The translations under genes were made by a program, and so were the position numbers. From assembly GCA_018062965.1 (NCBI GenBank), contig JAGORG010000002.1, positions 1,860 through 65,859 on the forward strand: a DNA stretch of 64,000 bases, written 5' to 3'. How positions within the stretch are numbered: the first letter of the stretch is position 1; every line of letters begins with the position of its first letter. This document shows positions 1 through 64,000 of the stretch, in pieces. This DNA is from Minisyncoccota bacterium. Its GTDB lineage: Bacteria > Patescibacteriota > Minisyncoccia > Phycocordibacterales > UBA5272. The notes beneath the pieces are model-generated. The model was not told where the DNA came from and ran no database searches. It saw nothing but the letters and a program-made list of their open reading frames with translations.

Positions 1-471
1 ACGGAAGAGCTCGTGGAGCGACTTCGCACACTTGATGCGCACAGACTCGACGCTATCGGACCTCACAATCGAGTACGTCTCATTCGCGCAATTGAAATTG
101 CGGAAGCACTCGGTGCAGTGCCGACACTCCCTGAAGCGCCACTCAGATACATAACAACGATGTACATCTTACAGCCATCTCGTGAACTCTTGCATACAAG
201 GATAACTGCACGACTTTTGAAACGACTAGATCAAGGCATGGTAGATGAAGTGAAAGACCTCATAGCGCAAGGAGTACCTCATGATACGCTTGAACGCCTT
301 GGACTTGAATATCGATATGTATCACGATACCTGCGCGGACTTGTACCATACGAAGAAATGGTGAAGCAGTTAACTTTTAAAACAAATCAATATGGCAAGC
401 GCCAAGTAACATGGCTTAAAAAATATCCGAAAGACAACCGAATCAATCTCCACACCATAGAAGTAAAATAA
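1..471 (+). CDS. miaA: tRNA dimethylallyltransferase (MiaA), C-terminal part; the gene starts upstream of the window
   Basis: The frame is open from base 1. The C-terminal motif GKRQVTWLKK resembles the MiaA tail. Only a fragment is visible. Confidence 0.55.
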   Translation, partial: TEELVERLRTLDAHRLDAIGPHNRVRLIRAIEIAEALGAVPTLPEAPLRYITTMYILQPSRELLHTRITARLLKRLDQGMVDEVKDLIAQGVPHDTLERLGLEYRYVSRYLRGLVPYEEMVKQLTFKTNQYGKRQVTWLKKYPKDNRINLHTIEVK

Positions 472-473
472 AA

Positions 474-498
474 ACCACCCGAAGGTGGTTTGTGTTGC
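474..498 (+). terminator. rho-independent terminator hairpin (ccacccgaaggtggtt followed by T-rich tract)
   Basis: A perfect GC-rich stem sits directly after the miaA stop. Confidence 0.5.
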
Positions 499-501
499 TC
501 G

Positions 502-1290
502 TCACGTTTGAGCTTTGCGAGCCTGGTCAAAATTGTTTGCTTGTAAGGCAACCTTTTCAGCATCTTGGTATAAACCAATTGACCGGAAAAGTCTTGCGGC
601 AACTTGTGCATCGTCACGAGACATGTTCTTTTTGCCTGAGTAGTGCTTAGCGGTTAACCAAACTTTCGATCTGATGTTTTGCGCATCGTCAGATGACAAC
701 GTATACAGAGCGTCGGCGTGAAGCTCAAACAGTGTCGCTTGTGCCATCAGAAGACTGAGTTCCGCAGGAAGCGGGTCGACAACAGTCTCAAATCCAGTCA
801 GGTCCTGATGTAGCTCCTTTGCCTCTTGAGCTCTTTTTTGGAGGGTTTCAAGAATTCTCTTGATGTCGTCGTTCAAGTGCTCTCGCGTCTCCTCAAATAG
901 CCAGAGCAAATGCATTTTTTGCAAAACCTGAAGCGTTCTTGCAAACACAGCAAGCAATGTTTGCAACTGCTGAACAGGGAGACCGAAGGTGCTGCCTTCC
1001 TCAAACAGAAGTACTTCCTGTGCCCACCAGTTGAGCCTGATGGCAAGGATTGGGATGCGACGCAATTTTTCAAACGTCGACCCCTTTGCGGCAAACGACA
1101 TGGCAGAGTACATCACATTGATGTACTGCATAGCCAAACCGACTTCGCCGTAGGCGAGATCGTCTTTAGCCGCTTGAAAGTAGTTCTCCCGGAAGACGGC
1201 GAGCGAGCCACCTTTGCCGAAATGCTTTCCTTGGTCAATCAGACTCTCGATTTGAGCGTCAATGCCACCGTTAAACTTTTCAGAACTCAT
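502..1290 (-). CDS. hypothetical protein (about 263 aa), start MSSEKF
   Basis: Long ORF. AAGGAG lies 5 nt upstream of the ATG at 1290. No recognisable motif. Confidence 0.5.
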   Translation of the reverse strand: MSSEKFNGGIDAQIESLIDQGKHFGKGGSLAVFRENYFQAAKDDLAYGEVGLAMQYINVMYSAMSFAAKGSTFEKLRRIPILAIRLNWWAQEVLLFEEGSTFGLPVQQLQTLLAVFARTLQVLQKMHLLWLFEETREHLNDDIKRILETLQKRAQEAKELHQDLTGFETVVDPLPAELSLLMAQATLFELHADALYTLSSDDAQNIRSKVWLTAKHYSGKKNMSRDDAQVAARLFRSIGLYQDAEKVALQANNFDQARKAQT

Positions 1291-1417
1291 GCTTTCTCCT
1301 TGGTTACGAGTTATGGAACAGATTGAAAATATTATACAACATAAAAAAGTATTAGTCAATTCTTGGCACTCGTTAATCCCCTTTCAATATAAGGTTTTTG
1401 TATGATATGATGGTCAG

Positions 1418-2830
1418 ATGTCTGACTACATCACTACTATTGGACTTGAAGTCCACGCCGAACTACACACCAACTCAAAAATGTGGTGTGGTTGTAAAAA
1501 CGACCCTCAAGCAGCACTGCCAAACACAAATGTCTGTGAAGTGTGTATGGCTCACCCTGGCACCCTTCCTGTTGCAAACAAAGAAGCTATAAAGAAAGTT
1601 ATCAAGGTTGGACTTTCAGTTGGAGCAAACATCGCCGACTTTACAGAGTTTGATCGCAAGAACTATTTTTATCCTGATATCCCAAAAGGATACCAACTTT
1701 CACAATACAAACTCCCTATCGTTTCTGGTGGTTCAATCAATGGTGTAGAACTCACTCGTATTCACCTCGAAGAAGACACCGCCAAATCATCACACGAAAA
1801 CGGCGCAACACTCGTAGACTATAACCGCGCAGGTGTACCTCTTATGGAACTCGTTACTGAACCTGTCATCCACTCTGCAGAGCAAGCAGGTGCTTTTGCG
1901 CGCGAGTTACAACGCATTCTTCGCTATGTCGGCGCATCAGAAGCAAACATGGATATGGGGCAGATGCGCGTAGAGGCAAACATCTCTGTTTCAAAAGACC
2001 CGAATGTTTTTGGTACAAAGTGTGAAGTAAAAAACTTGAACTCATTCCGCTCTGTAGAAGAAGCCATCAACTACGAAGTCGCTCGCCACATAGACCTGAT
2101 CGAATCTGGTGAAAAAGTGATCCAAGAAACTCGTGGATGGGACGAAGTAAAGATGGAAACATTTTCACAGCGCAAAAAAGAAAATGCTCATGACTACCGC
2201 TATTTCCCTGACCCAGACCTTCCAAAGCTTTATCTTTCAGAACTCTTTGATAACGAAGAGCTCAGAAAAGAAATCCCAGAAATGCCTGCGTCACGCCGCG
2301 CGCGCCTCATACAAGCAGGACTTAAAGAAGACGCAACTGAAATCATCATTAGTGACCCACATGTTGCTATCTATTTTGATGAAGTAGTTACAGGAAAAGA
2401 CGCAACATATACAACACTTGCTGCAAACTACCTCGTAGCAGATGTCTTTGGATTACTTAAAAAAGAAGGGCGTGATATTGTATCTGAAAACTTTCCACGC
2501 ACAGCTTCATTTAGAACACTGCTTGATATGATTCAAGCAAATGAACTCTCTTCTCGTGGAGCAAAGGATCTTCTTCCGCTTATGCTTGCTGATAGCACAC
2601 TTGATGTAAAGAAAACAGCAGAAGAAAAAGGACTGATTCAAAAAAATGACCCTGAGGCGCTCAAAGCAATTATTCAAGAAGTGCTCGCAGAAAACCCAAC
2701 TCAAGTTGCAAACTATAAAGGAGGACAAGAAAGCATGTTCATGTTCTTCGTGGGACAAGCTATGAAAAAATCAAAAGGCTCTGGCAACCCACAACTTTTC
2801 CAAGAACTTTTGAAAGAAGCTCTCGCATAG
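1418..2830 (+). CDS. gatB: Asp/Glu-tRNA amidotransferase subunit B
   Basis: The N-terminus IGLEVHAELHTNSKMWCGC and the overall length are typical of GatB. Confidence 0.9.
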   Translation: MSDYITTIGLEVHAELHTNSKMWCGCKNDPQAALPNTNVCEVCMAHPGTLPVANKEAIKKVIKVGLSVGANIADFTEFDRKNYFYPDIPKGYQLSQYKLPIVSGGSINGVELTRIHLEEDTAKSSHENGATLVDYNRAGVPLMELVTEPVIHSAEQAGAFARELQRILRYVGASEANMDMGQMRVEANISVSKDPNVFGTKCEVKNLNSFRSVEEAINYEVARHIDLIESGEKVIQETRGWDEVKMETFSQRKKENAHDYRYFPDPDLPKLYLSELFDNEELRKEIPEMPASRRARLIQAGLKEDATEIIISDPHVAIYFDEVVTGKDATYTTLAANYLVADVFGLLKKEGRDIVSENFPRTASFRTLLDMIQANELSSRGAKDLLPLMLADSTLDVKKTAEEKGLIQKNDPEALKAIIQEVLAENPTQVANYKGGQESMFMFFVGQAMKKSKGSGNPQLFQELLKEALA

Positions 2831-2845
2831 CATACACTAGAGAGA

Positions 2846-3439
2846 ATGCTTCGCGACTATCTACCTGCACATATACAAAAAGACTTTATCATTAGTGTTT
2901 TCTTTTTGATATTCCTCTACGGCGTCACCCACAACTCATACATGTACCCCGAACCAAAACCAGTTCCGGGAAATTGGAGTATACAAAAACTACAGCACCC
3001 TCTTTTCTTTGGCCTCGCCGGACATAACTACATCGTACTCAAAGATGGAACAGGGGCGATTGTCTCTGAACTACACGGACTTGCAACAGACCCTGTGACT
3101 GGGCTTTGGAAATATATCGGTACCAAATCAACAGACATACTGCGTGTATGGGAATTCGATGAGACACGATACTATTTGGCAGAAAAAAGTTTCCCAGGAG
3201 TCATTATTGCCGAGGGCGACAAAGATACCATCACAGCAAAGTGGAGTGCAGGACTTACATGTAAAGAAAAAATAAACCGAGAATACATTCCCTATCCTCC
3301 ATATGGTTTTCGTATAACTGACGAAACAGAAAACTCAAACTCTGTAGCATACACACTCGCACTCTGCATGGGGGCAGATGTTAGACATATTGGGTTCATC
3401 ACACCTGGAGCACGAAGTAATCTTCTCGAAGGAAATTAG
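2846..3439 (+). CDS. hypothetical protein with N-terminal hydrophobic anchor
   Basis: 197 aa ORF. A hydrophobic stretch sits near the N-terminus. No recognisable domain. Confidence 0.4.
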   Translation: MLRDYLPAHIQKDFIISVFFLIFLYGVTHNSYMYPEPKPVPGNWSIQKLQHPLFFGLAGHNYIVLKDGTGAIVSELHGLATDPVTGLWKYIGTKSTDILRVWEFDETRYYLAEKSFPGVIIAEGDKDTITAKWSAGLTCKEKINREYIPYPPYGFRITDETENSNSVAYTLALCMGADVRHIGFITPGARSNLLEGN

Positions 3440-4413
3440 CCTTTTATTTTCTTAATATCGTTGATGAGTGTATCACCGAACGCTTTTACTGTTTCATCTT
3501 TAAAGAGAGATAGTGTTACTACGTCTTTGCCGCTTATCTTTTTGAGTGCTTGTAGTTTCTCTTCTACGTCAGCATCTGTTGCCATATCTGTTTTTGAAAG
3601 CACGACGATTTCAGTGCGGTCGAGTAGCTCAGCATCATACTTACCAAGTTCATTGCGAATGGTTGTATATGCGTCTGCAATGTCTTCATTTTCCACAGAA
3701 ACAAGATGTACAAGCATCGATGTACGTTTGATGTGACGAAGGAATTTATGTCCAAGTCCTTTTCCTTCACTTGCTCCTTCGATAAGTCCTGGGATATCCG
3801 CAAGAACGTATCCGAAATATGCGCCCAAGTTTGGCTCAAGCGTTGTAAAAGCGTAGTCTCCGACTTTTGCCCCAGCTCGAGTAAGAGCGTTCAATAGAGA
3901 CGATTTTCCGGCGTTTGGGAGGCCGATAAGGCCCACATCTGCGATGAGTTGTAGTTCAATATCAAATGTCGCAAATTCTCCGATATCTCCTTTTGTAAAT
4001 TCTTCTGGTGTACGATTGGTTGCAGACTTGAACTTTTCATTTCCTAGTCCACCTTTTCCACCACGAAGTACGAGAATCTCTTCTCCTTCTGTATTACATT
4101 CATATCGAATATCATATTCACGATTGTAGATAATACTTCCGATTGGAACCGTCAAATAGAGGTCTTCAGCACTTTTTCCATGCATAGAACGCTTCTGTCC
4201 TGATTCACCACCTTGTGCTTCGCGTTCTTCTTTTTGCTTGTACTGAGCAAGAGCGCTCACATCACGAATAACACGAAAATATACATCTCCGCCTTTACCT
4301 CCGTCTCCACCAGCAGGACCTCCAAAAGGAATACCTTTCTCGCGACGCCAACGAACAACGCCGTCTCCGCCCTTGCCAGCTTTTATATGAAGTGTGATGT
4401 GATCAATCAACAT
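3436..4413 (-). CDS. obg: GTPase Obg/CgtA
   Basis: Glycine-rich Obg fold GGDGGKGG, followed by the GTPase P-loop GLPNAGKS. Confidence 0.9.
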   Translation of the reverse strand: MLIDHITLHIKAGKGGDGVVRWRREKGIPFGGPAGGDGGKGGDVYFRVIRDVSALAQYKQKEEREAQGGESGQKRSMHGKSAEDLYLTVPIGSIIYNREYDIRYECNTEGEEILVLRGGKGGLGNEKFKSATNRTPEEFTKGDIGEFATFDIELQLIADVGLIGLPNAGKSSLLNALTRAGAKVGDYAFTTLEPNLGAYFGYVLADIPGLIEGASEGKGLGHKFLRHIKRTSMLVHLVSVENEDIADAYTTIRNELGKYDAELLDRTEIVVLSKTDMATDADVEEKLQALKKISGKDVVTLSLFKDETVKAFGDTLINDIKKIKG

Positions 4414-4477
4414 TCCAAAATAATACCATATTTAAAGGGATTTTGCAAGGTTCCATTGACATAGTTGCAACTTAATT

Positions 4478-4520
4478 ATAAATAATGAGAGCGATGCCGT
4501 AGGCATCGCTCTCATTATTT
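4478..4520. terminator. symmetric hairpin terminator (gagagcgatgccgtaggcatcgctctc) downstream of rpoD
   Basis: Perfect inverted repeat flanked by A/T runs on both sides. Confidence 0.5.
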
Positions 4521-4690
4521 TATTATTGGTTCTTTAAAGAGAACCTCTTGAAATGACAGCTAGTGAAAGTCAAGAAAATTATTCTAGGTACGCGAAACTT
4601 AGGATTTTTTCGAAAGAGACGTAGGTAATACTACGTTGATTGAGAAAAATTCCGTAGTGACAAAGTAGATGGAATGATTTTGTTTACTTT

Positions 4691-6067
4691 TTAGTAGTTC
4701 CTCAATCGTTCAGCTTTATCATGAGAACGAATCTTCTCATGAACCTTTGCTTCAATCTGACGAATACGTTCACGAGTAACTCCGAACTCTGCTCCCACCT
4801 CTTCAAGTGTGTGCATAACACCATCAAATTCACCGAGCCCATTTCGCATTTCTACAATACGTCGCTCCTTTGGAGAAAGATCGTCGAGAATTTCGTTGAT
4901 CTGATCTGCAAGAATACGGTGAGATGATTCTTGATCCGGTGACATGATTTTGTCATCGGCAATAAATTCACCAAGCGTAGACTTGTCGTCATCGTCTCCA
5001 ATCGGCTTTTCGAGAGACACAGTATCTTGGTTGATATTTTCAATGATGTGAATCTTTTCTACATCCACCCCCATTTCTACCGCAATTTCTTCTGCAAGTG
5101 GATCACGCCCGAGATCCTGGGAAAGACGACGCACTACTTGCTTGTACTTGGCGATTGTTTCTACCATGTGCACAGGAATACGAATCGTACGAGACTGATC
5201 CGCGAGCGCTCGCGTGATAGCCTGACGAATCCACCATGTTGCGTATGTTGAAAACTTGAATCCTTTTGTATGATCAAATTTTTCCACAGCTTTAAAGAGA
5301 CCAATGTTCCCTTCTTGAATAAGATCAAGAAGTGTAAGGTCACTTGATCTACCCACGTATTTCTTTGCGATAGATACCACAAGACGAAGGTTTGCTTTTG
5401 CAAGCAGTATCCCTGCTTCTTGGTCACCCTTTAAAATACGGCGAGCAAGATCTACTTCATCTTCTCCAGAGATGAGGGCGTACTGACCGATTTCACGAAG
5501 ATACATCTGAATTGAATCATGTGTACTGTCGCTTCCACTTTTTGCGAGATCATCATCCATATCAAGGAGATTCCCTCCTTCTAGAACATCGATTCCTGCC
5601 TGAGACATCTTTTCATAGAGCTCTTCGAGATACAAAATATCTGTTTCGATAGTTGGGAAGTATTTGATGATTTCATCATACGTAATGAAACCACGCTCCT
5701 TTCCTTTTTGGAGGATTTCTACCTCGTTTTGTTCACGAGTCGTTATTTTCTTTTTGACTTCAACTTTTGGTTTTGAAGGACCAGTTTTGATGGTAAATGC
5801 CTTTGGTTTGTATTTTGGCTTTGCATCGACTACCGGTTTTGCTTTCTTGGAAACTATTTTCTTTTGAGATGCCTTTGCAGCTGGTTTTTTGCTTGCAGGC
5901 TTTTTGGCTATAACTTTCTTGGATACTTTCTTCGCAGAAACTTTTTTAGGAGCTACCTTCTTTTTTGATGATGCTACCTTTTTGGTGGTTACCTTTTTTG
6001 AAACAGTTTTTGCTGTTTTTTTCTTTGAAACGCTTTTCTTTTGTGAAGATCCTTTACTTTTCGCCAT
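4691..6067 (-). CDS. rpoD: RNA polymerase sigma-70 factor RpoD with a long lysine-rich N-terminal extension
   Basis: Sigma70 regions 2 to 4 are recognisable ([16 protein letters not shown], helix-turn-helix at the C-terminus). The N-terminal roughly 110 aa are K/A/S/V repeats. Start taken at MAKSKG. Confidence 0.9.
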
Positions 6068-6074
6068 ATGACGT

Positions 6075-6112
6075 GTTCGCGGATTATAGCACAAATACCA
6101 CTATACGTCTAC
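6075..6112 (-). promoter_or_regulatory. putative extended -10 promoter (TGcTATAAT) for rpoD
   Basis: The minus strand reads GTGCTATAATCCGCGAAC about 30 nt upstream of the rpoD ATG. The same motif recurs upstream of rpoB. Confidence 0.4.
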
Positions 6113-6157
6113 GTGTTTTTGTTGATATCTAGTATTAAAGGAAATACACCTGTGGTT

Positions 6158-7774
6158 TTATGGCTGAGCTCTTGTGATTTCTTGGATTTCCTTCATGATA
6201 GCATCGTGGTCTTCTCCTGGTGTGCGCAGTTTTTCTTGGAGTTCTGTGATACGTTCTTTAAAGATTTCTCGTTTGTACGTTTTTACAAGATCACTGAGAT
6301 AATCATCCACATTTCCAAATGGACGCTCTTCTAGTCTGAACATTTCCTCTCCGATGATTGCTTCTGGAAATTGATCCATATCAAGTTGTAACTCTTGAAT
6401 ACTCTCATGGTTGTGAATGCCTTTTAAACGTATCAAAGCTATGAGCTCGCGAGTGACGCGTTCTTTTGCTGGAATACTAACTATTTTTACTTCTTCTTTT
6501 TGATCAATTACTTGAGCGAGTCCACGAACTAGTTCTTCTTGAAGTGTCTGTTCTCCTATGCCAGATTTTTGAGAAATAACTTTGATGAAATGCGCACGGT
6601 CAATTGGAGATTGTATAGCTTTTATAAACGGCAAAACCTCAACAACAATGCGACGCCCCTCTTCACGTTTGTCTTCTTTCGCGTCAATAATAGTTGCAAG
6701 TAGTTTTTCTATTACATGAACTTTAGATGCTAAAGCGGTTATCCATGCTTGTGGGTCATCTTTAATGAGATCTGCTGGGTCTTTTGTTCCAAGATCATCA
6801 ACCACATACACATCAAGCCCACCCAAAAGACAGAGCATTGCACTTTTCTTAAACGCGTTTTGCCCAGCACTATCTGTATCAAATGAAAGAATGACTTTGT
6901 CGCAAAAACGCTTGATGAGGTTGATGTGTTCATCGGTAAATGCAGTCCCAGACACAGCAACAGTATTGTGAACCCCTGCTTGGTAACTCATACACAAATC
7001 CATCTGCCCTTCAACGATAACCACTTCTTTTTTCTCATGCATTACTTTTTTTGCAGTGTCATATCCAAAGAGTATTTTTGATTTATGGTACAGATCAGTT
7101 TCTGGAGTGTTTACGTATTTACCTTGTGCCACACTCGGCTCCACAAACTGCGGCATGATGCGTCCAGAATACCCAACTGTGGCCCCAGAGATATTTCGTA
7201 TAGGAAACATGATACGTCCACGGAAACGGTCATAATATCCTTTTTCTGTTTTTATCATGAGCCCTGCGGCCTCCATCTCTTCAGGTTGATATCCGAGGGA
7301 CGCGAGTTTGATAAACAAATCTCTCCATTCGTTTTTTGCAAATCCAATATGAAATGTTGCAATAGTTTCCTCTGATAAACCTCGCTCAAGAAGGTACTGT
7401 TTTGCTTCGGGACTTTTGTGTAGATTAACTGTAAAGTGTTCTGTTGCATCTTTAAGCAGTGCAACAAGACGAGATTCTTCTTTGTTTCTTTGTGCGTCTT
7501 TTAGCGAGACACCTGCTCGATCTGCAAGTATTTTGAGCGCTTCATAAAAAGGTATGTTTTCTATTTTTTCTACGAATGTAAATATATCTCCATGCGCCTG
7601 ACACCCAAAGCAGTGAAAACTTTTTCGTTCTGGAGAGACATAAAACGATGGCGTCTTTTCGTTATGGAATGGGCACCGCGCACGAAACTGGGCACCTGAT
7701 TTTTCAAGACGTACATAAGTAGCAACCACATCTGTAATCGAGAGATTTTCCTTGATCTGGTCTTTAGGGTTCAT
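6158..7774 (-). CDS. dnaG: DNA primase
   Basis: Zinc-binding motif CPFHNEKTPSF...HCFGC, TOPRIM region. Start taken at MNPKDQ. Confidence 0.9.
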   Translation of the reverse strand: MNPKDQIKENLSITDVVATYVRLEKSGAQFRARCPFHNEKTPSFYVSPERKSFHCFGCQAHGDIFTFVEKIENIPFYEALKILADRAGVSLKDAQRNKEESRLVALLKDATEHFTVNLHKSPEAKQYLLERGLSEETIATFHIGFAKNEWRDLFIKLASLGYQPEEMEAAGLMIKTEKGYYDRFRGRIMFPIRNISGATVGYSGRIMPQFVEPSVAQGKYVNTPETDLYHKSKILFGYDTAKKVMHEKKEVVIVEGQMDLCMSYQAGVHNTVAVSGTAFTDEHINLIKRFCDKVILSFDTDSAGQNAFKKSAMLCLLGGLDVYVVDDLGTKDPADLIKDDPQAWITALASKVHVIEKLLATIIDAKEDKREEGRRIVVEVLPFIKAIQSPIDRAHFIKVISQKSGIGEQTLQEELVRGLAQVIDQKEEVKIVSIPAKERVTRELIALIRLKGIHNHESIQELQLDMDQFPEAIIGEEMFRLEERPFGNVDDYLSDLVKTYKREIFKERITELQEKLRTPGEDHDAIMKEIQEITRAQP

Positions 7775-7798
7775 TACCCCTATTTTACCACGTAAGCA

Positions 7799-7822
7799 AA
7801 AACCCCGCCGAAGGCGGGGTTG
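7799..7822. terminator. hairpin aaccccgccgaaggcggggtt
   Basis: Perfect GC stem between the small gene at 7839 and dnaG. Confidence 0.5.
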
Positions 7823-7838
7823 GAGGTTGCTTTTTGGA

Positions 7839-8162
7839 CTACTCTTTTCTGACAACCAAGTGCCCATCATTAAGCTTTTCAAGATAGACCCATCCCACAT
7901 ATTCGTTTCCACCACCATACTTGAGAATAGCTGCTGCTAAGTATGGTTCAGGATCTTCGACTGGAATCACAATGCCATAAAACTCTCTGGATAGATCATC
8001 GTGTGGACGCTTGACGTCTCCTGGTTGCGTACCTAAAGGATAAATATCTACCAAATACGTTGGTCCGCCTTTTCCTTTTGTAACAAGAACGTTTCCGATA
8101 GGGTTTATATCTCCCATTGTCTGACGAACGCTCGGACGAAGCGGTGCAGGTAGGTTTTGCAT
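7839..8162 (-). CDS. hypothetical protein (107 aa) between rpoC and dnaG
   Basis: AAGGAG lies upstream of the ATG at 8162. No recognisable domain. Confidence 0.5.
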   Translation of the reverse strand: MQNLPAPLRPSVRQTMGDINPIGNVLVTKGKGGPTYLVDIYPLGTQPGDVKRPHDDLSREFYGIVIPVEDPEPYLAAAILKYGGGNEYVGWVYLEKLNDGHLVVRKE

Positions 8163-8229
8163 GTCGTTCTCCTTGGTTACTAATACAAATGTACAGTTTC
8201 TACTACATCCTATACTTAAATACTACGAA

Positions 8230-8264
8230 AAGCAAAAGCGCGCCGTAGGCGCGCTTTTGCTTTA
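8230..8264. terminator. symmetric hairpin aaagcgcgccgtaggcgcgcttt downstream of rpoC
   Basis: Perfect palindrome flanked by A/T runs. Confidence 0.5.
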
Positions 8265-8274
8265 TTAAATTCTC

Positions 8275-11200
8275 TTACTTGCCTTCCTTTTCGCGAAGAC
8301 CAGTTCCCGCTGGAATCAATCGTCCGAGGATAACGTTTTCCTTCAAACCTCGTAGTTCATCTACTTGGCCACGAGTAGCGGCTGTGATGAGCACACGAGT
8401 TGTGTTTTGGAATGACGCACTAGAGAGCCATGAGTCTGTAGAGAGCGCCACGTCAGTGATACCGAGCACGAGATGCTTGCCTTTTGCTTCAGTTTTCGCA
8501 GCGTCTTTTGTACGCATGTTTTCGTGACGGAAGTTTGAAACTTCAACCACATCAGACTGAGTAAAGCGAGTCTCTCCTGGGTTAGTAATCTTGATACGTC
8601 CGAACATCTGCTTGATGATAACTTCAACGTGTTTACGTGTAATCGCAGCACCTTGGAGTTCATACACCTTGTTGATTTCAGACACGATGTATTCTTCAGT
8701 AACTTCTTTACCAGCATGTGTAAAGAGTTCTTCGATATCAGCAGAACCGTCAGTCAAGAACTGTCCTTTCTTTACCTTGTCTCCAATCTTTACAATTGGC
8801 TGTCGGCGGAATGGAACACTGTATTCACCTTGCTTGCCCTTCTTGTTACCCTTTGCAACTTCTGGTTCATCAACAATGAGTACAATAACTTTTTCTTTTC
8901 CTTCATCACGAATCGCAACTACTTCACCCGCTTCGTGAGCAATGATAGCTGGATTCTTTGGCATGCGTCGTTCAAAGATTTCTTCAACACGTGGAAGACC
9001 TTGAGTGATGTCAGCTCCTGCCACACCTCCAGAGTGGAAGGTACGCATAGTAAGCTGTGTTCCTGGTTCACCGATAGCTTGCGCTGCGACGATACCAACT
9101 GCTTCTCCAAGGTCAACTTTTTTGTTACGACCCATATCGAGTCCGTAACACTTCTGACAGATACCATGGAGTGATTCACATGTAAGTGGTGAGAACACCT
9201 TTACTTCTGTGATTCCAGCTGCTTCTACGGCGAGCGCATCATCCTTACTGATAAGATGATTCTTTTTGAAGAGAACCTTACCATCAACAGAAATGTCTTC
9301 AGCGATGATACGTCCACGAACTGTTTTTGAAATTGGAACTTCGATACCAAGAGCATTTTCTTTACGAATTTGCTTGCTTTCGCGTGTACCACAGTCTACT
9401 TCAGTGATGATTGCATCCTGTGCCACATCCACGAGACGTCGAGTAAGGTATCCAGCTTGAGCTGTCTTGAGCGCCGTGTCAGAGTTACCCTTTCGAGCAC
9501 CGTAGGTTGTAATGAAGTATTCAAGCGGGGTCAAACCTTCCTTGTATGATGAGATAACCGGGAAGTCGATGTTGCGTCCTGAGTTGTTCACGATGATACC
9601 CTTCATACCTGCCATCTGAATAATCTGAGCAACAGTACCTCGGGCACCTGATGTGATCAAGTCATACACAGAACCGTGTACCGCAAACGAGTGAGGCATG
9701 AGTTTTTCAATCTCCTTACGAACACCTTGCCATACGTCGATAGTACGTTCGTATCGTTCTTCTTCAGAAAGGAGACCTTCTTGGAAGTCGGCTTCTACTC
9801 TACCAGCTTGCTCCCAACCACTCTTCACAAGTCCTGTTTTTTCTTCTGGCACATTAATAGCGTTGATACCCCATGTAGTTCCAGAAACAGTTGCGTACTT
9901 GTAACCGAATGTCTTTATCTTGTCGATAATTTTTGGAGCAGTTTCAAGACCGTAGGTCAAAATAACTTCGTCAATAATAGCGTTTAGCTTCTTCTGAGTT
10001 ACTTCGTCATTGATGTATGGGAAGTCAGATGGGAACACAGAGTTGAAAAGGAGGCGTCCGATTGTTGTTTGGAATGGCTTACCTTCAAACTTTGCATACT
10101 TTTCTTTGTCAGTGTTTGCCATCACCCAAATCTTTGCGCGGAATGAAACAGCGTCAAAGTCATGTGCAGTGATTGCTTCGTTTGGTGAAGCAAAGTATTT
10201 GCCTTCACCTTTTTCTCCTGGAACTTCTTTTGTCATCCAATACGCACCGAGCACCATGTCCATGCGTGGGTTAACAATAGAGTCTCCAGAACCTGGCTTG
10301 AGCAAGTTGCGGTTAGCAGCCATGAGTGTTCGCGCTTCTTCTTGTGCTTTTACAGAAAGTGGAAGGTGAACAGCCATTTGGTCTCCGTCAAAGTCAGCGT
10401 TGAAAGCCTGACATACGAGTGGGTGAAGAGAGATAGCGTTACCTTCGATAAGACGAGGGTTAAACGCCTGAATACCAAGTCGGTGAAGTGTAGGAGCTCG
10501 GTTAAGGAGCACGTACTTTCCTTCGATACATTCTTCAAGAATCGCCCATACTTCTGGGATTCCGTCTTCTATCAACTTATTCGCACCACGGATGTTAAAT
10601 GCAAGCTCTCGTTCGAGAAGTTTTGAAATAACAAATGGCTTGAAGAGTTCAAGTGCCATGTGCTTTGGAAGACCACATTCATTCAAGTTAAGTGAAGGTC
10701 CAACGACGATCACAGAACGAGCTGAGTAGTCTACACGCTTACCGAGAAGGTTTCCTCGAAGAAGCCCTTGCTTACCTTTCAAGTTATCTGAAAGTGACTT
10801 GAGCTGACGCTTCTGAGACTGACTCATAACAGCATCCTGTCCATGACGAGCTGAGTTGTCGATGAGTGCATCACACGCTTCCTGAAGAATACGCTTTTCG
10901 TTTCGCAAGATAACATCTGGCGCGCCAATTTCCATCAACTTCTTGAGACGGTTGTTTCGGTTAATAACTCGACGGTACAGGTCGTTTACATCCGATGCCG
11001 CATAGCGTCCACCTTCAAGTGCAACCATAGGTCGAATACCTGCAGGGATAACAGGAATCACTGACATAAACATCCATTCTGGACGAATACCAGAGTTTTG
11101 GAATGCACGTACAAGTGAGAGACGCTTTTCAGCTTTTTCACGTTCGAGCGCTCCAGCCTTTTCAAGCTGCTTTACGATCTGTTCCTCAAGTGACTTAAGG

Positions 11201-11877
11201 TCAATTGTCTTAAAGATTTCAAAGATTGCTTCTGCTCCAATACCTGCTTCGAAACATGTACCATACTTCATCGCATAACGATGGTAAGTGAGCTCATCAA
11301 AAATCTTCCACGGCTTGATTTCTTCGATTTCTTTCTTTGTTGCAGTCAAAAGTTCACGGAGCTTGTCCTGTGTCTTTTCATCACTTGCTGACTTTACTTT
11401 TGCCTTGAATTCAGAATCGAGGTTCGCAAGAATTTCTTCCTTTGCGGCCTGATTAACTGACTTTACAACATATCCGGCAAAGTACACCACCTTTTCTACG
11501 TCAGATACTGGCTGAGCCAAGATAAGAGCAATACGAGATGGAACTGTACGAAGGAACCAGATGTGAGCAACTGGAGACGCGAGTTCGATATGCCCCATTC
11601 GTTCACGACGAACGATAGACTTTGTAACTTCTACTCCACATTTTTCACAGATAATACCCTTGTAACGAATACGCTTGTATTTTCCACAGTAACATTCATA
11701 GTCCTTTTCAGGTCCAAAGATACGTTCGTCAAAAAGACCGTATCGTTCTGAACGTCCAGTACGGTAGTTGATCGTCTCTGGCTTCGTAACTTCACCGAAA
11801 CTCCATGAGCGAATTGCTTCAGGAGAAGCAACCTTGATCGCGAGAGCATCGAAATTGTTTGTGTCGATTGTTTTCAT
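8275..11877 (-). CDS. rpoC: DNA-directed RNA polymerase subunit beta prime
   Basis: 1200 aa. Contains the zinc-finger CX2C...CX2C and the NADFDGD catalytic motif. Confidence 0.95.
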
Positions 11878-11903
11878 AGTTGTGTGATTGATGAAGTTAG
11901 TAA

Positions 11904-14900
11904 TTATAGAGATGATTCACCGATTAATGGCTCTTCCATACCTTCTATCTTGCGCGGAACAACATCAAGCGATAGTCCACGGAGTGTATTCAACATCACC
12001 GTAAACGACGCAGGAGTGTTAGGTTCCTGAACATCTTCACCCTTGATAATAGAATCAAACGCAGCCGAACGTCCTACGATATCGTCAGACTTAACGGTAA
12101 GCATTTCACGCAAAATGTGTGATGCACCGTACCCTTCGAGAGCCCATACTTCCATTTCCCCAAAACGCTGACCTCCTCCTTGAGCCTTTCCACCAAGAGG
12201 CTGCTGTGTAATAAGAGAGTACGGACCGATAGAACGCATGTGAATCTTGTCTTCAACCATGTGATGCAGCTTCATAATGTACATGACACCAACGGCAGTT
12301 TCCTGATTAAATGCTTCACCTGTGCGACCATCAAAGAGCTGCATAGTTCCAGAGTCTTTGAATCCTGCCTTTACGAGTTCTTCTTTGATTTCCTTTTCAT
12401 TTGCACCCTGGAATGAAGGAACAACAGCCTGGTATCCAAGCGTGTCCGCTGCAAGACCCAAGTGCATTTCAAGAATCTGTCCAAGGTTCATACGTGATGG
12501 CACACCAAGCGGTGTAAGGATCATGTCAATTGGATTTCCTGCTTCGTCAAATGGCATTTCTTCAACTGGGAGGATTGTAGAGATAACACCTTTGTTTCCG
12601 TGTCGCCCTGCAAGCTTGTCTCCAACAGAGATGTTACGAATCTGCGCAACTTCGATATGAATACGCTTGATGATACCGCTTTCGAGGTTATCCCCTCGTT
12701 CACGTGAGAATACCTTTACACCGATGATACGTCCACGCTTTCCGTGATCAAGACGAAGAGATGAGTCCTTCACATCACGAACCTTTTCACCGAAGATAGA
12801 ACGAAGAAGTCGTTCTTCTGGAGTAAGTTCAGTTTCTCCCTTTGGAGTGATCTTACCTACGAGGATGTCTCCTGGGCGAACTTCAGCACCGATACGGATA
12901 ATACCGTCTTCGTCGAGGTTCTTAAGCTTTCCTTCACCAACGTTTGGAATATCGTGTGTTGTTACTTCAGCACCGAGCTTTGTATCACGTACGTTACATA
13001 CGAATTCTTCGATGTGGATTGAAGAGAACTTGCTGTTCTTTACAAGACGTTCTGAAAGAATGATGGCGTCTTCGTAGTTAGCACCATTCCATGACATGAA
13101 CGCTACACGGATGTTGTGACCGAGTGCAATCTGTCCATTGTCTGATGTTGCAGCATCTGCGAGCACCTGTCCTTTCTTTACCTTGTCTCCAAGAGAAACG
13201 ATTGGTCGCTGGTGGAATAGGTTAAACGCGTTAGTACGAGCAAAGTTGATAAGGTCATATGTATATTCCTTCTTGTCGTTTTTGATAACGATTTTCTTTG
13301 CGTCAACATATTTCACTTCTCCTGCATCTTCTGCGAGGATGAGGCGTCCGATGTGCTTTGCAGCTTCTGCTTCCATACCGGTAGCAACAACTGGAGCTTC
13401 TGGACACATAAGTGGCACTGATTGCTTCTGCATGTTTGAACCCATGAGTGCGCGAGTCGCGTCGTCATGTTCGAGGAATGGAATCATAGATGTCGCAACA
13501 GAAAACGCTTGGTTTGTCGCCACATCGATGTATTCGATTTCTTCACGATCAACAAGTGCTGGCTGTCCTGCTACACGAGCTTCTACCTGCTTGTTCACAA
13601 GCTTTCCATCTTCGTCGTATTCATTTCCTGCGTGAGCAATCGTATGACGTTCTTCTTCAAGAGCGTTCATGTATGTGATTTCCTTTGTAATCTTTCCTTT
13701 TTCTACCTTTACGTATGGAGTTTCGATAATACCGAAGTCGTTGATACGTGCGTAGTTAGAAAGACGCAAGATAAGACCGATGTTTGGACCTTCTGGAGTG
13801 TGGATTGGACACACACGACCGTAGTGTGATGTGTGCACGTCACGCACTTCAAAACCTGCTCGTTCACGTGTAAGACCTCCGGGACCAAGGGCAGATAACG
13901 TACGCAAGTGTTCTACTTCCGCAAGCAAGTTTTCCTGGTTCATGAACTGAGAAAGCTGGTTTGTTGTAAAGAATTCCTTGATACGAGCCTGAAGTGGTCG
14001 CTGGTTGATGATTGCGATTGGAAGTGTCGTATCAGTGTCGATAACAGACATCTTGTCCTGAATATTTCGCTTCATCTGCATCATACCTGTACGGATCTTT
14101 TGCGCCATCATTTCACCTACATAACGAACACGACGGCTTCCGAGGTGGTCGATATCGTCTTCTTCAGCATTAGGATTGCTGTTAAGTTCGATCATGTGAT
14201 TGATGATTTCAACCATATCTTCCTTTGAAAGCGTACGACGTGCGGCGTCTTTGTCTGTCTTTGCATCAGTTGGTTTGCCGAAACGCTTGTTGAAACGGAA
14301 ACGTCCAACAGGAGAAAGGTCATAACGCTCTGGTGAAAGGATAGAATCTACGTATTCCTTTGCGTTTTCTGGAGTAGCGAGGTCACCATCACGGAGACGC
14401 TTGTAAATTTCGATGTATCCATCATGGATAGTTTTGACATCATCACGTTCGATGAGTGCAGACATAAGCGCTTGAGCTTGTTCTTTTCCTTCAAATGCAG
14501 CACGAATAGACTCATCACTTGTGAGTCCCATAACACGAAGGAGTGCAATTACAGAGAATTTACGCTTCTTGTCGATACGAACATATACACCACCGTCTGC
14601 TTCTGTTCCGAGTTCAATCCACACACCACGTGAAGGAATGATTTTTGCACCAAAGTAACGCTTTCCTTTTGATTCTTCAGAATCAAAGAAAACACCGAAT
14701 GATCGGGCGAGCTGTGGAACAACTACACGTTCAACACCGTTGATGATAAACGTACCGTGAACCGTCATGAGCGGAAAGTCCGCCATGAAGATTTCTTGTT
14801 CCTTAATAGTATTTAGGATTTTGTTTGTGAGCTTTACACGAGCGCGAAGTGGAGCTTCGTAGGTAAGCTTGTTTTCCTTTGCGTAGACTTCGTCGTATTT

Positions 14901-15122
14901 TGGAGCAGAAAGTTCAAATGAGATAAACTCAAGATCAAATTTCTTTTCAGAATAGTCACGTAGTGGAGAAAACTCGCGGAAAATTTCAACGATACCTTTT
15001 TCGGTAAGGTCTTTATATGAAAGAATCTGGTTTTCGACGAGGTTAGGGAGTTTAGTAAGAGGGTCTCGATATTTCGAGAATGTTTTCACAGGTCGCACGG
15101 TTGAATGTGTATTCTTTGGCAT
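11904..15122 (-). CDS. rpoB: DNA-directed RNA polymerase subunit beta
   Basis: 1072 aa with conserved RpoB blocks. Sits immediately upstream of rpoC. Confidence 0.95.
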   Translation of the reverse strand: MPKNTHSTVRPVKTFSKYRDPLTKLPNLVENQILSYKDLTEKGIVEIFREFSPLRDYSEKKFDLEFISFELSAPKYDEVYAKENKLTYEAPLRARVKLTNKILNTIKEQEIFMADFPLMTVHGTFIINGVERVVVPQLARSFGVFFDSEESKGKRYFGAKIIPSRGVWIELGTEADGGVYVRIDKKRKFSVIALLRVMGLTSDESIRAAFEGKEQAQALMSALIERDDVKTIHDGYIEIYKRLRDGDLATPENAKEYVDSILSPERYDLSPVGRFRFNKRFGKPTDAKTDKDAARRTLSKEDMVEIINHMIELNSNPNAEEDDIDHLGSRRVRYVGEMMAQKIRTGMMQMKRNIQDKMSVIDTDTTLPIAIINQRPLQARIKEFFTTNQLSQFMNQENLLAEVEHLRTLSALGPGGLTRERAGFEVRDVHTSHYGRVCPIHTPEGPNIGLILRLSNYARINDFGIIETPYVKVEKGKITKEITYMNALEEERHTIAHAGNEYDEDGKLVNKQVEARVAGQPALVDREEIEYIDVATNQAFSVATSMIPFLEHDDATRALMGSNMQKQSVPLMCPEAPVVATGMEAEAAKHIGRLILAEDAGEVKYVDAKKIVIKNDKKEYTYDLINFARTNAFNLFHQRPIVSLGDKVKKGQVLADAATSDNGQIALGHNIRVAFMSWNGANYEDAIILSERLVKNSKFSSIHIEEFVCNVRDTKLGAEVTTHDIPNVGEGKLKNLDEDGIIRIGAEVRPGDILVGKITPKGETELTPEERLLRSIFGEKVRDVKDSSLRLDHGKRGRIIGVKVFSRERGDNLESGIIKRIHIEVAQIRNISVGDKLAGRHGNKGVISTILPVEEMPFDEAGNPIDMILTPLGVPSRMNLGQILEMHLGLAADTLGYQAVVPSFQGANEKEIKEELVKAGFKDSGTMQLFDGRTGEAFNQETAVGVMYIMKLHHMVEDKIHMRSIGPYSLITQQPLGGKAQGGGQRFGEMEVWALEGYGASHILREMLTVKSDDIVGRSAAFDSIIKGEDVQEPNTPASFTVMLNTLRGLSLDVVPRKIEGMEEPLIGESSL

Positions 15123-15235
15123 AATGAAAGCATGCGAAAAAGGAGGTGGTGTCTCCTTTTCTTCTTTGTATAGTTAAACCCTAATAATTTACGTAAATTA
15201 TTGCCCTTTCGTTCAAAACTCAATCAGAGGTCAAT

Positions 15236-15262
15236 GTGTGCGGATTATAGCACGCATTATAT
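15236..15262 (-). promoter_or_regulatory. putative extended -10 promoter (TGcTATAATCCGCAC) about 115 nt upstream of rpoB
   Basis: Same motif as the one upstream of rpoD. The rpoB leader also contains a hairpin covering the AAGGAG ribosome binding site. Confidence 0.35.
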
Positions 15263-15289
15263 TTTTAGTAAAGGCACAACCGTGGATAA

Positions 15290-15325
15290 CAAAAGCCCAA
15301 GAAAGCTTTGCTTTCTTGGGCTTGA
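15290..15325. terminator. hairpin aagcccaagaaagctttgctttcttgggctt
   Basis: Perfect inverted repeat downstream of the gene at 15335-15691. Confidence 0.45.
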
Positions 15326-15334
15326 TTCCGCCCC

Positions 15335-15691
15335 CTACTTTTTACGTGGAAGCAGCTTTGATAACCATGTATCGTCAGGTGGTTCTCGGTTACCAAGCGT
15401 TCCCAAGTTGAGATGATCCCACAAATCTGGGTATCTTGGGTCACTTGGACCAATTCCATTTTTAAGCGCTTCAGCGCGTGCCCTGACAAGATCAAAACTT
15501 GCTTGTTGCGTAGCGTAGTCAACATCGAGCCGCTTGAGCTCACTTTTGTGCCAATCAACAACGACTGACTGGCAAGCGTAATAAAACGCTGCATAGCCTG
15601 AGTCGTATGCGATACCACGACCACTGACCGGTCTGGGCAGTAGCGCAGTAAACAATCGCGCCGCCACAACACTCAACCACGAATGCTTCAT
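15335..15691 (-). CDS. hypothetical protein (118 aa), possibly secreted
   Basis: AGGAG lies 7 nt upstream of the ATG at 15691. Hydrophobic N-terminus. Confidence 0.5.
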   Translation of the reverse strand: MKHSWLSVVAARLFTALLPRPVSGRGIAYDSGYAAFYYACQSVVVDWHKSELKRLDVDYATQQASFDLVRARAEALKNGIGPSDPRYPDLWDHLNLGTLGNREPPDDTWLSKLLPRKK

Positions 15692-15787
15692 TTCGTTCTC
15701 CTGTGAATGAATCTATATTTCATGCTATCAAAAAATACAAGCAATATCCACTAGTCCCTATACAGTATTGCCTATACACTACTCTAT

Positions 15788-16360
15788 ATGAATATCCTCA
15801 TCGTTAAAGCTCACCCATCTCCATCTGGTCATACGCATAGAATTGCAGACACATACGCGCAAGCAAAACGAGCAAAAGGTGCACAGGTGCAGATAGTTGA
15901 TCTGTATGCAAAGGAATATACGTGTGACTTGTTATGTTTCGACAACATCCGAGAAATGGAGCCTCAGAAACTACAAAAAACGTTTGAAGATCAAATCACC
16001 TGGGCAAATGAAATAGTTGTAGTGCATCCAATCTGGTGGGGACTACCTCCTGCGATTATGAAAAACTGGATAGATCTGACGATGTGGGTGCATTTTGCGT
16101 ACCGCTACACACCGGATGGAAAAGTGGTTGAAATGCTTCGTGGTAAAACTGCAAAAATCTTTGCAACTGCTGGTGGAACAGGATGGTGGTATCATCTTCC
16201 AATTCTTCCTTTGGCATCATATTGGAAAATCTGCGTGTTCGGGTTCGTTGGTATCGATGTAACTGACATGAAGATTTGTAGCAATATGGATAAATGGAAA
16301 GGAGAAAAAGCAGAAAAACATTTTGAGAAGTTTTTGAAGAAGATTAAAGCATCTGCCTAA
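15788..16360 (+). CDS. flavodoxin-like fold NAD(P)H dehydrogenase (quinone) family protein
   Basis: Resembles the Flavodoxin_2/NQO-like family: N-terminal ILIVKAHP and HPIWWGLPPAIMKNWID. Confidence 0.65.
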   Translation: MNILIVKAHPSPSGHTHRIADTYAQAKRAKGAQVQIVDLYAKEYTCDLLCFDNIREMEPQKLQKTFEDQITWANEIVVVHPIWWGLPPAIMKNWIDLTMWVHFAYRYTPDGKVVEMLRGKTAKIFATAGGTGWWYHLPILPLASYWKICVFGFVGIDVTDMKICSNMDKWKGEKAEKHFEKFLKKIKASA

Positions 16361-16365
16361 TACAT

Positions 16366-16400
16366 AAATTGACTTTCTGTTGAGTTCGTGTTATAATAGA
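16366..16400 (+). promoter_or_regulatory. consensus-like sigma70 promoter TTGACT-17-TATAAT
   Basis: ttgactttctgttgagttcgtgttataat sits just upstream of the AGGAG and ATG at 16427. Confidence 0.5.
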
Positions 16401-16426
16401 AATATAGCTTTTACAGGAGAATTCTT

Positions 16427-16690
16427 ATGGCACACGCTATTGGAATGCTCGTCGGAGCATTCCTTATTTTGTATCTGTTTTACAGTTTCTGGTTTTCAGA
16501 CGATGAACCCCTTAGCTGGAAAACACTTCACCGCCCTCTCATGTGGATTTGGAGAGACACCTATGTCCACTCACCCGCCAGCTTCCGCAGACTCAAACCG
16601 AAGCTCAAAGTAAATGCATTGCTTGTTGTTCTTGGTTTGATTGTGGGTTGGGGCATGACTGACAGCATTCTCCAAACATTTGGACCATGA
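16427..16690 (+). CDS. small membrane protein (87 aa)
   Basis: Two hydrophobic helices with its own promoter and ribosome binding site. Confidence 0.5.
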   Translation: MAHAIGMLVGAFLILYLFYSFWFSDDEPLSWKTLHRPLMWIWRDTYVHSPASFRRLKPKLKVNALLVVLGLIVGWGMTDSILQTFGP

Positions 16691-16708
16691 AACCGCTTCG
16701 GCGGTTTT

Positions 16709-17302
16709 TTATTTAAACTGTTCTAGTTTTTTAAAATCTTCAAACATGACACCTCTCATGTTTGGGTTATACAACCCAACAGCGGGATGATAGAGCGGGA
16801 GCAATGCAACTTTTCCGTACCCAAAATCCCCTTCAAATAGCTCACCATGCATTTTGCTAATAGGTAACAGTTTATCTTCTATGCCTGCACGTTTAAAAAG
16901 ATAATTCATCGAATGCCGTCCAAGCATCACGATAACTTTTGGCTGAATGATTTCTATTTGTCTATCCAAAAATGGTGCGTATAGGGCTATCTCTTCAGGT
17001 GTTGGATCACGATTGTCTTGTGGTCTATCTTTTACAAGGTTTGCTATATAGACCTTTTCACGATCAAGATTGATTGACCCAAGCATTTCATCTAAGAGTT
17101 TCCCTGAGCGTCCACAAAATGGTCGAGCAGATTTGGCTTCTTGCTCTCCTGGCGCTTCTCCTACAAAAAGAATATGCGTATCGTGCGCCCCTTCTCCAAT
17201 AACAGGAACATAGCTATTCTCTGTGCGATAGGCATACAAGGGAGATGAAGTTAGGGCAAGCACTTCATCTCTGATTTGTTTCATTGCCTCTCGTTTATCC
17301 AT
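16709..17302 (-). CDS. uracil-DNA glycosylase, family 4
   Basis: Motifs GEAPGEQE and GRSGKLLDEML are typical of family 4 UDG. Confidence 0.8.
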   Translation of the reverse strand: MDKREAMKQIRDEVLALTSSPLYAYRTENSYVPVIGEGAHDTHILFVGEAPGEQEAKSARPFCGRSGKLLDEMLGSINLDREKVYIANLVKDRPQDNRDPTPEEIALYAPFLDRQIEIIQPKVIVMLGRHSMNYLFKRAGIEDKLLPISKMHGELFEGDFGYGKVALLPLYHPAVGLYNPNMRGVMFEDFKKLEQFK

Positions 17303-17334
17303 ACAGGTTAGTATATCAAACGAGACAAAGCTTT

Positions 17335-17817
17335 TTATAAGGCGCTTACGATGTTTACTTCTTGTGATGTGACACTATCGCCCTCACCAAAACTAAATGA
17401 TGCCTTAACCAAGCCACCTTTCAAAACCTCAGGCAGCCAAAACCTATCATCTGACCACATATCATCATATGGAATATCTGCAACCGCAAACCAAGCAGGT
17501 TTCATCTCTTCGCTTTCTGTTGGGGTTCCGGCATATTCGTCAGCAAAAAACACATGAACTAGTTGGTCCCACTCTGGTTTGTGTGGAAAGGTAAATGTAA
17601 GCTCTGCGACTTTGGACATCTCAGATACCGTGACACCAATTTCTTCTTGCGTCTCACGTACGACAGCATCTTTGATTGTTTCTCCCGATTCAGTTTTACC
17701 TCCAGTACCATTCCATCTCCCCGCTCCAAACCCCCGCTTTTTCATAGCAAGACATATATCTGTAACCACCCCACTTTCAGATGTCTTTATTAGAAAAAGA
17801 AGTGTTGTATCTCGCAT
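17335..17817 (-). CDS. NUDIX hydrolase
   Basis: Nudix box GGKTESGETIKDAVVRETQEEIGV. Confidence 0.8.
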   Translation of the reverse strand: MRDTTLLFLIKTSESGVVTDICLAMKKRGFGAGRWNGTGGKTESGETIKDAVVRETQEEIGVTVSEMSKVAELTFTFPHKPEWDQLVHVFFADEYAGTPTESEEMKPAWFAVADIPYDDMWSDDRFWLPEVLKGGLVKASFSFGEGDSVTSQEVNIVSAL

Positions 17818-17823
17818 GTTGTT

Positions 17824-18231
17824 TTATTTCCAAGCAGCCAACCAATCATTCATCATTTTTATTTCAGTTGTTTGTGCATTTATGATGTCATCGGCTAGCT
17901 TTTTTACTTCAGCGCGAGGATTAAGCAGAAGCACCTGTCGTGCCATTTCTACAGCCGCTTCATGATGAAGAACCATGTCTTTGAGGAACTGTTCTTCACT
18001 TGTAACCTTTCCCATCATGTATTTGTTTTGATGATGTCCATCTTTTTCGTTTAGAGAAAGCATGTGAGAACTCTTTGCTTTTGCTAGACGTTCTGGATAG
18101 TAGAGACCTATCATATCCATACCACTTGGAACAAGAAGTGAAAACGCATACATACCAGCCCCAAGTCCAATTGCGATACCAATAAACGTATAACGATTCA
18201 CATACGAACGAAATGATTGCATGATTTTCAT
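17824..18231 (-). CDS. DUF305-like protein with N-terminal transmembrane helix
   Basis: The C-terminal HHEAAVEMARQ...NDWL pattern matches DUF305. Start uncertain (the GTG at 18252 or the ATG at 18231). Confidence 0.6.
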   Translation of the reverse strand: MKIMQSFRSYVNRYTFIGIAIGLGAGMYAFSLLVPSGMDMIGLYYPERLAKAKSSHMLSLNEKDGHHQNKYMMGKVTSEEQFLKDMVLHHEAAVEMARQVLLLNPRAEVKKLADDIINAQTTEIKMMNDWLAAWK

Positions 18232-18290
18232 ATATAGTAAGTATACCACCACTCCTGGAGAGGTTGCATGTACTCAACGATATGTAGCCC

Positions 18291-18397
18291 TGGGTGGCAG
18301 ACATCTTTTAAAAAGTATTGCGCAAGCGGGCAGCTGAGCATGAGTGCATTTTCTAGCAAGAAAATGACACGTCTTTTTAAAAGATGTCTGCCACCCA
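18291..18397. repeat. 25 bp perfect inverted repeat around a 57 bp loop, upstream of the DUF305 gene
   Basis: tgggtggcagacatcttttaaaaag ... ctttttaaaagatgtctgccaccca. Confidence 0.6.
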
Positions 18398-18403
18398 GAA
18401 AGT

Positions 18404-18495
18404 AAAAACAAAAGCGGCGCCATAGGCTCCCGATTTCTTAGATTGTAATCAGTCTTTTGAAATCACAGTCCTGTAAGGGCGCCGCTTTTGTTTTT
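18404..18495. terminator. long hairpin (18 bp stem, 56 nt loop) downstream of the helicase gene; the loop carries a 47 nt core repeated at 60965
   Basis: aaaaacaaaagcggcgcc ... ggcgccgcttttgttttt. The stem is followed by a T-run on the minus strand. Confidence 0.5.
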
Positions 18496-18500
18496 AAAGA

Positions 18501-19808
18501 TTATCGATGATTTGGTACAAACGTGAGAGCATGACCCAACTTTGTTCCACGTCCTGTACGACCGATACGGTGAACGTATGTTTCGTAGTTATTTGGAATA
18601 TCGTAGTTGACCACAAGAGAGATATCTGAGATATCAAGCCCTCGCGCTGCAACGTCTGTTGCAATCACAACCTGCACACGTCCAGACTCAAGCGACTTCA
18701 CAGCACGCTCACGTTCACGGTTATGCATATCTCCGTGAAGAGCAAGTGCGTTAAACCCACGAGCCTTGAGTTCATCAGCGAGCTTATCAACGTGTCGCTT
18801 CATTTCGCGGAAGATAAGTACTTTTGAATATTCTGGCTTGTTAAGAATCTCATGAAGGGCTTCCAACTTGTCAGCATCGCTAGTTGCACGGATAACATCC
18901 TGCATCACAGACGCAGCTGTATCACGAGTTTTGATAGATACGGTTACTGGATCATTCAAGAAGTCACTCACAAGACGCTTAATCTCTGGAGAAAATGTCG
19001 CAGAGAAGAAAAGTCCTTGCTTTGCCTTTGGCATTGCTCCGAGGATAGAGCGCATATCGTCAATGAATCCCATATCAAGCATACGATCTGCTTCATCAAG
19101 TACGATTGAGTCAAAGTATGACATGTTGATCTTGCCGCGTTCGATAAGATCCTTTACACGTCCTGGAGTTCCGATAACAGCATGAACACCAAGTTCAAGT
19201 TCTTTTATCTGACGCATGATTGGAGCACCACCCACACAAGCAACAGAAAAGAGTTTCATGCCGCGAGTAAAGTTGATGAACTCTGCTTCTACCTGAAGCG
19301 CAAGCTCGCGAGTAGGAGTGAGCACCATGATCTTCTGATCATTGTTTGCTACGAGTTTATTGATAAGTGGAATAAGAAATGCTGCAGTCTTTCCAGTTCC
19401 AGTTGAGGCGATACCTACAACATCTTTACCAGAAAGCGCTACAGGAATAGCTTGGTCCTGAATAGCAGATGGATGGATAAGACCCTTTGCGGTAAGGTTT
19501 GCAGACAATGTTTCAGCAATACCAAAATCCATAAATGAATTTGTTGGTGTATATGTGTCTGTTTCGCTTACTGCGACTTCTTTATTGATAAATAGCTTTT
19601 CATCGATGAAGTCCTTGCGGAAACCCTTCTTTGGATTAAACGGCTTTGCAGCTCCTCCAGAACGAGAACCGAATCGTCCACGTGAAGAACCTCCACGAGA
19701 AAATCCACCTTCGCGACGAGGTGATGAAAATGAGCGGCCACGTGATGGACGATCTGAGAAACGAGAACGTGAGCCAGTATCTGACCCACCAGTTGTAATG
19801 GTGTACAT
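18501..19808 (-). CDS. DEAD-box ATP-dependent RNA helicase with N-terminal RG/RS-rich region
   Basis: Q-motif, Walker A motif GTGKTAAF, DEAD box, SAT and HRIGRTGR. The start is ambiguous: it may extend to 19880. Confidence 0.85.
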   Translation of the reverse strand: MYTITTGGSDTGSRSRFSDRPSRGRSFSSPRREGGFSRGGSSRGRFGSRSGGAAKPFNPKKGFRKDFIDEKLFINKEVAVSETDTYTPTNSFMDFGIAETLSANLTAKGLIHPSAIQDQAIPVALSGKDVVGIASTGTGKTAAFLIPLINKLVANNDQKIMVLTPTRELALQVEAEFINFTRGMKLFSVACVGGAPIMRQIKELELGVHAVIGTPGRVKDLIERGKINMSYFDSIVLDEADRMLDMGFIDDMRSILGAMPKAKQGLFFSATFSPEIKRLVSDFLNDPVTVSIKTRDTAASVMQDVIRATSDADKLEALHEILNKPEYSKVLIFREMKRHVDKLADELKARGFNALALHGDMHNRERERAVKSLESGRVQVVIATDVAARGLDISDISLVVNYDIPNNYETYVHRIGRTGRGTKLGHALTFVPNHR

Positions 19809-20144
19809 AAATGTAGTTTGTATTAAGGTTAATGTGATTATTTGCGCTCGACTTCTTTTCGATGAAGACTCTTCTATCAAGAAAAGATAGATGTATGGTT
19901 ATCGCAACGCGTCACATAAACTGACTACACAAGGATATCCATAAGGAAATAATATGACTATTCTAGCAGATAAGATATGTTTTGTCAATGTTAGGATTTT
20001 TAAAATACATAATACAGATTCTTTTCTTTTTACTTTCCCGTCGAACTAAACGGCATACTTTTTTGCTAAAAAGTTGCCTCCCTCTCAACTCGCCAGTTTC
20101 CGAGAGTTAGTTCTCACGGGAAAGTGGAGTTTGTTACTATACAA

Positions 20145-20172
20145 AATAAAAAACCCGCCGAAACGGGTTTTC
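20145..20172 (-). terminator. hairpin aaacccgccgaaacgggttt preceded by an A-run
   Basis: Sits downstream of the minus-strand gene ending at 20194. Confidence 0.5.
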
Positions 20173-20193
20173 CGCCGTTGGGCGAGTTGCAGT

Positions 20194-20652
20194 TCAGTGC
20201 ACAGTCTGGATGCGCTTCTGGGCTTGCGCCACGAAGCAGTTCACCTGACCTTCACCTTCCAGCAAACAGAACGCGAGGAACGCGATACTGTCTGCGTCTT
20301 CCGTGGAAGGCGAACCCCACGCCGACTTTTTGGCCGTCTCAGCGAGAAGCTGGCGCTGACCGATGAGTTCGCGGTAGAAGTCGTCGACGTTGTTGTCGTC
20401 GCCGACGTTCTTCACGAGCTCGGGCAGGAGTGCCACGACCTTGGTCATCGCCGTTTTGCCGAAGATCCGCGAGAAGCAGGCCTCCAGCATTTCGGGAGTG
20501 ACGTCAGGGCGCAAGCGCACGGGTTCGTCCCAGTTGGTCATATAGGTCTCGTGGACCATCCTGAACACCTTCGATGCCAACTGCCTGTGAGGGAAGAAGG
20601 TCACGTCGGTGGGGTTTTGACGGAACTGGGAGAAGTTTTCAAAGAAGTTCAT
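20194..20652 (-). CDS. hypothetical protein (152 aa), start MNFFENF; GC-elevated
   Basis: AGGAGG lies 5 nt upstream of the ATG. Has its own promoter and terminator. GC is clearly higher than in flanking core genes. Confidence 0.55.
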   Translation of the reverse strand: MNFFENFSQFRQNPTDVTFFPHRQLASKVFRMVHETYMTNWDEPVRLRPDVTPEMLEACFSRIFGKTAMTKVVALLPELVKNVGDDNNVDDFYRELIGQRQLLAETAKKSAWGSPSTEDADSIAFLAFCLLEGEGQVNCFVAQAQKRIQTVH

Positions 20653-20703
20653 AGACCCTCCTCTACGGTTAGTGGCGGGATTGCCACAGTCTTGAACATA
20701 TAA

Positions 20704-20732
20704 AATATAGCACACTATTATGTAAAAGTCAA
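20704..20732 (-). promoter_or_regulatory. near-consensus sigma70 promoter TTGACT-17-TATATT
   Basis: The minus strand reads ttgacttttacataatagtgtgctatatt. Confidence 0.5.
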
Positions 20733-20761
20733 GTATGTAAGCCTATACCTACAAGGTATTT

Positions 20762-20793
20762 AAAAATAAAAAAACCGCCGGTGAGGGCGGTTG
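20762..20793 (-). terminator. hairpin aaccgccggtgagggcggtt preceded by an A-run
   Basis: Same style as the 20145 terminator. Confidence 0.5.
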
Positions 20794-20817
20794 TGGTTGT
20801 CTGACCGGCGCGGTCGA

Positions 20818-21111
20818 TCAGGCGGCAACGGGTTCGTCTTCTGCGACGAGACCTTCTTCGCCGTAGAGGAAGAACTGCGCGCCGGACTTGCTGTTCTTGC
20901 GGTATTCCGCGAGCGCCATCAGACCGGCGGCCTTGGTTTGGATGCTGCCCTGCATCAGGTCGACGTTGCCGTCCGGCACATCGTCAACGGTCTGCGGAGG
21001 CTTCGCACCCGGCGGCAGGCCACCAAAGATGAGGATGACAAACTTGTCGGCAGAGTTCTGGTCGGGACGGGCCTGGAAGACACCATCTTTCGTGTTGCGA
21101 TTGTTGTCCAT
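20818..21111 (-). CDS. hypothetical small protein (about 97 aa), high GC
   Basis: The ORF has its own promoter and terminator. Start taken at MDNNRN; an alternative ATG lies at 21165. Confidence 0.45.
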   Translation of the reverse strand: MDNNRNTKDGVFQARPDQNSADKFVILIFGGLPPGAKPPQTVDDVPDGNVDLMQGSIQTKAAGLMALAEYRKNSKSGAQFFLYGEEGLVAEDEPVAA

Positions 21112-21182
21112 GTCTGCTCCTTTTGTAGCAAATGTCCGTCTGGGCAATACGCCAGCTGAAAACATGAATGAACGAACAGAAT

Positions 21183-21209
21183 AGTATAACGAATTTAAAA
21201 TAAAGTCAA
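21183..21209 (-). promoter_or_regulatory. sigma70-like promoter TTGACT-15/16-TATACT
   Basis: The minus strand reads ttgactttattttaaattcgttatact. Confidence 0.4.
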
Positions 21210-21239
21210 GTTGTTTTTTAAAAACTAGCTGTGTTTAGA

Positions 21240-21270
21240 AAATAAAAAACCGCCGGTGAAGGCGAGTTTT
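21240..21270 (-). terminator. hairpin aaccgccggtgaaggcgagtt preceded by an A-run
   Basis: Third copy of the aaaataaaaaaccgcc-type terminator. Confidence 0.4.
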
Positions 21271-21274
21271 GTGC

Positions 21275-21658
21275 TTAGTCACTGTTATGTTTTCGTGATT
21301 TGAGTACGAGTGCTTCATAACAGAAGACGGCACTTGATAGAAACATACCTATCAAGTAAAAGTGAACCACTCCGGTTGTGGTCATAAAGAACCAGCCAAG
21401 ACCAACGGGGCTCCACAGGAGAACCATGCGCGCAGCGATTGCACGCGCTGTTACTTTCACTCTTTTGAAATTCAAAAGCAAGAAAGCACCGGCGATGCAA
21501 AACCAAATGTAGAGCGACGTATACAGCATATCAACTGCAAGTTCTACATCACTCATTGTTGGTTCTGCTGTAAGACCAGCGATAAGCCATGTAGCGACCC
21601 AAACAAGACCATGGAACACGAATGCAAAACCGAGACTTTTCAGATAAATCATTTTCAC
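21275..21658 (-). CDS. small integral membrane protein (127 aa, about 4 TM helices)
   Basis: Hydrophobicity pattern. Promoter-like TTGACT lies upstream near 21686-21716. Confidence 0.55.
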   Translation of the reverse strand: MKMIYLKSLGFAFVFHGLVWVATWLIAGLTAEPTMSDVELAVDMLYTSLYIWFCIAGAFLLLNFKRVKVTARAIAARMVLLWSPVGLGWFFMTTTGVVHFYLIGMFLSSAVFCYEALVLKSRKHNSD

Positions 21659-21782
21659 ATCTCCATTCCACCACAGCGGCAGATTTATATGTGAATCTAC
21701 TATTTATTTATAAAAAGTCAATACGTACTCCTACTTTGTAAGCTGTATCACACACTCATGCTCATAGGGTAGATAAAATACA

Positions 21783-21816
21783 AAAATAAAAAAACCCGCT
21801 GGATTGCGCGGGTTTA
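21783..21816 (-). terminator. hairpin aaacccgctggattgcgcgggttt preceded by an A-run
   Basis: Fourth stereotyped terminator. Confidence 0.45.
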
Positions 21817-21830
21817 GCGCGGTCGGCGGG

Positions 21831-22232
21831 TTACAGACCTGACTCAGAATAGCAAGCTGAACTTGGGTTCTTCACGGTCAGCCTCCGTACCGTCTTGATA
21901 AGTTTACCGCGCAGTTGGCCAGGGTTTGTGTCCAGGAACTCGGTAAAGGTAACAACTTCACCCGTAGAACGAAAGCAGGTTTGTTTACCGCGCTTGAAGA
22001 CGGCGACACCCTTAGCTTTACCATTTCCACTATATGAAGGAATTGCCTCTTCATTCCAGCAGGGTTCAAACCTGACCAATTCCTTGGTCTTTTCGTTCCA
22101 CACCACGGCGGCGCAGGCACGCTTGGTCCAGAACACTTGGTTGAGACTGTTCTCGTCCTTTTTCAGATCGCCAGCATAGCTAACGACCATCGCAAAAAAC
22201 AAGAACGAACTGATAATCAATTTCTTCAGCAT
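21831..22232 (-). CDS. secreted hypothetical protein (133 aa) with signal peptide
   Basis: N-terminal signal-like sequence MLKKLIISSFLFFAMVVSYAG. AGGAG ribosome binding site. Confidence 0.55.
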   Translation of the reverse strand: MLKKLIISSFLFFAMVVSYAGDLKKDENSLNQVFWTKRACAAVVWNEKTKELVRFEPCWNEEAIPSYSGNGKAKGVAVFKRGKQTCFRSTGEVVTFTEFLDTNPGQLRGKLIKTVRRLTVKNPSSACYSESGL

Positions 22233-22295
22233 AGTCTTCTCCTCTAAGGTTGACCGATTTGTATAAGAGCTGAGGCACGAAACCTCATCTCTTAT

Positions 22296-22324
22296 ACTAT
22301 AGCATATATTTACATAAAAGTCAA
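22296..22324 (-). promoter_or_regulatory. near-consensus sigma70 promoter TTGACT-17-TATAGT
   Basis: The minus strand reads ttgacttttatgtaaatatatgctatagt. Confidence 0.5.
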
Positions 22325-22356
22325 GTACTTGTTGTGTTTATTTATAGACATACGAG

Positions 22357-22457
22357 CCAATAAACCCTTTTGAATCAATTCTCGGAGAATGGCGATTCGA
22401 GAGGGAAATGCTTTTTCAGCAGAAAAAGACATTGTTTGATTCAAAAGGGTTTATTGG
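22357..22457. repeat. 22 bp perfect inverted repeat around a 57 bp spacer
   Basis: ccaataaacccttttgaatcaa ... ttgattcaaaagggtttattgg. Confidence 0.55.
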
Positions 22458-22465
22458 GTAGAGAG

Positions 22466-23212
22466 CTACTTTGTAAGCTGTATCACACACTCATGCCCAT
22501 ATGGGTCTTTGAGAAACGAGTAGCTTGTAAAGCCGCATTCTTTTGCTAGCTCTTCGATTTTTTCACGTTGAGTGATATCGAATTCAAGATATAAAACTCC
22601 ATCATCTTTGAGAAACTCTTTCGCGCGCTTCAAAACTTCTGTGTGAAAATAAAATCCTTCTTCTTTGTCAAAAAATGAAAGTGGTTCTTCGGAAGACAAT
22701 TCTTTCATCACTTCTTCTTTCATAGACTGCGGCACATACGGTGGAACTGCAAAGATAACATCATATGTCCCTGCTGCCCCCTCCCATGTATCCCCTATGA
22801 GTACGCGTGTACGAAGTTTCTTGATGTTGTTTCTGATGATTGAGTTTTCTATCCCAGGCTTAAGCTTTGGGTCAAGCTCAATAAAATCAACAGTAGCTTC
22901 CGGAATGTTTTTTGCAACTGCAAGCCCGACACAACCAGAACCTGAAAAAAGATCAAGTGTACGAAGTACAAAGAGTCGTTTGGTTGCGAGCGTATGTTCG
23001 ATTGCTTGTTTGACCCAGAACTCTGTTTCAGGTCGTGGAATCATCGGACGCAATGATAAGTCTACTTTTGCAGAAGCAAATACAACTTCACCCAGGAGAT
23101 ACTCGAGTGATTCACCTGCTGTCATCTTTGCAACGTCAGCCAAAAATGCTGGTGTTTCTATTCCTTTATACTTTTCTTTGCGGAGTCGCTCTACTTTGTC
23201 TTCAAATTTCAT
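22466..23212 (-). CDS. prmC: release factor glutamine N5-methyltransferase (PrmC/HemK-like)
   Basis: SAM-binding motif LDLFSGSGCVGLAV and substrate motif VPPY (an NPPY variant). Confidence 0.75.
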   Translation of the reverse strand: MKFEDKVERLRKEKYKGIETPAFLADVAKMTAGESLEYLLGEVVFASAKVDLSLRPMIPRPETEFWVKQAIEHTLATKRLFVLRTLDLFSGSGCVGLAVAKNIPEATVDFIELDPKLKPGIENSIIRNNIKKLRTRVLIGDTWEGAAGTYDVIFAVPPYVPQSMKEEVMKELSSEEPLSFFDKEEGFYFHTEVLKRAKEFLKDDGVLYLEFDITQREKIEELAKECGFTSYSFLKDPYGHECVIQLTK

Positions 23213-23226
23213 ATATACATACTACG

Positions 23227-23535
23227 CTATATAGCCAACATAGCAATAAAGAGAACAACAAAAACTGGTAACACAAGTCCAATCGGGAGAAGCGCAGCAA
23301 TACAAAGCGCCCAAAAAGGTAGCTCTGTGATGAGACTACCGAGAAGAAGAATACCAAGTGGCGGAGCAAAGCGCTGAAAGGTAGACATAACAAAAGCGAA
23401 TCCTTTCAGCCATTCGATAAGTGCGCAAATCACAAGCCACGTAAACATACAGACCATATATATGAACCGCACAACAAGGGCAAGAAGTGTGTATGATGTT
23501 TTTAGGGCGTAATACATATGTATGAAAGTACCCAT
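23227..23535 (-). CDS. small membrane protein (102 aa)
   Basis: Hydrophobic ORF. No ribosome binding site inspected. Confidence 0.4.
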   Translation of the reverse strand: MGTFIHMYYALKTSYTLLALVVRFIYMVCMFTWLVICALIEWLKGFAFVMSTFQRFAPPLGILLLGSLITELPFWALCIAALLPIGLVLPVFVVLFIAMLAI

Positions 23536-23606
23536 CCTATCACACGAAGCAGATACTTGGTACTCTGTGGTACACTCTCATACATTATTTCTAAATCTTT
23601 TACTGC

Positions 23607-24794
23607 ATGGCTCAATCTTTTTCTCCGAAGAAATACTTTTCAAAAATTTTTGCACACGAACTTGTTTCAGAACTCATAGGAGAGCATGGTGGTCAGGCTT
23701 TTTTTGAGATCAACGACCAAACCCCTCGAAAACTAGCTGTCTCAATGATGGAAGATGCTATAAAGTCACTCGACACAGAACAAAGGCTTGCAGTTACTAA
23801 AGACCTTTCATATATAGCGTCTATCACAAGCGCCCACACATCATCTCTTGGAAAAAAACTATTCTTGACCACAACTGGAAAAGAGTTCGAACCAGAAGTC
23901 GAATGTGCAAGCGACCATGATGTAGTGTTGTACCTGTACCTACGCCACCCGGACATCACAGACAAGCTTGCGTTTTTGTATCCATTTTATGCTTCAAAGA
24001 GTTACATCAGCTATGAAGCTAAAAAAGTTGATCACGTAGAAGTAGACATGAAGCTCACAGAACTTGCTCGGGAGTTTACTCGTTTAGCAAACAAAGACGA
24101 CAATGCTACAGAGCAAGAGATGAATCATATCTTTATCGATGACGTGCTCTATATCGAATCACAGTTCCAAGGAGCATATGACAGATCTGAAAAAATAGAC
24201 CCGAAAACTGGAGAGATAGACAGAAAGCATGTCACTCGCCGTATCGCATCTGTACGTATTGCGTATATTCCCGAAGAAGAAGTTGTCCTTGTTGCTGGGA
24301 CTGTTGGGAAAGAAACGAAAATGCTTTTTATGGATACATTCCTCCGTGTTGTAACTGGAGGTGGGTATGAAGAAAAAATAGAGATGTACGACCTCACACC
24401 ACTTAAAAATCTTTCACTGGATTTTACTCAGTACAACAAGGGTACCCCTTTTATCAAAGCATCTATCAAGTCTGTGACACTAAGCTATGCTGAAGGTAAA
24501 AAGAAGTTGCGACTATCGCTCCCTACATCTCGTGACCAAGCTGGTATGCAAGCACTCAAAGACACTCTAGAGGAGCTAGGACTCACAGATAAGTTCTCTT
24601 CTTTTGAAATTGTGAATATGACATTTGGGTTTATATTCCAAAACAAAGAAAAGCAAGACAAGAGTGTAAACGTAAACTGCTCTATCTCTAAAGCAAAAGC
24701 TTCACTGTGTCCACTTTTTGAATACGAACGGTATACAAAATCTATTCTCAAAAACGCCGGTGTGTACGAAGGGTTTAAGGTGTTAGAAAAATAA
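23607..24794 (+). CDS. hypothetical protein (395 aa), no recognisable domain
   Basis: Long ORF followed by a clean terminator. Confidence 0.6.
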   Translation: MAQSFSPKKYFSKIFAHELVSELIGEHGGQAFFEINDQTPRKLAVSMMEDAIKSLDTEQRLAVTKDLSYIASITSAHTSSLGKKLFLTTTGKEFEPEVECASDHDVVLYLYLRHPDITDKLAFLYPFYASKSYISYEAKKVDHVEVDMKLTELAREFTRLANKDDNATEQEMNHIFIDDVLYIESQFQGAYDRSEKIDPKTGEIDRKHVTRRIASVRIAYIPEEEVVLVAGTVGKETKMLFMDTFLRVVTGGGYEEKIEMYDLTPLKNLSLDFTQYNKGTPFIKASIKSVTLSYAEGKKKLRLSLPTSRDQAGMQALKDTLEELGLTDKFSSFEIVNMTFGFIFQNKEKQDKSVNVNCSISKAKASLCPLFEYERYTKSILKNAGVYEGFKVLEK

Positions 24795-24812
24795 AACCAC
24801 CAATACAAAATA

Positions 24813-24848
24813 AAAACACCTCAGTTTATCTCTGAGGTGTTTTTATTT
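24813..24848 (+). terminator. rho-independent terminator (acacctcag..ctgaggtgt plus T-run)
   Basis: Perfect 9 bp stem followed by tttttatttt. Confidence 0.65.
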
Positions 24849-24852
24849 TGTG

Positions 24853-24926
24853 CGCAGTCGATGGGATTTGAACCCACGACCCCCGCCGTGACAGGGCGGT
24901 GCTCTAACCAGCTGAGCTACGACTGC
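24853..24926 (-). tRNA. tRNA-Asp (GTC)
   Basis: Cloverleaf read by hand. Anticodon loop CTGTCAC. T-arm GTGGGTTCAAATCCCAT. Confidence 0.8.
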
Positions 24927-24981
24927 ATATTTATTTGTGTCTACACATTCTAGCAGAAAACTAGAATCCGTCTAACACGGG

Positions 24982-25055
24982 TGTCGGCGGGTGGGAACGA
25001 TCCACCGACCTTGGGCTTATGAGTCCCACGCTCTAACCAACTGAGCTACGCCGAC
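24982..25055 (-). tRNA. tRNA-Met/Ile2 family (CAT anticodon) with an atypical T-loop
   Basis: D-arm TAGCTCAGTTGGTTAGAGC. Anticodon loop CTCATAA. The T-loop reads ATCGTTC instead of the usual TTCGAAT. Confidence 0.6.
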
Positions 25056-25089
25056 ATATATTCTTTTAATCTATCACCTCATAAGCCAA

Positions 25090-25141
25090 CTGACTATAGC
25101 GCTTATGTGTGCCCGCGCGTAGCAAACTGAGCTACGCTGAC
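25090..25141 (-). pseudogene. degenerate partial copy of the 5' half of the adjacent tRNA-Met
   Basis: Begins GTCAGCGTAGCTCAGTT and includes a CATAAG loop, but cannot be folded into a cloverleaf. Confidence 0.4.
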
Positions 25142-25152
25142 ATATTTTAACC

Positions 25153-25188
25153 TTTAAGCGCCGCCTCACTACGTGGGCGGCGCTTAAA
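25153..25188. other. strong hairpin aagcgccgcc..ggcggcgctt inside the tRNA cluster
   Basis: 10 bp GC stem. Confidence 0.5.
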
Positions 25189-25216
25189 CCAAAACCTTGT
25201 CACGTAGTTTACTTGT

Positions 25217-25285
25217 TGCGGAGACTGGAATCGAACCAGTGTCCCGAGGTTATGAGCCTCGTGAGTTACCTCTACTCTACTCCGC
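25217..25285 (-). tRNA. tRNA with CAT anticodon (Met or Ile-lysidine type)
   Basis: Anticodon arm CGAGGCTCATAACCTCG. T-arm ACTGGTTCGATTCCAGT. One acceptor-stem mismatch. Confidence 0.65.
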
Positions 25286-25353
25286 TATATTATAGGACAC
25301 ACACTCTTTTTGAGTCAGAATATAATACCACACCATAGAACAAACTACAAGGA

Positions 25354-26730
25354 CTATTTTATCGCCTTCAATTCCCTAAACACCGATTCGTAGAGTGCGT
25401 AGACTCGTTTTGCTTCATGTTCTCCTAGAGAGAAATCTGATCCGTCATGAGCGATACGATTACGAACTTTATGCGCATCCCATGCAAGCTGTATCGTCTT
25501 GAAGCTCGCAGACTGAAGCATTTCTCCAACATCTGCCCCCTGGTATCCTTTTTCAGCCAAAACCTCGCGCAGCATATTATCTGCTTCAAGAATACCGATT
25601 CTCCACAATGGTTCGGCTTGGCTTGTCATATACCCTTGGATGATCGCCCACTTTGGATGATCATTGAAGTCAGCAGCTGTTGGTGCATGGATAGTGAGAC
25701 CTTCACCAATCGGAAGCCCAGCAATACCCGCCGGCATTTCGTCTGTATCTGAATGATGTGGTGCATGTCCACCGTGATGGCGGTCATCTCCATGACCAAA
25801 GTGATGTTCATAATGTTCAAGCGCATTTGAAAACTCCAAGAACCAGCGAATGATGACGTATACCAAAAAGATGAGCCCGAGCACCGCGACAAGCGACAAG
25901 ACATCTGACATAAATGAAAGCACAGGATTGTGAATTGCTGTTTGTGCCCCATTAAGCTGCCCAGACAGATCAAAAGCTCCGTTGCTGTTATTGTTTATAT
26001 CAAGCGGATATGTATCCATATTATCTGGAATACCATCACCGTCTGTATCTTTCATGCGAGGGTTCGTACCAAGTGTAGCCTCCATCATATCACTAACCCC
26101 ATCCCCGTCTGTATCTAATCCTCGTGAAGAAATGCCTGCATCAAGTGGCGCCTCATCTCGTCCGTCTAGAACTAAATCTCTATCTGAGTCGTTGTTAAGA
26201 GGGTTAGTGCCACGAGCAAGCTCAACACCATCAGATAAGCCATCTCTGTCAGTATCTCTATGTTTAGGATCCATGCCATGAGTGATTTCATAACTGTCTG
26301 GAACACCATCTCCATCACTATCTTTTGGACCTACACCAAAAAGATCTCGTACCTTATCCCAAAAGGAATAGTCAACTTCGTATCGCTCTTTGAGCTCTGC
26401 CTGAGTCAAGTTATACGGATCATACGGCTGACCGTCAGCGACATTTGGTATACCATCTCCATCACTATCAGGAGACTGTATTCCCAAGCTTTCAAGTATA
26501 CGCTGCCACAATGTCAGACTTGTATCAGCTGCAGGGACAACAGCATCTTTTTGTGCAAAGTACGCATCAAACCAACCTCGATCTCGTAGACCATCAAATT
26601 CTCTCTCTGCATGCTTTGCTATATAGTCGTCTGGATTTGTACGAAGAATACCAAAAAGCCATACATACTTTATCCAAAGAAGTACGTCATAGACTCTATT
26701 AAAAAGATAGTCGATGGAAAGCGAGTACAT
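25354..26730 (-). CDS. membrane protein with TSP3-like Asp-rich calcium-binding repeats, His-rich linker and DUF4145/HEPN-like C-terminal domain
   Basis: Six DxDxDG-type repeats (DSDGDGIPNVAD and similar). Transmembrane helix VLSLVAVLGLIFLVYVII. HHFGHGDDRHHGGHAPHH segment. C-terminal ...AHKVRNRIAHDG, resembling the DUF4145 R-x-N-x-x-A-H motif. Confidence 0.65.
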   Translation of the reverse strand: MYSLSIDYLFNRVYDVLLWIKYVWLFGILRTNPDDYIAKHAEREFDGLRDRGWFDAYFAQKDAVVPAADTSLTLWQRILESLGIQSPDSDGDGIPNVADGQPYDPYNLTQAELKERYEVDYSFWDKVRDLFGVGPKDSDGDGVPDSYEITHGMDPKHRDTDRDGLSDGVELARGTNPLNNDSDRDLVLDGRDEAPLDAGISSRGLDTDGDGVSDMMEATLGTNPRMKDTDGDGIPDNMDTYPLDINNNSNGAFDLSGQLNGAQTAIHNPVLSFMSDVLSLVAVLGLIFLVYVIIRWFLEFSNALEHYEHHFGHGDDRHHGGHAPHHSDTDEMPAGIAGLPIGEGLTIHAPTAADFNDHPKWAIIQGYMTSQAEPLWRIGILEADNMLREVLAEKGYQGADVGEMLQSASFKTIQLAWDAHKVRNRIAHDGSDFSLGEHEAKRVYALYESVFRELKAIK

Positions 26731-26739
26731 TACGTACTA

Positions 26740-28161
26740 TTAGTATACCTTTTCAAAATCTCGTCCGATAGTGAATAGTGCACCTTCGTGAAAATGTGGA
26801 GCAATAAGTTGAAGTGAAAGAGGTAGACCGCTCTCTGTTTTACCTGACGGGATAGAGATAGCTGGAACACCAACAATGTTTACCGGCACCGTAAAGATAT
26901 CTGCCAAATACATGGCGAGTGGGTCGCTTGATTTTTCACCTATCGCAAATGCAGGGATTGGAGATGTCGGGAGGGCGATAGCGTCAACATCTTTAAACAC
27001 CTGAGCAAATTCTTCTTGGAGCATTTCTCGAACGAGATTGGCTTTATTGTAATACGCATCATAATACCCTGATGAAAGCACATAGGTGCCAAGCAATACA
27101 CGGCGGCGAACCTCATCTCCTAGCCCGTCAGTTCGTGTCTTGAAGTATCCACTAATCATACTGTTTGCTTTATCTTCATCTTTTAGAGACAACCCATATC
27201 GGATACCATCATAGCGCGCCATGTTTGAAGAGATTTCTGCAAACACAACAACATAATATACAGAAAGTGACTTTTCTAGATGCTCTATATTCACGTCAAC
27301 AATTTCATACCCATCTGTCTTTAACTTCTCAAGTGATGCTTCAAAGTTTTTCAAAACCTCTGCATCGATTCCTTCACGTCGAACAAATGACCATGGCACA
27401 CCGATTTTCTTTTTGAGATCTGCATGAGTTGTTTTGATCCCTAGATCTACAGAGGTACCATCAAGAGCATCTTTTCCTTTGATGATATCAAACACGGCTT
27501 CCACGTCGTCTATGGTATTTCCAAATGGACCAATCTGATCCAATGATGAACCCATCGCCATGAGACCATAACGTGACACTGCACCATATGTAGGCTTGAG
27601 CCCTACGATGCCACAAAATGATGCCGGCTGACGAATTGAACCACCAGTATCTGACCCGAGCGAAATAGGAACACCACCGTATGCAACAACAGCAGCAGAC
27701 CCGCCAGATGAACCACCAGCTACACGAGTTGTGTCATGAGGGTTTTTGGTAACACCAAAAGCTGAATTCTCTGTTGAACCCCCCATGGCGAATTCATCCA
27801 TGTTTGCACGTGCAAGTAAAATCGCTCCAGCATCTTTTAGTTTTTGTACAACAGTTGCATCATATGGAGAGGTATACTTAGCGAGAATCTTTGATGCAGC
27901 AGTAGCACGCTCGCCTTCTACGACAATGTTATCTTTAAGAACAATCGGTACTCCGGTGAGTAGAGTTCCAGTTCCTGATGCAAGCATACTTTTTGCTCGC
28001 GCAATCTGAGACTCGATCAGATCATCTGAATACATACCTAAAATTGCATGTATCTCTTCGTCTTTTTCGCTGATAGTCGCATGAGCTTCTTCAACAAGCG
28101 CTTCCACCGTTAGAGAACCGTTTTTAAAATCTTCCTGAATTTCTTTGAGAGTTTTTTTCAT
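26740..28161 (-). CDS. gatA: Glu-tRNA(Gln) amidotransferase subunit A
   Basis: Amidase signature GGSSGGSAAVVA and a Ser-cisSer-Lys triad context. Confidence 0.9.
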   Translation of the reverse strand: MKKTLKEIQEDFKNGSLTVEALVEEAHATISEKDEEIHAILGMYSDDLIESQIARAKSMLASGTGTLLTGVPIVLKDNIVVEGERATAASKILAKYTSPYDATVVQKLKDAGAILLARANMDEFAMGGSTENSAFGVTKNPHDTTRVAGGSSGGSAAVVAYGGVPISLGSDTGGSIRQPASFCGIVGLKPTYGAVSRYGLMAMGSSLDQIGPFGNTIDDVEAVFDIIKGKDALDGTSVDLGIKTTHADLKKKIGVPWSFVRREGIDAEVLKNFEASLEKLKTDGYEIVDVNIEHLEKSLSVYYVVVFAEISSNMARYDGIRYGLSLKDEDKANSMISGYFKTRTDGLGDEVRRRVLLGTYVLSSGYYDAYYNKANLVREMLQEEFAQVFKDVDAIALPTSPIPAFAIGEKSSDPLAMYLADIFTVPVNIVGVPAISIPSGKTESGLPLSLQLIAPHFHEGALFTIGRDFEKVY

Positions 28162-28164
28162 ACC

Positions 28165-28449
28165 TTATTTCAGCACTTGTGCAACTTTTACATATCCATC
28201 TTCTGTGTCCGGAGCTTCATTTAATATCGCTTCTGTATTTGAGCCAGTTTCGTGAGTAATGATGTCTTCTCGAACAATATTATAGTGCTCGCCTTTAGTG
28301 CGAACAACATCTCCAGAAACCTCATTGATTTCTGAAATATAACCCAAAATAGCCTGCATATCGGCAAGCATTTTATCCTCTTCTTCAGGTGTTACCGATA
28401 TACGAGACAAGGACGCAATATTTGCAAGATCTTCTTTGGTAAATGACAT
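28165..28449 (-). CDS. gatC: Asp/Glu-tRNA amidotransferase subunit C
   Basis: 94 aa, immediately upstream of gatA. GatC-like acidic C-terminal half. Confidence 0.75.
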   Translation of the reverse strand: MSFTKEDLANIASLSRISVTPEEEDKMLADMQAILGYISEINEVSGDVVRTKGEHYNIVREDIITHETGSNTEAILNEAPDTEDGYVKVAQVLK

Positions 28450-28457
28450 ACAGAGGA

Positions 28458-30455
28458 TTATACCATATGCAATAACTCTTCTTCGCTTACGATTTTTACC
28501 CCAAATTTTTCTGCATCTGTTCGCTTACCACCCCCACCTTCTCCTGCTAAAAGGTAACTTGTTGCCTTAGAAACACTGGCTGTTACTTTGCCACCATGTT
28601 CTTCGATGAGTGCTTTTGCATCATCACGTGAAAGTGTTGGAAGTGTTCCAGTGATAACAAATGACAGACCTGCGAGCTTGCCACCTTGTATTTTCTTTTC
28701 TTCACTCACGGTAATTTCTTTCAAAAGTTCACCGAGCACCTTTTGATTTGTTGTATCTTTAAAATACTCAACTACTGACTGTGCAACTTTTTCTCCAACA
28801 CCTTCTACCGCCAATAACTCTTCGTATGTTGCATGTCTAATAGCTTCAAATGTCCCCATATGCTTTGCAATGTCTTTTGCTGTTGTTTCTCCAACATGAC
28901 GAATACCAAGTGAATACAAAAATCTACCCAAGGGTACATTTCTTGCAGTTTCGATAGAAGCGATAATATTCTCTGCACTCTTTTCACCGAATCCTTCTAA
29001 TCCTTCAATATCTTCTTTACGAAGTTTAAAAATAGATGCTTGGTTTGTAATAAGTCCAAGCTCGCGAAACTCTTCAATAATCCTATCCCCCAACCCTTCT
29101 ATGTTCATGCCTTTTTTGGAAACAAAGTGAATGAGTCCTTCAAGGTGTTTTGCAGGGCATTCTCCATTCTTGCAGTACCATGCAGCAGATACCTCTTTGC
29201 CTACACTTTCTTTTACAAGTGTTGACCCGCACTCCGGACACTCTGTTGGCATGATAAATTTCTTCGCAGCTTTTGGACGAAGGTCTGTGAACACGTCAAA
29301 TATTTCTGGTATCACATCCCCTGCTTTTCGAAGTGCAACAGTGTCCCCAATACGCACATCCAATCGCTCTATTTCTTCTTCGTTATGAAGTGTTGCACGC
29401 GCAACCACAGAACCCGCAAGAAGTACCGGCTCAAGCTCAGCTACAGGAGTGATGGCTCCGGTACGTCCAACCTGACAAGTAACAGAAAGTAATTTGGTTG
29501 CAACCTCTGCTGCAGGAAACTTATACGCAATACCCCCTCGTGGAGACTTTGCTGTGTAGCCAAGCTTGTCCCATAGTTTTCTTTCATTTACTTTTACAAC
29601 GAGTCCATCAATACCATAGTCTTGATTATCTCGTTTTTCTTTCCAAGCATCATAAAAAGACTGAACCTCTTTCAAATTTCTACAAACTCTACGATCTTTA
29701 TTCACCAAAAAACCAAAAGCACTCAACGCTCGCAACTCTTCTTCTTGCGAAGCATACACACCACCTTCAATATCGTATGCAAATATCTGAATATTTCTCT
29801 GTACAACAATACGTGGATCAAGTTGACGAAGTGTTCCAGCTGCTAGGTTACGAGTGTTTGCATAAAGAGGCAAACCATCCCGTGTACGATCTTTGTTTAT
29901 CTTTTCGAGGTCTTTCTTTTTCATCCACGCTTCACCAATGATGGTTATAGAAACTGGCCGCGACAAAAGAAGTGGTATAGAACGCACTGTTTTTATATTT
30001 TCTGTTATATCTTCACCAACTTCTCCATCACCTCGAGTAGCAGCACAAATGAGGCGTCCTTCTTTGTACGTCAAAATAACTTTGAGTCCATCTATTTTCA
30101 TTTCAGCAACATAGGTTGGTGGCGTTGTTATCTTTGCTTTATGGAGAAGCGTCAGATTTCTTTCTTCCCAAGAAGTTAAATCTTCATATGAAAAAGCATT
30201 ATCAAAACTCCACTGCTTGATATCGTGACGCACTTTTACAAACTTTGAAAGTGGTGTACCACCAACACGATGAGTTGGCGACAAAGGAGAGTCAAACTCT
30301 GGAAACTCTTGTTCAAGAGCATGTAGCTGCAACATCAAAGAGTCGTACAGTTCGTCGCTTATTTCTGGTGTATCGTGCACATGATACAGTACGCGATGTT
30401 TCTCTAGAAGCTCGCGTAATTCATGTATTTTTTTCTGTGCCTGCACTTTACTCAT
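28458..30455 (-). CDS. ligA: NAD-dependent DNA ligase
   Basis: Adenylation motif KIDGL and the zinc-finger CPECGS...C. The size fits an OB, HhH and C-terminal BRCT arrangement. Start at MSKVQAQ. Confidence 0.9.
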   Translation of the reverse strand: MSKVQAQKKIHELRELLEKHRVLYHVHDTPEISDELYDSLMLQLHALEQEFPEFDSPLSPTHRVGGTPLSKFVKVRHDIKQWSFDNAFSYEDLTSWEERNLTLLHKAKITTPPTYVAEMKIDGLKVILTYKEGRLICAATRGDGEVGEDITENIKTVRSIPLLLSRPVSITIIGEAWMKKKDLEKINKDRTRDGLPLYANTRNLAAGTLRQLDPRIVVQRNIQIFAYDIEGGVYASQEEELRALSAFGFLVNKDRRVCRNLKEVQSFYDAWKEKRDNQDYGIDGLVVKVNERKLWDKLGYTAKSPRGGIAYKFPAAEVATKLLSVTCQVGRTGAITPVAELEPVLLAGSVVARATLHNEEEIERLDVRIGDTVALRKAGDVIPEIFDVFTDLRPKAAKKFIMPTECPECGSTLVKESVGKEVSAAWYCKNGECPAKHLEGLIHFVSKKGMNIEGLGDRIIEEFRELGLITNQASIFKLRKEDIEGLEGFGEKSAENIIASIETARNVPLGRFLYSLGIRHVGETTAKDIAKHMGTFEAIRHATYEELLAVEGVGEKVAQSVVEYFKDTTNQKVLGELLKEITVSEEKKIQGGKLAGLSFVITGTLPTLSRDDAKALIEEHGGKVTASVSKATSYLLAGEGGGGKRTDAEKFGVKIVSEEELLHMV

Positions 30456-30503
30456 ATATATCAAGTATAGCAAAAACAGGCCTATTTTTAAAGGGAAAAT
30501 CCG

Positions 30504-31118
30504 TTATTGAATTTCTGATGTACTGACAACTGCACGCTCTATGAGGGAGTTACTTGATAGGTTGCAGGTATTGAAACCTCGAGCGATAATCTGTCGCCAC
30601 GTGCCAGATTTGTTTACGGAAACACGAGCACATCGCTGCTTGCCATCCCCTGCATCAATCGTCATATAAAACGTAGAGAGTTTGGTATTTTCAGTTGTTC
30701 CAGATGAAGTAATACGAGTACTATCGGTAGTATTGAAGTCTGTAACAGATGTATCAAAGACAGGAGATGTCGCACATCGTATTTGATTAATATTTATTTG
30801 AGGCAACCCACGCTGTGTGCGCACATCGTTAACAGAAGCAAGGGTGGTGGTAGTACTCACTGTTGGTGTTGGGAAAATTCCCGTACCAGAAGCTTGGTCT
30901 ATGTAACCATCGTCTATAAATGATGCACACTCAAGTGCAGTATCTGCTGCATAATACGCAAGTTGACTTTCGCGACTTAGCTGTGAGAAAAATATTTCCT
31001 TTGCAAGGATAGTAGTAATACCAACAGACACTGTAAGGATAATAGCAGACAAAAGCATTGCCATTGGCAAAATAAATCCTTTACGCATACTATGTGTTGT
31101 GTACATGTTCTGTTTCAT
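30504..31118 (-). CDS. putative minor pilin or pseudopilin (hydrophobic N-terminal helix, no clear GFTLIE motif)
   Basis: N-terminus RKGFILPMAMLLSAIILTV. Sits in the pilin gene row. Confidence 0.45.
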   Translation of the reverse strand: MKQNMYTTHSMRKGFILPMAMLLSAIILTVSVGITTILAKEIFFSQLSRESQLAYYAADTALECASFIDDGYIDQASGTGIFPTPTVSTTTTLASVNDVRTQRGLPQININQIRCATSPVFDTSVTDFNTTDSTRITSSGTTENTKLSTFYMTIDAGDGKQRCARVSVNKSGTWRQIIARGFNTCNLSSNSLIERAVVSTSEIQ

Positions 31119-31121
31119 AGA

Positions 31122-31844
31122 TTATGGGCGAGAGTGTAGGTAGTCTACAACTTTCATCGTTCGTTTAATACCATTTGAACGTACATAGGTCACCGCAGAC
31201 TCAATACGAAGATCATCTTCATAGTTTTGATCATAGAATGGGTCGCCAATCTCAGACAACGAGTAGAGTTTTATTGTTCGACTAAATGTTGTATCAGCAA
31301 ATCCTGGACCGTTTGCCTTGCACAAATACATGTAGTCAGTTACCCCATTTTCACTTCCATCCCCTCTGTCTTTTGAATCGTCTCGAACAAGGTGATCACA
31401 GAGTGGGTCAGATGCAACATAACGCTCACCTGCATCGCTTCCTGTTTTAGTGAATCCATAAATGTCATACGAACAACCCTCTGGGGTATCAGCTGCAAAG
31501 CATGATGCGAGTGAGTTATAGGGACCCATTCGTTCTTTAAAAATACGCCATGCGGACTCTTTCACGTTTTCATATACACCTGCGGTTATCATTTCTGATT
31601 CACATGTTACGAGTCCGTTCAGACATTCCAAAAATATACTATCTCGCTTGAAACGCAAAAGCTCTAAACCTTCCTGAGCAAGATACACAGAGATAATAGT
31701 GTCTTTGGTATTTTTTGCATATGCAGATGAAGAAATAGCGACCGAAAGAGGCCCGAGAATAACAAGCATGATGATTGTTGTTGATATCAGTGTCTCGATA
31801 AGCGTGAATCCTTTTTGGTTGTGTTTACGGAATATGTTTTTCAT
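31122..31844 (-). CDS. type IV minor pilin (prepilin N-terminal methylation motif)
   Basis: N-terminus KGFTLIETLISTTIIMLV. Confidence 0.7.
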   Translation of the reverse strand: MKNIFRKHNQKGFTLIETLISTTIIMLVILGPLSVAISSSAYAKNTKDTIISVYLAQEGLELLRFKRDSIFLECLNGLVTCESEMITAGVYENVKESAWRIFKERMGPYNSLASCFAADTPEGCSYDIYGFTKTGSDAGERYVASDPLCDHLVRDDSKDRGDGSENGVTDYMYLCKANGPGFADTTFSRTIKLYSLSEIGDPFYDQNYEDDLRIESAVTYVRSNGIKRTMKVVDYLHSRP

Positions 31845-31850
31845 ACAATA

Positions 31851-32507
31851 CTAATTGTCGAGACTTCTCGTTGTTGCTGTTGATTGCACACGGAACTTCA
31901 CTTGTTGTGCTTTTCCTGTTGCTACCGTTGTCCCCCCAATCACAATAGTGATGATCGGTTGAGTTGAATCAGTGTCTCCACCAACATCATTTAATCCTCC
32001 GGTTGAGGTATGGGCACCACTCACAAAAAATGAAAGTGTGTCGACCACCACATCGCTTCCTGTTATCTGAAGCGGTGTTCCCCATGTACATGTCGAACCT
32101 GCTGCAACACAGACATTTTTATAAATAGACCCTTCTTCTATGTAGTACGCTTCACGGTCATACGGACTAACACTTCGTGCAGACCTAAAAACAAGTGCTT
32201 TTCCAGGAACACTAAGTGGTGCAAGGTTAAGCGGGCAACTTTTACGTTTCTCAAAATCTGTTTCGTTGTATGTTTGCCCGCAATGAAATACAGCACCATA
32301 ACGAATATCTCGAACTATAGATTCTAGACTTAAATTGATACCATCAAGAATAATATGAGTCTGTTGAAGTCTTGTGTTCACGTTTTGCGCAGAAAAAAGG
32401 GCCCCCGTTGCAATGATAACCACCACAGAAAAAATAGACGAAGCAACGAGTAACTCAACGAGAGTAAACCCGCGCATGCTTCGTTGTGAAAAGGTGGAAA
32501 ATATCAT
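31851..32507 (-). CDS. type IV minor pilin
   Basis: N-terminus RGFTLVELLVASSIF. Confidence 0.7.
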   Translation of the reverse strand: MIFSTFSQRSMRGFTLVELLVASSIFSVVVIIATGALFSAQNVNTRLQQTHIILDGINLSLESIVRDIRYGAVFHCGQTYNETDFEKRKSCPLNLAPLSVPGKALVFRSARSVSPYDREAYYIEEGSIYKNVCVAAGSTCTWGTPLQITGSDVVVDTLSFFVSGAHTSTGGLNDVGGDTDSTQPIITIVIGGTTVATGKAQQVKFRVQSTATTRSLDN

Positions 32508-32510
32508 ACG

Positions 32511-33167
32511 TTATTGGCAACCAAGCTGAGATGTTGTTATTCTGCCAGAAGCAAATACATGTACCGAGCGTACATGTCCTGACCCACCTCCACGCGGAGA
32601 CACTATTTCGATACATGCAGCACTGTACGTGGTTGAGGTTAGTCGATTAATATATATTTTTGGCTCTGGGTTAGGTCGAATAAAAGAAAGCGTTATGTTT
32701 TCGATTGCAGGCACAGCACCTTGTGTCACAGCATTACATGATGTAAACGGAAACCCTGTTCCTACACATAGTTTAGTAATTCTGAAATTCTTAAGAAGAT
32801 TTGTTATCGATTCTGTCTCGTCAAATGGAGTCACATCATAGAGGCCATTACCGAGCTGAATTCCATTGAGCACACTTCCATTTGCGAGATCTGCATACAG
32901 ATAAAAACGTGTAGGCTCAATCGTATCAAAATACATACCATACCCTCCAACGGTACTACTAGCAGAGTCTATAGCACTACCTCTAACTTGTGCTTCTCGC
33001 ACAGACAATGCTAACGAATGAGAAATATTTGCAAGGTTGATACGTGTAGCAGAGTCAGGATAATCAGCGAGCACAACAGACGTCAAAATACCCATAATAA
33101 GCATACTCATGAGAAGTTCTATCGTGGTAAAACCACGTCTAGAGGAAGTACGAGAAAGCTTATACAT
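32511..33167 (-). CDS. type IV minor pilin
   Basis: N-terminus RGFTTIELLMSMLIMGIL. Confidence 0.65.
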   Translation of the reverse strand: MYKLSRTSSRRGFTTIELLMSMLIMGILTSVVLADYPDSATRINLANISHSLALSVREAQVRGSAIDSASSTVGGYGMYFDTIEPTRFYLYADLANGSVLNGIQLGNGLYDVTPFDETESITNLLKNFRITKLCVGTGFPFTSCNAVTQGAVPAIENITLSFIRPNPEPKIYINRLTSTTYSAACIEIVSPRGGGSGHVRSVHVFASGRITTSQLGCQ

Positions 33168-33179
33168 ATCCTTATGGTA

Positions 33180-33959
33180 TCAGGAATGCAGCAAGCTTAC
33201 GATAGAGAAGATATCAATATCTGTGAATAGTACTATAACAAAGACACATGCAATAAAAGGAATAAATGGAATTCCAGATGTCAGTGAATACTTTTTACGT
33301 TGTGCGATGTGCAAAACTCCCCCAACAAGAGCACCCAACCAAACAGATAACAGTAACACTGCTAGACCTTGTGCTACCCCAAAAAACGCTCCGACTGCAA
33401 CATACATGAGCACGTCTCCAAACCCAAGAGCTTTACCGCGAGTTATCAGGTAGATCAAAAAAAATGGAAGGGCTGTGGCGACAGGTCCAAGGATTGTATC
33501 AGGAGATACATCGTGAAGTAACTTCATTCCCATCATGATGGAACATAGTGTAAGGAATACTCCAAAGAACGAGAGTGGAATATATGTATGCTTGAAATCA
33601 TACAGCGCCATCACACCAAGAGAAACAAACAAGAGCGAATAATACGCCAACCATCCGATAGACACAACCCCAATAGGCAATCCAGAAAGCACCATACTAT
33701 ACACAAGCACAAACACCGCTCCGTAGAGAATCTCTACAATGAGATTCTCTACGCCGAAGCGGTGTTTACATGATCTGCATCTCCCCCGAAGAACAAGATA
33801 GGAAACAACAGGGATGAGATCAAACCAGTTTATTTTTTCTCCACACGACAAGCATTTACTTCTTCCGTTTAGGATAGGTGCAATATGTAGTCTCTGTACA
33901 ATAACATTTACAAAGCTACCAAGCGCAGCACCATAGAAAAACGAAAGGAAGTAAACCAC
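33180..33959 (-). CDS. pilD: prepilin peptidase (A24 family)
   Basis: N-terminal tetracysteine C-X-X-C...C-X-X-C (CLSCGEKI...CRSC). Polytopic membrane domain. Confidence 0.8.
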   Translation of the reverse strand: MVYFLSFFYGAALGSFVNVIVQRLHIAPILNGRSKCLSCGEKINWFDLIPVVSYLVLRGRCRSCKHRFGVENLIVEILYGAVFVLVYSMVLSGLPIGVVSIGWLAYYSLLFVSLGVMALYDFKHTYIPLSFFGVFLTLCSIMMGMKLLHDVSPDTILGPVATALPFFLIYLITRGKALGFGDVLMYVAVGAFFGVAQGLAVLLLSVWLGALVGGVLHIAQRKKYSLTSGIPFIPFIACVFVIVLFTDIDIFSIVSLLHS

Positions 33960-33979
33960 AATAGAAACTAGTCAGGAGC

Positions 33980-34594
33980 TTATTGCTGCCCTGTTACGTC
34001 AAAGATACAATCAGTAACAGCAGTACATGTTGTTGTTCCAACGTCTGCTCCTGTAAAGTCAGCGTTAATTGCAGTACCAATCATCCCCGCTACCCATGTC
34101 GGATATGAAAACGTAGCAGCAACTGCTGTGTTAAACGATCCACATGCAGGAGGTGTAATAGATGTACCGAGAGTGATGCCTGTACAGTCCCGGTCTGTGT
34201 CGAGCGCTGGTCCGAACGTTTCAAGGTGAGCGCCAAGGTGGTACCCAAAACGTTGAGCAACACCACCCGTAGGAGTACCTGAATACACAACATACGCAAA
34301 ACGATCACGAAAAGGAACACCTGTACCAGCATATGTTGGAAGAACGGGCATATATCCACCTGTGGTAAGTGTTGCAAGGTCTACAGGATATTCACCGTTT
34401 GCTTCAGCGTACTGCTCAAGACCAAGTTGTACGGCTTTCATTTCAGCAACCTTCTTAGCATCACGAGCTTTCTTACGAGCGTTCTGAATAGGTGCGGCGA
34501 TAACCGTTGAAAGAAGTCCAATAATAGCGATAACCACAAGAAGTTCGATGAGTGTAAACCCTCGAACTTTTGATGAGAAAAATGTGTGTGACAT
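33980..34594 (-). CDS. pilA: type IV major pilin
   Basis: N-terminus RGFTLIELLVVIAIIGLL followed by a globular domain. Confidence 0.75.
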   Translation of the reverse strand: MSHTFFSSKVRGFTLIELLVVIAIIGLLSTVIAAPIQNARKKARDAKKVAEMKAVQLGLEQYAEANGEYPVDLATLTTGGYMPVLPTYAGTGVPFRDRFAYVVYSGTPTGGVAQRFGYHLGAHLETFGPALDTDRDCTGITLGTSITPPACGSFNTAVAATFSYPTWVAGMIGTAINADFTGADVGTTTCTAVTDCIFDVTGQQ

Positions 34595-34717
34595 GAAAAA
34601 AAACTAATTTGTAATTCTATCTTGTTAATAGATGTATCAAGTATACGTCTAAATACAACTAAGGTGCAAGACATTTACCTTGTATATGTGGATAGAACCT
34701 TATACTTTTCTGTATTT

Positions 34718-35929
34718 TTAAGCAATAGAAGAAGAAAGTGAGTACATCGGGAGAAGTACTGACGCAACCAATACACCCACCCCTAGACCCAATCCAACGA
34801 TCATGGCTGGCTCAATGAGACCTATCACGTTGTCGATTGCAGTATCTACTTCACGTTTGTAGAACGTCGCGAGGTTTTTCAAAATATATCCAAGCTCACC
34901 TGTTTCTTCACCAATACGCACCATTTGAATAAGAATATTTGGGATGGATTCTTCTTCATACAAAGCTTTTGAAAAAGCTGTACCATTTTGAACTTTGTTA
35001 GAAACACGGAGCAGCAGTTCACGATAATAGAGGTTATCTACGACTTCTGCTGTGATTTCAATTGAACGCACAATAGGCACACCGGAGGTGAGCATCGTGT
35101 TCATATTATCTGCAAGACGTGCCAAGAAAATCTTTTGATACAGGTTTTTAATAACAGGGATTTTGAGTTTCCACGCATCGATTTTGTAGCCACCTTCTGG
35201 AGTTTTTGAGTATCGGTATAAGAACCACCCACCCGCAACAATAAGCGGTAGCAAATAAAGTCCGTAGTTAAGAAAGAAATCAGAAATGCCGAGAACTATA
35301 CGAGTAACAAGCGGTAGCTCTGCACCCTGTTCTGCAAACATCGCCGACATTTTAGGAATAATAAACACGAACATCACAATCATGATGATGATAAACGTCG
35401 CAATAACGAAGATTGGATATGTGAGCGCCTTTTTTGTTTTTTGACGGAGCTCGTACTCTCGGTCAAGATAATCTGCTAGATATAGAAACGTTTGGTTGAG
35501 CTTTCCACTTTCCTCTCCAGATCTAACCATGTTTACATAAAATGATGTAAAGAGGTTTGGTTGTTTCTCAAGAGCATTCGATAGCGATGTTCCTCGTTCT
35601 ATGTCGTCAGATACAATGGTGAGCTGTTCTTTAAGTGTTGGGTTGTCATTTTCAACAGCAAGCAATCGAAATGCTTTAAGCGCAGACACTCCAGCCTCAA
35701 AAAGCGTTGCAATCTGGCGTGAAAAAATAACAATATCTTTTTGTTCTACTTTTTTCTTGAACGCAAAGTGAAGCGACCCAACTTCAATGTCACCTTTCTT
35801 TTCATCTAGACGCACAACAGTAAGCCCACGTTTTTGAAGATCGGCTACCGCAGTGTCAAAATTCAGGCTATCAATGTTGCCTTCTAGCTTTGTTCCGTCT
35901 TGAGATACGCAAATGTAGTGGAAAATCAT
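34718..35929 (-). CDS. pilC: type IV pilus assembly platform protein (GspF/PilC family)
   Basis: Duplicated GspF-type domain pattern with three transmembrane segments. Confidence 0.8.
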   Translation of the reverse strand: MIFHYICVSQDGTKLEGNIDSLNFDTAVADLQKRGLTVVRLDEKKGDIEVGSLHFAFKKKVEQKDIVIFSRQIATLFEAGVSALKAFRLLAVENDNPTLKEQLTIVSDDIERGTSLSNALEKQPNLFTSFYVNMVRSGEESGKLNQTFLYLADYLDREYELRQKTKKALTYPIFVIATFIIIMIVMFVFIIPKMSAMFAEQGAELPLVTRIVLGISDFFLNYGLYLLPLIVAGGWFLYRYSKTPEGGYKIDAWKLKIPVIKNLYQKIFLARLADNMNTMLTSGVPIVRSIEITAEVVDNLYYRELLLRVSNKVQNGTAFSKALYEEESIPNILIQMVRIGEETGELGYILKNLATFYKREVDTAIDNVIGLIEPAMIVGLGLGVGVLVASVLLPMYSLSSSIA

Positions 35930-35932
35930 AGA

Positions 35933-36991
35933 TTAGATAAGACGCTCAAATATTGTTTGCTTGTGGGCGTACTGATGGGCAACGTCCTTCAGTACATCAC
36001 CTCGACGTACAAGTTCTGCTAGATATCTATCCAAGTCAATCATTCCTTCGTTTGTTCCAGTTTCGATAAGAACGTCAATTTCTTGTGTGCGACCTTCGCG
36101 AATCAAGTTTGAAACAGCAGGAGTATTGATAAGAAGTTCGTATGCCGGAATCATCCCACCAGAAACTCGAGGAATAAGTCGCTGTGAAAAAATACCAATG
36201 AGCGATGATGCGAGCTGTGTACGAATTTGTCCCTGCTGATCTCCTGGGAAAGAATCGATGATGCGATCAACTGTTTGCGCAGCACTATTTGTATGAAGCG
36301 TAGAGAGCACAAGGTGCCCTGTTTCGGCTGCTGTTACGGCTGCAGAAATAGTTTCTTTGTCACGCATCTCTCCAATCATGATCACGTCCATATCTTGACG
36401 AAAGGCATGACGTAGCGCTGTAGCAAAGTCTTTTGTGTCGATACCCACCTCACGCTGCTCGATGAGCGATTTGTCTTGTTCAAAGCGAAATTCAATTGGA
36501 TCTTCGATGGTTACAATGTGACGCTTTGATTCTTGATTAATCAAAGATATCATTGCGGCAATCGTGGTAGATTTTCCTTGTCCAACAGGACCAACAACCA
36601 AAAAGAAACCTTGTTTTCTTCGTGAAAACTCTACAAGCTGTTCAGGTAAATTGAGTTCTTGTATTGAGCGAGCTTTTGGAACAAGACGAAGCGCAATAGA
36701 AACAACCCCTCGCTGAAATGACGCATTTCCACGTAGACGATATTCTTTGCCATGCTCATATGAAAAATCGAGTTCTTGCTTTACAACAAAATCAGTAAAC
36801 AGTTTTTCACCTACCATTGCACGCAAAAACCCAACAGTATCTTGTGCAGTTAATTCTTGTTTTCGAGTAAGCGGAATCAACTCACCGTTGATACGCAATG
36901 TCGGGAATGTCCCTACCGTAAAGTGAATATCTGAACCGCCTTCTTTTACGAGAGTAAGTATCAAATCGTTAAGCTCAGAGTCATAGTTCAT
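35933..36991 (-). CDS. pilT: twitching motility / pilus retraction ATPase
   Basis: Walker A motif GPVGQGKST, Asp box, His box. About 350 aa, the PilT size. Confidence 0.8.
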   Translation of the reverse strand: MNYDSELNDLILTLVKEGGSDIHFTVGTFPTLRINGELIPLTRKQELTAQDTVGFLRAMVGEKLFTDFVVKQELDFSYEHGKEYRLRGNASFQRGVVSIALRLVPKARSIQELNLPEQLVEFSRRKQGFFLVVGPVGQGKSTTIAAMISLINQESKRHIVTIEDPIEFRFEQDKSLIEQREVGIDTKDFATALRHAFRQDMDVIMIGEMRDKETISAAVTAAETGHLVLSTLHTNSAAQTVDRIIDSFPGDQQGQIRTQLASSLIGIFSQRLIPRVSGGMIPAYELLINTPAVSNLIREGRTQEIDVLIETGTNEGMIDLDRYLAELVRRGDVLKDVAHQYAHKQTIFERLI

Positions 36992-37018
36992 AGTTTCAGT
37001 ATATAGTAGTTTTTGGTA

Positions 37019-38791
37019 TTACAACTCATTTATTTCCACAAATGGAATTTTTCCATTGATTGACTTGATTATCGCATCTTCTTTCATCGTCATATAACCC
37101 TTTGCTCGTGCAAGTTTCCACATTTCTTCTTCACCCTTACTGTGCAAAACTGCTTCTTGGATTTCATCATCAAACGTGAGCACTTCAAAAACTGGAATAC
37201 GCCCCTTGAGTCCCGTAGCGCTGTCTGCGCTTGCTTTTGCTTCTGAAAGAGGTTTATCAAGTGGTAGTTCTTTTCTGAACTCTTCAGGTAAATCTGCGAA
37301 CTGCCCTTCTATCATCGCTGTTAATCCTGGTGTCATTTCAAGAGGAGACGCACACCCTTCGGCTATTGAGCGAGATAGACGTTGTCCGATTGCCATGTTG
37401 AGTGTCGGAGCAATCAAATATGGTTCGATTCCCATGTCCAATAGTCGAGTAACCACTCCGATAGCAGTGTTGGTGTGAATCGTAGAAAACACCAAGTGCC
37501 CTGTGAGCGCTGCTTGAATAGCAAGGCCTGCGGTTTCAGCGTCTCGTATTTCTCCCACCATGATTACATCCGGGTCCTGACGGAGAATGGAACGAAGTCC
37601 GGAAGCAAACGTATAGCCGATTTCTGGAAACACTTGAGACTGGTTCATACTTGGTACGTTGTATTCGATAGGATCTTCGAGAGATACTACATTTCTGTGT
37701 TCACGGTCGATTTCGTTTAGCATCGCATAGAGTGTCGTTGTTTTACCAGAACCTGTAGGACCTGAGATGAGAATAATTCCGTACGGCTCAGCAAGCGCTT
37801 CACGAACAGCAGCCATTTGTCTCTCAGAAAAACCAAGTGTATCGACTGGACGCACACCTTTGTAACTATCAAGAATACGGATTACCACTTTTTCTCCGTA
37901 ATATCCTGGGAACGTCGAAACACGGTAGTCAACACTGTGATCACCAACTCGAGTACTAAAACGTCCGTCTTGTGGTTTTCTTTTTTCATCAAGCTTCATA
38001 CTACAAAGAATTTTTACACGAGCAATGAGCATTGGATGTAGGTTTGGCGGAAGCGACGTCACTGTGTTGAGGATGCCGTCCACACGACAACGTGCACGAA
38101 CTGATGTTCCTATGTGTTCTATATGAATATCTGATGCTTCATGGTCAATCGCATATCGCAAAATAGTACTAAAGATTTGAGGAATGGTTAGTTTTGTGAG
38201 CTCTTGATCAAGATTAGAGTCGATGTCAGTCAAATCAACCAGCTCATCTTCACCTTCTTCTTTGTCTGCGTCTCCTTCTTGTTTCTTTTTCTTTGGAGCG
38301 TTCACTGCATCTTCTTTAGAGACGTATTTCAAATCACTTGTATCTGTCTGATACACCAAGCTAGTCTGAGTTTCGGAAGTGATACCAAAATACTTTTTAA
38401 ATGCATCATAACTAATGAGATAAATTTTGTATGCCTGATGATCTGGACCAAATAAAAACTGAAGGCTATCGAGCACTTGCGCATGGTCAGGGTCAACAAC
38501 CCCCACAGAAAGAACTCCTTCTTTCAAAGCTAGAGGAACTGAAAGTAGCTGTCGTGACTGAACTTTTGAAATGTATTTTGAAAGCGTAGGATCTACGACG
38601 ACAGGATCTTTGTATACCGGCAAACCATACAAAACAGAGCGAACCTGAAGAATATCTTCGCTTGTAATTTTTTTCCCCGCGAGAAGATCATCCACGATTA
38701 CTCCTTCGTGGTCTTGTACATCCTGCTCGATTTCTTTTGCTTCGAGCTCAGTTATTTTGTTTTGGCTAACGAATAGGTCGAGAAGAAGCAT
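37019..38791 (-). CDS. pilB: type IV pilus assembly ATPase (GspE/PilB family)
   Basis: Walker A motif GPTGSGKTTT, tetracysteine-less GspE core, N-terminal GSPII-like domain. Start uncertain. Confidence 0.8.
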   Translation of the reverse strand: MLLLDLFVSQNKITELEAKEIEQDVQDHEGVIVDDLLAGKKITSEDILQVRSVLYGLPVYKDPVVVDPTLSKYISKVQSRQLLSVPLALKEGVLSVGVVDPDHAQVLDSLQFLFGPDHQAYKIYLISYDAFKKYFGITSETQTSLVYQTDTSDLKYVSKEDAVNAPKKKKQEGDADKEEGEDELVDLTDIDSNLDQELTKLTIPQIFSTILRYAIDHEASDIHIEHIGTSVRARCRVDGILNTVTSLPPNLHPMLIARVKILCSMKLDEKRKPQDGRFSTRVGDHSVDYRVSTFPGYYGEKVVIRILDSYKGVRPVDTLGFSERQMAAVREALAEPYGIILISGPTGSGKTTTLYAMLNEIDREHRNVVSLEDPIEYNVPSMNQSQVFPEIGYTFASGLRSILRQDPDVIMVGEIRDAETAGLAIQAALTGHLVFSTIHTNTAIGVVTRLLDMGIEPYLIAPTLNMAIGQRLSRSIAEGCASPLEMTPGLTAMIEGQFADLPEEFRKELPLDKPLSEAKASADSATGLKGRIPVFEVLTFDDEIQEAVLHSKGEEEMWKLARAKGYMTMKEDAIIKSINGKIPFVEINEL

Positions 38792-39107
38792 ATGGCAAGA
38801 ATGGGTCAGCACGTCCGCGAGCAGACGTTTCTCCGATTACTTCACTAAAATCTTGCATATTCCTTACAAGTTGACTGTCCAAAAATGTAGTGTTACTAAT
38901 ATTTACTTTGTCCTGATTAACCGCTTGCAAGAAGATAACAAAGTTTTGCCCGAGGAGCTGTTGATTGATAGCACCTTCTGTTGTAGATGTTGTTTCTGTA
39001 TTTGTAAGCAACGATACCCCATAATACCCAATAACAAGTAGCGCTACCGCAACAGCAATTTCAGTTATCAGCATCTTATGTTGTGTGAAAAATGATGGAG
39101 CTTGCAT
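38766..39107 (-). CDS. small hypothetical protein in the pilus operon (113 aa, N-terminal TM)
   Basis: Operon context only. Confidence 0.4.
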   Translation of the reverse strand: MQAPSFFTQHKMLITEIAVAVALLVIGYYGVSLLTNTETTSTTEGAINQQLLGQNFVIFLQAVNQDKVNISNTTFLDSQLVRNMQDFSEVIGETSARGRADPFLPYASSRPIR

Positions 39108-39112
39108 AGATG

Positions 39113-39676
39113 TTATTTTATATTCATATAATAGGTCTCCAACTTCAGCTGAAAATCAAAGAGTCCAGTAGCATCAGCTGGTGGAGTCACACTGACAGAA
39201 CGTACAGCGTAAATACGCTTACTTGTTTCAAAGTTATGAAGCAGTTCTTTAAATTTTTCATACGTACCTTTTGTTGAAACTGTAACAGTATATGAACTCA
39301 CACCTGTTTTCCCACCTGAACCAGGATTTTGATTGTATGATATGTTCTCGAGGGCGAAACCGGTTTGGTTTGCAATACTGTTAACTTCACTCACAAGACG
39401 AACCTCGTCTATTTGATCAGGAACCATAACAGCCAACGTTTCTTTTGCTTCAGGAGAAAGTGCACGGTACTGGCGACTCAAGTTTTGAGACTGATCAACG
39501 AGCTTTTGAGCTTGTGCGATAGTTGTATCGTAGCTTTCGTTTAAGTCACGTAGTGGTGCAACCCCCATACTAGGTTGATAGATAGTTCCTATTCCTGTAT
39601 ACAAAGGAGAAATCAATAGGTAGTACAGTGATCCTGATGCAACAACAAGTAGTAGGTTGAGAATTTTAGGTGACAT
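39113..39676 (-). CDS. PilO-like pilus assembly protein
   Basis: N-terminal transmembrane helix then a coiled region. Position follows PilN-like and PilM genes. Confidence 0.5.
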   Translation of the reverse strand: MSPKILNLLLVVASGSLYYLLISPLYTGIGTIYQPSMGVAPLRDLNESYDTTIAQAQKLVDQSQNLSRQYRALSPEAKETLAVMVPDQIDEVRLVSEVNSIANQTGFALENISYNQNPGSGGKTGVSSYTVTVSTKGTYEKFKELLHNFETSKRIYAVRSVSVTPPADATGLFDFQLKLETYYMNIK

Positions 39677-39678
39677 AG

Positions 39679-40446
39679 TTATTGTGTACTAGAGTTACCA
39701 AACGGCACCTGAGGATTTGTACTAGTACCAAATGCTCCCCCATTCTGAGGTACTGTTTCTGAAGTGGTTTGCTCTTCACGGAAAATAACTTCTTCTGGTA
39801 AAACCCCACGAATAGCTGCGTTGAAGGTAATTCCGAAACTAACTTTGCCCGAAGCGTCAGGTCGCAGATTTTTTACCTGAACCTGTGACATGTACTTTGA
39901 GTACGGTTCACGTTTAAATGTTTCAACCTGCTGCACGATACTTCTGTAATCTGGAGCTGCTCCTTCGAGTGTGCCGATGTATGCAGCTGCAGTTAAATCA
40001 TTTTGAATAGTAAACTTTGAAAAGATAATATTATTTTCGACACTGTCTTCAAGGACTTTAAACATCACGTTTGCAAACGGATGATCTTTGATGAGTTGAT
40101 TGGCAGCTTTAAGACGCGCAGAGAGCTTGCGTATATCCTGAAGAGGAACTGAGGCTAGCTGAGATTCAAATGTAGCCAAAGCTTGCTTCTTGCCTTCAAT
40201 TTGAGCCTGGAGATACCATTGATACACAAATAGCACAACAGTTATAAGGAGTAGGATACCGAACAGGATTGTCAAAAGACGGGTGAGTAGGCTTTTTGTA
40301 TCTGGAGTATTGTTATATGAACCACGCGGAATATCCCCCATTGATGATAGCTGCGGCTTTGGGGCTTCGGTTTGAGGAGATGACATAGACACAGGAGACG
40401 CCCCTGGTGCTTGAGATGATGAAGGTGATGTAAATGAAAAATTCAT
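39679..40446 (-). CDS. PilN-like pilus assembly protein with Pro/Ser-rich N-terminus
   Basis: Single transmembrane helix LLTRLLTILFGILLLITVVLF then a coiled-coil. Lies next to pilM. Confidence 0.5.
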   Translation of the reverse strand: MNFSFTSPSSSQAPGASPVSMSSPQTEAPKPQLSSMGDIPRGSYNNTPDTKSLLTRLLTILFGILLLITVVLFVYQWYLQAQIEGKKQALATFESQLASVPLQDIRKLSARLKAANQLIKDHPFANVMFKVLEDSVENNIIFSKFTIQNDLTAAAYIGTLEGAAPDYRSIVQQVETFKREPYSKYMSQVQVKNLRPDASGKVSFGITFNAAIRGVLPEEVIFREEQTTSETVPQNGGAFGTSTNPQVPFGNSSTQ

Positions 40447-40451
40447 GAGTC

Positions 40452-41522
40452 TTATGAAATGAGTTTTTTGAGGGCGAGACCTACAGCAACAGCATATGAT
40501 GGTCCGATTCGGGACATCATCTCTGACAAGAAGTCAGGAACTTTGACTTGTTCAAATGGTGTACCTATCACTGCAGGCAAATGAACAACTTGTTTGTATG
40601 CTTCAAGCGCACCACGTACTCGCGCCCCTCCTCCTACAAGGATTACTCCTTCTATAGTTTGATTATACTTTCTTTCGTACATAAGCGATAGACGTGCAAC
40701 CTCCCCAAACAGTGGATAACTAGAAAGCTCCATCACTTCTTTTATGTACGGGTTTGATGCATCCCCCATATATCCGAATGTTCTTTTTGTTTCTTCTGCT
40801 GTCGCAAGAGGAACGGCGAGCGCTTTAGAGAGCTGCTGTGTTCCTTCTTGCGAACCGTGACTTATCACATGCATATCAAGTACAACTTGGCCTCGTATCA
40901 AACTAACCGTTGTGTAACGTGAACCAATATCAACCACGAGCGTCATCCCCATCGAATGGGTCGCGACACTTCGCACCAAACTAAAACCTTCTATCTCGAA
41001 TTCAACATGCTGCAACCCCAAACGAGTCGCAAGACGATTATACATTTCAAGTGTTTCATTTTTAACTGCAGCTAGTACAACCTGCATCGTACGAGCGTTT
41101 GCTGTACCTTCTGGAGCGTAGTCAGGAATATGCCAAAAGTCCATTTGTACTTCAGACAGTGGAATCGGAATATATTTTCGTGCTTCAAGAGGCATCATCG
41201 TTCGAAGTGCGTTCTCTTCAACTTTAGGAACTGTCACCATAGAAACAAACGCTGCTGGAGAATCGATAGACATCGTAGCAACTTTTGTTGATACTTTTGC
41301 CTCTTTAAACAAATCGCTCAGCGCTTCGTGTAGTTTTTCATCCCCAAGCTGTGTTGCCTGTCCAACCTCAAGACCTGCGTATGGACCAAGTGCGATTTCA
41401 CCGTAGGTTTCAAGTATGATGTTTTCTTTATCACGTTTTAGTTGCACCACCTTGATTGATGATGGTCCGATATCTATTCCGAGCGACTCATTGATTTCTC
41501 GTGCACCAAAGAAATTAAACAT
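40452..41522 (-). CDS. pilM: type IV pilus assembly ATPase-like protein PilM (actin fold)
   Basis: N-terminus GIDIGPSSIKVV. Actin-like ATPase pattern. Confidence 0.7.
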   Translation of the reverse strand: MFNFFGAREINESLGIDIGPSSIKVVQLKRDKENIILETYGEIALGPYAGLEVGQATQLGDEKLHEALSDLFKEAKVSTKVATMSIDSPAAFVSMVTVPKVEENALRTMMPLEARKYIPIPLSEVQMDFWHIPDYAPEGTANARTMQVVLAAVKNETLEMYNRLATRLGLQHVEFEIEGFSLVRSVATHSMGMTLVVDIGSRYTTVSLIRGQVVLDMHVISHGSQEGTQQLSKALAVPLATAEETKRTFGYMGDASNPYIKEVMELSSYPLFGEVARLSLMYERKYNQTIEGVILVGGGARVRGALEAYKQVVHLPAVIGTPFEQVKVPDFLSEMMSRIGPSYAVAVGLALKKLIS

Positions 41523-41574
41523 ACCTATAGTATAGCAGGCATACATCAAGAATTTTTTCTATATACTAGATTAC

Positions 41575-42189
41575 ATGTGGATGTTTTCAACTATCGTAGA
41601 TATATTATTTCCATCACGATGTTTTGTATGTCATAAAAAAGATGGCACCGCTTTATGTTCTGCATGTTTACAATCAAAGCGACGAGCAATTAGCACACCT
41701 GCGCCGTGGATACATAGTCACTTTGCATACCATGATATACGACACATCATTCACGCTATCAAGTACTACCGAAGAAAAGATCTTGTAGACCCACTAGTAA
41801 GAGCAACACTTACCCAAGACCTGCACAGTCACCTAGAGGGACTTGTACAGCCTACTCTTGTCCCTATCCCAACACCAACACTGCGACGCTTATCTCGTGG
41901 GTATAACCAAGCAGAAGTTATAGCAAAAGCGTACGCAAACTATTTGTCACTTCCGTGTTCATCAATACTTCATAGAAGAAACAGCGCTAGAAAAGTAAAA
42001 CTTGGGTCCCGCCACAAGCGCCTTCACGCATCCATAACGATGCATGTAGATAAAAAAGAACTTGTTCACGGCAAAGACATAATCTTGGTGGACGATGTTA
42101 CAACAACAGGAGCAACTCTTTTTGAAGCACATAGAATACTCAAGCAAGCCGGTGCTCGTACGGTGCGAGCAATAACACTCGCCCACTAA
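41575..42189 (+). CDS. comF: competence protein ComF-like phosphoribosyltransferase
   Basis: N-terminal zinc-finger CFVCHKKDGTALCSAC and a PRTase motif ILVDDVTTTGATL. Confidence 0.8.
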   Translation: MWMFSTIVDILFPSRCFVCHKKDGTALCSACLQSKRRAISTPAPWIHSHFAYHDIRHIIHAIKYYRRKDLVDPLVRATLTQDLHSHLEGLVQPTLVPIPTPTLRRLSRGYNQAEVIAKAYANYLSLPCSSILHRRNSARKVKLGSRHKRLHASITMHVDKKELVHGKDIILVDDVTTTGATLFEAHRILKQAGARTVRAITLAH

Positions 42190-42194
42190 ATATA

Positions 42195-42232
42195 CAAGCC
42201 CCGCGCCTATGGCGCGGGGCTTGTATATTAGT
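42195..42232. terminator. bidirectional hairpin caagccccgcgcctatggcgcggggcttg
   Basis: Perfect 11 bp stem between convergent genes. Confidence 0.6.
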
Positions 42233-42247
42233 AGATATCACCTAAAT

Positions 42248-42685
42248 CTATTCGCGTGGACCAAAAAGGTTTCGGAAAAAGCTGAATGCTCGTTCAGGTA
42301 CATTAAATGGTGTTCCTGAAGCTGAGATCTGAGCGCGCACATCTGCTCGCAACTCCTTCTTGTCTTCCTGGTATTCTTTACGAATTTCTTTTACATCCTT
42401 ACGGATTTCTTTCACTGTTGTTGTTGATCCATCTGGACGAACCATAACAGGTTTTTTGTCTCCAATAATTGCTTTTATTTTTATCTGATACTCATCGCGT
42501 AGTGCTTTGATTTTTGCCTCCATTTCTTTGTGAAGGGTACGTATCTGATTATCAATTGTCACGTCTCCTGTTGTTACTACAGCAGGAACTGCCACAGCGG
42601 CAGTAGTTGTAACAGCAATGTCTTCTGCGTTAGCAAATGAAAACATCGAGAACAATGCAATAGTTGATATAAGTGTCTTTTTCAT
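42248..42685 (-). CDS. secreted hypothetical protein (145 aa)
   Basis: Signal-peptide-like N-terminus. K/E-rich. Confidence 0.5.
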   Translation of the reverse strand: MKKTLISTIALFSMFSFANAEDIAVTTTAAVAVPAVVTTGDVTIDNQIRTLHKEMEAKIKALRDEYQIKIKAIIGDKKPVMVRPDGSTTTVKEIRKDVKEIRKEYQEDKKELRADVRAQISASGTPFNVPERAFSFFRNLFGPRE

Positions 42686-42787
42686 AAAGATAATTTGTGT
42701 TAGGCAAGCTAAGTAAGATATATGCCTACATAGAGTATAACAGTGGGCAGTATGTTTTGTGACATATCTATGCCCACTTACTTTATA

Positions 42788-43729
42788 CTAATCTATACGA
42801 ACATAATACTCTGTACTACCGTACAATGTATACCCATCATTTGTTTTCTTTGCATACACATGTGCGCGTGACCCAACTTTTTCTGCAACAGATCCAAAGT
42901 CTGGAATACCTGTTACCACACCCACAGTCATCTGTGTCCATCCAAGTGTTGTTACAACTTTTTTACCATCAACGGTGATACTACATTCACCATCTGCAAA
43001 GCACGATGTCGAATACGCAGTGATAGTTCCTTCAAATTTTTCAGCACCAACTTCTGGAGATGTGTTCATCAAATCTTTGATGACATTTCTTGTAAGCGGA
43101 CCGACAAATCCCGTTGAAGGTACTACGTACGCCCCTTGAAATGCTCGCACCGCTTTAAATGTTACAGGACCAAAATACCCTGTTGCAGTTCCTCGCATAA
43201 ACCCTCGCTCAATCAAAAATGTTTGAAGGTCCATTACTTGTTGTCCTCGTGTTCCAAAAAAAAGATTTTTTGTGATTGAAATACCCGTTTGTGTTTTTTG
43301 TTTAGTTGTAAATTCTACAGACAAACTTTCAAATTCATTTCCAGGACACGGTGTCGTTATGCATCGTATTGTGTTGTCTCTTTTGTAGAGCACTGTATAG
43401 GTTGTGTTTGGTTTAAGACTCGTTAGTATCACATCTGTCTTTCCAAGTTCAGTTTTTTGTGGGAGGCACGCAGTAGGTGTTGGATAAATAGCGATACACA
43501 CAAGATCTTTTTCTATGTATTCAAAATAGATACCAGCTTTTTCATCTTCAGAGATTCCACCTACAACGGCATTAGAAAGAGAGACACGTGCGGTTGTATC
43601 TGTAACAGACGATACAGTTGGCCCGTTAAAGTATTTTGCGGTTTCTTTTGGTTCAAATGCTGAAGCAGCCTGCGTAGAAACAAGAGCTGAAACAACAAAC
43701 ATGATAAAAAGTTTTTTAGATACGTTCAT
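42788..43729 (-). CDS. secreted protein with putative peptidoglycan-binding domain
   Basis: Signal peptide plus a PG_binding_1-like segment GQQVMDLQTFLIERGF...GYFGPVTFKAVRAFQ. Confidence 0.55.
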   Translation of the reverse strand: MNVSKKLFIMFVVSALVSTQAASAFEPKETAKYFNGPTVSSVTDTTARVSLSNAVVGGISEDEKAGIYFEYIEKDLVCIAIYPTPTACLPQKTELGKTDVILTSLKPNTTYTVLYKRDNTIRCITTPCPGNEFESLSVEFTTKQKTQTGISITKNLFFGTRGQQVMDLQTFLIERGFMRGTATGYFGPVTFKAVRAFQGAYVVPSTGFVGPLTRNVIKDLMNTSPEVGAEKFEGTITAYSTSCFADGECSITVDGKKVVTTLGWTQMTVGVVTGIPDFGSVAEKVGSRAHVYAKKTNDGYTLYGSTEYYVRID

Positions 43730-43802
43730 AGTAGCGATATATAGGTTTAGTACTTTCTATAACACATAACAGTGGCAATATGTGACATGCTCTGTATACC
43801 CT

Positions 43803-44972
43803 TTATTTATTCAAACGTTCTATATACGCGCCATACCCTTCTGCTTCCATAGAAGACACTCCGACAAATCTAAGTGCAGCACTATTCATACAGTAGCGCT
43901 TGCCACCTCTGTCTTGTGGTCCGTCATCAAACACATGCCCAAGGTGCGAGTCAGCGACCGCGCTTCGCACTTCTGTGCGCACAGAAAACAATCGCTTGTC
44001 TTCATGAAGTGTAACGGCACCCTCGTCGATTGGACGTACAAAACTTGGCCAGCCTGTACCTGAATCGTATTTGTCAGTCGACAAAAAGAGAGGTTCTCCA
44101 CTTACGAGATCAACATAGATACCTGATTCTTTGTTGTCATGATACGCGTTATCATACGGTCGCTCTGTTCCTTCTTCTTGAGTAACTTCATACTGAATCG
44201 GAGTGAGTTCTTTGATCCGCTTTTGTTTTTGTTCTTCTGTAAATAAATTCCATGATGTAGTCATAGGTTGTGTTTTAAAAATACTATCTATAAATGGCGC
44301 ACCCTCTACCCAATGTTCTCGCACAAAAGCATTACGCCCGCTTCCTTCTCGATACACCGCGTACCGAACAGAATTTTTGTCTTTATAGTTTTGGTGATAC
44401 TCCTCTGCTAGATAAAACTTCTGCGCAGGCAGAACCTCAACTACAGTAGGCTGTGCGAACTTTCTTGATGCACCAATACGAGCTAGTAACGCATTAGCTT
44501 CACGCGCCTGTTCTTCTGTAGTGTAGTAGATTGCCGGAGAATACTGATACCCCCGATCTGCAAACTGTCCTCCAGCATCTGTTGGATCAATATGTCTCAT
44601 GTACAATTCCAAAATTGTTTCTGTAGAAATAGTACGTGGGTCGTATATGACTTCCACAGCTTCTCGAGCTTTCACCTCTCCACTAGAAACTTCTGCATAC
44701 CGAGGACCTTCACTTTCAGTATAGTTTCTCTCCACACTCGTATACCCAGACATTGCAGACACAACACCGGATACATGTTCGTATTCTGCTTCTGTGCACC
44801 AAAAACATCCACCAGCAACGACGATGCGCACATATGTTCCATTCGCCAAAGCGGTTTCTAGTGATAAGTCATTCGTCGCACGAGGAGAGACAGCTCGCAT
44901 GTATGTATTAAAGAGGATAAACATAATGCACAAACTACCAACAACAAACAATATAGTAGTCAAAGGTGACAT
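43803..44972 (-). CDS. msrAB: bifunctional methionine sulfoxide reductase MsrA-MsrB with N-terminal membrane anchor
   Basis: MsrA active site GGCFWC, followed by the MsrB region around RYCMNSAAL. Start uncertain. Confidence 0.8.
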
Positions 44973-45067
44973 AGATCGAAGTATTGTTCTCACATTAATG
45001 AGTATACACAAGGGATAGCTAATAAGCCCACAATCTCACACACAAACTGTTTAGTAGATAACAAATA

Positions 45068-45790
45068 CTAACGACTCACAGGTTTTTCCCATCCTGTTAA
45101 ATCGAGAGTAAATGGCTCACTATCACTTTGATACTGATTCGCCTTGTCTATAAGAGCTTGGTCAGCTGGTGAATATACAGGACTACAAGAATCCGGTCCG
45201 TCTTTTAGACAATCTACTATTTCAGGGTAATACGAAAGACCTGCTCTTATTTTGTATCGTTTACCTGTCTCAAGACTAACTATAGTTGAAGTTCCTTGGT
45301 AAGAAGAATACATTCCTCTATCAAGCTCCCTCTCTATATCCCACAACGTACCCACAGTATCCACCTTTGGGCTTGGTGCAGGACCTATACTGTTACCTAT
45401 CACCTCATCTCCTTCTGCAGGTAAAAGAGAAAGTCTAATATAAGCCTTTTCCTTTTGGAACGTCTGAAGAATTGCTGGATCAACAAGATCCCACGAGATA
45501 AAAATCGGACCCTCTGTAATCTTAAAGTTCGCACCTTCCATTGGTGACTTAAACGTAAGCAGCGCCAACTTGCTCGTTGTAGCTGTTTGCACTGTTGGAC
45601 TAGTGATTTCTGCTGTAGCCACTTTTTGTTCTTCAATAAGAACAATCTGAGAAGCTGCAAGCCCCACCCCAAACCCTACAACCAATAGAGCAGCTGCGCG
45701 TAGAAAACTTTTATACATAGAAGTATCTTTCTGCGGTACAGGACTGATATCCGTGCTCTGTGGTTGGCTTGGTAGTGTCTCTGGATTCAT
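45068..45790 (-). CDS. hypothetical membrane-anchored/secreted protein (240 aa)
   Basis: N-terminal low-complexity region then a transmembrane helix. Preceded by the R1 leader repeat. Confidence 0.5.
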   Translation of the reverse strand: MNPETLPSQPQSTDISPVPQKDTSMYKSFLRAAALLVVGFGVGLAASQIVLIEEQKVATAEITSPTVQTATTSKLALLTFKSPMEGANFKITEGPIFISWDLVDPAILQTFQKEKAYIRLSLLPAEGDEVIGNSIGPAPSPKVDTVGTLWDIERELDRGMYSSYQGTSTIVSLETGKRYKIRAGLSYYPEIVDCLKDGPDSCSPVYSPADQALIDKANQYQSDSEPFTLDLTGWEKPVSR

Positions 45791-45870
45791 AGTGTTAGAT
45801 GTAAATTAAATGTTTGATGAATGCGTTAAGTATAGCAGCTACTCTCGTAAAGATTTTGAGACATCTCCAC

Positions 45871-45925
45871 AAAAACCCCTTTGGGGGTTTGTTCTTGCGG
45901 AGACTCTAGGATGAAGTTGGAACGA
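45871..45925. repeat. R1: hairpin plus roughly 35 bp repeat (ttcttgcggagactctaggatgaagttggaacga)
   Basis: About 85% identical to R2 at 46824. Confidence 0.55.
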
Positions 45926-45935
45926 GTTAAAAAAA

Positions 45936-46679
45936 CTACTTGCTGATTACGATACCTCTTCCAGCGTAGTAACTTAGGAACTCTTTTTCTGATAGTTTAT
46001 GATTTATTTGAGTATTGTTACTGACGAAACCCGACGGGTTGTTTATACTTATTGTTTTATTGTTTAAATCATATCCAGTTACAAGAACTAAATGCCCACC
46101 TTTTTGATGTATTGGAGCAGTAGCATACCCTCGGATATTTGGATTCACAGAGATGATAACCAACCTTCCTTTTGACAGGGCGTAGCAGATCCCCTTCATG
46201 CTTAATTTTGTATAGATATCAGCATGTACATTATATTTTTTAATCCATTTCGCAAACTCTCTATACTTCATTGCAGATAGTTCTTTTTTACTTTCCGTAT
46301 ATACACCATGCAGCAGAGCATCTTCTGCGAGCAAAGCTGGTTTAATATTTTTGTTCTCAAAATGAGATAGTGCCATGGCAGTAGAAGCCATACCACACAT
46401 CGTAAACGCCCACTCCGCATATCTTTTAGGTGAACTAGCGCCGGTTTCTGCCCAATGTGGGTCGTTCAGTGGATCGAGTTCTTTTTTCAAACTCAGTTCT
46501 GCGTGCTCTGGTTTCGCGAATTGGCACACATATGAAATATCGTAACTAACCTTGTTAGATGTAGGAGAAAATTTTGTTACAAACTTGTAAACAATATTTT
46601 TTACCTCTTGAAGTATTCCATATATGATTCTCATTCGAGTTAGTATATCAGAGCTGTTTTTATGATATGACTTGTTCAT
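45936..46679 (-). CDS. peptidase C39-like domain protein (papain-like Cys/His)
   Basis: ...AEWAFTMCGMASTAMAL... with a downstream His in GGHLVLVTGYD, as in Peptidase_C39_2-like proteins. Confidence 0.55.
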   Translation of the reverse strand: MNKSYHKNSSDILTRMRIIYGILQEVKNIVYKFVTKFSPTSNKVSYDISYVCQFAKPEHAELSLKKELDPLNDPHWAETGASSPKRYAEWAFTMCGMASTAMALSHFENKNIKPALLAEDALLHGVYTESKKELSAMKYREFAKWIKKYNVHADIYTKLSMKGICYALSKGRLVIISVNPNIRGYATAPIHQKGGHLVLVTGYDLNNKTISINNPSGFVSNNTQINHKLSEKEFLSYYAGRGIVISK

Positions 46680-46783
46680 CTGGAATTAGAACTAACTTTT
46701 TCTTTAATAAAAAGCGTTTAAAACGAAAGACTATATTGCGGAGGCATATTCATAGTCACGAGTATGCTCCTTGAAATGCACTG

Positions 46784-46855
46784 CGCAAAATCTGGTCGCG
46801 AGTACGCTCGCGATTTTGCGGGGACTCTGAGACGAAGTTGGAACAATTATAACTT
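46784..46855. repeat. R2: nested hairpin plus repeat ttttgcggggactctgagacgaagttggaaca
   Basis: Copy of R1. Lies in the upstream region of the C39-like gene. Confidence 0.55.
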
Positions 46856-46871
46856 CTGGTAAACTGTCCAC

Positions 46872-47423
46872 ATGAGCATAACTTTTATTACAGGACACGC
46901 AAAGAAGGCTGAACAATTGTCTAGACACTTGGATTATGAAGTGAGCCATCAGAAGTTAGACTTGAAAGAAATCCAGTCTCTGGACCCTGTAGAAGTTACA
47001 ACTTACAAAGCAAAGGAGGCGTACATCCTACTTAAAAAACCTGTTTTAGTGGAGGACGTTTCTATTCGCTTTGAAGCTTTGGGAAGGTTACCAGGTACTT
47101 TAATCAAGTGGTTTTTGGAGGAACTGAAAGTAGAAGGATTGTGTAAGTTACTTAATGGATATCAAACCAGAAAAGCAGTAGTCGCTCCGTACTTTGGACT
47201 ATGTGTTGACGGAGAAAAAGTAGAAATCTTTACCGCAGAGATAGTTGGAGAAATTACAAAAGAACCTAGAGGGGAAAATGGTTTTGGTTTGGATAGTATT
47301 TTTATTCCGGATGGTTATACCAAAACTTGGGGACAAATGAATGATGAGGAACAAAATGAAACATCGGCAAGAAAATTGGCACTCAAAAAACTACACGCTT
47401 ATTTGCAGGAAAATAAAATCTAA
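46872..47423 (+). CDS. rdgB: non-canonical purine NTP pyrophosphatase (RdgB/Ham1 family)
   Basis: ITF(I/V)TGN-type N-terminus, a central region around FGLCVDGEK, and a C-terminal block around GLDSIFIPDG. Confidence 0.7.
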   Translation: MSITFITGHAKKAEQLSRHLDYEVSHQKLDLKEIQSLDPVEVTTYKAKEAYILLKKPVLVEDVSIRFEALGRLPGTLIKWFLEELKVEGLCKLLNGYQTRKAVVAPYFGLCVDGEKVEIFTAEIVGEITKEPRGENGFGLDSIFIPDGYTKTWGQMNDEEQNETSARKLALKKLHAYLQENKI

Positions 47424-47678
47424 AACTCTGTTGCGGAGAGAGTGGGATATTCGGTCACAAAACTACCTCGCGTTGCTCGAAGTAGTTTCGCGACCCCTAT
47501 TCGAATCCCACCGAAAAGACATGCAGATATCTTTTCTTCTCTCCACCAAATAAAAATGGCCCTTACGGGCTCATTTTTAAACTGGCGGTGAATATGGGTT
47601 AAGTGCCCACACTCTCAAGCGCTATAAGGATATTTTAGAGGAATTTTGAGAACTTATTTGAGGCACTCGGGTCGAGTG

Positions 47679-48053
47679 TTATTTACTGAGGTGTTCGTGG
47701 ATAAATTGCAGTTTGTCTCCGTTTCGAATAATTACATTTGTTCCCCGACCGCTTCCGCTCTTTTGTACCCCATCAACTATTCCCGACCAATTAAAGGTAT
47801 AGGTAATAGAAGCTGAATTTGAATCGGCGACTATGATCTTGAGGTCGGAAAGTGAATAAGTCTCGTTTTTAATTGAGCCCCAAGTGTTCTCAAAGGCTTT
47901 TTGAATAGCTTCAATACCTACAAAATCACCGTCCGTAAACCGGTATATGGCTTCAGAATGAACCAAACCAATAACATTAGAAAATACGTGGGAATTTGTA
48001 ACATCCTCGTACTTTTTTAAGAATTCTTTTATTTCTGATTCTGTGATGTTCAT
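47679..48053 (-). CDS. NTF2-like (SnoaL/DUF4440-like) small protein
   Basis: Size and alternating pattern are typical of the NTF2 fold. Weak. Confidence 0.4.
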   Translation of the reverse strand: MNITESEIKEFLKKYEDVTNSHVFSNVIGLVHSEAIYRFTDGDFVGIEAIQKAFENTWGSIKNETYSLSDLKIIVADSNSASITYTFNWSGIVDGVQKSGSGRGTNVIIRNGDKLQFIHEHLSK

Positions 48054-48214
48054 GGATTTTTTTAGGTACTCGGGTCTAGTTCGACACTTTTTTATTTTGG
48101 CGGAGATGGTGAGTTAGGTGCCTATAGGGTTAATCCGTGTAAGGTTATTCTAGCATCTTTGGCTTAGTCAGTTTGAGGATAGTGGGTTGGATAAATATAT
48201 TTCAAATGTTGACT

Positions 48215-48469
48215 CTAGTTTAGGGTAAACATTAAGTAAATAAAAGGTGCCCAACCTAAAAAGAAAATAATAAAAAAAGAAAAAATTAGTACCTTTTTTA
48301 AATTAGTGCGGAAAGTTTTACTTTTAACTACTTCTCTGACTTTGCTTATATTTTTATTGTCACCATAATTTTTTATGAAATATACATATACCCACTTAAT
48401 TATAGCTATAAGTCCTGCGAGGCTTATTATCACAAGAAACTGCTCAACAAAGGTTAAGTTATTATTCAT
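48215..48469 (-). CDS. small membrane protein (84 aa) in AT-rich islet
   Basis: Two hydrophobic helices. Very AT-rich codon usage. Confidence 0.4.
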   Translation of the reverse strand: MNNNLTFVEQFLVIISLAGLIAIIKWVYVYFIKNYGDNKNISKVREVVKSKTFRTNLKKVLIFSFFIIFFLGWAPFIYLMFTLN

Positions 48470-48602
48470 AGTAGTTAGTATAACAAAAGAGTTTGATGAG
48501 TATATATTTTTGGGAACCTTCGTAGAAGAATTATCTACGAAGATAAGGAGTTAAAGCCACTTGCTCAATAAAATGTTAAAATGTGAACTTTGAATTTACT
48601 TT

Positions 48603-49103
48603 TTACAGAGCATAATTCTTAGCTGGCTCTACAACCTCCTCCCATCCATAAACTTCTAATATACCTATTTTACTTGTATCAAAAGTTGGTAGAGGTGAAG
48701 GCAATTTACCAATAGAAACTAAGATTCCATACCTGTAGTTATAAGGTTCATTAAAATATGTAGATTCTATTTTTCTTAGGTCTGAAGTAAATTGTTTAAG
48801 TGTTGGATTCTTCTTAACTTCAAAAACTACGAAGTTATCTGAATTATTACCACGATGATGAATCGTAATATCAGGTCTTTGATTATTATATTTAACTAAC
48901 TCAACATCTAAATCATATTCTGGAAATTGTGTATGTAGTACCTGTCTTAGATGAGAACATATATTTAACTCCGAGGTATACCAAACCGAAGAATCATTAT
49001 CAGATATCCATTTTGCTGCATCTCTAACTTTTCTTTTGATTTCTTCTATATTCATAACTAAAAGCATAGCAAATGATAGTGGTCGAAATTTAAAAACCAT
49101 CAA
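48603..49103 (-). CDS. hypothetical protein (166 aa) in AT-rich islet
   Basis: Long ORF in a region of roughly 28% GC. Confidence 0.45.
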   Translation of the reverse strand: MMVFKFRPLSFAMLLVMNIEEIKRKVRDAAKWISDNDSSVWYTSELNICSHLRQVLHTQFPEYDLDVELVKYNNQRPDITIHHRGNNSDNFVVFEVKKNPTLKQFTSDLRKIESTYFNEPYNYRYGILVSIGKLPSPLPTFDTSKIGILEVYGWEEVVEPAKNYAL

Positions 49104-49166
49104 TTAAGATGGTTTTTAAATTCGTTTATTTTCCTACGCTCATCGAGCCCCAGAACCTAAACGACT

Positions 49167-49372
49167 TGGCGGTATTTGTTGGACAAAGTTCGAAAGTATT
49201 TTGCTGAAAATCCCGAAGAAGAAATCTGAATGGACTCGGCAGGGCGAAACAATTTGTCTGGGGGAAAGGATTCGCCCTGCCTCGGCTCTTTTCCCGCCCG
49301 CAGGAGGGGTCTGGGGAGGAATGCGGGCGGGTTTCGGACTGGGGGTTTTCGGATTTCAAAAATTCGCGGCTA
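49167..49372. repeat. IR-a' : 206 bp GC-rich repeat, inverted copy of 51355-51556 (about 99% identical)
   Basis: Direct comparison of the two stretches. Contains the hairpin cccgcccgca...tgcgggcggg. Ends at a TGGCGG junction. Confidence 0.9.
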
Positions 49373-49960
49373 GGACTTAATTATTATACAACGACCAGTA
49401 AATCCTTGCTCAAATTTTTGCAGAGACAAAAATTTGTACTGCCAGTTATATTCTGAACGGATAGATGTATGGTGAACATAAAAACCTTTCAATTTTCCAT
49501 TTTCTTCCTCAAAACCAACTATCAAAGCAAGGTGGCCACCGAATTTCTTCCAAAACAAAATTTTCTCTTTCAGCGTTTTATAATTCTCAAAAGCCCACTT
49601 GATTGAAATTAACGGGAGAAAATTTTGTTTTAGCGCTTCGCGCAATTCGGTGGCACTTACATTTTCACGATTGACGCCAGAAAAGCCAAACTCTTTCGCT
49701 AGCCGAGCAAGCCCGCCATGACTCCAACCAGTAGAATCCTTATATGCGCCAATCTCAACACCTTTTTTGATATATTGCGCAATTGACGGCGAAAGAGGTT
49801 TAGCTTTTGATTGCAAGAAGGCGTCAATCGCCATTTTGAGGCACAAAATTCCACATGAGGATTTTTCCCAATACTTTGCGTCCTCAAAACTTTCAAAACC
49901 TAAATTTTTCCATTGCGACAAATCCCATTTTTGCGAATAAAATGGCGCTTCCATTTTCAT
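49370..49960 (-). CDS. peptidase C39-like domain protein (paralog of 45936-46679)
   Basis: N-terminus FYSQKWD...SCGILCLKMAI and a downstream His in GGHLALIVGF. Confidence 0.55.
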   Translation of the reverse strand: MKMEAPFYSQKWDLSQWKNLGFESFEDAKYWEKSSCGILCLKMAIDAFLQSKAKPLSPSIAQYIKKGVEIGAYKDSTGWSHGGLARLAKEFGFSGVNRENVSATELREALKQNFLPLISIKWAFENYKTLKEKILFWKKFGGHLALIVGFEEENGKLKGFYVHHTSIRSEYNWQYKFLSLQKFEQGFTGRCIIIKS

Positions 49961-49965
49961 AAAAT

Positions 49966-51066
49966 TTATTCCGTGTCGTAGGAAGTTTTGAGCTTTTGTT
50001 CTTTCTCAAATCTTTCTAGTGCTAATTGAATCAAGCGATCTATAAGCTCGGTATAAGAAATTCCGGTTGCCTCCCATAATTTTGGATACATGCTAATCGA
50101 AGTAAATCCGGGGATAGTATTGATTTCATTGACCAAAATCTCCCCGTTTTCTTTAAGGAAGAAATCAACACGACCAAGTCCCTCACACGCAAGAGTTTTG
50201 AAAGTTTTAACTGCAAGTATTTGTACTTTCTTTACAATTTCTTCGGGCAACTTTGCGGGTATCTCAAGTGCCGCGCCATGCTCGTCTATGTATTTTGCTT
50301 CGTAAGAATAGAAATCGTGATTAGAAATGACTTCTCCAGGCACAGAAGCAATCGGATCGTCATTTCCGAGAACGGAACATTCAATTTCTCGTCCTTTAAT
50401 ATTTTCCTCGATGAGAATTTTCCTGTCGTACTTAAACGCCTCTCGGATTGCCTTATCAAAATCCTTTTCCTCGCTGACTTTACTCACCCCAACCGAAGAA
50501 CCCATATTTGCGGGCTTTACAAAAAATGGCAATCCTAAATTTTTGACGGCTTCCTCGTAAGTTGGAATATCTTTTTCTTTGCAAGTCAAAAATTTTCCTA
50601 TCGGTATTCCTGCATCTCTTAGCAATCTCTTCATTACATCTTTGTCCATTCCAACCGCCGAACCTAAAACGCTTGCTCCAACAAAAGGAATATTGGCGAG
50701 TTTTAGCAAACCTTGCATTGTTCCGTCCTCACCGAATGGTCCATGTAATATCGGAAAAACTACATCAATAGATTTGTCTGATTCGTGAGTATCAAGATTT
50801 GCTATTCTTCCGTCGCTTTCTGGAACAAGAGCAACACTCTGACTTGTTTCGTTATTGAGTTTAATCAATTTTGGATTTCCGCTATTTAGAAAAAATTTTG
50901 AACTGTCCGCCAAAAGCCATTTTCCCTTTTTATCCACGCCAATAAGAATTGGTTCGTATTTTTCTTTATCAATAGCGTCAATAACATTTTTGGCGGATTG
51001 CAAAGAAACCTCGTGCTCCGCTGATTTTCCGCCAAAAATTATTCCGACTTTAATTTTCTTTTTCAT
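49966..51066 (-). CDS. ddl: D-alanine--D-alanine ligase
   Basis: ATP-grasp fold. N-terminus GIIFGGKSAEHEVSL. Omega-loop SYEAKY retains the Tyr. Codon usage differs from the core genes. Confidence 0.85.
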   Translation of the reverse strand: MKKKIKVGIIFGGKSAEHEVSLQSAKNVIDAIDKEKYEPILIGVDKKGKWLLADSSKFFLNSGNPKLIKLNNETSQSVALVPESDGRIANLDTHESDKSIDVVFPILHGPFGEDGTMQGLLKLANIPFVGASVLGSAVGMDKDVMKRLLRDAGIPIGKFLTCKEKDIPTYEEAVKNLGLPFFVKPANMGSSVGVSKVSEEKDFDKAIREAFKYDRKILIEENIKGREIECSVLGNDDPIASVPGEVISNHDFYSYEAKYIDEHGAALEIPAKLPEEIVKKVQILAVKTFKTLACEGLGRVDFFLKENGEILVNEINTIPGFTSISMYPKLWEATGISYTELIDRLIQLALERFEKEQKLKTSYDTE

Positions 51067-51068
51067 AA

Positions 51069-51269
51069 TTATTTCTTGAGCAAGTCATCAACCGAAACTT
51101 CAAGGGCTTTCGCAATCCTTTGAATTGTTTCGATAGTAGGGTTGGGGCTTTCGTCCAACTCTATTTTTACAACAGTATTTAAAGATAAATCGGCAAGTTT
51201 TGAGAGTTTATCTTGCGAAAGCCCTTTCTCTTGCCGAAATCGTTTGATGTTCTTGCCTATTGCTGACAT
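51069..51269 (-). CDS. XRE-family helix-turn-helix transcriptional regulator (66 aa)
   Basis: HTH_3 pattern IKRFRQEKGLSQDKLSKLADLSLNTVVKIE. Confidence 0.75.
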   Translation of the reverse strand: MSAIGKNIKRFRQEKGLSQDKLSKLADLSLNTVVKIELDESPNPTIETIQRIAKALEVSVDDLLKK

Positions 51270-51354
51270 AGTAGATTATAATGTATGGAAAGTGATATAA
51301 TACTTGTATGACTTGCAAATCAATAATATCAGTTTTCCATTCTTTTTTCAAATG

Positions 51355-51556
51355 TAGCCGCGAATTTTTGAAATCCGAAAACCCCCAGCCCGAAACCCGC
51401 CCGCATTCCTCCCCAGACCCCTCCTGCGGGCGGGAAAAGAGCCGAGGCAGGGCGAATCCTTTCCCCCAGACAAATTGTTTCGCCCTGCCGAGTCCATTCA
51501 GATTTCTTCTTCGGGATTTTCAGCAAAATACTTTCGAACTTTGTCCAACAAATACC
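51355..51556. repeat. IR-a: inverted copy of 49167-49372
   Basis: Sequence comparison. One mismatch seen. Confidence 0.9.
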
Positions 51557-51674
51557 GCCAGAATTCGGAATTCAAATTTCCCGAAAAAATATGGTCGGCG
51601 CGAAGCGCCGTCTGTTCTGTATTCCCCCCACAAAATCCTGATTCTGAAAGGATTCGCCACGCTCCGCGTGGCTC
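51555..51674. repeat. IR-b: 120 bp inverted copy of the 3' end of the recombinase gene (53085-53204)
   Basis: Exact reverse complement. Encodes a pseudo C-terminus ...EPRGAWRILSESGFCGGNTEQTALRADHIF on the minus strand. Confidence 0.9.
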
Positions 51675-51701
51675 CTCGTTTGCCAATACAATTTCAATTT
51701 T

Positions 51702-53213
51702 ATGAATAATCACACCAGAAAGTTTTTCATATACACTCGCAAATCAACCGACACAGAAGATCGGCAAGTGAGAAGCATTTCAGATCAACTGGCCGAACTC
51801 AAAGAATTAGCGGTTAAAGAGCAAATTGAGGTCGTTGATATTTTTGTAGAAAAACAAACCGCTAAAAGTCCGGGTCGGCCAGTATTTAATGAAATGCTTC
51901 TCCGTATCGAGCAAGGCGAAGCAAACGGAATTTTAGCGTGGCACCCCGACCGATTAGCGAGAAATAGTGTTGATGGTGGCAAAATTATCTACTTGCTCGA
52001 TACCGAAAAACTTGCCGAACTGAAGTTCCCAACTTTCTGGTGTGATCCGACACCGCAAGGCAAGTTCATGCTTTCAATCGCTTTTTCGCAATCCAAGTAT
52101 TATGTTGATAATCTCTCGGAAAATATTAAGCGTGGTCATCGCAACAAAGTGAAAGACGGAATATGGCCTCAAATGTCTCCGCTCGGATATGTAAATGTGA
52201 AAGGTGCTGGAATAGTACCCGATGAGAATATTGCTCCGTTAATCAAGAAAACATTTGAGGCATACTCGTCTGGGTCTTTCACTTTGCGCCAACTCCGCGA
52301 CAAATTTAACGGACTTGGCTTGAAGCGAAAAAGCGGAAAGGAACTTGCGGTGTCGAACTATCAGCAAATCCTCAAAAATCCTATTTACACCGGTCTGATG
52401 AGGTATAACGGAGAGATTTTTGAGGGAAAGCACGAACCGATTATCACAAAGAAACTTTTTGATTCCGTTCAAGAAGTGATGATGAGAAAATCTAAGCCGA
52501 AAGGTAGAGGCTTGAAAGATTATCTATACAGGGGATTTTTCCGTTGCGGAGAATGCGGTTGTTTCATTACTACCGAAACACAGAAAGGCCATAACTATCT
52601 CCGCTGTACCAAACGGAAAAATCCTTGTGAGCAAAAATATGTCCGCGAGGAAATCATCACTTCTCAAATCAAAACGGAATTACAAAAAGTTTCTTTGCCA
52701 CTCGATTGGGCAAACTGGATGATTGTCGAAAACGAGAAAGATCGACAATCGGAAGTCCAATCGAGCGAGATTTTTTCTCAGAAGACAAAAGATGAAATTT
52801 CTCTTTTGGATTCCAAAATTGAGAAGCTGATGAACGCCTATTTGGAAAACGTTTTATCACTTGAGGAATATCGTGATTCTAAAAACAAGTTGGTTGCCTC
52901 AAAACAGCTTCTCAAAGAGAAATTCTCATTTTTTGAGAAAAAATCTCATAATCGGTTCGAACTTGCTGATAGATTCATAAAATCAAACGTAGAATTGGCA
53001 AACGAGGGAACAAATGAAGATTTTCTTCATTTGTTCAAAAAAGTCGGTTCGAACTTTTTAATTAAAGATCGAACCGTACTTTTTGAGCCACGCGGAGCGT
53101 GGCGAATCCTTTCAGAATCAGGATTTTGTGGGGGGAATACAGAACAGACGGCGCTTCGCGCCGACCATATTTTTTCGGGAAATTTGAATTCCGAATTCTG
53201 GCGGAGAATGTGA
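51702..53213 (+). CDS. large serine recombinase (resolvase N-domain, recombinase domain, zinc ribbon)
   Basis: N-terminus YTRKSTDTEDRQVRSISDQ with the catalytic Ser. RCGECGC...C...C zinc ribbon. About 503 aa. Confidence 0.85.
   Translation: MNNHTRKFFIYTRKSTDTEDRQVRSISDQLAELKELAVKEQIEVVDIFVEKQTAKSPGRPVFNEMLLRIEQGEANGILAWHPDRLARNSVDGGKIIYLLDTEKLAELKFPTFWCDPTPQGKFMLSIAFSQSKYYVDNLSENIKRGHRNKVKDGIWPQMSPLGYVNVKGAGIVPDENIAPLIKKTFEAYSSGSFTLRQLRDKFNGLGLKRKSGKELAVSNYQQILKNPIYTGLMRYNGEIFEGKHEPIITKKLFDSVQEVMMRKSKPKGRGLKDYLYRGFFRCGECGCFITTETQKGHNYLRCTKRKNPCEQKYVREEIITSQIKTELQKVSLPLDWANWMIVENEKDRQSEVQSSEIFSQKTKDEISLLDSKIEKLMNAYLENVLSLEEYRDSKNKLVASKQLLKEKFSFFEKKSHNRFELADRFIKSNVELANEGTNEDFLHLFKKVGSNFLIKDRTVLFEPRGAWRILSESGFCGGNTEQTALRADHIFSGNLNSEFWRRM
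53085..53204. repeat. IR-b': inverted partner of 51555-51674, inside the recombinase 3' coding end
   Basis: Ends with ...ctggcgg exactly at the tRNA 3' end. Confidence 0.9.
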
Positions 53214-53288
53214 GATTCGAACTCACGGAACCGGTAAAGGTTCGACGGTTTAGTAAACCGTTGGTTTAAACCACTCACCCAATTCTCC
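53202..53288 (-). tRNA. type II tRNA (long variable arm, G73, Ser-like) with an apparent ACT anticodon
   Basis: Acceptor GGAGAAT/ATTCTCC. T-arm GTGAGTTCGAATCTCAC. Anticodon stem ACGGT/ACCGT with loop TTACTAA. Needs a tRNAscan check. Confidence 0.6.
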
Positions 53289-53304
53289 ATATATTTTGGA
53301 AACG

Positions 53305-53452
53305 TGACTGCACGATGAGAATCGAACAACCTTCGCTACGCTATCGCTAAGCTACGGTTTCGGAACCACTCGGTTCCGATTCCTCCTCCACGGGGAAACT
53401 CCCGTTTCCCCGACCCCTTTCCCGTTCGAATCTCATCATCTCTTCCACCTGT
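53305..53452. repeat. about 95 bp structured core flanked by inverted tRNA 3'-end-like fragments
   Basis: Left arm GTTCGATTCTCATCG (minus sense). Right arm GTTCGAATCTCATCATCTCTTCCACC (plus sense). Internal hairpins tcggaacc..ggttccga and ggggaaa..tttcccc. Confidence 0.45.
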
Positions 53453-53493
53453 AAACAGAAAAGCCGGGGAGTGTCCCGAGCTTTTCTGTTTAT

Positions 53494-53581
53494 GCGGAGA
53501 CGATGAGATTCGAACTCATGAAGGGCGTAAACCCTTGCCTCGTTAGCAGTGAGGTGCCTTCGACCAGCTCAGCCACGTCTC
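53494..53581 (-). tRNA. tRNA-Ser (GCT)
   Basis: Anticodon loop CTGCTAA. Long variable arm AAGGG..CCCTT. T-arm CATGAGTTCGAATCTCATG. Discriminator G73. Confidence 0.8.
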
Positions 53582-53823
53582 CATTCTTCTATTACTTTTC
53601 TAAAACCGTTACCTCCTTTATACGACTTAAGAAATTTTTCTACTTTTCTTACTTCTTCGATTGAGGAAAACTCTTTTGAGCAAAGTAGACTCCATTCACC
53701 GCGAGAAGTAGTACGTCCACCTGTATGACTCTTATGTCTTTGTGTTCGCTTAGAAAGTTCAAGACACGAACCAGTGTAATGCTTACCTGTATTCTTGTCT
53801 TGAAGAACATAAACGAAAGCCAT
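53569..53823 (-). CDS. GIY-YIG nuclease domain protein (YhbQ/UPF0213-like)
   Basis: FVYVLQDKNTGKHYTGSCLELSKRTQRHKS...GEWSLL resembles the YhbQ family. The stop overlaps the tRNA-Ser 5' end. Confidence 0.6.
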   Translation of the reverse strand: MAFVYVLQDKNTGKHYTGSCLELSKRTQRHKSHTGGRTTSRGEWSLLCSKEFSSIEEVRKVEKFLKSYKGGNGFRKVIEEWRRG

Positions 53824-53839
53824 TTTTGTAGTATAAACC

Positions 53840-53906
53840 CTTGCCTCGTTAGCAGCTCGCCCCGCTAAGCGGGGTAAAGTGCCTTCGACCAGCTCAGCCA
53901 CGTCTC
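53840..53906 (-). pseudogene. partial duplicate of the tRNA-Ser(GCT) 5' half with a 23 nt hairpin insertion
   Basis: GGAGACGTGGCTGAGCTGGTCGAAGGCAC[TTTACCCCGCTTAGCGGGGCGAG]CTGCTAACGAGGCAAGGGTTTA, then diverges into the GIY-YIG gene. Confidence 0.6.
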
Positions 53907-54147
53907 CGTATTATTTTTGTCTAAAACACTTATTGTTGTGCACGCTTTGATATATATCTTATCAGGTCTTCGCTGTAAGCTCGCATCAAAAGTTTGCTAA
54001 CTTTTGATATCTTCGGAGCCAAGCTTCTCGAGCAACGTCTCCGTATTTTTATACAATTTACCTACACACTTCCTGCACGTTTTTATTCAATATTTTCCTA
54101 CTGAATGTGTTGTATCTTATCACAAAACACCCTTCTGTGCTACCGAA

Positions 54148-54447
54148 CTATTGCGCCAATTCTTCGCGAATCATACGCTCTAACTTTTCTAAATCAACTG
54201 TTTTTCCTTGCATTGCAAGCCTTCCATTTACCAAAAAGATTGGCGCATGCCATGCCCCCTTCCATATCACTCTCCACCAATTAGGTAGCCACTCTTGTAC
54301 TTCAAACGTCACATCCTGACCTGCGAACTTTTCTCGCACCAAGTCATTGATAACTAGCTGAGACAATTCACACTCACCACACACTGTCTTGATACGAAAT
54401 AGCCCCCATGATCCCGCCCAACGATACTGTGTGATAGTTACTTTCAT
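54148..54447 (-). CDS. thioredoxin-fold protein (glutaredoxin-like, CxxC)
   Basis: CGEC motif near the N-terminus. About 99 aa. Confidence 0.45.
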   Translation of the reverse strand: MKVTITQYRWAGSWGLFRIKTVCGECELSQLVINDLVREKFAGQDVTFEVQEWLPNWWRVIWKGAWHAPIFLVNGRLAMQGKTVDLEKLERMIREELAQ

Positions 54448-54452
54448 ATACG

Positions 54453-55136
54453 ATGTATACTACCATAATGCATAAGCGTCTCACTATAACTGTAGCCATT
54501 CTGTGGGGGATAGCGATTCTCTTCTTTTTCCGAGAACTTTATGTGTACGCATTTGTCGAAGCAATGGGTATACCAAAAGCACTCGAAATGTTTGGCACCG
54601 AACTGCAAAAAGCAATCATGGGATTTGGAGTATTCACCCCTCTTTTGTTTATCTTGCTCTACAGCATACGACCACTTGTTCTTTTCCCGGCTTCTATCAT
54701 GACAATTACATCAGTATTTTTATTTGGACCATACGGAGGATTCGCTATTAGTTATGTGGGAGAATTGTGCTCTGCGGTTGTTGCGTTCTTTGTTGGAAAA
54801 TACTTCGGCCAAGAGTTAGGGCTAACCAAGCGAGTTGCGTCTACAAAAATAGGATCATACTTTCAAGGGAATCCATTTACATCTGTGTTAGTTTTACGCC
54901 TTGTACCACTCTTTCCTTTTGACTTTGTGAATTATGCATCAGGTGTTGCAAAACTACCGACATCGGCATACCTGTACGGCACAGCACTCGGCGTTCTACC
55001 AGGACTTGCGATGTACATCTTTTTAGGATTCTCACTGATGCACACCGAATACCTGCTCCTCGCACTTTGTCTGTTTGGTGTTTTGATTGGGGTATCAAGG
55101 TACTTCAAACCACGCTTATCGCAAAGCAAACAATAA
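54453..55136 (+). CDS. DedA/TVP38 family membrane protein
   Basis: Conserved LRLVPLFPFDFVNYASG motif. Confidence 0.75.
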   Translation: MYTTIMHKRLTITVAILWGIAILFFFRELYVYAFVEAMGIPKALEMFGTELQKAIMGFGVFTPLLFILLYSIRPLVLFPASIMTITSVFLFGPYGGFAISYVGELCSAVVAFFVGKYFGQELGLTKRVASTKIGSYFQGNPFTSVLVLRLVPLFPFDFVNYASGVAKLPTSAYLYGTALGVLPGLAMYIFLGFSLMHTEYLLLALCLFGVLIGVSRYFKPRLSQSKQ

Positions 55137-55220
55137 CCACACACAGAGACATACTGTGTATAGAGGTCAGTATCAGAACATGTGAACTGATACACTAAAG
55201 GTAATCACATATACACCTTT

Positions 55221-56099
55221 ATGCGTCGACATCTACATCCATCTACACGTTTGATTCTAAGTGCGATACTTGTTATCGATATATTTGTATTCTTTGCATA
55301 CTACGCACTATCTCAACAACAAATAACTCATACGGAAAGAAAAACACATGAAACCTACACCAATGCAACATACGGCATAACATTCCAATACCCTGCTACC
55401 TATGTAGTAAGTGAAACAAAAATAACTGACTCAACGTTGGGCACAGGTCGTATGATCACCCTTTTAGAAAAAGGAGTACCTATTCCACAAGCAGGTGAAG
55501 GCCCGACAGCTATCACACTCGCTATCTACGAAAACAAACTCGCAGCACTAGCTGATGAGCACCCACTAGATACATGGGTACGAGCAACACCAGAATCAAA
55601 CTTCAAACTAGCAACTCAAGCAATACCAAACAAACTAACCATAGCTGGAAACGAAGCGCGAGCATACGCATGGGACGGACTCTATAAAGGGATTAGTTAT
55701 GTAACACATAACAACGACACCGTGCTCATGTTTTCGGTTACCTACAACGGCCAAGGCGACACACAGAAGCGCGAAGACATCCTTTCAATACTCAAAACAC
55801 TCAAACTCTCTCGAGGAACGGCGTCTGTGACTACATCATTTACTGGTACGTATGGATGCCTTCCACATAAAGACAAAGACGGGATACATACGATGGAATG
55901 CGCTTTTGGTATAGCAACAGATGACGGTGTACACTACGCGATAGATCTACAAGATGTTCCAGAATATATGAACACTGAGACAGGATCCCGTATACATGTA
56001 TCTGGAATATATGTTCCATTAGAAGCGATCAGTTCTACTCGTTGGTCTACCTATGACATCAAGGGTATTGTGCGTGTTACATCATTTAGAAAACTTTAA
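55221..56099 (+). CDS. hypothetical membrane-anchored extracytoplasmic protein (292 aa)
   Basis: N-terminal transmembrane helix. No recognisable domain. Confidence 0.5.
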   Translation: MRRHLHPSTRLILSAILVIDIFVFFAYYALSQQQITHTERKTHETYTNATYGITFQYPATYVVSETKITDSTLGTGRMITLLEKGVPIPQAGEGPTAITLAIYENKLAALADEHPLDTWVRATPESNFKLATQAIPNKLTIAGNEARAYAWDGLYKGISYVTHNNDTVLMFSVTYNGQGDTQKREDILSILKTLKLSRGTASVTTSFTGTYGCLPHKDKDGIHTMECAFGIATDDGVHYAIDLQDVPEYMNTETGSRIHVSGIYVPLEAISSTRWSTYDIKGIVRVTSFRKL

Positions 56100-56114
56100 T
56101 CTACGCTTACGTGT

Positions 56115-56441
56115 ATGCTACAAACTAATCTTAGAGAATTTGTTACGTTTATTCGTGAAAAAGGAGTGCTCGGACTTGCAGTAGGTATTATCATGGGTGG
56201 TGCCGTAACCAAGCTCGTAAACTCTATCGTTGAAAACCTTATCAACCCCCTCGTTGGTGCTATCACCGGTGCTGCAGGAAACTTGAGCGATTTGGCATAC
56301 ACCGTACCACTAACGGATATTACATTTAAATGGGGAGCGTTTCTCTCATCATGTATCGACTTTGTGGCGATATGCGCGGTGGTGTACTTTGTTTTTATGA
56401 AGACACCAATCCTTTCAAAACTAGATAAGAAAGCAGAGTAA
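56115..56441 (+). CDS. mscL: large-conductance mechanosensitive channel
   Basis: N-terminus EFVTFIREKGVLGLAVGIIMGGAV... matches MscL. Confidence 0.8.
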   Translation: MLQTNLREFVTFIREKGVLGLAVGIIMGGAVTKLVNSIVENLINPLVGAITGAAGNLSDLAYTVPLTDITFKWGAFLSSCIDFVAICAVVYFVFMKTPILSKLDKKAE

Positions 56442-56521
56442 CTAATCAAACAACAAAACACGCTACGAATCGTAGCGTGTTTTGTTGTTACTCTGGTATT
56501 GAGTACGAGACGAGTGATGAT

Positions 56522-57058
56522 TTAATTCATGTCAGTCTCGATTTTTTTCATAATAGCCAGAACTTCGTCTGGGTATGTAGGAAGTACAGTACCGTTGTAA
56601 TAGTAGAGCTTTTCCATTGTTGACTTACCAGCATAGTAGCGAGCAGTATTAGGATTAGCACCACCTAGATTTTTCCCGAGAGACTCGATAGCCTGTTCAT
56701 AACTTTTGAAGTTACTAAGCTTACATGATCCCCAACCAAATGGGTTAAATCCACATGCAGCCTTTCCACCTGATGACTCACGGATACCGATAGCTGGAAG
56801 AAGACGCCAATCGAGACCGTATTTTTCAGCAACAAGTACGAATGTCATACCTGTTCCATGAAGTGGCATTGAACGCTCACGGAAATACGTATCAATAGCA
56901 TCTGCTTTCTGCTGTCGTAGTTCGTCCACTGTTTCCACTACCGAGGTTACCGGTGCAGTATTAAGTGAACCAATATTGGCAATAAGGGCAGTACTTGGGA
57001 TGGCCATGAATGGCACAAACGCAAACATGCGGCTTATCGTAAGAATGTATTTTGTCAT
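56522..57058 (-). CDS. secreted hypothetical protein (178 aa)
   Basis: Signal-anchor N-terminus. No confident domain. Confidence 0.45.
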   Translation of the reverse strand: MTKYILTISRMFAFVPFMAIPSTALIANIGSLNTAPVTSVVETVDELRQQKADAIDTYFRERSMPLHGTGMTFVLVAEKYGLDWRLLPAIGIRESSGGKAACGFNPFGWGSCKLSNFKSYEQAIESLGKNLGGANPNTARYYAGKSTMEKLYYYNGTVLPTYPDEVLAIMKKIETDMN

Positions 57059-57240
57059 AAGGGTCCAGTTGAGCTCTGGAAACGTTCGAGGTCTGGGGAA
57101 ATAGTGAGTGAAAAATAAAACACCACGTAAATAATAACTGTTAAAGCGATATTTACTAGGTATTTGACTACTTCACTATTATGTTGTCATTGTAGCATAC
57201 TAGAGCACTCTTGTCAAGCATTTTGGGTAGAAAAAGGTAT

Positions 57241-57285
57241 GGATGAGCGCCAAAAAATCCTTTATTTAAAAGGCTTTTTTGGCGC
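57241..57285. terminator. hairpin gagcgccaaaaaa...ttttttggcgctc downstream of the MFS gene
   Basis: 13 bp perfect stem. Confidence 0.6.
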
Positions 57286-57375
57286 TCAGGGACAATTTTA
57301 GAAACAAGAGAAATATCTCTATAAACACCGAAACTATACATTTAAGGGTTGTTAACTATATACCGACTGCTTAAT

Positions 57376-58602
57376 CTACCTTCCTTTTACCCCAACCGAA
57401 TACCTTTGTAGGAAACCTCCACGGTCTATAGCTTTTATAGCAACCGCCATCGCAAAAATAAGTATCGAAAGCGAAATATATGCGTTTCCGGGACTTGTCA
57501 TATCCATAAGAATCCCAACCGTGAGCGGACCAATCATTTCTCCTATACTTGAGACACTGCGCATAACACCCTCCACTCGTCCAAAGTGCTCTGGTTTAGT
57601 CGACGACGCAATGAGCTCGTTACTACCCACCGAAATAAGTTCAAGGATACTACTGATCGCAAACATAATAGCAATCTTCCAGTACAGGCTAGTCATAAAC
57701 GCAAGTGACGCCAAAAGAAATGCAAACAACACCAAACCAGTAACCAAAGACTTATACCCTGTTTTATCAAACACCCTCCCAAGATTCCAACCAGTAAGTG
57801 TAGGAAGTGCGTACGCAATACCCATCAGTATCACAGGTGTCAGACTCCCTCCTTCTTTGTAGACTTCAATAGGCAAAAAGAATACAACGACAGCACCAGT
57901 AAATGCTATGAGAAAATTAAATCCAAGAATCCCTTTCAAAAAAAGCCCCCAGCTTTTTACTTCCTTCCAGAGGTTTATTGAAAAAGCGTGTGGAATAGCG
58001 TGGAACTTCTCTTCGTGTTTACGAAATGTAAGGATAACCAACAGACTTAAAAATGAAAAAGGAGTGATGAGGAAAAGGAGCGTAGTGATAGAAACGTATT
58101 TAACCAACACAATACCAATAAGCGCAGCCGCTATCCACCAAAAGTTAGCAACAGTATCGAAATAGCCAAACACCGTGGCAACTTTGTTCTTGGCTGCGTG
58201 CCGCATAATATACGTCTCTCTTCCCACTACATCTAACCCCCAACTCACACCGTTAATCAATCTAGCAATAACAATAAATACTACAAGCCCTGTTACCCCT
58301 GCCAAAAAGTAGCCCAAGCCCACAAATAGATACAAACACGCCCCGACTAAAATAAGCGTAGTTGCACGAACTCTATCAGCTAATATACCGATAACGGGAA
58401 GCGCTAAAATAAATGCGATATCAAACGAAGCTTTCAAAAATCCCGCTTCCGCAAAACTGTTTCCAAAAGAAAAAAGGAGTACTGGGATGAGCGACTCAGC
58501 GAAACCCCAACCAAACCAACGTACACTTGTAATAAAAGTAATAACTTTTACACCGTACGGGATGTCCTGGCTATCCAAAAGAAGCCTGAGTTTAGCTAAC
58601 AT
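57376..58602 (-). CDS. MFS transporter
   Basis: About 12 hydrophobic helices, 408 aa. Confidence 0.7.
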   Translation of the reverse strand: MLAKLRLLLDSQDIPYGVKVITFITSVRWFGWGFAESLIPVLLFSFGNSFAEAGFLKASFDIAFILALPVIGILADRVRATTLILVGACLYLFVGLGYFLAGVTGLVVFIVIARLINGVSWGLDVVGRETYIMRHAAKNKVATVFGYFDTVANFWWIAAALIGIVLVKYVSITTLLFLITPFSFLSLLVILTFRKHEEKFHAIPHAFSINLWKEVKSWGLFLKGILGFNFLIAFTGAVVVFFLPIEVYKEGGSLTPVILMGIAYALPTLTGWNLGRVFDKTGYKSLVTGLVLFAFLLASLAFMTSLYWKIAIMFAISSILELISVGSNELIASSTKPEHFGRVEGVMRSVSSIGEMIGPLTVGILMDMTSPGNAYISLSILIFAMAVAIKAIDRGGFLQRYSVGVKGR

Positions 58603-58658
58603 GTTGGGTCAGTATATCATGCAGACTTTTCCAAGTTAGGCCATACCTACGCCTCCTC

Positions 58659-60107
58659 CTAACTTTCTGTATTGACTTGTGGGTCAAAAATACTTGGTTC
58701 TTGCTGTATTCCTTGGACTATCTGAGATATTCTCGTAGATCCATAGATAGACGGCATGATACCTACACCATTACAGCCGAGGTTGTAGATAAGTGTTCTG
58801 TTGAGAGGTTCTTCTCCGATGAGTCGCAAACCCGTAGTGGTATACCCGAGGAGTCCATGCCAGCAAAACTGATACTCAACTTTTTCCCCTGGATGCTTTT
58901 TGTAGTTCTCCTTCAAAAAAGCGTCAACATCTTGTTCTGCCCATGGTTCACACATGTCATTTCTGTTATAGAATTCCCCTTCTCTCAAAATCCTTTCTGG
59001 ACCGCCGGTAGATATGAGCCCCATCTCTACACCGTTGTGCATATGAGGTCTGCGGGTGATATAAAAGTACTGCTCTCCAGTTATTGTATCTTTTGGACCG
59101 TGTATTGATGATTTCTTTGGAAAGTAACTTATCGCGACTGGATCCTTTTCGAGACTATCCAAATACGCTGACATAAAATTGATACGTCCGTAGAGCTGAT
59201 GGTGGAACTTTGTATCTATATCTTTACCGGCGTTATTCACCAGACTGAACCCTTCAAAACCATTCGTACACAAAATAACTTTCTTTGATGCGATAGTCAC
59301 GTCCGGTGTAGCATTGTCGGCAATCATCTCGTTTTTATTAAACACAACCTCAGTGAGTGCGCTATCCTTGTCCAAGATGATTCTATTGGCTGGAGTTTTT
59401 TCGTATACACCAAATCTATCTGCATATGTTTCGAGCATGTACTCGATGAGCTCTTCGCATATCTTTGCACTATTGGTTGCACCTTTTGGATATACAAGCA
59501 TCGCAACATAATCGTCACTCCCAGTCTCGAGCATCTTCTTGATATTTTCTTGTGTGGTTATTTCGTAGAGATGAGAAAAAATACTAGGTATCTGACTCAA
59601 AAATGCAAAGTTATCCGCAATGAGCATTTTTTCTATAGGGATACCTCCATCGTACCGTATCATATTATCCGCCAGATGCGAGATAACTTGAGAGAGCTGT
59701 GTCATGCCAGCATACCCGGTAAACTTGTATATCGGCGTTTTGAGGTCTACCTCTTGTTGTATCTTGTCTAACTCAAGCCATGCGGACTCAACATTTTTCT
59801 GAGCAGCACATGCAAGGTCCACTCCAAACTGAGAAGCGATGTCTGCCAATGGTCGTTCAAAGTATGTAGTGAGCTGTCCCGCATTGTGACCACTTGCTCC
59901 ATGCCCAACTAGATAGCTATCGATGAGCGTGACAGTGTGTTTGGTATCTCGCAAGAGCGTGTATGCAGTAGTAACCCCTGCGATACCACCACCCACTACC
60001 AATATATCTGTTTCGAGGTTCCTATCTAAAACAACAGACTCTCGCGTTCTTTCTAGCTGATGCAGCCATGGGGACAAATTCTTTTTCATGTCGATATAGT
60101 GTAGCAA
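58659..60107 (-). CDS. FAD-dependent oxidoreductase
   Basis: Rossmann dinucleotide motif VVGGGIAGVTTAY at the N-terminus. Confidence 0.7.
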   Translation of the reverse strand: MLHYIDMKKNLSPWLHQLERTRESVVLDRNLETDILVVGGGIAGVTTAYTLLRDTKHTVTLIDSYLVGHGASGHNAGQLTTYFERPLADIASQFGVDLACAAQKNVESAWLELDKIQQEVDLKTPIYKFTGYAGMTQLSQVISHLADNMIRYDGGIPIEKMLIADNFAFLSQIPSIFSHLYEITTQENIKKMLETGSDDYVAMLVYPKGATNSAKICEELIEYMLETYADRFGVYEKTPANRIILDKDSALTEVVFNKNEMIADNATPDVTIASKKVILCTNGFEGFSLVNNAGKDIDTKFHHQLYGRINFMSAYLDSLEKDPVAISYFPKKSSIHGPKDTITGEQYFYITRRPHMHNGVEMGLISTGGPERILREGEFYNRNDMCEPWAEQDVDAFLKENYKKHPGEKVEYQFCWHGLLGYTTTGLRLIGEEPLNRTLIYNLGCNGVGIMPSIYGSTRISQIVQGIQQEPSIFDPQVNTES

Positions 60108-60139
60108 ATATACGTTAGACTTTTACACCAATGCGTTTG

Positions 60140-60598
60140 TTATTCAGCCAGGTCTTTGATAATCACTTTCTTCATATTTAAGAGCTTTTCCCATGCTTGT
60201 GGTTGTAACATGAGCGTCTCTATGTTTTCTGGATTTACTTGCCACGACATTCCATATTTATCCTTGCACCATCCGCACACACTTTCGCTACCACCATCTG
60301 ATGTTAGCTTGTCCCAGTAGTAGTCTATCTCTGCTTGGTCTTTGCATGAGATATTAAATGAAACAGCTTCATTGAAGGTAAATTCGTCCCCAGCGTTGAT
60401 TGCTACATACTCTTGCCCAAAGAGTTCAAAATAGATAGCGAGAGGTTTCCCAGCGAATGGCTTTTGAAAGTCGAGTAGCCCTTCAGTTGGATAGTACGAT
60501 GTAGTGATGATTTTTCCATCTGGAAAAACAGACAGATAAAACTGTACAGCTTCTTCTGCGTTACCTTTGAACCACAAGTTTGGAGTTATTTTTTGCAT
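60140..60598 (-). CDS. VOC/glyoxalase-fold protein (PhnB-like)
   Basis: ITPNLWFKGNAEEAVQFY... matches PhnB-like 3-demethylubiquinone-9 methyltransferase-domain proteins. Confidence 0.65.
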   Translation of the reverse strand: MQKITPNLWFKGNAEEAVQFYLSVFPDGKIITTSYYPTEGLLDFQKPFAGKPLAIYFELFGQEYVAINAGDEFTFNEAVSFNISCKDQAEIDYYWDKLTSDGGSESVCGWCKDKYGMSWQVNPENIETLMLQPQAWEKLLNMKKVIIKDLAE

Positions 60599-60644
60599 AT
60601 ATTGTTAGTGTACTACAGTAAATTATCCTCGGAATATGGCTAGA

Positions 60645-60926
60645 CTACATTGTAAGTGTTGGATATACGTGATCTGGATTCCTATCTTTTTCTTCCTCTT
60701 CGATCAAAACGAATCGCTTCTTTCCTTCACTGTTTACACCAGTAAATTTTTCAATTGAAGTTATATACAACTGCCCATGATCGTAGAGTGCTCTATAAAC
60801 AACATAAAAGTTGTCACCCTCCATGTCGCTGTTCTTGGCAATATCCACCACGATGTACCTATTACCACGATAGTGTTCGTATATTCTATTTCTTTCAATC
60901 TCTGTTTCTAGTTTTTTAAACTTCAT
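60645..60926 (-). CDS. DUF1653-like small protein
   Basis: YEHYRGNRYIV ... VVYRALY pattern. Confidence 0.5.
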   Translation of the reverse strand: MKFKKLETEIERNRIYEHYRGNRYIVVDIAKNSDMEGDNFYVVYRALYDHGQLYITSIEKFTGVNSEGKKRFVLIEEEEKDRNPDHVYPTLTM

Positions 60927-60964
60927 ATATTTCTCATGGTAGCACTAATTGATAACCCCCTAAA

Positions 60965-61011
60965 GGGACTGCGATTTCAAAAGATTGAGTACAATCTAAG
61001 AAATCGGGAGC
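60965..61011. repeat. 47 nt core repeat, about 90% identical to the loop of the 18404-18495 hairpin (opposite orientation)
   Basis: gggactgcgatttcaaaagattgagtacaatctaagaaatcgggagcc versus the reverse complement of 18424-18474. Confidence 0.7.
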
Positions 61012-61134
61012 CATACGCTCCGCTTCGGGTCACAGCTTTCTGCTGCGCCTCAAGCTGTGACCCTAAGCCTAAATAATTGGAAACCCATTATTGGAGATAT
61101 AAGACTGTTTGCGGAATTCCAGAGAAGTTTTGTC

Positions 61135-61740
61135 TTAAATGTATAAGAAAGTAAAAGATATAATAAAAGCCATAAGTCCAAAGAAAATAGGCTCTTTGAG
61201 AAATCGTCGTAACGTTTTTACTACTGCAAAACCTGCTATGAAATAAAATGGCATTACAAGAATGGTGGTTAAGTGGAAAAGGTCTGGCGGAAAGTAAAAG
61301 AAAATGTAGGTATTAAATACTAGAAGAGATGCTACGTTCAGTAACGCCTCAAGTGCTAAGGCGTCTAGTGCCATAACAATACCCCAGAAAGTATTACTTT
61401 TCCTCGTAAGTGTTGGATCAATTTTTGTGTGGAGTAAATATAAATGAAATCCATAATATATTGACCATATAAAAAATGAATATAGCGAAGTGTCTCCTCC
61501 GTGAACTGGAAAAACTTGGTATTGCCAAAGTGAATGACCAAACACTGTTCGACAAAATGTATTTATAACAACTTCACCAAATGGACCGATGAGCGCAAGT
61601 GTTCCACAGTAAACAAACAACTCGGATAAACGAATTTTGATTAAACCTTTATTGAGAAGGGAGTGTATTGTGTACAGCACCGCCCCCAACAAAATAAGCA
61701 GTGCTACAAGTGAAATTAGATTAGGTTCAAAAGCTAGCAT
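61135..61740 (-). CDS. polytopic membrane protein (201 aa)
   Basis: 5-6 hydrophobic helices. Confidence 0.5.
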   Translation of the reverse strand: MLAFEPNLISLVALLILLGAVLYTIHSLLNKGLIKIRLSELFVYCGTLALIGPFGEVVINTFCRTVFGHSLWQYQVFPVHGGDTSLYSFFIWSIYYGFHLYLLHTKIDPTLTRKSNTFWGIVMALDALALEALLNVASLLVFNTYIFFYFPPDLFHLTTILVMPFYFIAGFAVVKTLRRFLKEPIFFGLMAFIISFTFLYI

Positions 61741-61747
61741 GTATCTG

Positions 61748-61819
61748 TGACCCTACGCGGAATCGAACCGCGCTTCCAGGCATGAGAAGCCTGTGTCCTA
61801 ACCGATAGACGATAGGGCC
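61748..61819 (-). tRNA. tRNA-Glu (CTC)
   Basis: Anticodon arm CAGGCTTCTCATGCCTG. T-arm CGCGGTTCGATTCCGCG. Confidence 0.7.
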
Positions 61820-61912
61820 ATATTTATTTTATATTTTTAGAAACATGAGCTTTAGAAACTATTTTACTTTGGACACAGGAGACCTGCTTAGCCTCCCGGC
61901 ACGATGTGCTCA

Positions 61913-61937
61913 TCGCCTAACCGATAGACGATAGGGC
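61913..61937 (-). pseudogene. 24 nt duplicate of the tRNA-Glu 5' end
   Basis: GGCCCTATCGTCTATCGGTTAGG repeated 116 bp upstream of the intact gene. The following sequence contains CCTGTGTCC, complementary to tRNA positions 22-30. Confidence 0.55.
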
Positions 61938-62121
61938 CAAGTATTTTATTTGTTTAAAACATGAACTTTGAACACCTTAGAAACAGGACCAAAGTACCCG
62001 AAACTATACCATATTTAGGGTAACTTTTCACGTCATGGACAGCATTTGATATTCCACCAAAAAAGGAATAGTATGGGACTTAAGAACGTTCCTTAATCAA
62101 CAACCAACCTGGAGGTGAACC

Positions 62122-62694
62122 ATGAACAGAGTTCTGATGTCGGCCATCATATTGTCTGTTGCCCTGAAAGCAGTTGCGGCGGTTCAGACTGAGAAAGCTC
62201 CACAACCACCTGAAGCAGAGGAGGCACTGTATGACGTTAGAAACAGCCTTCTTGACGAATTCATTGGTTCAGAGCTATGGCGTAAAAACAAGAGCACAAT
62301 AAACGTCTACGACCAAGGAAACCTTGTTTATGTCGCGATAAGAAAAGAAGTAGAGGCGGGTTTAGAAGATGTAGGCATACCTCTTGGTGTTCCTTACATC
62401 AACAAAATACTTACGTCAGTAAACCCAAGAAGGCAGCCTCACGGAACCGTCATCACAGCGAAGCATCTGACAATAGAAAAAGGTTCAAACGAAGCAGAAG
62501 AATCTGTGATGACTGTGACAGTCGAGCGAGAACCAAATGTGGTAACTCTGACATATGAAGTACGTGACGGAGACCGTTTAAACAAAACGATCGAACGGTT
62601 CTCGCCAACGTCTAATTTACCAACCAGTGTAGAGATAATGCACTTTCAGGACGGTAAACTGTTAGAACATTACATCAAAACAAAACAAAGATGA
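62122..62694 (+). CDS. secreted hypothetical protein (190 aa)
   Basis: GGAGG ribosome binding site and a signal peptide MNRVLMSAIILSVALKAVAA. Confidence 0.55.
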   Translation: MNRVLMSAIILSVALKAVAAVQTEKAPQPPEAEEALYDVRNSLLDEFIGSELWRKNKSTINVYDQGNLVYVAIRKEVEAGLEDVGIPLGVPYINKILTSVNPRRQPHGTVITAKHLTIEKGSNEAEESVMTVTVEREPNVVTLTYEVRDGDRLNKTIERFSPTSNLPTSVEIMHFQDGKLLEHYIKTKQR

Positions 62695-62742
62695 ACAAAA
62701 CCCGACGTATAGCGTCGGGTTTTTATCTGCGTCACTATCCTT

Positions 62743-64000
62743 TTATCTATGCGCCCATTCTTTTTCTTGGCGGACAAGAACACGCTTTGGATCATGAGAT
62801 TCTGCGAGAATCATTTTGACGGCGTGTTCCATGCGTACACTTTGTGACCCTTTCATGTACACTGCATCTCCTGGTTGTATCATCTCAACGAGTGCTTTAC
62901 CTGCTTCGATTGAACTATCAAATCCTAAAATATTTTCATCAAGCATCCCAGCATCAAGCGCCCCCTCTACAATTGCTCGTGAACGAATACCAACAGCAAT
63001 GAGTCTATGTGCGTTTTGCGCTACCATCTTTCCAATACGATAGTGTTCATCACGAGTAAATTGTCCAAGTTCAAGCATGTCCCCGAGCACTGCTATTTTA
63101 CGCTTTACATCAAGAGAGCCGAGTGTTTCGATTCCATGTTCTGTTGCTTTTGGTGAAGCGTTGTATGTATCATCGATAATCAATGAGTTGTTCATGCCTT
63201 GCAAAAGCCTCATGCGCCCTTTTGGTTTGTCTGCTTCACGAAGCGATGCACATGCAACTTCAAATGGAATTCCAAGCTCACGAGCAACAGCAAGCGCAGG
63301 AAGCGCAGCGTAGATAGGAGACTTGCCTAACACCTCACCAAGAGCAATATGGTGCGTCACACCGTCAACTACAATATCTGCCTGAGTACCTTCGATTGGG
63401 CTACCATATGTCGTTACGTTTGTTGCCTGTATATCTGCTGGTTCATGGATACCGATACTTGTTTTTCGAGCATTTGTTTTGTGAATAAGGACTTCACGTG
63501 CATCGTGATCATCTGCATTCCAGATAAATAGCCCATCATTTTTAAGCGCCTCTACTAGATATCCTTTTTCGCGTACTACAGCGTCTCTGTCCTTAAAAAA
63601 TTCAACATGCACAGGCACTTGCCCAAACTGAGTTACCACCACAACATCTGGGTGAACCCATTGTGTTATTTTTTTAATATCATCTGGTCTATCTGCACCA
63701 ATCTCAAGCACGAGGTGTGTTGGATAAACCTTGCTCCACGGAGTGAACAATCCCCGAAGAAGAATCGTGAACCATTTGCTCGGACTACTCCAACCGGACT
63801 TTTCCCCCAAGATAGTGAGCGGTACACCGAACTCGCTATTCAAACTCTTTTCGCTGCGACGAACATGGACATGTTCTTTCATGACCGCATAGATGTCATC
63901 TTTGGTAGAGGTTTTTCCCAAGTTTCCAGTAACACCAATAATAAAAGGTTTCTTTTTCTTGAGAACAAGCTTTGCTTCGAGTGTGAGCAGGTAGATGATG
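62743..64000 (-). CDS. murF: UDP-MurNAc-tripeptide--D-Ala-D-Ala ligase (MurF), N-terminus beyond window end
   Basis: Mur ligase P-loop G(N)LGKTST. The frame stays open upstream to base 64000. C-terminal IIDDTYNASPKA block. Confidence 0.75.
   Translation of the reverse strand, partial: IIYLLTLEAKLVLKKKKPFIIGVTGNLGKTSTKDDIYAVMKEHVHVRRSEKSLNSEFGVPLTILGEKSGWSSPSKWFTILLRGLFTPWSKVYPTHLVLEIGADRPDDIKKITQWVHPDVVVVTQFGQVPVHVEFFKDRDAVVREKGYLVEALKNDGLFIWNADDHDAREVLIHKTNARKTSIGIHEPADIQATNVTTYGSPIEGTQADIVVDGVTHHIALGEVLGKSPIYAALPALAVARELGIPFEVACASLREADKPKGRMRLLQGMNNSLIIDDTYNASPKATEHGIETLGSLDVKRKIAVLGDMLELGQFTRDEHYRIGKMVAQNAHRLIAVGIRSRAIVEGALDAGMLDENILGFDSSIEAGKALVEMIQPGDAVYMKGSQSVRMEHAVKMILAESHDPKRVLVRQEKEWAHR

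Follow-up and report, generated by a model that had tools for sequence, protein, structure and literature searches.

Four small minus-strand genes (G1-G4) lie between a methyltransferase gene and a DEAD-box helicase gene, both of them core genes, in an uncultured, ultra-small bacterium of the CPR/Patescibacteria. The host genome is of the Paceibacteria/Parcubacteria type. We consider it likely that two conserved core genes here enclose a recombination hotspot, at which self-contained modules, each complete from promoter to terminator, have been stacked successively. CPR/Patescibacteria genomes are tiny and streamlined, and dependence on a host is assumed. To our knowledge, how these bacteria acquire and test genes is poorly understood. 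The locus provides an example resolved to the base pair, with empty and filled sites, of foreign ORFans that bear native-style signals and are stacked at a core-gene hotspot. The window referred to below is the whole 64-kb stretch of DNA that was analyzed, and the positions of the features within it are listed in Table 1.

Anatomy and composition of the array

Each of the four genes has its own promoter-like site of the form TTGACT(TT)-16/17-TAnnnT, a Shine-Dalgarno site, and a terminator-like hairpin with a T run. The G1 and G4 promoters additionally carry a TG extended -10. A first, sequence-only reading of this DNA had claimed four minus-strand genes that each possess a promoter and a terminator of their own, and ORF, promoter, and terminator scans confirmed this. 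At the level of sequence, every one of the four genes has the makings of an independent transcription unit, as a phage moron does. The promoters and terminators are consensus matches, and we infer that they are used in vivo. G2 may start at the ATG that gives 125 aa or at a GTG at 21658 that gives 127 aa.

Table 1. Positions of the features of the array and its flanks in the window; promoters, terminators, and folds are predicted.
Feature	Position	Strand	Details
Methyltransferase gene	22466-23212	-	Small SAM-dependent methyltransferase, MTS/Cons_hypoth95 type (Pfam matches); upstream flank, hotspot border
Direct repeat, copy 1	22466-22506	-	Functional methyltransferase 3' end; 39-nt repeat, 95% identity with 21731-21769, spacing 735 nt
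Y-A	22357-22457	+	22-bp perfect outer stem; fold z-score -8.3; covariance model 97.8 bits; part of G1 insertion
G1 module	21770-22356	-	Promoter 22296-22324 (TTGACT-17-TATAGT); 5'UTR hairpin 22261-22297; CDS 21831-22232 (133 aa); terminator 21792-21815 plus T tail
Direct repeat, copy 2	21731-21769	-	Methyltransferase 3'-end remnant, contiguous with G2 promoter as in empty sites
G2 module	21250-21730	-	Promoter 21694-21721 (TTGACT-16-TAGATT); CDS 21275-21652 (125 aa, 3-4 TM); terminator 21250-21265
G3-G4 block	20161-21256	-	1096 nt extra relative to empty site L055; flanked by 18-nt direct repeat CGGCGG(G)TTTTTTATTTT
G3 module	20773-21209	-	Promoter 21181-21209 (TTGACT-17-TACTAT); CDS 20818-21111 (97 aa, GC3 0.755); terminator 20773-20792
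G4 module	20138-20732	-	Promoter 20704-20732 (TTGACT-17-TATATT); conserved 5'UTR; CDS 20194-20652 (152 aa, all-helical, GC3 0.80); terminator 20148-20173 plus T tail
Y-B	20030-20128	-	107 bits; just upstream of DEAD promoter
DEAD-box helicase gene	18501-19988	-	Conserved downstream flank; promoter 19960-19988 and long conserved 5'UTR (Pfam, promoter scan, synteny)
Y-C	18297-18390	+	43.6 bits; downstream of DEAD gene; 26-bp perfect outer stem including flanks

The same reading had counted cttgactttt four times and described the signals as stereotyped. Four copies are found only if one mismatch is allowed, and just two are exact; TTGACTTT occurs exactly four times in the array and eight times in the 64 kb. 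The stereotyped signals are present at all four genes, but they are the general signals of the genome and not specific to the array. Since a fifth unit outside the array, at 16369-16708 on the plus strand, has the same -35 and terminator style, the stereotypy is the house style of the genome. Four of the window's seven terminators of the form GSGG(K)TTTTT fall in the array, the G3 and G2 terminators are 85% identical over 34 nt, and the promoter scan overall gave no enrichment over shuffles (24 found, 23.4 expected). The unusual trait of the array is the density of monocistronic units, not the signals themselves.

GC3 was compared with that of 49 window genes (mean 0.343, sd 0.049), a reference that includes genes of rpoB/rpoC size. 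It is 0.57 in G1 (z = 4.6), 0.43 in G2 (z = 1.8), 0.755 in G3 (z = 8.4), and 0.80 in G4 (z = 9.3). The two GC-richer members noticed earlier are G3 and G4, at 8-9 sd above the window genes, and the G3-G4 block is also the top tetranucleotide outlier among 229 windows (z = 4.1). Foreign composition had been ascribed to the units as a group. This holds for G3 and G4 by both GC3 and the tetranucleotide check, and fails for G2, which is near-native. Extra DNA of deviant composition, as expected of a moron, is seen in G1, G3, and G4 (z 4.6-9.3) and not in G2. The intergenic promoter and terminator DNA of the array is native-like (GC 0.37-0.46). The GC-rich modules are mis-annotated by gene callers, and G4 is called on the antisense strand.

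The lack of recognizable domains reported for part of the array extends to all four products, as none has a Pfam, NCBIfam, PADLOC, or PHROG match. One secreted and one 4-TM membrane protein had been proposed. The G1 protein contains 4 Cys and a hydrophobic signal-like segment at its N-terminus. Three hydrophobic segments of G2 are clear, but the fourth stretch is weaker and was read by eye, so G2 is counted as 3-4 TM. G1 and G3 are ORFans, and G1 matches only itself among 5.8 billion proteins. Both are without homologues and are probably coding, judging from their signals and codon-position composition, whereas the G4 reading frame is supported by its codon-position substitution pattern. A single-sequence structure model of G1 was unusable (pLDDT 44) and was set aside. 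A TALE-repeat identity for G4 was also rejected: the E-value was inflated by repeat summation, the structure model gave no support, and neither a significant 33-35-aa repeat match nor helix-loop-helix repeats were found. A fold search with the predicted G4 structure returned no informative match.

Searches for defense and mobile elements were likewise negative. PADLOC gave 0 matches for G1-G4 and their 395-aa neighbor, which does not describe a defense island. There was no tblastn match in INPHARED for G1, G3, or G4, none in PLSDB for G3 or G4, and none in a scan of IMG/VR with the G4 profile. A phage or plasmid origin was rejected, since there are no PHROG, INPHARED, PLSDB, or IMG/VR relatives and the flanks are syntenic core genes. 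The proposed role in phage defense or host interaction found no backing in these searches or in the uninformative G4 fold. Our guess is that the products are non-essential envelope or interaction factors, with G1 secreted, G2 in the membrane, and G3 and G4 cytoplasmic; it is drawn from localization features and turnover.

Variation between species and strains

The methyltransferase and DEAD genes are adjacent in 18 related CPR species, 17 of them found via a genome scan and the other being L046; in L031, the gene order is reversed. The sources of the related loci are MAGs and short metagenome contigs. With flanks that are core genes in synteny across 18 species, the locus does not lie within a phage or prophage. 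The gap between them, measured in 17 species, ranges from 151 to 4384 bp. Its cargo in the related species amounts to 26 proteins in 22-23 mutually unrelated BLASTP families, mostly without a Pfam domain; the matches are Rce1-like, DapD/HopJ, GDSL, and one weak sub-threshold receiver match. Constant flanks with accessory content that differs between genomes are what is expected of a core-gene-flanked HGT hotspot. By tblastn, the species that keep the flanks have no homologues of G1-G4, save a G2 homologue in L046, and the order of the four genes is not kept in relatives. The view of the locus as a hypervariable accessory array and not an operon is therefore supported: the units are independently signaled, the gap content varies between species, and the units are polymorphic between strains.

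Unlike the array of like cassettes that had been suggested, the four genes are layered and not uniform. G3 and G4 form one block, and only G1 and G3-G4 appear to be recent additions. From its near-native composition and its positional homologue in another species, G2 is the older resident, and its inheritance looks vertical. The L046 homologue sits at the same position with 45% identity, and the flanks there are 82-85% identical. The proposed check for presence or absence of single units between strains revealed polymorphism. L004 lacks only G1, and L055 lacks both G1 and G3-G4, making it an empty site for both insertions. Y-A is missing from both. L004 and L055 have identical G2 genes (378/378), and that of the window is 92.6% identical to them (7.4% divergent).

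The G3-G4 block is 100% identical in the window and L004, although their G2 genes differ by 7.4%; over 21250-20002 there are 0 differences, while the flanks differ by 3-10%. L055 lacks the block although its G2 is identical to that of the block-carrying L004. In L004, an L055-type terminator variant and the block meet within 12 nt of sequence. This speaks against a chimeric assembly, and the junctions of the array recur in many independent assemblies from different samples. These data suggest that the block very recently moved between, or was lost from, lineages about 7% apart in the neighboring G2. The 18-nt repeat that bounds it consists of a terminator half-stem and the T tail. L055 could have lost G3-G4 via recombination between these repeats, and gain versus loss is not polarized at the strain level. 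Part of the similarity of the repeats could be convergent, since the repeat belongs to a terminator.

G1 is contained in a 735-nt insertion, made up of Y-A and the G1 module, between 39-41-nt duplications of the methyltransferase 3' end. Such duplicates were sought in the gaps of relatives and none were found. In an alignment, the promoter and 5'UTR of G1 show visible homology to those of L014's first cassette, over ~95 nt and at about 80% as judged by eye, yet the coding sequences behind this common promoter/5'UTR are unrelated (E > 1).

The G4 family contains 22 clusters with 55-90% identity and occupies seven neighborhoods, the present locus included. The six others are chromosomal and adjoin MnmA/UvrB, L27/PHP, AlaRS, CYTH, an alpha/beta hydrolase, and a GIY-YIG gene. 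The homologues keep their own promoter, 5'UTR, and terminator, and their GC3 is 0.56-0.82. Where it could be traced furthest, the homology is bounded by the -35 (L039 and L040) and by the terminator T tail (L039 and L170); in the four contexts other than L039 and L040, it begins within 20-71 nt of the -35, on the downstream side. No flanking repeat was found around the module in four of the six contexts, so a universal flanking repeat was rejected; L169 is the only context with a marginal one (23 nt).

The Y element, a proposed history, and its rivals

The array is bracketed by the Y element, a widespread structured repeat of ~100 nt with the form of a three-way junction. All three copies in the window lie within 4.2 kb around the hotspot, and metagenomes hold 103 copies in 80 loci. 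The sequence of the outer stem differs in nearly every copy yet stays paired, with double changes in 33 of 34 pairs; 90.5% of cells are paired, compared to 47-55% in slid controls. From this variation it follows that Y has no conserved terminal inverted repeats for a transposase, and no target-site duplication is evident at Y-A. Y is therefore a multi-copy intergenic fold-back element, like REP/BIME or MITE, without the two hallmarks of a MITE. It has no Rfam family, and Rfam returned only sub-threshold hairpin look-alikes on the array. A limited literature search found no account of Y or of such modules in CPR. Eleven related species carry a counterpart of Y-B, likewise placed and oriented, and it is present upstream of DEAD even in L026, where the gap has no cargo. 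Since Y pairs in metagenome loci flank ordinary genes of native composition, or nothing, Y appears to be a general REP/BIME-like intergenic repeat. Y as a docking site for cassettes was rejected on the same ground, together with its absence from most G4 contexts (five, four by covariance model and one by eye) and the fact that most copies do not follow a terminator. Inverted Y copies lie on both sides of the array, and the same holds for the G4 homologue in L039.

We propose that each module is a single small ORF that follows a sigma-70-type promoter and a Shine-Dalgarno site and is closed by an intrinsic terminator. Because it carries these signals itself, a module should be expressible wherever it lands, like a phage moron. 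The ancestral state would have been MTase / P-G2-T / Y / P-DEAD. A 1096-nt block of two foreign GC-rich modules, G3 and G4, would next have joined at the T tail of the G2 terminator and left the 18-nt direct repeat. Last, the 735-nt unit of Y-A and the G1 module would have entered the methyltransferase gene 39-41 nt short of its end; the gene would have stayed intact because the insertion duplicated these last 39-41 nt. The direction of each event, gain or loss, and the recombination mechanism are ones that we infer. Transfer most likely took place by recombination after DNA uptake, with conserved flanks, terminator tails, and promoter/5'UTR "platforms" as the short homologies. HGT and competence in Patescibacteria are covered elsewhere (PMC12455944). 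Insertion may not have followed a single uniform mechanism, because there is one clear long target duplication, at G1, and four of the six G4 contexts have no flanking repeat.

Several other explanations would account for parts of these data. Ordinary, vertically inherited small genes would have the promoter and terminator style that is the norm in this genome, and G2 does appear to be inherited in this way; the GC-rich codons would then come from selection, e.g., for high expression, and the polymorphism from metagenome assembly errors. Such errors would hardly be reproduced in many independent assemblies of different samples or produce empty and filled sites with precise, repeat-bounded junctions. 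With a GC3 of 0.76-0.80, 8-9 sd from all 49 window genes, and with none of the four genes in 17 related species that retain the flanks, we regard this explanation as very improbable. Integrase-mediated insertion classically leaves a footprint in which the new DNA is flanked by a duplicated 3' end of a gene. The duplicated methyltransferase 3' end matches this footprint, so the 39-41-nt repeat might be a former attL/attR at that site, left by a degraded prophage or integrative element whose morons or cargo survive and whose integrase is lost. The moron-like architecture and foreign composition would fit as well. Just ~0.7 kb and one small gene lie between the repeats, however, and no phage-like proteins were found in PHROGs, INPHARED, or IMG/VR. 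The G3-G4 insertion lies outside that repeat pair at a different junction, and relatives carry small unrelated cargo at the same spot instead of prophage fragments, which leaves a remnant of this kind with little likelihood.

A dedicated site-specific, integron-like cassette system would use Y elements and/or terminator tails as sites for a recombinase acting in trans, with circles excised and re-inserted. Direct repeats border both recent insertions, Y-A travels with the G1 unit, and the boundaries of the G4 module are sharp. The inverted Y copies around the array and the L039 homologue, as well as the clustering of the window's copies at the hotspot, also point this way. If the circle model were true, circular-junction reads such as "...GGCGGGTTTTTTATTTT" joined to "CTAAACACAGC" would be expected. 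Against such a system, the Pfam annotations precomputed for ~10 kb of the window (16466-26745), together with a domain scan of the neighboring genes, contain no recombinase domain, and hence no intI of the kind that accompanies an integron array along with attI and a Pc promoter. The units have their own promoters, unlike integron cassettes, and there is no Y between G1 and G2, G2 and G3, or G3 and G4. The content of the metagenome Y pairs, the G4 contexts that lack a flanking repeat or Y, and Y-B as a conserved orthologous feature upstream of DEAD speak against it too. We therefore consider such a system unlikely.

Under the stacked-module history that we favor, array modules have spread between lineages ~7% apart at the neighboring G2. 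If this is general, promoter-to-terminator modules would be a basic unit of gene flow in the CPR radiation, and Y would be a structured nucleic-acid motif that is both new and widespread. A broader idea, which we hold to be rather unlikely, is that CPR possess a "plug-and-play" cassette economy, in which modules, as chromosomal morons, are the unit of horizontal exchange and are joined at terminator tails and promoter/5'UTR platforms, Y is a recombination or insulation site, and a dedicated capture system different from both integrons and phage morons operates.

Comparison with known systems

The array resembles integron arrays and CALINs in that small genes, most of them orphans and diverse in composition, stand in tandem between repeats, with structured hairpin elements nearby. 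Integron cassettes are promoterless and each is followed by an attC hairpin. In contrast, the cassettes here have their own promoters and terminators, no intI lies in the annotated ~10 kb, and no attC-like site follows each gene; the only hairpin elements of this sort are Y-A and Y-B at the ends of the array. Y itself shares with REP/BIME and MITE elements its multi-copy, intergenic, fold-back character and its occurrence in either orientation; copies often form inverted pairs, and these pairs recur as units. It differs from them as a ~100-nt three-way junction with a variable but paired outer stem and no Rfam family.

Chromosomal integration hotspots or genomic islets flanked by core genes, of the Oliveira, Touchon & Rocha type, reportedly have different accessory genes per genome between the same core-gene pair, are rich in ORFans, and turn over by recombination in the flanks. 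The present locus is alike in these respects. It differs in its tiny scale (0-5 genes, 0.15-4.4 kb), in that every unit is monocistronic with complete signals and no mobile-element genes are present, and in junctions that coincide with terminator tails and with a gene's 3' end.

Morons are independent transcription units in phages of the HK97/HK022 type (Cumby, Davidson & Maxwell 2012, PMC3594210). Unlike them, the modules described here lie in a chromosomal core-gene neighborhood of a CPR bacterium and have no phage homology, several stand in tandem at one hotspot, and expression from a repressed prophage is not their rationale. Like morons, each is a single small gene that brings its own promoter and factor-independent terminator and is inserted between two genes that relatives have side by side; their GC deviates from that of their neighbors, the same module is found in different genomic contexts, and their genes are accessory cargo.

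The interval between the methyltransferase and helicase genes

The small genes G1 to G4 lie between a methyltransferase (MTase) gene and a DEAD-box helicase (DEAD) gene. This locus is a hypervariable hotspot between flanking core genes. Homologues of the MTase were retrieved from CPR/Patescibacteria MAGs labeled Parcubacteria, Paceibacterota, Nomurabacteria and Saccharibacteria. MTase and DEAD are kept adjacent in 17 of these species and in L046 (L numbers denote related contigs and metagenome loci); in L031 their order is reversed. The gap is as short as 151 bp in L027 and as long as 4384 bp in L016, and 26 cargo proteins taken from it in relatives represent 22-23 BLASTP families. Across the gaps of the 17 species and L046, the only homologue of G1-G4 was a G2 homologue in L046. 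Most cargo proteins lack a Pfam domain; domains were found in Rce1-like proteases, a GC-rich DapD/HopJ fusion and a GDSL lipase, and one protein gave a weak, sub-threshold receiver-domain match. The sequence-only reading had proposed a hypervariable accessory array, which these data support and refine.

Features of the window
Feature	Position	Strand	Description
MTase	22466-23212		flanking gene
Y-A	22357-22457	+	~100 nt, three-way junction, z-score -8.3
G1	21831-22232	-	133-aa ORF
G2	21275-21652	-	125-aa ORF
G3	20818-21111	-	97-aa ORF
G4	20194-20652	-	152-aa ORF
Y-B	20030-20128	-	~100 nt, three-way junction, z-score -5.2
DEAD	18501-19880		flanking gene
Third Y copy	18297-18390	+	found by covariance model
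Fifth unit	16369-16708	+	promoter TTGACTTT-17-TATAAT (TG-extended), terminator CGGCGGTTTTTTATTT
395-aa protein	23607-24794	+	adjoins MTase
DEAD 5'UTR	19809-19960	-	~150 nt, TTATTTCCTTATGGATATCC...GTGTAGTCAG
tRNA-Ser	53199-53288	-	anticodon ACT (ARAGORN)

Several other features were observed in and around this locus. The 395-aa protein adjoins the MTase in most relatives (30-74% identity) and had no match in Pfam, NCBIfam, PADLOC or PHROG. The DEAD 5'UTR is conserved in L014, L020, L021 and L046 and is possibly a regulatory leader. A ~61-nt sequence within the loop of the DEAD terminator hairpin (18412-18471) has an inverted copy 42 kb off (60966-61025, 88% identical), which makes it one more dispersed repeat of small size. 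Immediately 3' of DEAD, several related species carry a second family of structured repeats, Z (~115 nt, CATTAGTAATTTTAGCGA...AAAATAACTAATG; L014 ~11170-11290, L015 ~5885-6010, L019 ~10885-11010, L033 ~2715-2835; two tandem copies in L029, ~12140-12400). Z is missing from the corresponding spot in the window. Elsewhere in the window, the tRNA-Ser with anticodon ACT adjoins tRNA-Ser(GCT). A serine tRNA with A34 is unusual in bacteria.

Expression signals, composition and proteins

The minus strand was scanned from 22340 down to 20140. Every gene has a Shine-Dalgarno motif ahead of it, a promoter-like site upstream (TTGACT, 16-17 nt, then TATAGT/TAGATT/TACTAT/TATATT; TG-extended -10 for G1 and G4) and a G+C hairpin with a T run downstream, confirming the observation of four small genes with their own promoters and terminators. 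The promoter 10-mer said to recur four times has only two exact copies, and four when one mismatch is allowed. Of the eight occurrences of TTGACTTT in 64 kb, four are inside the array, as are 4/7 of the window's 'GSGG(K)TTTTT' terminators (within 2.2 kb). The fifth unit, which encodes an 87-aa small membrane ORF (16428-16691), carries the same signals, and therefore the signal style of the array is the genome's normal one. The rest of the window is mostly operonic; four consecutive monocistronic units are the unusual trait of the array.

GC3 was 0.57 for G1, 0.43 for G2, 0.755 for G3 and 0.80 for G4, compared to a mean of 0.343 (sd 0.049, maximum 0.50) for the 49 other window genes. The foreign GC read for two members is thus borne out for G3 and G4, and tetranucleotide composition, suggested as a check, ranked the G3-G4 stretch as the top outlier among 229 windows (z = 4.1). 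Intergenic promoters, 5'UTRs and terminators of the array have a native-like GC of 0.37-0.46. The second-strongest tetranucleotide outlier, an AT-rich stretch (47576-49225, GC about 0.30) containing small minus-strand ORFs of 124, 84 and 166 aa, may be another accessory insertion.

None of the four proteins matched Pfam, NCBIfam, PADLOC or PHROGs. No relatives were found for G1, G3 and G4 among INPHARED phages, for G3 and G4 among PLSDB plasmids, or for the G4 profile in IMG/VR. G1 has four cysteines and a signal-like N-terminus; in G2, three to four hydrophobic stretches are seen. For the ORFans G1 and G3, 5.8 billion proteins contained only their own copies (99-100% identity). The G2 family is small (13 representatives), and the G4 family comprises 22 clusters (55-90% identity) exclusively from metagenomes or MAGs. 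Substitutions in the G4 frame are third-position-biased (e.g. 15/2/29 by codon position against the related locus L170), which supports the predicted reading frame. A long antisense ORF over G4 (20197-20703 (+), 168 aa; L001 6043-6549) is annotated in its place by some pipelines, including the gene calls on record for GCA_020047435.1, and is broken in L039 and L040. The antisense strand is open because GC3 is high. A TALE-repeat identity for G4 was rejected, since the profile match was an artefact of many weak repeat matches summed. A defence or host-interaction role for the array is speculation.

Layers of the array

The array is layered: G2 is an older resident, G3 and G4 form one inserted block, and G1 is a separate insertion. 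L046, whose flanking proteins are 82-85% identical to the window's, has the order MTase, promoter, G2 homologue (45% identity), terminator, Y element, DEAD promoter; remoter G2 relatives are located at other sites. In L055, a locus 92-94% identical to the window and empty for both insertions, '...GTATAGTAACAAAC' and Y-B come directly after the G2 terminator. Here the window and L004, which is without G1 only, have 1096 nt more. This G3-G4 block is bounded by an 18-nt repeat, CGGCGG(G)TTTTTTATTTT, corresponding to a terminator half-stem plus T tail. G2 of L004 equals that of L055 (378/378), with the block only in L004, and the window's G2 is 7.4% different from both. The block itself is 100% identical between the window and L004 (0 differences over 21250-20002). 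Since the L055-type terminator variant meets the block within 12 nt in L004, this contig is no strain chimera. An identical block on diverged G2 backgrounds indicates that it was very recently gained or lost, and also passed between diverged lineages. In L004 and L055, the MTase stop codon is immediately followed by 'GAGTAC-TTGACTTTTT', the G2 promoter. An additional 735 nt in the window contain Y-A, the G1 module (promoter, 5'UTR, small ORF, terminator) and a duplicate of the MTase gene's final 39-41 nt, the two copies differing at 2 positions.

Module exchange and the Y element

Homologues of G4 occur in six other neighbourhoods (MnmA/UvrB, L27/PHP, AlaRS, CYTH, alpha/beta hydrolase and a GIY-YIG gene), each carrying a TTGAC(T/A) promoter of its own together with the same 5'UTR and a terminator, and their GC3 stays high (0.56-0.82). 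In L039 and L040, nucleotide homology to the window's G4 module starts precisely with the -35 hexamer; in the other four contexts it sets in within 20-71 nt downstream of -35. In L039 and L170 it reaches the terminator T tail. Over about 95 nt up to the ATG, the promoter and entire 5'UTR of G1 show visible homology to their counterparts in L014's first cassette (about 80% identity, by eye from the alignment), and the two CDSs are unrelated (E > 1). L019 and L046 have homologous promoters right after the MTase stop, ahead of unrelated genes. Homologous promoters and 5'UTRs before unrelated CDSs indicate that expression 'platforms' and coding parts were recombined.

Y-A and Y-B bracket the array, inverted relative to each other, with the core CTCGGARAMTGGCGAKTYGAGAGGGA in common and different outer stems. 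The covariance model found no copies in the window beyond the three, even without filters. In 11 related species it placed Y ahead of the DEAD promoter, and an inverted pair surrounds the G4 homologue in L039 (4806-4904(-) and 5577-5676(+)). A pattern scan of JGI metagenomes matched at least 120 loci, 80 of which (L049-L128) held 103 copies by model. In an alignment fitted to the model itself, 90.5% of cells were paired, compared to 47-55% in slid controls, and 33/34 pairs had double changes (very strong covariation). Y has no matching family in Rfam 15 and is widespread in CPR-type metagenome contigs. Because Y pairs ~35 nt apart, often head-to-head, recur as units and flank ordinary genes, we take Y to be a structured intergenic repeat of REP/BIME-like type, new to the extent that the tools used can tell. 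A cassette recombination site is the less likely reading of Y.

The evidence makes a dedicated site-specific recombination system unlikely: annotation of the ~10 kb surrounding the array revealed no recombinase, a per-gene recombination site is absent from the array, and the remaining G4 contexts are inconsistent in their flanking repeats. The modules would have been joined by recombination at short sequences that they share (terminator tails, platforms and gene ends), and probably spread after DNA uptake by homologous recombination in conserved flanks. Patescibacteria are reported to have genes for competence and pili and to undergo frequent HGT (PMC12455944).

The array represents a variant, in CPR, of two known kinds, the HGT hotspot and moron-like modules; an undescribed structured repeat emerged alongside it. 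The closest concept is the phage moron, a piece of extra DNA compared to related genomes that deviates in GC and brings a promoter and terminator of its own (PMC3594210). Unlike phage morons, the modules of the array lie in a chromosomal core-gene context.

Follow-up and report, generated by a model that had tools for sequence, protein, structure and literature searches.

Phage T4 SegB is a free-standing GIY-YIG homing endonuclease encoded in the tRNA gene cluster, and it cleaves tRNA-gene DNA of relatives that lack it (PMC2330249; PMC13096335). A 2026 report says that it promotes segmental amplification of tRNA loci. Minimal stand-alone GIY-YIG proteins also exist (UPF0213 / prokaryotic Slx1-like; PDB 1ZG2, 1YWL; PMC1564403), but no tRNA linkage, hairpin or partial tRNA duplication is described for them in that paper. 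Partial tRNA genes are classically produced by integrase-mediated insertion at att sites, which leaves one intact and one partial copy of a tRNA gene flanking the inserted DNA (PMC9897764, and Williams 2002 as cited there). Mobile GIY-YIG ORFs of fungal mitochondria, for example at Allomyces atp6, insert at gene ends and leave a displaced fragment of the host gene. In REP/RAYT and the Rickettsia palindromic elements, a short GC-rich palindrome is associated with one small nuclease gene and is inserted into structured RNA genes.

Here we analyzed a window of 64,000 nucleotides from a Minisyncoccota bacterium (GCA_018062965.1, contig JAGORG010000002.1), in which truncated 5' copies had been noted just upstream of three tRNA genes (Met, Ser and Glu). 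The original prediction proposed a common mechanism rather than chance, for example integration events targeting the 5' portion of tRNAs or a processing or regulatory leader, with a possible leader-body pairing at Glu. We find that the three copies are real. Their proposed interpretation is supported only in part: a common mechanism acting on the 5' part of tRNA genes is supported, a regulatory leader is not. The Ser copy is the upstream arm of an 84-aa GIY-YIG nuclease gene lodged inside a duplicated tRNA gene, an arrangement that recurs next to tRNAs across many bacterial phyla. The agent would be a homing-endonuclease-like cassette, not a classical integrase. The Met and Glu copies look like tandem duplications of the same kind without the gene, although their link to the nuclease is circumstantial.

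Results

Three tRNA genes are preceded by partial 5' copies

The window is about 42% G+C and encodes a 1200-aa RNA polymerase beta' subunit and an NAD-dependent ligase. The GIY-YIG protein it encodes is named in one source as from a Candidatus Pacebacteria (Patescibacteria) MAG. ARAGORN and Rfam agree on six tRNA genes, all on the minus strand, so that higher coordinates are upstream:

24852-24926, minus strand: tRNA-Asp
24979-25056, minus strand: intact tRNA-Met(CAT), starting 86 nt downstream of the start of its copy
25215-25286, minus strand: second tRNA-Met
53199-53288, minus strand: tRNA-Ser(ACT)
53494-53582, minus strand: intact tRNA-Ser(GCT)
61747-61819, minus strand: intact tRNA-Glu(CTC)

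Each tRNA was searched against the window with blastn-short. Nucleotides 1-29 of tRNA-Ser(GCT) matched 53907-53879 (100%, E 2e-11) and nt 34-55 matched 53855-53834 (100%, E 3e-7). Nucleotides 1-23 of tRNA-Glu matched 61938-61916 (100%, E 5e-8), and nt 1-18 of tRNA-Met matched 25142-25125 (17/18). Local alignment with shuffling extended the Met copy to 33/41 identities over 25141-25101 (z 12.6) and gave z 23.7 for Ser and z 14.6 for Glu. All copies have the same sense as their tRNA. Rfam scans of the loci at gathering and at permissive thresholds found only the tRNAs, the weak hits being noise.

Repeats can confuse assemblers, and many short-read contigs begin or end exactly at these tRNA repeats (contigs L002, L003, L036, L046, L089, L117 and L192; L numbers denote contigs and loci other than the window). 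Cassette-bearing tRNA loci are therefore likely to be under-represented or broken in metagenome assemblies. We nevertheless consider an assembly artefact of a metagenome-assembled genome very unlikely. The Glu structure is base-for-base identical in another assembly record (L001), the Met copy occurs in an independent sample, and the Ser architecture occurs in dozens of independent assemblies. Two Logan contigs start inside the tRNA-Glu 5' part, at or 3 nt short of the end of the 23-nt repeat.

The Ser copy is one arm of a GIY-YIG cassette

Inspection of the Ser locus revealed two features that the original prediction had missed, a GIY-YIG ORF between the copy and its tRNA and a third, older Ser fragment further upstream:

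53965-54045, minus strand: older, decayed promoter-proximal plus 5' tRNA-Ser fragment (AAAAATAC-GGAGACGTTGCT...), with approximate limits and an uncertain 3' limit
53834-53907, minus strand: defective 5' copy of tRNA-Ser(GCT), comprising nt 1-29, the hairpin insert and nt 34-55, and missing the T arm and 3' acceptor strand
53856-53878, minus strand: 23-nt GC hairpin insert TTTACCCCGCTTAGCGGGGCGAG (TTTA-CCCCGC-TTA-GCGGGG-CGAG), which replaces CTCA of the anticodon stem
53569-53823, minus strand: 84-aa GIY-YIG nuclease ORF
53312-53327, minus strand: direct partial copy of the tRNA-Ser T arm and 3' acceptor, downstream of the intact gene, with an inverted copy at 53424-53442

The ORF opens with an ATG after 10 nt of spacer, and its TGA stop lies within the first bases of the intact tRNA-Ser(GCT). 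Its product matches the GIY-YIG profile PF01541 with 40.9 bits against a cut-off of 22.6 (E 2.7e-10). The catalytic positions (Tyr of GIY, Tyr of YIG, Arg, His, Glu, Asn) are present, and Y5, Y16, G18, R26, H30, E62 and N72 are invariant in 18 homologues. The closest sequences with solved structures are 1ZG2 and 1YWL (E 3.5e-6 and 0.014); more distantly, the N-terminal half aligns with residues 5-33 of the I-TevI catalytic domain. The Pfam domain covers residues 2-68 and no other domain is present, so the protein lacks the DNA-binding module that gives I-TevI and the Seg proteins a long recognition site.

The GIY-YIG frames have no stop codon of their own. They run into the tRNA (53569-53582 in the window; L020-L029, L034, L037, L045, L074, L083 and others), and in many Ser(GCT) loci they stop at the TAA of the anticodon loop, so that tails such as GDVAEWSKAPHC are encoded by the tRNA. 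RNase P cleavage of a co-transcript would leave the message without a stop codon.

We asked whether the copies could be att-site scars of tyrosine or serine integrase elements, since a large serine recombinase gene (51702-53213, plus strand; Resolvase + Recombinase + Zn ribbon) lies next to the Ser locus and ends inside the 3' end of tRNA-Ser(ACT). A resolvase-domain gene also follows tRNA-Ser(GCT) in L005 (2499-3149), and this may be a second, integrase-type element using the same tRNA-Ser locus. However, integrase scars duplicate the 3' part of the tRNA and flank kilobase-sized elements. Here the duplicated segments are nt 1-55 (Ser), 1-23 up to about 48 (Glu) and 1-41 (Met), the intervals are 35-330 nt, the only recombinase lies outside the repeats, and no integrase is present at Met or Glu. 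The 3' fragments at Ser are a separate feature on the other side of the gene. This reading is largely refuted by the anatomy and we regard it as very unlikely.

Two further features mark the downstream side. The tRNA-Ser with anticodon ACT (A at position 34) lies directly downstream of tRNA-Ser(GCT), and ARAGORN makes the same call in a relative at 54% GIY-YIG identity (L016, 2499-2586); A34 outside tRNA-Arg is unusual in bacteria. A conserved element of about 115-145 nt lies between tRNA-Ser(GCT) and the next gene (53300-53445, minus strand; L007 2530-2672, L009, L014, L016, L021). It is closed by a helix whose 5' arm (GGGATTCGAA) is the inverse of the tRNA T arm and whose 3' arm is a partial T-arm/acceptor copy. 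RNAalifold predicts 30 pairs, 9 of them with compensatory changes, and no Rfam family matches.

The architecture recurs at tRNA genes of many phyla

Every close homologue whose contig was retrieved (54-77% protein identity; L004, L005, L007, L013, L014, L016) shows the same order: a hairpin-bearing 5' copy of tRNA-Ser(GCT), the ORF, then the intact tRNA. In each genome the copy matches that genome's own tRNA. The insert keeps the form T(C/T)TA-CCCCGC-loop-GCGGGG-CGAG, with one compensatory change in L014.

A scan of one genome per species with a profile of the protein returned 80 loci, from many Patescibacteria lineages and from MAGs labelled Omnitrophota, Planctomycetota, Bacteroidota, Ignavibacteria, Calditrichota and others. 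The ORF, which lies outside any intron or intein, abuts a same-strand tRNA in 76 of the 80. Three of the four exceptions are contigs that end about 290 nt after the ORF start. In 59 loci the tRNA lies downstream, and in 52 of those it starts 226-269 nt after the first base of the ORF; in 17 the tRNA lies only upstream. The abutting tRNAs belong to twelve amino-acid types: Ser (four anticodons), Gly, Tyr, Pro, Glu, Met, Lys, Ala, His, Thr, Asp and Gln. Of the 59 loci with a downstream tRNA, 35 have a 5' copy of at least 14 nt upstream of the ORF and 47 have the hairpin there. Where the tRNA is upstream, the copy downstream of the ORF is the defective one, often with a perfectly identical 3' part.

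A hairpin marks the defective copy

A palindrome, YCCCGC(C)-N2-4-(G)GCGGGR, lies 30-60 nt before the ORF and/or just after it in 70 of 80 loci, always in the defective tRNA copy. In the clearest cases it replaces the anticodon arm (17 nt for 17 in L056, 16 for 17 in L033; also L039, L059 and L080), whereas elsewhere it sits in the D loop or the variable region. Its outer pair is complementary in 99 of 107 instances (C-G 57, T-A 41, A-T 1), and the loop is the same within a locus but differs between loci. We rejected the hypothesis that it is an intrinsic terminator, because no T run follows it. The only other match in the window (7804) is an ordinary terminator with a T run.

Cassette loci also contain copies without an ORF. 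In L007 an ORF-less hairpin copy lies directly in front of the tRNA. In L056 (1095-1440), L082 (1080-1380) and L059 (1430-2000), tandem arrays of three or four units lie in front of an intact tRNA next to a GIY-YIG gene, each unit of about 100 nt consisting of flank, tRNA 5' part and hairpin. L059 has two units of copy plus ORF, the second ORF being truncated. In L080 (1381-1880), the hairpin-bearing tRNA halves that flank the ORF and tRNA-Ala(TGC) are not copies of tRNA-Ala; joined together they would form a complete Gly/Pro-like tRNA with a hairpin in place of the anticodon arm. This suggests that the defective copy can travel with the ORF to a new tRNA.

The ORF is under purifying selection and groups by tRNA species

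The dN/dS of the ORF is 0.12-0.16, while synonymous sites are near saturation (dS 1-1.5). Over that same divergence the non-coding 5' copy has stayed 100% identical to the intact tRNA inside each genome (51/51 nt here), and it must therefore be renewed, homogenised or constrained. Average-linkage clustering of the 80 proteins groups them by tRNA species rather than by host; for example, one Ser(GCT) cluster spans eight or more candidate phyla plus Omnitrophota and a PVC-group MAG. In 696 kb of related contigs, all eight GIY-YIG matches lie within 300 nt of a same-strand tRNA. A GIY-YIG gene abuts tRNA-Glu carrying the same 23-mer in 5 of 120 related loci, one of which (L145) has a hairpin-bearing Glu fragment, and 2 further loci have one beside an adjacent tRNA-Ser(CGA). 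Searches for orthologous empty sites of the Glu copy and of cassette-bearing Glu loci among 120 metagenome loci matched only the tRNAs, and no orthologous filled/empty pair was found. No relative of the nuclease was found among viral contigs.

The Met and Glu copies are short, lineage-specific duplications

The Met and Glu loci contain the following features:

25153-25188, minus strand: perfect 13-bp GC-rich hairpin (TTTAAGCGCCGCC-10 nt-GGCGGCGCTTAAA) between the second tRNA-Met and the Met copy, not followed by a T run and conserved in L219
25101-25142, minus strand: degenerate 5' copy of tRNA-Met(CAT)
25078-25087, minus strand: 10-nt reverse complement of the tRNA-Met anticodon loop and 3' stem, which also pairs with the copy's own CATAAGC
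61943-61972, minus strand: sigma-70-like promoter match (TTCAAA-18-TAAAAT; consensus match only) that ends 5 nt before the Glu copy
61880-62000, minus strand: upstream unit of a 119-nt tandem duplication, comprising about 60 nt of flank, tRNA-Glu nt 1-23 exact (61938-61916) and a diverged region to about nt 48
61871-61879, minus strand: CCTGTGTCC, the exact reverse complement of tRNA-Glu nt 22-30, part of the duplicated flank

Neither locus has an ORF, an ORF remnant or the signature hairpin. A tblastn search of the window, including the Met and Glu spacers, found no second GIY-YIG copy, and the short ORFs in the spacers are meaningless. A megablast of the Met region against a phage collection gave no match. 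Both copies are duplications of promoter plus the tRNA 5' two-thirds, with periods of 86 nt (Met) and 119 nt (Glu). The Glu locus is fully described as a plain tandem duplication in which nt 1-23 are identical between the units, the flank is largely conserved, and the anticodon-stem region is rewritten; mean identity over the whole two-unit alignment is 78%. The original prediction noted CCTGTGTCC but missed its counterpart in the other unit, CCTGTTTCT, as well as the tandem duplication itself and the 10-nt antisense at Met. Like the Ser copy, both copies stop before the T arm and are most altered around the anticodon arm.

To assess conservation, we examined 108 metagenome loci that share the tRNA-Glu 23-mer and have at least 200 nt upstream. 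Only two or three carry an upstream copy (L118, L172, perhaps L174), and their breakpoints differ. Of 263 tRNAs in related contigs, only one has an upstream 5' copy. Homologues of the 201-aa neighbour of tRNA-Glu are few and are not next to a tRNA. At the Met locus, relatives at 74% identity (L220, L222) have tRNA-Met and tRNA-Asp with no copy at all. A strain whose neighbouring protein is 96% identical (L219) has the Met copy, but its 5' part has been rewritten into a new palindrome (GTCGACG...CGTCGAC). In that strain the tRNA block (Met2, hairpin, Met copy, Met; the contig ends within tRNA-Met) is inverted relative to the 396-aa gene (L219 2292-2631 versus window 24795-25353).

These data bear on whether the copies are functional leaders, whose transcripts would start at the duplicated promoter and carry a tRNA-like 5' segment and an antisense stretch that pairs with the tRNA body and controls processing or expression. 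In favour of this view are the promoter-like site in front of the Glu copy, the 9- and 10-nt antisense stretches, and the identity of the Ser copy to its tRNA together with its conserved hairpin. The predicted minimum-energy fold of Glu leader plus tRNA is unusually stable (z -5.0) and includes the pairing. However, this stability is largely forced by the repeated acceptor strand pairing with the real 3' end, the 9-mer is not conserved elsewhere, and the Met fold is barely better than shuffles (z -2.3). Given that the copies are sporadic, that the Met copy evolves fast between near-identical strains, and that no Rfam family matched, a conserved regulatory leader is not supported and we consider it unlikely.

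Discussion

Our results suggest that the partial 5' tRNA copies are by-products of recombination at tRNA genes, driven by or associated with a small selfish nuclease cassette that lives inside tRNA genes. We hold this explanation to be somewhat more likely than not; it is firm for Ser and circumstantial for Met and Glu. What the analysis establishes directly is the three-part module at the Ser locus, its occurrence at many tRNA species in many phyla, the grouping of nuclease lineages by tRNA species rather than host, purifying selection on the ORF, and a defective copy that is renewed or homogenised rather than simply decaying. The mechanism, including nuclease activity itself, is inferred, by analogy with free-standing homing endonucleases such as SegB. 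In this view the nuclease would break tRNA-gene DNA and repair would use the cassette-bearing allele as template, with the two tRNA-derived repeats that flank the ORF acting as homology arms; this would copy the ORF in and leave one intact and one defective tRNA copy. The hairpin may mark or immunise the defective copy, or be the protein's binding site, and the ORF-less Met and Glu duplications may be scars or aberrant repair products of the same process.

Several arguments weigh against this model. No cleavage activity, target site or filled-versus-empty allele pair was observed, an 84-aa protein has no DNA-binding domain to give sequence specificity, and the intact tRNA beside the ORF would itself be a target, which leaves immunity unexplained. 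The wide distribution could also reflect old vertical inheritance of a domesticated gene rather than mobility. Moreover, the Met and Glu copies could be ordinary short tandem duplications, arising by replication slippage or unequal crossing-over at highly transcribed, structured tRNA promoters, with only the Ser copy belonging to the cassette. The plain two-unit structure at Glu, the absence of ORF, remnant and hairpin at both loci, and the fast, neutral-like evolution of the Met copy fit this rival. So do ORF-less, hairpin-less copies in genomes where we saw no cassette nearby (L136, L118, L172). It remains a serious alternative, although we think it the less likely one: three of six tRNAs in one 64-kb window carry copies, against roughly 0.4-3% per tRNA in relatives, all three copies stop at the same place and are altered in the anticodon-arm region, and cassette loci themselves generate ORF-less copies.

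A bolder reading, which we regard as possible but less likely than not, is that the 84-aa GIY-YIG gene, the hairpin and the partial tRNA duplication together form an undescribed selfish cassette that spans several phyla and homes into tRNA genes, using the tRNA-derived repeats as built-in homology arms. The hairpin-substituted tRNA fragment would serve as the immunity mark or as the handle that gives a domain-less nuclease its specificity; in the boldest version it would be a transcribed, tRNA-derived guide bound through the hairpin.

If the cassette is what it seems, tRNA genes in candidate-phyla-radiation bacteria and several other phyla host a very small, very widespread mobile nuclease that has gone unnoticed. 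It would explain stray 5' tRNA fragments that confuse tRNA annotation, and why assemblies break at these tRNA loci. It would also offer a minimal system for asking how a catalytic-domain-only GIY-YIG enzyme finds a specific target, and give the uncharacterised UPF0213/Slx1-like bacterial family a testable biological role. For this window itself, the Met and Glu copies are most likely neutral scars with no role in tRNA expression.

GIY-YIG homing genes, tRNA-linked SegB and partial tRNA genes from integration are already known (PMC9897764). What appears new is a minimal GIY-YIG gene embedded in a partial tRNA duplication with a hairpin-substituted anticodon arm, of which we found no description in the literature collection searched. 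Like the present gene, SegB is a GIY-YIG nuclease gene lodged among tRNA genes, and its reported amplification of tRNA loci parallels the tandem partial duplications seen here (PMC2330249; PMC13096335). SegB is, however, phage-borne, and in these papers it is not described as flanked by a hairpin-marked half copy of its target tRNA, whereas the present gene is chromosomal and consists of a catalytic domain only. SegB is also much larger and has a DNA-binding part. The minimal UPF0213 / prokaryotic Slx1-like proteins have the same size and also lack extra domains (PMC1564403). Integrase insertion likewise results in one intact and one partial tRNA gene flanking inserted DNA, but integrases duplicate the 3' part and carry kilobases of cargo plus an integrase gene, while here the 5' part and the promoter are duplicated and the insert is 0-255 nt of coding DNA (PMC9897764). 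With the mobile GIY-YIG ORFs of fungal mitochondria the cassette shares an ORF that abuts or overlaps the host gene, a replacement copy of the gene end that travels with the ORF, and a displaced pseudo-fragment that remains; there the targets are protein-coding genes in organelles, the 3' end is duplicated, and no anticodon-arm hairpin substitution is known to be involved. As in REP/RAYT and the Rickettsia palindromic elements, a short conserved GC-rich palindrome accompanies one small nuclease gene, but here the palindrome is found only in the defective tRNA copy beside the gene and is not dispersed.

Follow-up and report, generated by a model that had tools for sequence, protein, structure and literature searches.

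On balance, we slightly favour the reading that gene X of the analyzed 64,000-nt stretch of DNA (hereafter, the window) is the ortholog, in this genome, belonging to a membrane-anchored HEPN protein family that extends across the Parcubacteria, and that its product is a putative RNase of the inner membrane face with a role in core RNA metabolism rather than in defence. The preference for core RNA metabolism is based on the near-universal, single-locus, operonic conservation of the gene with translation and tRNA genes. The family, from bacteria of the Parcubacteria type (candidate phyla radiation), is undescribed; its genes nearly always come after gatC-gatA, which encode tRNA-amidotransferase subunits, and X is the form that it takes in one lineage. 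Its features and those of its neighbourhood are listed in Table 1; the feature coordinates of X were verified by translation.

Table 1. Features of gene X, its product and the adjoining genes in the window.
Feature	Residues	Position	Strand	Remarks	Basis
X, whole ORF	458 aa	25354..26730	-	TSP3-repeat / TM / His-rich linker / HEPN protein	
N-terminal motif helix SLSIDYLFNRVYDVLLWIKYVWLFGILRT	3-31	26638..26724	-	Conserved	KD, AF2, homologs
DGLRDRGWF motif	46-54	26569..26595	-	Invariant; common to non-TSP3 long forms	Alignments
Six TSP3-type Ca-binding repeats	88-241	26008..26469	-	Predicted outside the cell	Pfam TSP3_bac, regex
Main transmembrane helix	276-298	25837..25905	-		KD, AF2
L-x-HYEHHF followed by His-rich linker	304-345	25696..25821	-	Juxtamembrane motif conserved; linker variable, disordered; predicted cytoplasmic	
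HEPN domain	352-456	25363..25677	-	DUF4145-like	
E382-A383-D384	382-384	25579..25587	-	Conserved acidic position in HEPN helix-2	Alignments A1, A3; PMC3710099
R423-N-R-I-A-H428	423-428	25447..25464	-	Rx4H HEPN motif, end of helix-3	Alignments, AF2, PMC3710099
gatA		26740..28161	-	Directly upstream of X, 9-bp gap; conserved operon partner	
gatC		28165..28449	-		
ligA		28458..30473	-	As a rule opens the conserved ligA-gatC-gatA-X string	
tRNA cluster		24852..25286	-	tRNA-Met (72 nt), tRNA-Met, tRNA-Asp; 68 bp downstream of X	
tRNA-Met		25215..25286	-		
tRNA-Met		24979..25056	-		
tRNA-Asp		24852..24926	-		

The ORF of X starts with ATG, and the N-terminus MYSLSIDY is identical in 120 of the 120 full-length homologs among the matches listed, which indicates that the start codon is correct. 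The identity of X with the homolog P0001 is 99%, and that with at least 120 full-length homologs from other species is 60-66%. The GC content of the gene (0.447) is close to that of the window (0.422). More than 1,600 homologs are present in the databases, where they are annotated as "hypothetical protein". The architecture, called novel in an earlier note on this DNA made from the sequence alone, is indeed undescribed; its novelty is limited by the number of these homologs and by the fact that a class of membrane-associated HEPN proteins was predicted in 2013 (PMC3710099), of which the family is, more exactly, an undescribed variant. A literature search for HEPN together with Patescibacteria, CPR or TSP3 found nothing relevant.

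As modelled, the C-terminal 105 residues of X fold into the four-helix bundle of a HEPN domain, in which the R-N-x3-H motif is intact. The AF2 model of this domain is confident (pLDDT 90.8) and contains helices at domain positions 13-22, 27-47, 67-86 and 91-107, with an insert at 55-61. The motif AHKVRNRIAHDG, in which the earlier note recognized an Rx4-6H tail, is present, and R423-N-R-I-A-H428 is located at the C-terminal end of the helix formed by residues 412-431. R423, N424 and H428 are unchanged in all 20 full-length homologs of alignment A1, the R, N and H of the motif are invariant also in the family alignment A3, and R-[NHDQS]-x3-H occurs at the same position in 150 of the 150 listed family representatives. 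The E382-A383-D384 triplet is invariant in A1, and D384 is invariant in A3. According to the published definition, HEPN domains have an acidic or polar residue in helix-2, an insert between helices 2 and 3, and the Rx4-6H motif ending helix-3 (PMC3710099). The domain of X fits this definition in the order of its helices, in having the insert and in the placement of Rx4H; E382 and D384 lie in helix-2, at the position described, and are candidates for the acidic residue.

In terms of sequence similarity, the nearest Pfam model to this domain is DUF4145, in agreement with the earlier assignment. The family consensus matches DUF4145 over profile positions 11-88 of 88 (E 9.5e-4; 19.6 bits, under the 23.1-bit gathering threshold). 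When 40 family members were compared with Pfam, sub-threshold matches were obtained to HEPN_Swt1 (24 members), HEPN_RiboL-PSP (12 members), pEK499_p136 (7 members) and DUF4145 (5 members, best E 7.7e-4). P0221 matched HEPN_Swt1 over profile positions 6-108 of 115 with E 3e-4, all scores being under the 27.5-bit cutoff. None of the HEPN-type Pfam models reached its curated cutoff with family members or with the consensus, and X used alone as a query matched no HEPN-type Pfam model, with no DUF4145 match at E<=10. In NCBIfam, the consensus showed a weak match to the HEPN region of Cas13e (E 0.0099). A Foldseek comparison of the X domain model with the PDB returned nothing significant (best E 0.62), and PDB sequence searches with the X domain and the family profile gave chance-level matches only.

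One strong hydrophobic segment was found in X, at residues ~276-298 (Kyte-Doolittle up to 2.74), where AF2 places a helix at 269-311 (pLDDT 74-87). This segment corresponds to the single transmembrane (TM) helix proposed earlier; a further, weakly hydrophobic helix at residues 13-31 (KD 1.17) had not been mentioned. AF2 places this N-terminal helix at residues 6-28, and it is a candidate weak TM1 or signal-anchor, or a juxtamembrane helix outside the cell. The homologous helix is plainly hydrophobic in P0137 and P0143, and the motif LN[LI][DE]Y[LI]F[NY] was detected in 30 of the 150 listed family representatives versus 0.4 expected. No classical signal peptide was found in X. We infer export of its 245-aa acidic N-terminal segment from the weak N-terminal helix, which is clearly hydrophobic in some relatives.

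The histidine-rich stretch HHFGHGDDRHHGGHAPHH, also described previously, is present behind the main TM helix, with 9 His within residues 306-345; the pLDDT of this linker is about 30. His-rich linkers occur in 18 of the 150 listed family representatives, and the 2-TM short forms and SH3 forms have a variable region between their TM helices, which in the latter contains SH3_3. In the family, the HEPN domain is always C-terminal to one or two TM helices, on the positively charged, predicted cytoplasmic side: the mean number of K+R in 15 residues is 3.0 after the last TM helix versus 0.86 before it (family-wide), and the charge bias favours the HEPN-inside orientation in 114 family proteins and the reverse in 10. 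In view of this bias, the layout envisaged in the earlier note for X, with the repeats outside, a TM helix and the HEPN domain inside, is plausible. The full-length AF2 model of X is poor (pLDDT 62.5), too poor to decide topology or domain packing.

In the predicted outer part of X, Pfam TSP3_bac (PF18884) matches four stretches with 62.2 bits versus the 25-bit cutoff (E 3.9e-17), a sequence similarity far above chance, and it is the sole above-threshold Pfam domain in X. Six DxDxD[G/L] motifs were located by a regular expression at residues 88, 137, 159, 181, 206 and 228, as many as the six TSP3-like DxDxDGxxD repeats counted before. NCBIfam additionally indicated weak partial matches, far under the cutoff, to the TSP3-repeat proteins CglD and MtsD.

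The family of TM-anchored HEPN proteins comprises at least 2,195 clusters (50% identity) at E<=1e-3 and 1,061 clusters at E<=1e-10. Its members come from Parcubacteria-type MAGs, and the best 80 matches in reference genomes all belong to Patescibacteria-type MAGs. The segment before the last TM helix varies from almost nothing to six TSP3 repeats (the clade of X), SH3_3 domains or other inserts; some positional orthologs of 185-245 aa lack TSP3 entirely, and others have SH3_3 instead. What stays constant across the family is the TM-HEPN core, together with its place in the operon.

As for the genomic position, the family gene is co-oriented with gatC-gatA and almost always comes straight after it. 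Of 80 GTDB species-representative loci, 79 have gatA upstream of the family gene in the same orientation, with GatA identity down to 38-50%; these loci are the best 80 of at least 576 matches and are biased toward closer relatives. The same arrangement was found at the short form P0262 and at the SH3 forms, and in one lineage, at the locus L079, the order is gatA-gatB-X. In 79 of the 80 loci, the gene is a member of a housekeeping ligA-gatC-gatA string, at a fixed position. A replacement of gatB by X was considered and rejected, since an intact gatB is present at 1418..2830 in the window and L079 has gatA-gatB-X. It may be co-expression, and not a functional coupling to GatCAB, that has kept the genes in this order. 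Upstream of X there is also a cluster of type IV pilus genes.

The tRNA cluster noticed earlier beside X consists of two tRNA-Met genes and one tRNA-Asp gene, and Rfam detects nothing else around the X operon. At most 1 kb downstream of the family gene, a tRNA gene was found in 45 of 70 loci, and in 39 of those 45 it was tRNA-Met. Between X and the tRNAs there is a promoter-like site at 25318-25289, in a promoter scan that overall was not above shuffle expectation, and no terminator-like site was found there.

In the reading that we favour, the HEPN domain of X would be a metal-independent endoribonuclease acting on the cytoplasmic face of the membrane and, like other HEPN RNases, probably dimeric. 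The acidic TSP3 module would lie outside the cell and bind Ca2+ and/or surface ligands, and by analogy with Ire1 it may influence, across the membrane, how the protein oligomerises. Divalent metal is a possible ligand of the His-rich linker on the predicted cytoplasmic side. Candidate roles of X are processing or turnover of tRNA, rRNA or mRNA, possibly gated by a stimulus. Prokaryotic HEPN nucleases are known almost exclusively as toxins of conflict systems. A conserved, positionally fixed HEPN protein in an operon with gatCA(B) and tRNA genes, shared by a large radiation of bacteria with reduced genomes, would, if true, be a rare bacterial housekeeping HEPN enzyme. As the TM-HEPN core is constant and the external module differs (none, TSP3 or SH3), the 2013 prediction of RNA cleavage in response to surface stimuli would become directly testable. 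Thousands of Patescibacteria "hypothetical proteins" would receive a name and a hypothesis, and the family profile (alignment A3) is absent from Pfam.

A narrower proposal, which we put forward tentatively and consider rather doubtful, is that TM-HEPN is a core Parcubacteria-specific membrane RNase tied to tRNA metabolism or GatCAB, which might cleave or process tRNAs or translation-related RNAs at the membrane upon an outside signal such as Ca2+ or host/surface contact. In that case, these bacteria would have in it a housekeeping equivalent of Ire1, which might also take the place of RNase Y/E in their reduced genomes.

Other explanations of X should be weighed against this background. The earlier note suggested a sensor-effector of a defence or stress system, in which a membrane sensor would unleash the HEPN RNase upon phage attack or stress, similarly to the Abi, toxin-antitoxin and CRISPR-accessory HEPN proteins. 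Such a function in defence, abortive infection or toxicity seems to us very improbable, although the characterised prokaryotic HEPN/DUF4145 proteins are mostly conflict-system nucleases (PMC3710099), the catalytic motif of X is intact, and there is a weak match to CTD11 (ABC-3C), a conflict-system domain. No PADLOC model matches, the X domain was not found in 50,697 phage and 72,556 plasmid records, and the search in IMG/VR yielded a single marginal partial match. No antitoxin, MNT, R-M or Cas gene adjoins X, its place after gatCA is fixed in all but one of the 80 species representatives, its GC content is near that of the window, and a full-length identity of 60-66% between species is untypical of fast-evolving defence genes. 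The suggestion is thus left unsupported, because PADLOC, phage and plasmid matches are lacking and the gene has a fixed place in the ligA-gatC-gatA string.

X could also be primarily an adhesin or envelope protein that binds Ca2+ at the cell surface and functions outside the cell, its C-terminal bundle being a mere anchor. TSP3 repeats occur in gliding and cohesion proteins, e.g., CglD and MtsD. The status of TSP3_bac as the only domain above threshold, the partial NCBIfam matches to these two proteins and the type IV pilus cluster upstream would agree with this, but the TSP3 segment is dispensable, as the positional orthologs without TSP3 or with SH3_3 indicate, and the conserved part is the TM-HEPN core; we consider an adhesin improbable. 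A non-catalytic HEPN domain appears unlikely too. It would be a ligand-, tRNA- or protein-binding module and X a membrane scaffold or signal transducer instead of a nuclease; the domain might tether or regulate GatCAB or the transamidosome, or bind nucleotides like the HEPN domains of KNTase and sacsin. The strict operon linkage to gatCA speaks in favour of such a module, as does the fact that no partner gene for toxicity control was detected. However, non-catalytic HEPN families typically lose Rx4-6H (PMC3710099, Table 1), while the R, N and H together with the acidic residue of helix-2 are invariant across this very diverse family.

Returning to the putative membrane RNase, several known systems can be compared with it. 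DUF4145-like HEPN proteins (PF13643), the top Pfam match of the family consensus, have the same fold and an R-N-x3-H type motif, although the consensus stays under the gathering threshold and X alone gives no match. PMC3710099 lists DUF4145 members with fusions to TM helices and SH3 domains ("TM and SH3 (Firmicutes)"), which resemble the SH3_3 variants of the X family; the membrane-associated DUF4145-like HEPN proteins also include a Vibrio single-TM group with a WP signature (PMC3710099). The X family lacks the WP-signature TM helix and has its own N-terminal motifs, LNLDYLFN and DGLRDRGW. Its genes are found in the gatCA(B) operon, a housekeeping context, whereas DUF4145 is typically fused to, or in an operon with, R-M, helicase, TerD, McrBC or Abi modules. 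HEPN_Swt1 (PF18731) is the commonest sub-threshold Pfam match in the family. Among the Swt1/Abi2-type HEPN proteins, a TM-anchored, catalytically active Salmonella-type subgroup has been described (PMC3710099); its N-terminal part is a conserved globular domain of all-alpha structure, in contrast to the TSP3 repeats or TM hairpin of the X family.

Membrane-associated HEPN sensors consisting of an external sensor, a TM helix and a cytoplasmic RNase were predicted for bacteria in PMC3710099 (section 15). The logic predicted for X, in which one TM helix joins a sensor on the external or lumenal side to an HEPN RNase in the cytoplasm, is also that of Ire1 / RNase L KEN proteins and C6orf70, membrane-associated HEPN RNases of eukaryotes; the likeness is no more than an analogy, since homology is not indicated above the level of the superfamily. 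X has no kinase domain, its putative sensor consists of TSP3 repeats, and its HEPN domain is canonical, while KEN is circularly permuted. A functional analogy may likewise be drawn with RNase Y and RNase E, since X is a putative housekeeping endoribonuclease tethered to the membrane and encoded by a conserved, core-like gene, but their folds (HD/KH and S1/DNase I-like) are unrelated to HEPN; the literature searched for these two enzymes in Patescibacteria yielded no relevant paper. Finally, X has the same Ca2+-binding DxDxDGxxD repeat type as the PF18884 surface proteins CglD and MtsD, the match being limited to the repeats (50 bits versus cutoffs of 400-800); unlike these proteins, X lacks both a lipoprotein signal and a VWA-type domain, and it carries a predicted cytoplasmic HEPN domain.

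The TM-HEPN gene encodes a protein of 458 aa, and translating the sequence bore out its feature coordinates. All 120 listed full-length homologs share the MYSLSIDY start, and the assigned start codon is therefore sound. The earlier note described six TSP3-like repeats, a single transmembrane (TM) helix and a His-rich stretch, and all three were confirmed. DxDxD[G/L] motifs are located at residues 88, 137, 159, 181, 206 and 228, and the Pfam TSP3_bac model matched the protein with 62.2 bits (E 3.9e-17). The only strongly hydrophobic helix (~276–298) is followed by HYEHHFGHGDDRHHGGHAPHH, with nine His within residues 306–345. In addition, an N-terminal helix (aa 3–31), absent from that note, is weakly hydrophobic yet highly conserved. 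His-rich linkers between the last TM helix and the HEPN domain were also observed in short forms without TSP3 repeats (P0201, P0206, P0227, P0244, P0159), so the stretch is a recurrent linker feature independent of the ectodomain; at least six His within 30 residues occur in 18 of 150 listed family representatives.

As for the C-terminal tail, which carries AHKVRNRIAHDG, searches of Pfam, NCBIfam, PADLOC and PDB sequences with the whole protein and with the isolated tail gave nothing significant for it, the sole signal being a weak CTD11 match. A Foldseek search with the domain also returned no significant match (best E 0.62), with 1wty and 2hsb among the top matches. The structure comparison listed, with scores, AF0298 (2hsb, 9.8), TTHA0636 (1wwp, 9.2), the kanamycin nucleotidyltransferase C-terminal domain (6nlt, 8.9), a HEPN toxin (8xdj, 8.8), Csx1 (8y7f, 8.5), another HEPN toxin (5yep, 8.4), sacsin HEPN (3o10, 8.0) and Csm6 (6tug, 7.9). 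In the published description of the HEPN fold (PMC3710099), helix-2 bears a conserved acidic residue, an insert separates helices 2 and 3, and an Rx4-6H motif ends helix-3. The model of the domain has the same layout: E382/D384 in the second helix, then a short insert helix, and R423...H428 where the third long helix ends, in agreement with the Rx4-6H-type tail noticed earlier. Among 40 diverse family members, 24 gave sub-threshold matches with HEPN_Swt1, and others matched HEPN_RiboL-PSP, pEK499_p136, DUF4145, Hypoth_Ymh and HEPN_Cthe2314. An HMM consensus built from 149 domain sequences best matched DUF4145 (E 9.5e-4, profile positions 11–88 of 88) with 19.6 bits, below the 23.1-bit cutoff; in NCBIfam it weakly matched a Cas13e HEPN region. 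From the model layout and these matches we conclude that the domain is predicted to be of HEPN type, with the DUF4145-like group as the nearest, as the earlier note proposed; its family is without any Pfam model.

An exhaustive profile search over 1.84 billion representatives found 2195 family clusters at E <= 1e-3 and 1061 at E <= 1e-10. The R-[NHDQS]-x3-H motif, at a constant distance from the C-terminus, is present in 150/150 listed representatives, nearly all of which have one or two TM helices ahead of the HEPN domain and most of which are 185–250 aa long. Longer forms contain TSP3 repeats (the clade of the studied protein), SH3_3 domains between two TM helices (proteins P0182 and P0230) or other inserts. 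The motif LN[LI][DE]Y[LI]F[NY], with SIDYLFN as the copy at the N-terminus of the studied protein, was found in 30 of the 150 (0.4 expected) and is followed by an invariant DGLRDRGW in long forms. Organism labels were Candidatus Paceibacterota, Nomurabacteria, Kaiserbacteria, Zambryskibacteria, Parcubacteria, Moraniibacteriota and 'Patescibacteria group'; in a single submitter series the label is 'uncultured Candidatus Saccharibacteria', which is to be taken with caution.

In the window, the gene starts 9 bp after the end of gatA, with gatC and ligA further upstream, and the order ligA-gatC-gatA-TM-HEPN recurs in independent assemblies. Among the best 80 of at least 576 matches (GTDB species representatives), gatA lies upstream in 79 loci, mostly with gaps of 8–150 bp, while GatA identity to that of the window falls to 38–50% and the downstream genes vary. 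Short and SH3 forms have the same gatA-linked order and are thus positional orthologs of the TSP3 form. The single exception, locus L022 (1..6306), has four divergently oriented ORFs upstream, one of them possibly, judging from its N-terminal sequence, a DNA methyltransferase; its TM-HEPN ORF starts with MSKESYLASV... without a SIDYLFN motif, suggesting that the locus was rearranged or received an insertion. Replacement of gatB was ruled out: an intact gatB (GatB_N, E 1.5e-107, and GatB_Yqey) lies ~24 kb from gatC-gatA on the opposite strand, and locus L079, alone among 88, has the order gatA-gatB-TM-HEPN. The gene is an addition to the gatCAB operon and does not displace gatB. Two contigs of one MAG (MDV bin70; L050 and L065) each have gatA with a short-form gene of 220 aa after it, which may reflect a duplicated locus or strain heterogeneity in the bin.

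The tRNA cluster mentioned earlier is real: it begins 68 bp downstream on the same strand, and the gap contains a promoter-like site (10/12 matches) and no detected terminator-like site. A tRNA was found within 1 kb downstream in 45/70 loci (tRNA-Met in 39 of the 45), and tRNA-Met/Met/Asp clusters recur on either strand. The adjacent tRNA-Met (AGCGGAG...CTCCGCAAC) has an A1/A72 mismatch atop the acceptor stem, read directly from the sequence, which suggests an initiator tRNA; the same tRNA-Met, 72 nt long and with its anticodon at position 33, is found again downstream of the TM-HEPN gene at many loci.

Coordinates of features in the window
Feature	Position	Strand	Remark
gatB	1418..2830	+	
rpoD-like sigma-70	4691..6094	-	
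dnaG	6158..7918	-	
DEAD-box helicase	18501..19880		
395-aa ORF	23607..24794	+	no Pfam match
tRNA-Met	25215..25286	-	72 nt
TM-HEPN gene	25354..26730	-	458 aa
Type IV pilus cluster	30504..38812	-	complete; directly upstream of ligA
Prepilin peptidase	33180..33959	-	pilus cluster
PilC/T2SSF	34718..35929	-	pilus cluster
PilT-like	35933..36991	-	pilus cluster
PilB-like ATPase	37019..38812	-	pilus cluster
Large serine recombinase ORF	51702..53213		Resolvase+Recombinase+Zn_ribbon_recom
tRNA-Ser (ACT), predicted	53199..53288	-	

In 140 representatives, K+R averages 3.0 in the 15-residue stretch that follows the last TM helix and 0.86 in the stretch ahead of it, with 114 proteins biased toward the inside orientation and 10 toward the reverse; the HEPN side is therefore predicted to be cytoplasmic. 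The variable region sits between the TM helices in SH3 forms and in short forms with two TM helices, which would place it outside. The first helix of the studied protein, 23 residues in the AF2 model, is weakly hydrophobic (KD 1.17), and its homologous counterparts are clearly hydrophobic (P0137, KD 2.29; P0143, KD 1.96); the inter-helix segment (aa 61–265) is very acidic (44 D/E versus 16 K/R). On these grounds, we favour a topology with the TSP3 repeats outside and the HEPN domain inside.

The sensor-effector role in defence suggested previously was not borne out, and a defence toxin is likewise not supported: no PADLOC model matched the protein, no family member was found among 50,697 phage and 72,556 plasmid records (IMG/VR gave one marginal, partial match), and there is no adjacent partner gene. 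The GC content of the gene (0.447) is close to that of the window (0.422), and full-length identity across species is 60–66%. With the gatA linkage added, these features are those expected of a core gene and not of one from a defence island. The invariant catalytic-type motif argues against a non-catalytic scaffold or GatCAB tether, and a surface adhesin is argued against by the dispensability of the ectodomain in orthologs.

Modelling and sequence thus indicate a membrane-anchored protein, encoded in the gatCA(B) operon, whose predicted HEPN fold retains its catalytic-type motif intact and is placed on the cytoplasmic side by charge bias, and whose external module is variable. The domain would be a putative metal-independent endoRNase at the membrane, likely dimeric like other HEPN RNases. 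The TSP3 module is a putative binder of Ca2+ or a surface ligand and may gate oligomerisation in an Ire1-analogous way; the His-rich linker is a candidate metal-binding site. Given the operon and the tRNA neighbourhood, tRNA or translation-related RNA is an attractive guess for the substrate.

Anantharaman et al. (PMC3710099) predicted a class of membrane-associated HEPN sensors, which the family fits, and also listed DUF4145-like HEPN domains fused to 'TM and SH3 (Firmicutes)'. In contrast to that class, the family is divergent in sequence, falling below Pfam thresholds, possesses N-terminal motifs of its own, occupies a fixed place in the gatCA(B) operon, and carries Patescibacteria-type labels in 80/80 of the best reference-genome matches. 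The literature search found no paper linking HEPN with TSP3 repeats or describing this CPR family. The protein is an undescribed form of the predicted membrane-associated HEPN class.

Homologs of the 395-aa ORF (33–74% identity) lie nearby in most TSP3-form loci, usually on the opposite strand. The pilus cluster also holds four N_methyl pilin-like genes, and pilin genes flank the gatCA-TM-HEPN string in loci L003, L004 and L088 as well. The presence of the dnaG-rpoD-like pair and of the DEAD-box helicase bears out that the window is housekeeping in character. The recombinase ORF (51702..53582 region) overlaps, on the opposite strand, the predicted tRNA-Ser with its unusual anticodon ACT, and an ordinary tRNA-Ser (GCT) lies 200 bp away; an att-site duplication was ruled out, as these are distinct genes. 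The recombinase and tRNA-Ser (ACT) may represent an integrated element with its own tRNA.

Follow-up and report, generated by a model that had tools for sequence, protein, structure and literature searches.

A probable large serine recombinase element with a doubled, inverted attP, integrated at a tRNA-Ser gene in a Patescibacteria genome

Large serine recombinases (LSRs) of phages and prophages, such as the integrases of A118/LI, phiC31, Bxb1 and SPbeta (SprA), combine resolvase, recombinase and zinc-ribbon domains with a predicted coiled coil, and leave hybrid joints with a short common core. According to PMC3783163, attP and attB have a distal motif in common that is 5 bp nearer the centre in the latter, and for the known LSRs treated there attP does not pair with attL or attR. 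SSV1-type archaeal integrases, which are tyrosine recombinases with attP inside int, target a tRNA gene and alter their own gene on integration by splitting it in two. Genomic islands targeting tRNA genes, defence islands and tycheposons are small islands at tRNA 3' ends with restriction, Abi or Septu-like cargo; the majority rely on tyrosine integrases and copy part of the tRNA, which then forms a direct repeat. The yeast 2-micron plasmid (FLP/FRT) and plastid genomes are each divided into two unique segments by a pair of inverted repeats, which are large in plastids; the copies stay identical and contain the site of the recombinase, and FLP, a tyrosine recombinase, recombines identical sites and thereby flips the plasmid. 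In Hin/Gin/Cin/Pin invertases and Rci shufflons, the gene of a small invertase or a tyrosine recombinase lies beside segments bounded by inverted repeats with short crossover sites (19-34 bp), and inversion changes a coding 3' end; these systems are immobile and vary a structural protein. Finally, a payload between two inverted att sites has been built synthetically for dual-att cassette exchange (PMC5737554).

In this study, we analysed a 64,000-nucleotide stretch of a Minisyncoccota bacterium genome (contig JAGORG010000002.1), hereafter the window. It is likely that positions 49167-53204 represent one integrated copy of an LSR-driven Patescibacteria element that inserts at tRNA-Ser 3' ends and carries a doubled, inverted attP. 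The two pairs of inverted repeats described in an earlier sequence-only reading were confirmed. The outer IR-a' (49167-49372) and the inner IR-a (51355-51560), located by inverted-repeat search and sequence reading, match at 205 of 206 positions over 206 nt; the program had given 100%, and reading both arms revealed the sole mismatch, A versus G, near 49338/51389. The earlier limits of IR-a' and the start of IR-a stand, but the inner arm ends at 51560 and not at 51556. The inner IR-b (51555-51674) is identical over 120 nt to the inverted outer IR-b' (53085-53204). As had been noticed, IR-b' holds the last 40 codons of the recombinase before the core and IR-b is the mirror image of this 3' end. 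No other inverted repeat in the 8.5 kb searched is longer than 30 nt, and their identities are 70-82%; thus both pairs are far beyond chance. IR-a and IR-b overlap in the hexamer CCGCCA (51555-51560), which recurs as TGGCGG at 49167-49172 and 53199-53204, the latter being the 3' CCGCCA of a minus-strand tRNA-Ser; all three placements had been recognized before.

In 21 loci the three-way joints have only CCGC in common. Past CCGC follows either the b arm or a host-specific flank, which often begins with the CA of the encoded CCA and contains a terminator. In the window this flank (F arm, 49087-49166, minus strand), the host side downstream of the tRNA, carries a terminator-like hairpin (49087-49122) and would form the B' side of attB. 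The two outer junctions of the window share just the 6-bp core, reduced to 4 bp across the family. On the other side, each of the 31 distinct a arms has TTCGAA at a distance of 26 nt from the CCGC end (51533-51538 in the inner copy), whereas in all tRNA-Ser arms this T-loop motif is at 21 nt; it is thus exactly 5 bp farther from the core in a. A common sequence limited to CCGC together with this 5-bp shift is the LSR attP/attB signature. Therefore, we read the a-b junction as attP, with IR-a as P arm and IR-b as P' arm, and the tRNA-flank junction as attB. The outer joints would be ordinary attL and attR sites, the left core copy (joint of F and a') being attR-type and the right one (joint of b' and tRNA) attL-type. 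The core at 51555-51560 would belong to an intact internal attP, inverted relative to the element ends. The sequence-only reading had held that the pattern is not a simple attL/attR pair. This is right with respect to the additional attP, and the unusual part indeed appears to be this intact inverted copy besides the split one; the supposed incompatibility with a serine integrase is not supported, as the outer junctions have no more than the 6-bp core in common, which is expected of attL/attR. Conservation is poor in the b arm and the flank arm, which leaves one half of each site ill-defined, and in contrast to the phage integrases there is one well-conserved half-site per att site. The inner IR-a further contains hairpins H2 (51396-51434) and H1 (51446-51489), and the inner IR-b a terminator-like hairpin (51596-51610, plus strand) and, at its inner end, the palindrome GCCACGCGGAGCGTGGC. 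A dyad, GAACTTTG/GAAATTTG, is present in the window but was not family-wide when compared across the family joints.

According to the proposed mechanism, attP would comprise 51355-51674, centred on CCGC, and attB the T-arm and acceptor end of the tRNA plus the downstream flank. The crossover would occur within or next to CCGC, in which the two final bases of the acceptor stem are followed by the discriminator G and the initial C of CCA; integration would then yield the tRNA-b joint at 53204 and the a-flank joint at 49167. Strand exchange presumably proceeds as in known LSRs. The element would carry two inverted copies of a roughly 320-bp attP region, giving the nested appearance: one copy is probably split by integration into the outer a' and b' arms, and the second stays intact mid-element, flanked by the XRE-cargo operon and the recombinase gene, which diverge. 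In the putative free circle, two inverted attP repeats would part the unique segment with the cargo (X) from that with the recombinase (Y), an arrangement like that of the 2-micron plasmid, and gene conversion might hold the arms identical. Unlike that plasmid, the element is integrative, and its sites are attP copies, a pairing on which canonical LSRs do not act. Either attP copy might be used, resulting in two integration isomers. A duplicated inverted attP is also a difference to SSV1.

The recombinase (503 aa, 51702-53213, plus strand) is encoded between the b arms and has Resolvase, Recombinase and Zn-ribbon domains. S15 and four Cys residues are invariant, a long helical hairpin is predicted for residues 333-433, and among solved or annotated proteins SPbeta, A118, CcrB, XisF and phage integrases are closest. 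By these features the protein is an LSR. All these relatives are below 30% identity, and the likeness to phage integrases covers only residues 1 to about 400. There is no phage context. In further contrast to these integrases, the 3' end of any tRNA-Ser gene is targeted, attP overlaps the recombinase stop, a second attP is present in inverted orientation, and no directionality factor is evident, the sole constant accessory gene encoding an XRE regulator.

The sequence-only reading was correct that the recombination-site repeat includes the 3' end of the recombinase gene. The open reading frame crosses the core and extends 9 nt beyond the repeat into tRNA antisense (..EFWRRM before the stop), giving a short isoform in the window; therefore, the C-terminal tail depends on what b' is joined to. 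Bases 49170-49229 of IR-a' encode a conserved tail, RYLLDKVRKYFAENPEEEI followed by a stop, which is translated if b' adjoins a'. Among 120 homologues, about 85% have the tRNA-antisense ending (..DSNPR..) and about 12% the a-encoded tail. The latter reading frame is open in 31/31 a-arm variants, and its Pro codon occurs as CCA, CCG, CCT and CCC, which points to selection at the protein level. A b'-a' joint, as in the putative circle, a tandem array or isomer 2, provides a conserved helix-forming tail of 11-19 aa, whereas the b'-tRNA joint of isomer 1, as in the window, adds meaningless tRNA-antisense codons. As in SSV1, integration would alter the integrase gene, but here the enzyme belongs to a different family and only a short C-terminal tail is exchanged.

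The putative target, tRNA-Ser(ACU) (53199-53288, minus strand, anticodon ACT), is intact and provides the B arm; the b arm restores its CCA. On the minus strand, IR-b' contains a hairpin (53149-53163) with a T-rich tail 36 nt past the tRNA 3' end, which would replace the displaced terminator. Unlike most tRNA islands and tycheposons, the element shares only 4-6 bp with its target and has a nested inverted-repeat architecture. No empty site for the exact insertion at tRNA-Ser(ACU) was found in the related genomes searched. The neighbouring tRNA-Ser(GCU) (53494-53582, minus strand; core GCGG, 53494-53497) would be an unoccupied attB of the same kind and retains its native terminator (53451-53493). 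In the close relative L084 (90-96% nucleotide identity to the window), the orthologous gene is preceded by a b'-type arm, and homology to the window ends exactly at GCGG; judging by this boundary, the two loci form an occupied/empty pair for a related element. A 16-nt tRNA-Ser 3' fragment at 48094 suggests that the left flank may be part of an older island rather than a native tRNA trailer.

Domain searches bore out the gene content assigned earlier to the recombinase and to the three-gene segment between the a arms. This cargo, all on the minus strand, comprises a C39-like peptidase (49370-49960, PF13529), the D-alanine--D-alanine ligase Ddl (49966-51066; NCBIfam equivalog NF002525, 531 bits versus a cut-off of 457) and a small XRE-family HTH regulator (51069-51269), divergent from the recombinase gene. 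A protein identical to this Ddl is encoded on X-sized contigs of two other data sets. Just inside the unique cargo segment lies a candidate promoter of the XRE-cargo operon (TTGAAA-17-TATTAT, 51323-51351, minus strand; consensus match only). Across the family loci the XRE gene is the only constant cargo gene, and the remainder varies, including a Septu-like ATPase+HNH pair, HpaII R-M, GmrSD, an EcoRI methylase and Abi genes.

For the family, we surveyed 80 species-representative loci. The minus-strand tRNA-Ser 3' end abuts the recombinase stop in 64/80 (anticodons GGA 20, TGA 17, GCT 15, CGA 10, ACT 2), i.e. at all five tRNA-Ser isoacceptor genes; an a arm lies directly upstream of b in 50 loci, and in 4/80 b' is joined to non-tRNA sequence. 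The fully covered loci, more than 20 and from different species, without exception have an IR-b of about 120 nt together with an IR-a of 190-278 nt; the element measures about 4 kb in the window and 3.5-9 kb elsewhere. The F-equivalent arm of other loci is host-specific, often with a terminator hairpin. A one-off scar left at a tRNA hotspot by a series of integrations and inversions, as the sequence-only reading had offered, would fit with the tRNA-Ser fragments nearby (48094-48113, 53424-53447) and a GIY-YIG insertion at the next tRNA, but is very improbable, being contradicted by the same layout, repeat lengths and boundaries in dozens of species. Perfect inverted repeats are typical of chimeric fold-backs and many related contigs end at the repeats; nevertheless, an assembly or amplification artefact can practically be dismissed, since independent assemblers, samples and studies reproduced the layout, several loci including the window have single-base arm differences, and L111 and L112 show the same arrangement in two independent assemblies and data sets.

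Arrangements other than that of the window also occur. In L113, which is integrated, b, the recombinase gene and b' are followed by a', the cargo and XRE genes in opposite direction, and a joined to the flank, with arms just 91-95% alike; in L082, a plus-strand tRNA is joined to b, the recombinase gene and b'-a', with arms 77% alike. These joints show that integration isomer 2 is real. Plus-strand tRNA, bYb' and minus-strand tRNA follow one another in L003, L055 and L064, and alternating arrays (a'Xa-bYb'-a'Xa-bYb') are present in L007 and L111/L112; an element with an internal attP is predicted to give such secondary products. No contig proving a free circle was found; L081 and L110 would fit one, but both could equally come from an assembly graph in which IR-b was mis-traversed. 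The bYb' loci without any a arm and the alternation of X and Y in arrays might instead indicate two independent cassettes bounded by inverted repeats, an IS-like bYb' with 120-bp terminal repeats inserting beside TTCGAA-N-CCGC in tRNA-Ser or a, and a separate passenger a'Xa, each moving via a palindromic closing joint. All joints indeed consist of a TTCGAA-type arm and a b or flank arm. However, removal of bYb' from L003-type loci would leave two tRNA genes fused 3' to 3', an implausible native site, and palindromic joints predict random orientation, whereas the observed one is strongly biased and an XRE-proximal X next to Y is nearly constant. Furthermore, the 5-bp shift places a (attP-type) and tRNA (attB-type) in different classes and not as halves of one site. 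Two cassettes are therefore rather improbable.

The sequence-only reading had also proposed an invertible, shufflon-like system. In such a system, the recombinase would flip X and/or Y in place, and tRNA integration would be secondary. Assemblies do contain both segment orientations: that of Y relative to its neighbours is resolved across the repeat in L082, L113, L055, L064 and L111/L112, and the same cargo is oppositely oriented in L029 and L043. The defining features of Hin/Gin and Rci are lacking, and the variable protein is the recombinase itself. Flipping would toggle the tail, a Y flip exchanging the short one for the conserved long one, or the link of the recombinase gene to a promoter in X, where a promoter-like site (51253-51282, plus strand) faces it. 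Arms 97-100% identical within most loci (just 70-97% between loci) would be expected from frequent recombination. On the other hand, the breakpoints lie at the outer arm ends and not within the arms, and pairing of attP with attL/attR is absent from the known LSRs treated in PMC3783163. The orientation bias is strong (64 loci towards the tRNA versus a handful; XRE-proximal arrangement in about 20/23 loci), and since IR-a exceeds the k-mers of assemblers, L029 and L043 may differ through a choice made in assembly. Cargo expression would not be switched either, because its candidate promoter lies inside X, and the promoter-like matches were not enriched over shuffles. We regard such a switch as unlikely; integration by either attP, followed by secondary attP x attB events, explains both orientations as well or better.

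Integrase-RDF fusions show that a C-terminal appendage can change the recombined site pairs (PMC5737554). It is tempting to speculate that the natural recombinase tail may affect directionality, and the tail or the inner attP might have a regulatory role. The layout, from the flank over a'Xa and bYb' to tRNA-Ser, recurs in dozens of Patescibacteria genomes with recombinases 80-92% identical. In summary, the family carries cargo typical for mobile islands and is very widespread in the ultra-small CPR/Patescibacteria bacteria.

An inverted-repeat search of the region 47000-55500 returned two inverted repeats and none other longer than 30 nt at about 80% identity. By direct sequence reading, the 206-nt IR-a pair (49167-49372 and 51355-51560) contains one mismatch and the 120-nt IR-b pair (51555-51674 and 53085-53204) none. 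The two pairs overlap in CCGCCA at 51555-51560, the left arm opens with TGGCGG at 49167, and a further TGGCGG, at 53199-53204, forms the 3' terminus of tRNA-Ser(ACU) on the minus strand (53199-53288). Three minus-strand genes lie between the a arms (segment X), coding for a C39-like peptidase, a genuine Ddl and an XRE regulator, and the b arms enclose the gene of a 503-aa protein with Resolvase, Recombinase and Zn-ribbon domains (segment Y). IR-b' constitutes the last 40 codons of this recombinase ahead of the core, and the ORF extends 9 nt into the tRNA antisense strand to end in ..EFWRRM. The nested repeats and CCGCCA/TGGCGG junctions described in the sequence-only reading are confirmed, as is the placement of the recombinase 3' end inside a repeat. 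A second gene for a C39-like peptidase (247 aa) is found at 45936-46679, 2.7 kb outside the element; the cargo copy lies at 49370-49960.

[quoted passage not shown] It has an N-terminal catalytic domain of the resolvase type (PF00239, E=2e-20), followed by a recombinase domain (PF07508, E=1.6e-15) and a zinc ribbon (PF13408, E=2.6e-8), and both the serine nucleophile region R13-K14-S15 and the zinc-ribbon cysteines C281, C284, C301 and C308 are invariant in 40 homologues. The AF2 model of the long isoform is weak (mean pLDDT 59) and was not suited to a fold search. It predicts a coiled-coil hairpin at residues 333-433, formed by two long antiparallel helices (333-380 and 386-433, pLDDT 70-85), while the 40 b'-encoded residues are predicted to be disordered and the tail to form a terminal helix. 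No counterpart of the C-terminal ~100 residues was found among solved or annotated LSRs, and an exact-protein look-up returned no identical record for the recombinase or the left-flank ORF. In viral contigs, the only matches were 25-26% identical, which gives no link to phages. More than 7,500 database relatives were detected; the best 120 are 79-92% identical, and all named members among these belong to Patescibacteria/CPR.

A scan with one genome per species yielded 80 loci, in which an inverted copy of its own 3' end flanks the recombinase gene and, usually, a second inverted-repeat pair upstream encloses 1.5-6.4 kb. In every fully covered locus IR-b measures ~120 nt and IR-a 190-278 nt, and the arms are 97-100% identical within most loci, compared with 70-97% between loci. 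Downstream of the recombinase, a minus-strand tRNA-Ser abuts the stop codon in 64 of the 80 loci (anticodons GGA in 20, TGA in 17, GCT in 15, CGA in 10 and ACT in two) and an a' arm follows in two. Upstream of b we found an a arm in 50 loci, a plus-strand tRNA-Ser in four and a contig end in 18. The recurrence of this layout rules out both a local rearrangement scar, as suggested earlier, and an assembly artefact. In four loci (L021 at 11512, L022 at 11503, L023 at 1672 and L049 at 11500), the b' arm continues at the core into sequence other than a tRNA, which could be an alternative target or another arm type. L023 and L049 have a conserved stretch of ~130 nt in common at this joint, with matching protein tails (..TWVKYP..) in the database. 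When the window was compared with Rfam at gathering threshold, and 48500-54500 at E<=1, the a and b arms were assigned to no known RNA family, and the junction sequences of the four loci likewise matched none; a LOOT RNA match in L023 (8735-8856, 82 bits) is unrelated to the element. The element is a recurrent cause of assembly breaks: many contigs of CPR metagenome-assembled genomes start or end inside a or b arms (contig starts among L013-L080). Some element-bearing contigs are binned as Bacteroidota, Actinomycetota or Gammaproteobacteria, and the element is possibly a source of mis-binning.

Three kinds of joint occur, namely the internal a/b joint, tRNA/b and a/F, where F is the host-specific flank. 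Across 21 loci only CCGC is common to all three, within the core TGGCGG in the window. This CCGC comprises the final two bases of the acceptor stem, the discriminator G and the first C of CCA, and F often opens with the remainder of an encoded CCA and holds a terminator hairpin, which places the element precisely at the boundary of a tRNA-Ser and its trailer. Conservation within the element is highest in the core-proximal part of a, where TTCGAA lies 26 nt from the end of CCGC in 31 of 31 sequence variants. In the tRNA arms, the same hexamer is the T-loop, and its distance to the end of CCGC is 21 nt in all cases. For known LSR sites, Rutherford et al. (PMC3783163) placed the motif bound by the zinc-ribbon domain at positions 16-24 of attP and 11-19 of attB, a shift of 5 bp. 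The matching shift suggests that a/b behaves as attP and tRNA/F as attB, with the outer joints as attL and attR; the 5-bp shift of the motif towards the centre in attB relative to attP is seen for one half-site only, the b and flank arms being too variable to be judged. A dyad (GAACTTTG/GAAATTTG) centred on 51558 is clear in the window, but its b-side motif is not conserved family-wide and the symmetry of a/b was dropped as evidence. With b and F arms that vary across the family, site recognition looks strongly one-sided. The element ends are hybrid sites that have only the short core in common with each other and with attP. It had been objected that a serine integrase would leave a core of only 2 bp; this does not hold against the outer joints, which have no more than the 6-bp core in common. 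The best interpretation of the insertion chemistry is canonical attP x attB recombination, and the integration mechanism is well supported.

Mobility is further indicated by a neighbouring gene. A metagenome scan with the membrane protein of the right flank identified one close relative, contig L084, which ends at tRNAs and is 90-96% identical to the window right of the locus. It opens with a b'-type arm, near-identical to one arm in locus L007, that is joined at GCGG to the orthologue of the window tRNA-Ser(GCU) at 53494-53582. In the window, this tRNA is followed by its own terminator. The two tRNA-Ser(GCU) genes are an empty/occupied pair with the break at the predicted core GCGG. Synteny with relatives thus provided an empty and an occupied tRNA-Ser(GCU), but no empty counterpart of the exact insertion at tRNA-Ser(ACU) was found in the data searched, including the right-flank scan. 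Ddl is mobile cargo in the window element; identical Ddl cargo occurs in two other data sets, and the look-up matches are only X-sized contigs cut at the repeat.

Since a is the reverse complement of a', and b' of b, the internal a/b joint represents attP in intact form, in an orientation opposite to that of the element ends. Such an arrangement would most simply derive from a circle in which two unique segments, X (cargo) and Y (recombinase), are separated by two inverted attP regions of ~320 bp. Integration via the joint where recombinase and cargo converge would give isomer 1, as in the window, with the recombinase truncated at the core; integration via the joint where the XRE and recombinase genes diverge would give isomer 2. 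Isomer 2 exists in two loci. In L113 the order is a joint, b, rightward recombinase, b'/a', leftward cargo, leftward XRE and a/flank, and in L082 it is plus-strand tRNA/b, recombinase and b'/a'. Their arms are only 91-95% and 77% alike, respectively, which excludes assembly ambiguity. An intact internal attP would also be expected to react with other tRNA-Ser genes, giving Y between two tRNAs as tRNA(+)/bYb'/tRNA(-), and this arrangement with exact cores is present in L003, L055 and L064. Alternating arrays (a'Xa/bYb'/a'Xa/bYb') occur in L007 and in L111/L112, the latter being one arrangement from two independent assemblies. The b'/a' joints in L043, L083, L111-113, L081 and L110 are each accounted for by an array, isomer 2 or a possible graph mis-traversal. 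A search for the circular form among contigs encoding the long tail gave no contig proving a circle: L113 is integrated isomer 2, L111/L112, L083 and L043 are arrays, and L081 and L110 are ambiguous.

Orientations do differ between genomes, as the earlier proposal of an invertible, shufflon-like system would have it, and loci L029 and L043 bear on an inversion of X. However, IR-a is longer than assembler k-mers, which weakens the evidence from these two loci, and the differences are no demonstration of switching in place. Orientation is strongly biased across loci, and the breakpoints lie at the outer ends of the 120- and 206-nt arms. Known LSR pairing rules (PMC3783163) also count against an in-place switch. 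Nor are the enzyme and site features those of Hin/Gin invertases or Rci shufflons, which use a small serine invertase (~190 aa, C-terminal HTH) or the tyrosine recombinase Rci and short crossover sites within inverted repeats, whereas here a 503-aa LSR is encoded and the outer arm ends are the breakpoints. An invertible switch is therefore improbable. More improbable still are two independent cassettes with palindromic joints, which would predict random orientation and implausible empty sites. We favour integration through either of two inverted attP copies.

The arms and the cargo show further features. The b arm contains a hairpin (CGGCGC-GAA-GCGCCG) with a T-rich tract; on the minus strand this lies 36 nt behind the tRNA, on the plus strand ahead of the recombinase start, and it may replace the displaced tRNA terminator. 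The a arm carries two covarying GC-rich hairpins with C-rich loops (CCCCAGA), at 51396-51489 in the window with a mirror copy in 49238-49331. Of these, H1 retains 11 base pairs, 9 of which show compensatory changes; in L018 (9696-9733) the loop of one a-arm hairpin has the opposite orientation to that in other loci. X itself contains the best promoter-like site for the XRE-cargo operon, so the cargo would not be silenced by a flip of X. The XRE gene (65-68 aa), nearly always beside the inner a arm, is the only constant cargo gene and the sole constant accessory gene; recombination directionality factors (RDFs) are not known to have a common signature. Other cargo varies by locus and includes a Septu-like AAA+HNH pair, an HpaII restriction-modification system with a RadC-methylase fusion, GmrSD, EcoRI methylase, a UvrD-like helicase, Abi genes, a cytochrome d1-like protein and Orn/DAP decarboxylase. 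In L027 and L029, whose b and b' arms differ, family variants alternate in a fine mosaic along the whole recombinase gene, and breakpoint mapping in these loci gave no discrete exchange point. The mosaic points to frequent homologous exchange and would be consistent with gene conversion maintaining the identity of the arms.

The core is read within the recombinase ORF as TGG CGG in ..FWR. Beyond it, ~85% of 120 homologues carry a tRNA-antisense tail of arbitrary length (..DSNPR..) and ~12% a tail encoded by a. The short isoform ends in ..FWRRM and the long one in ..FWRYLLDKVRKYFAENPEEEI. The a-encoded tail (11-19 codons, consensus [CY]xL[DNY][KE][VI]Rx[YF]F[EG]xNPx[DE]) is open in 31 of 31 a-arm variants and its codon use is synonymous, e.g., Pro as CCA, CCG, CCT or CCC, which argues for its selection as protein. 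In engineered integrase-RDF fusions, C-terminal appendages can affect activity or directionality (PMC5737554). It is tempting to speculate, though we hold this only tentatively, that the family is an LSR system without an RDF, in which the integration state rewrites the recombinase. The C-terminal helix would then be made only from an attP-type joint and lost on integration via the 'terminator-side' attP, and the tail change would set the site pairs of the enzyme or decide if it is active in the first place. Through its second, inverted attP the element would become a natural dual-att device with two integration isomers; cargo and recombinase cassettes could split and swap between tRNA-Ser genes, and chromosomal inversions and cassette arrays would be driven by it. 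If so, the element would rank as a major carrier of genes and a major agent of genome rearrangement throughout the Candidate Phyla Radiation.

Among LSR transposons, TnpX of Tn4451 and TndX of Tn5397 are single proteins that excise and insert via a circular joint. These elements have a GA dinucleotide at their ends, whereas the core here is CCGC, and similarity to the element recombinase is confined to generic LSR domains. We know of no system that combines a tRNA-Ser target, an attP over the recombinase stop, an inverted second attP bracketing both recombinase and cargo, and a state-dependent recombinase tail. A full-text literature search found no description of this element family.

The surrounding tRNA genes show further peculiarities. 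Class II tRNAs with anticodon ACT (tRNA-Ser reading AGU) are present in several Patescibacteria genomes, usually beside tRNA-Ser(GCT): in the window (53199-53288), L001 (4878-4963), L026 (1786-1873), L041 (14508-14595), L055 (9439-9526), L064 (11495-11584) and L072 (1935-2022). In bacteria, a serine tRNA with A34 is uncommon. Within 53494-53907, an ORF for a 110-aa GIY-YIG endonuclease (53569-53901) lies between the complete tRNA-Ser(GCT) and a partial second copy, which consists of the tRNA 5' part (53834-53907) with a 19-nt insert; L084 (85-380) has a single tRNA and no GIY-YIG gene. The region looks like a homing-endonuclease-type insertion of ~325-340 bp bringing a replacement tRNA copy. 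At 48094-48113, 1.07 kb left of the element, there is a 16-nt tRNA-Ser 3'-end fragment (CTCACCATCTCCGCCA, minus strand); the stretch from there to the element (48114-49166) is low in GC (30.6%) and contains two small ORFs that lack annotation. The region 48094-49166 may be left over from an older island at this tRNA, in which case the left flank of the element may be something other than the native tRNA trailer. At 53424-53447, a fragment of a tRNA-Ser 3' end (GTTCGAATCTCATCATCTCTTCCA, plus strand) faces the tRNA-Ser(GCT) 3' end across a bidirectional terminator, and in L026 tRNA-Ser(GCT) is found at the matching position on the opposite strand, which hints at a past inversion or replacement.

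To our knowledge, little is known about the mobile elements of CPR/Patescibacteria. Here, one recombinase clade across many candidate phyla, with 80-92% identity among them and amounting to thousands of database proteins, supplies every tRNA-Ser gene with cargo that includes defence systems and cell-wall genes. The element accounts for many contig breaks in metagenome-derived CPR genomes (18 of the 80 loci end at the repeat) and predicts inversions bounded by tRNA-Ser genes. Three properties uncommon among LSRs come together, namely a universal natural target, strongly asymmetric site recognition and a C-terminus that depends on the recombination state. Directionality control without a separate factor becomes directly testable, and the element could yield an engineering tool for organisms that so far have none.
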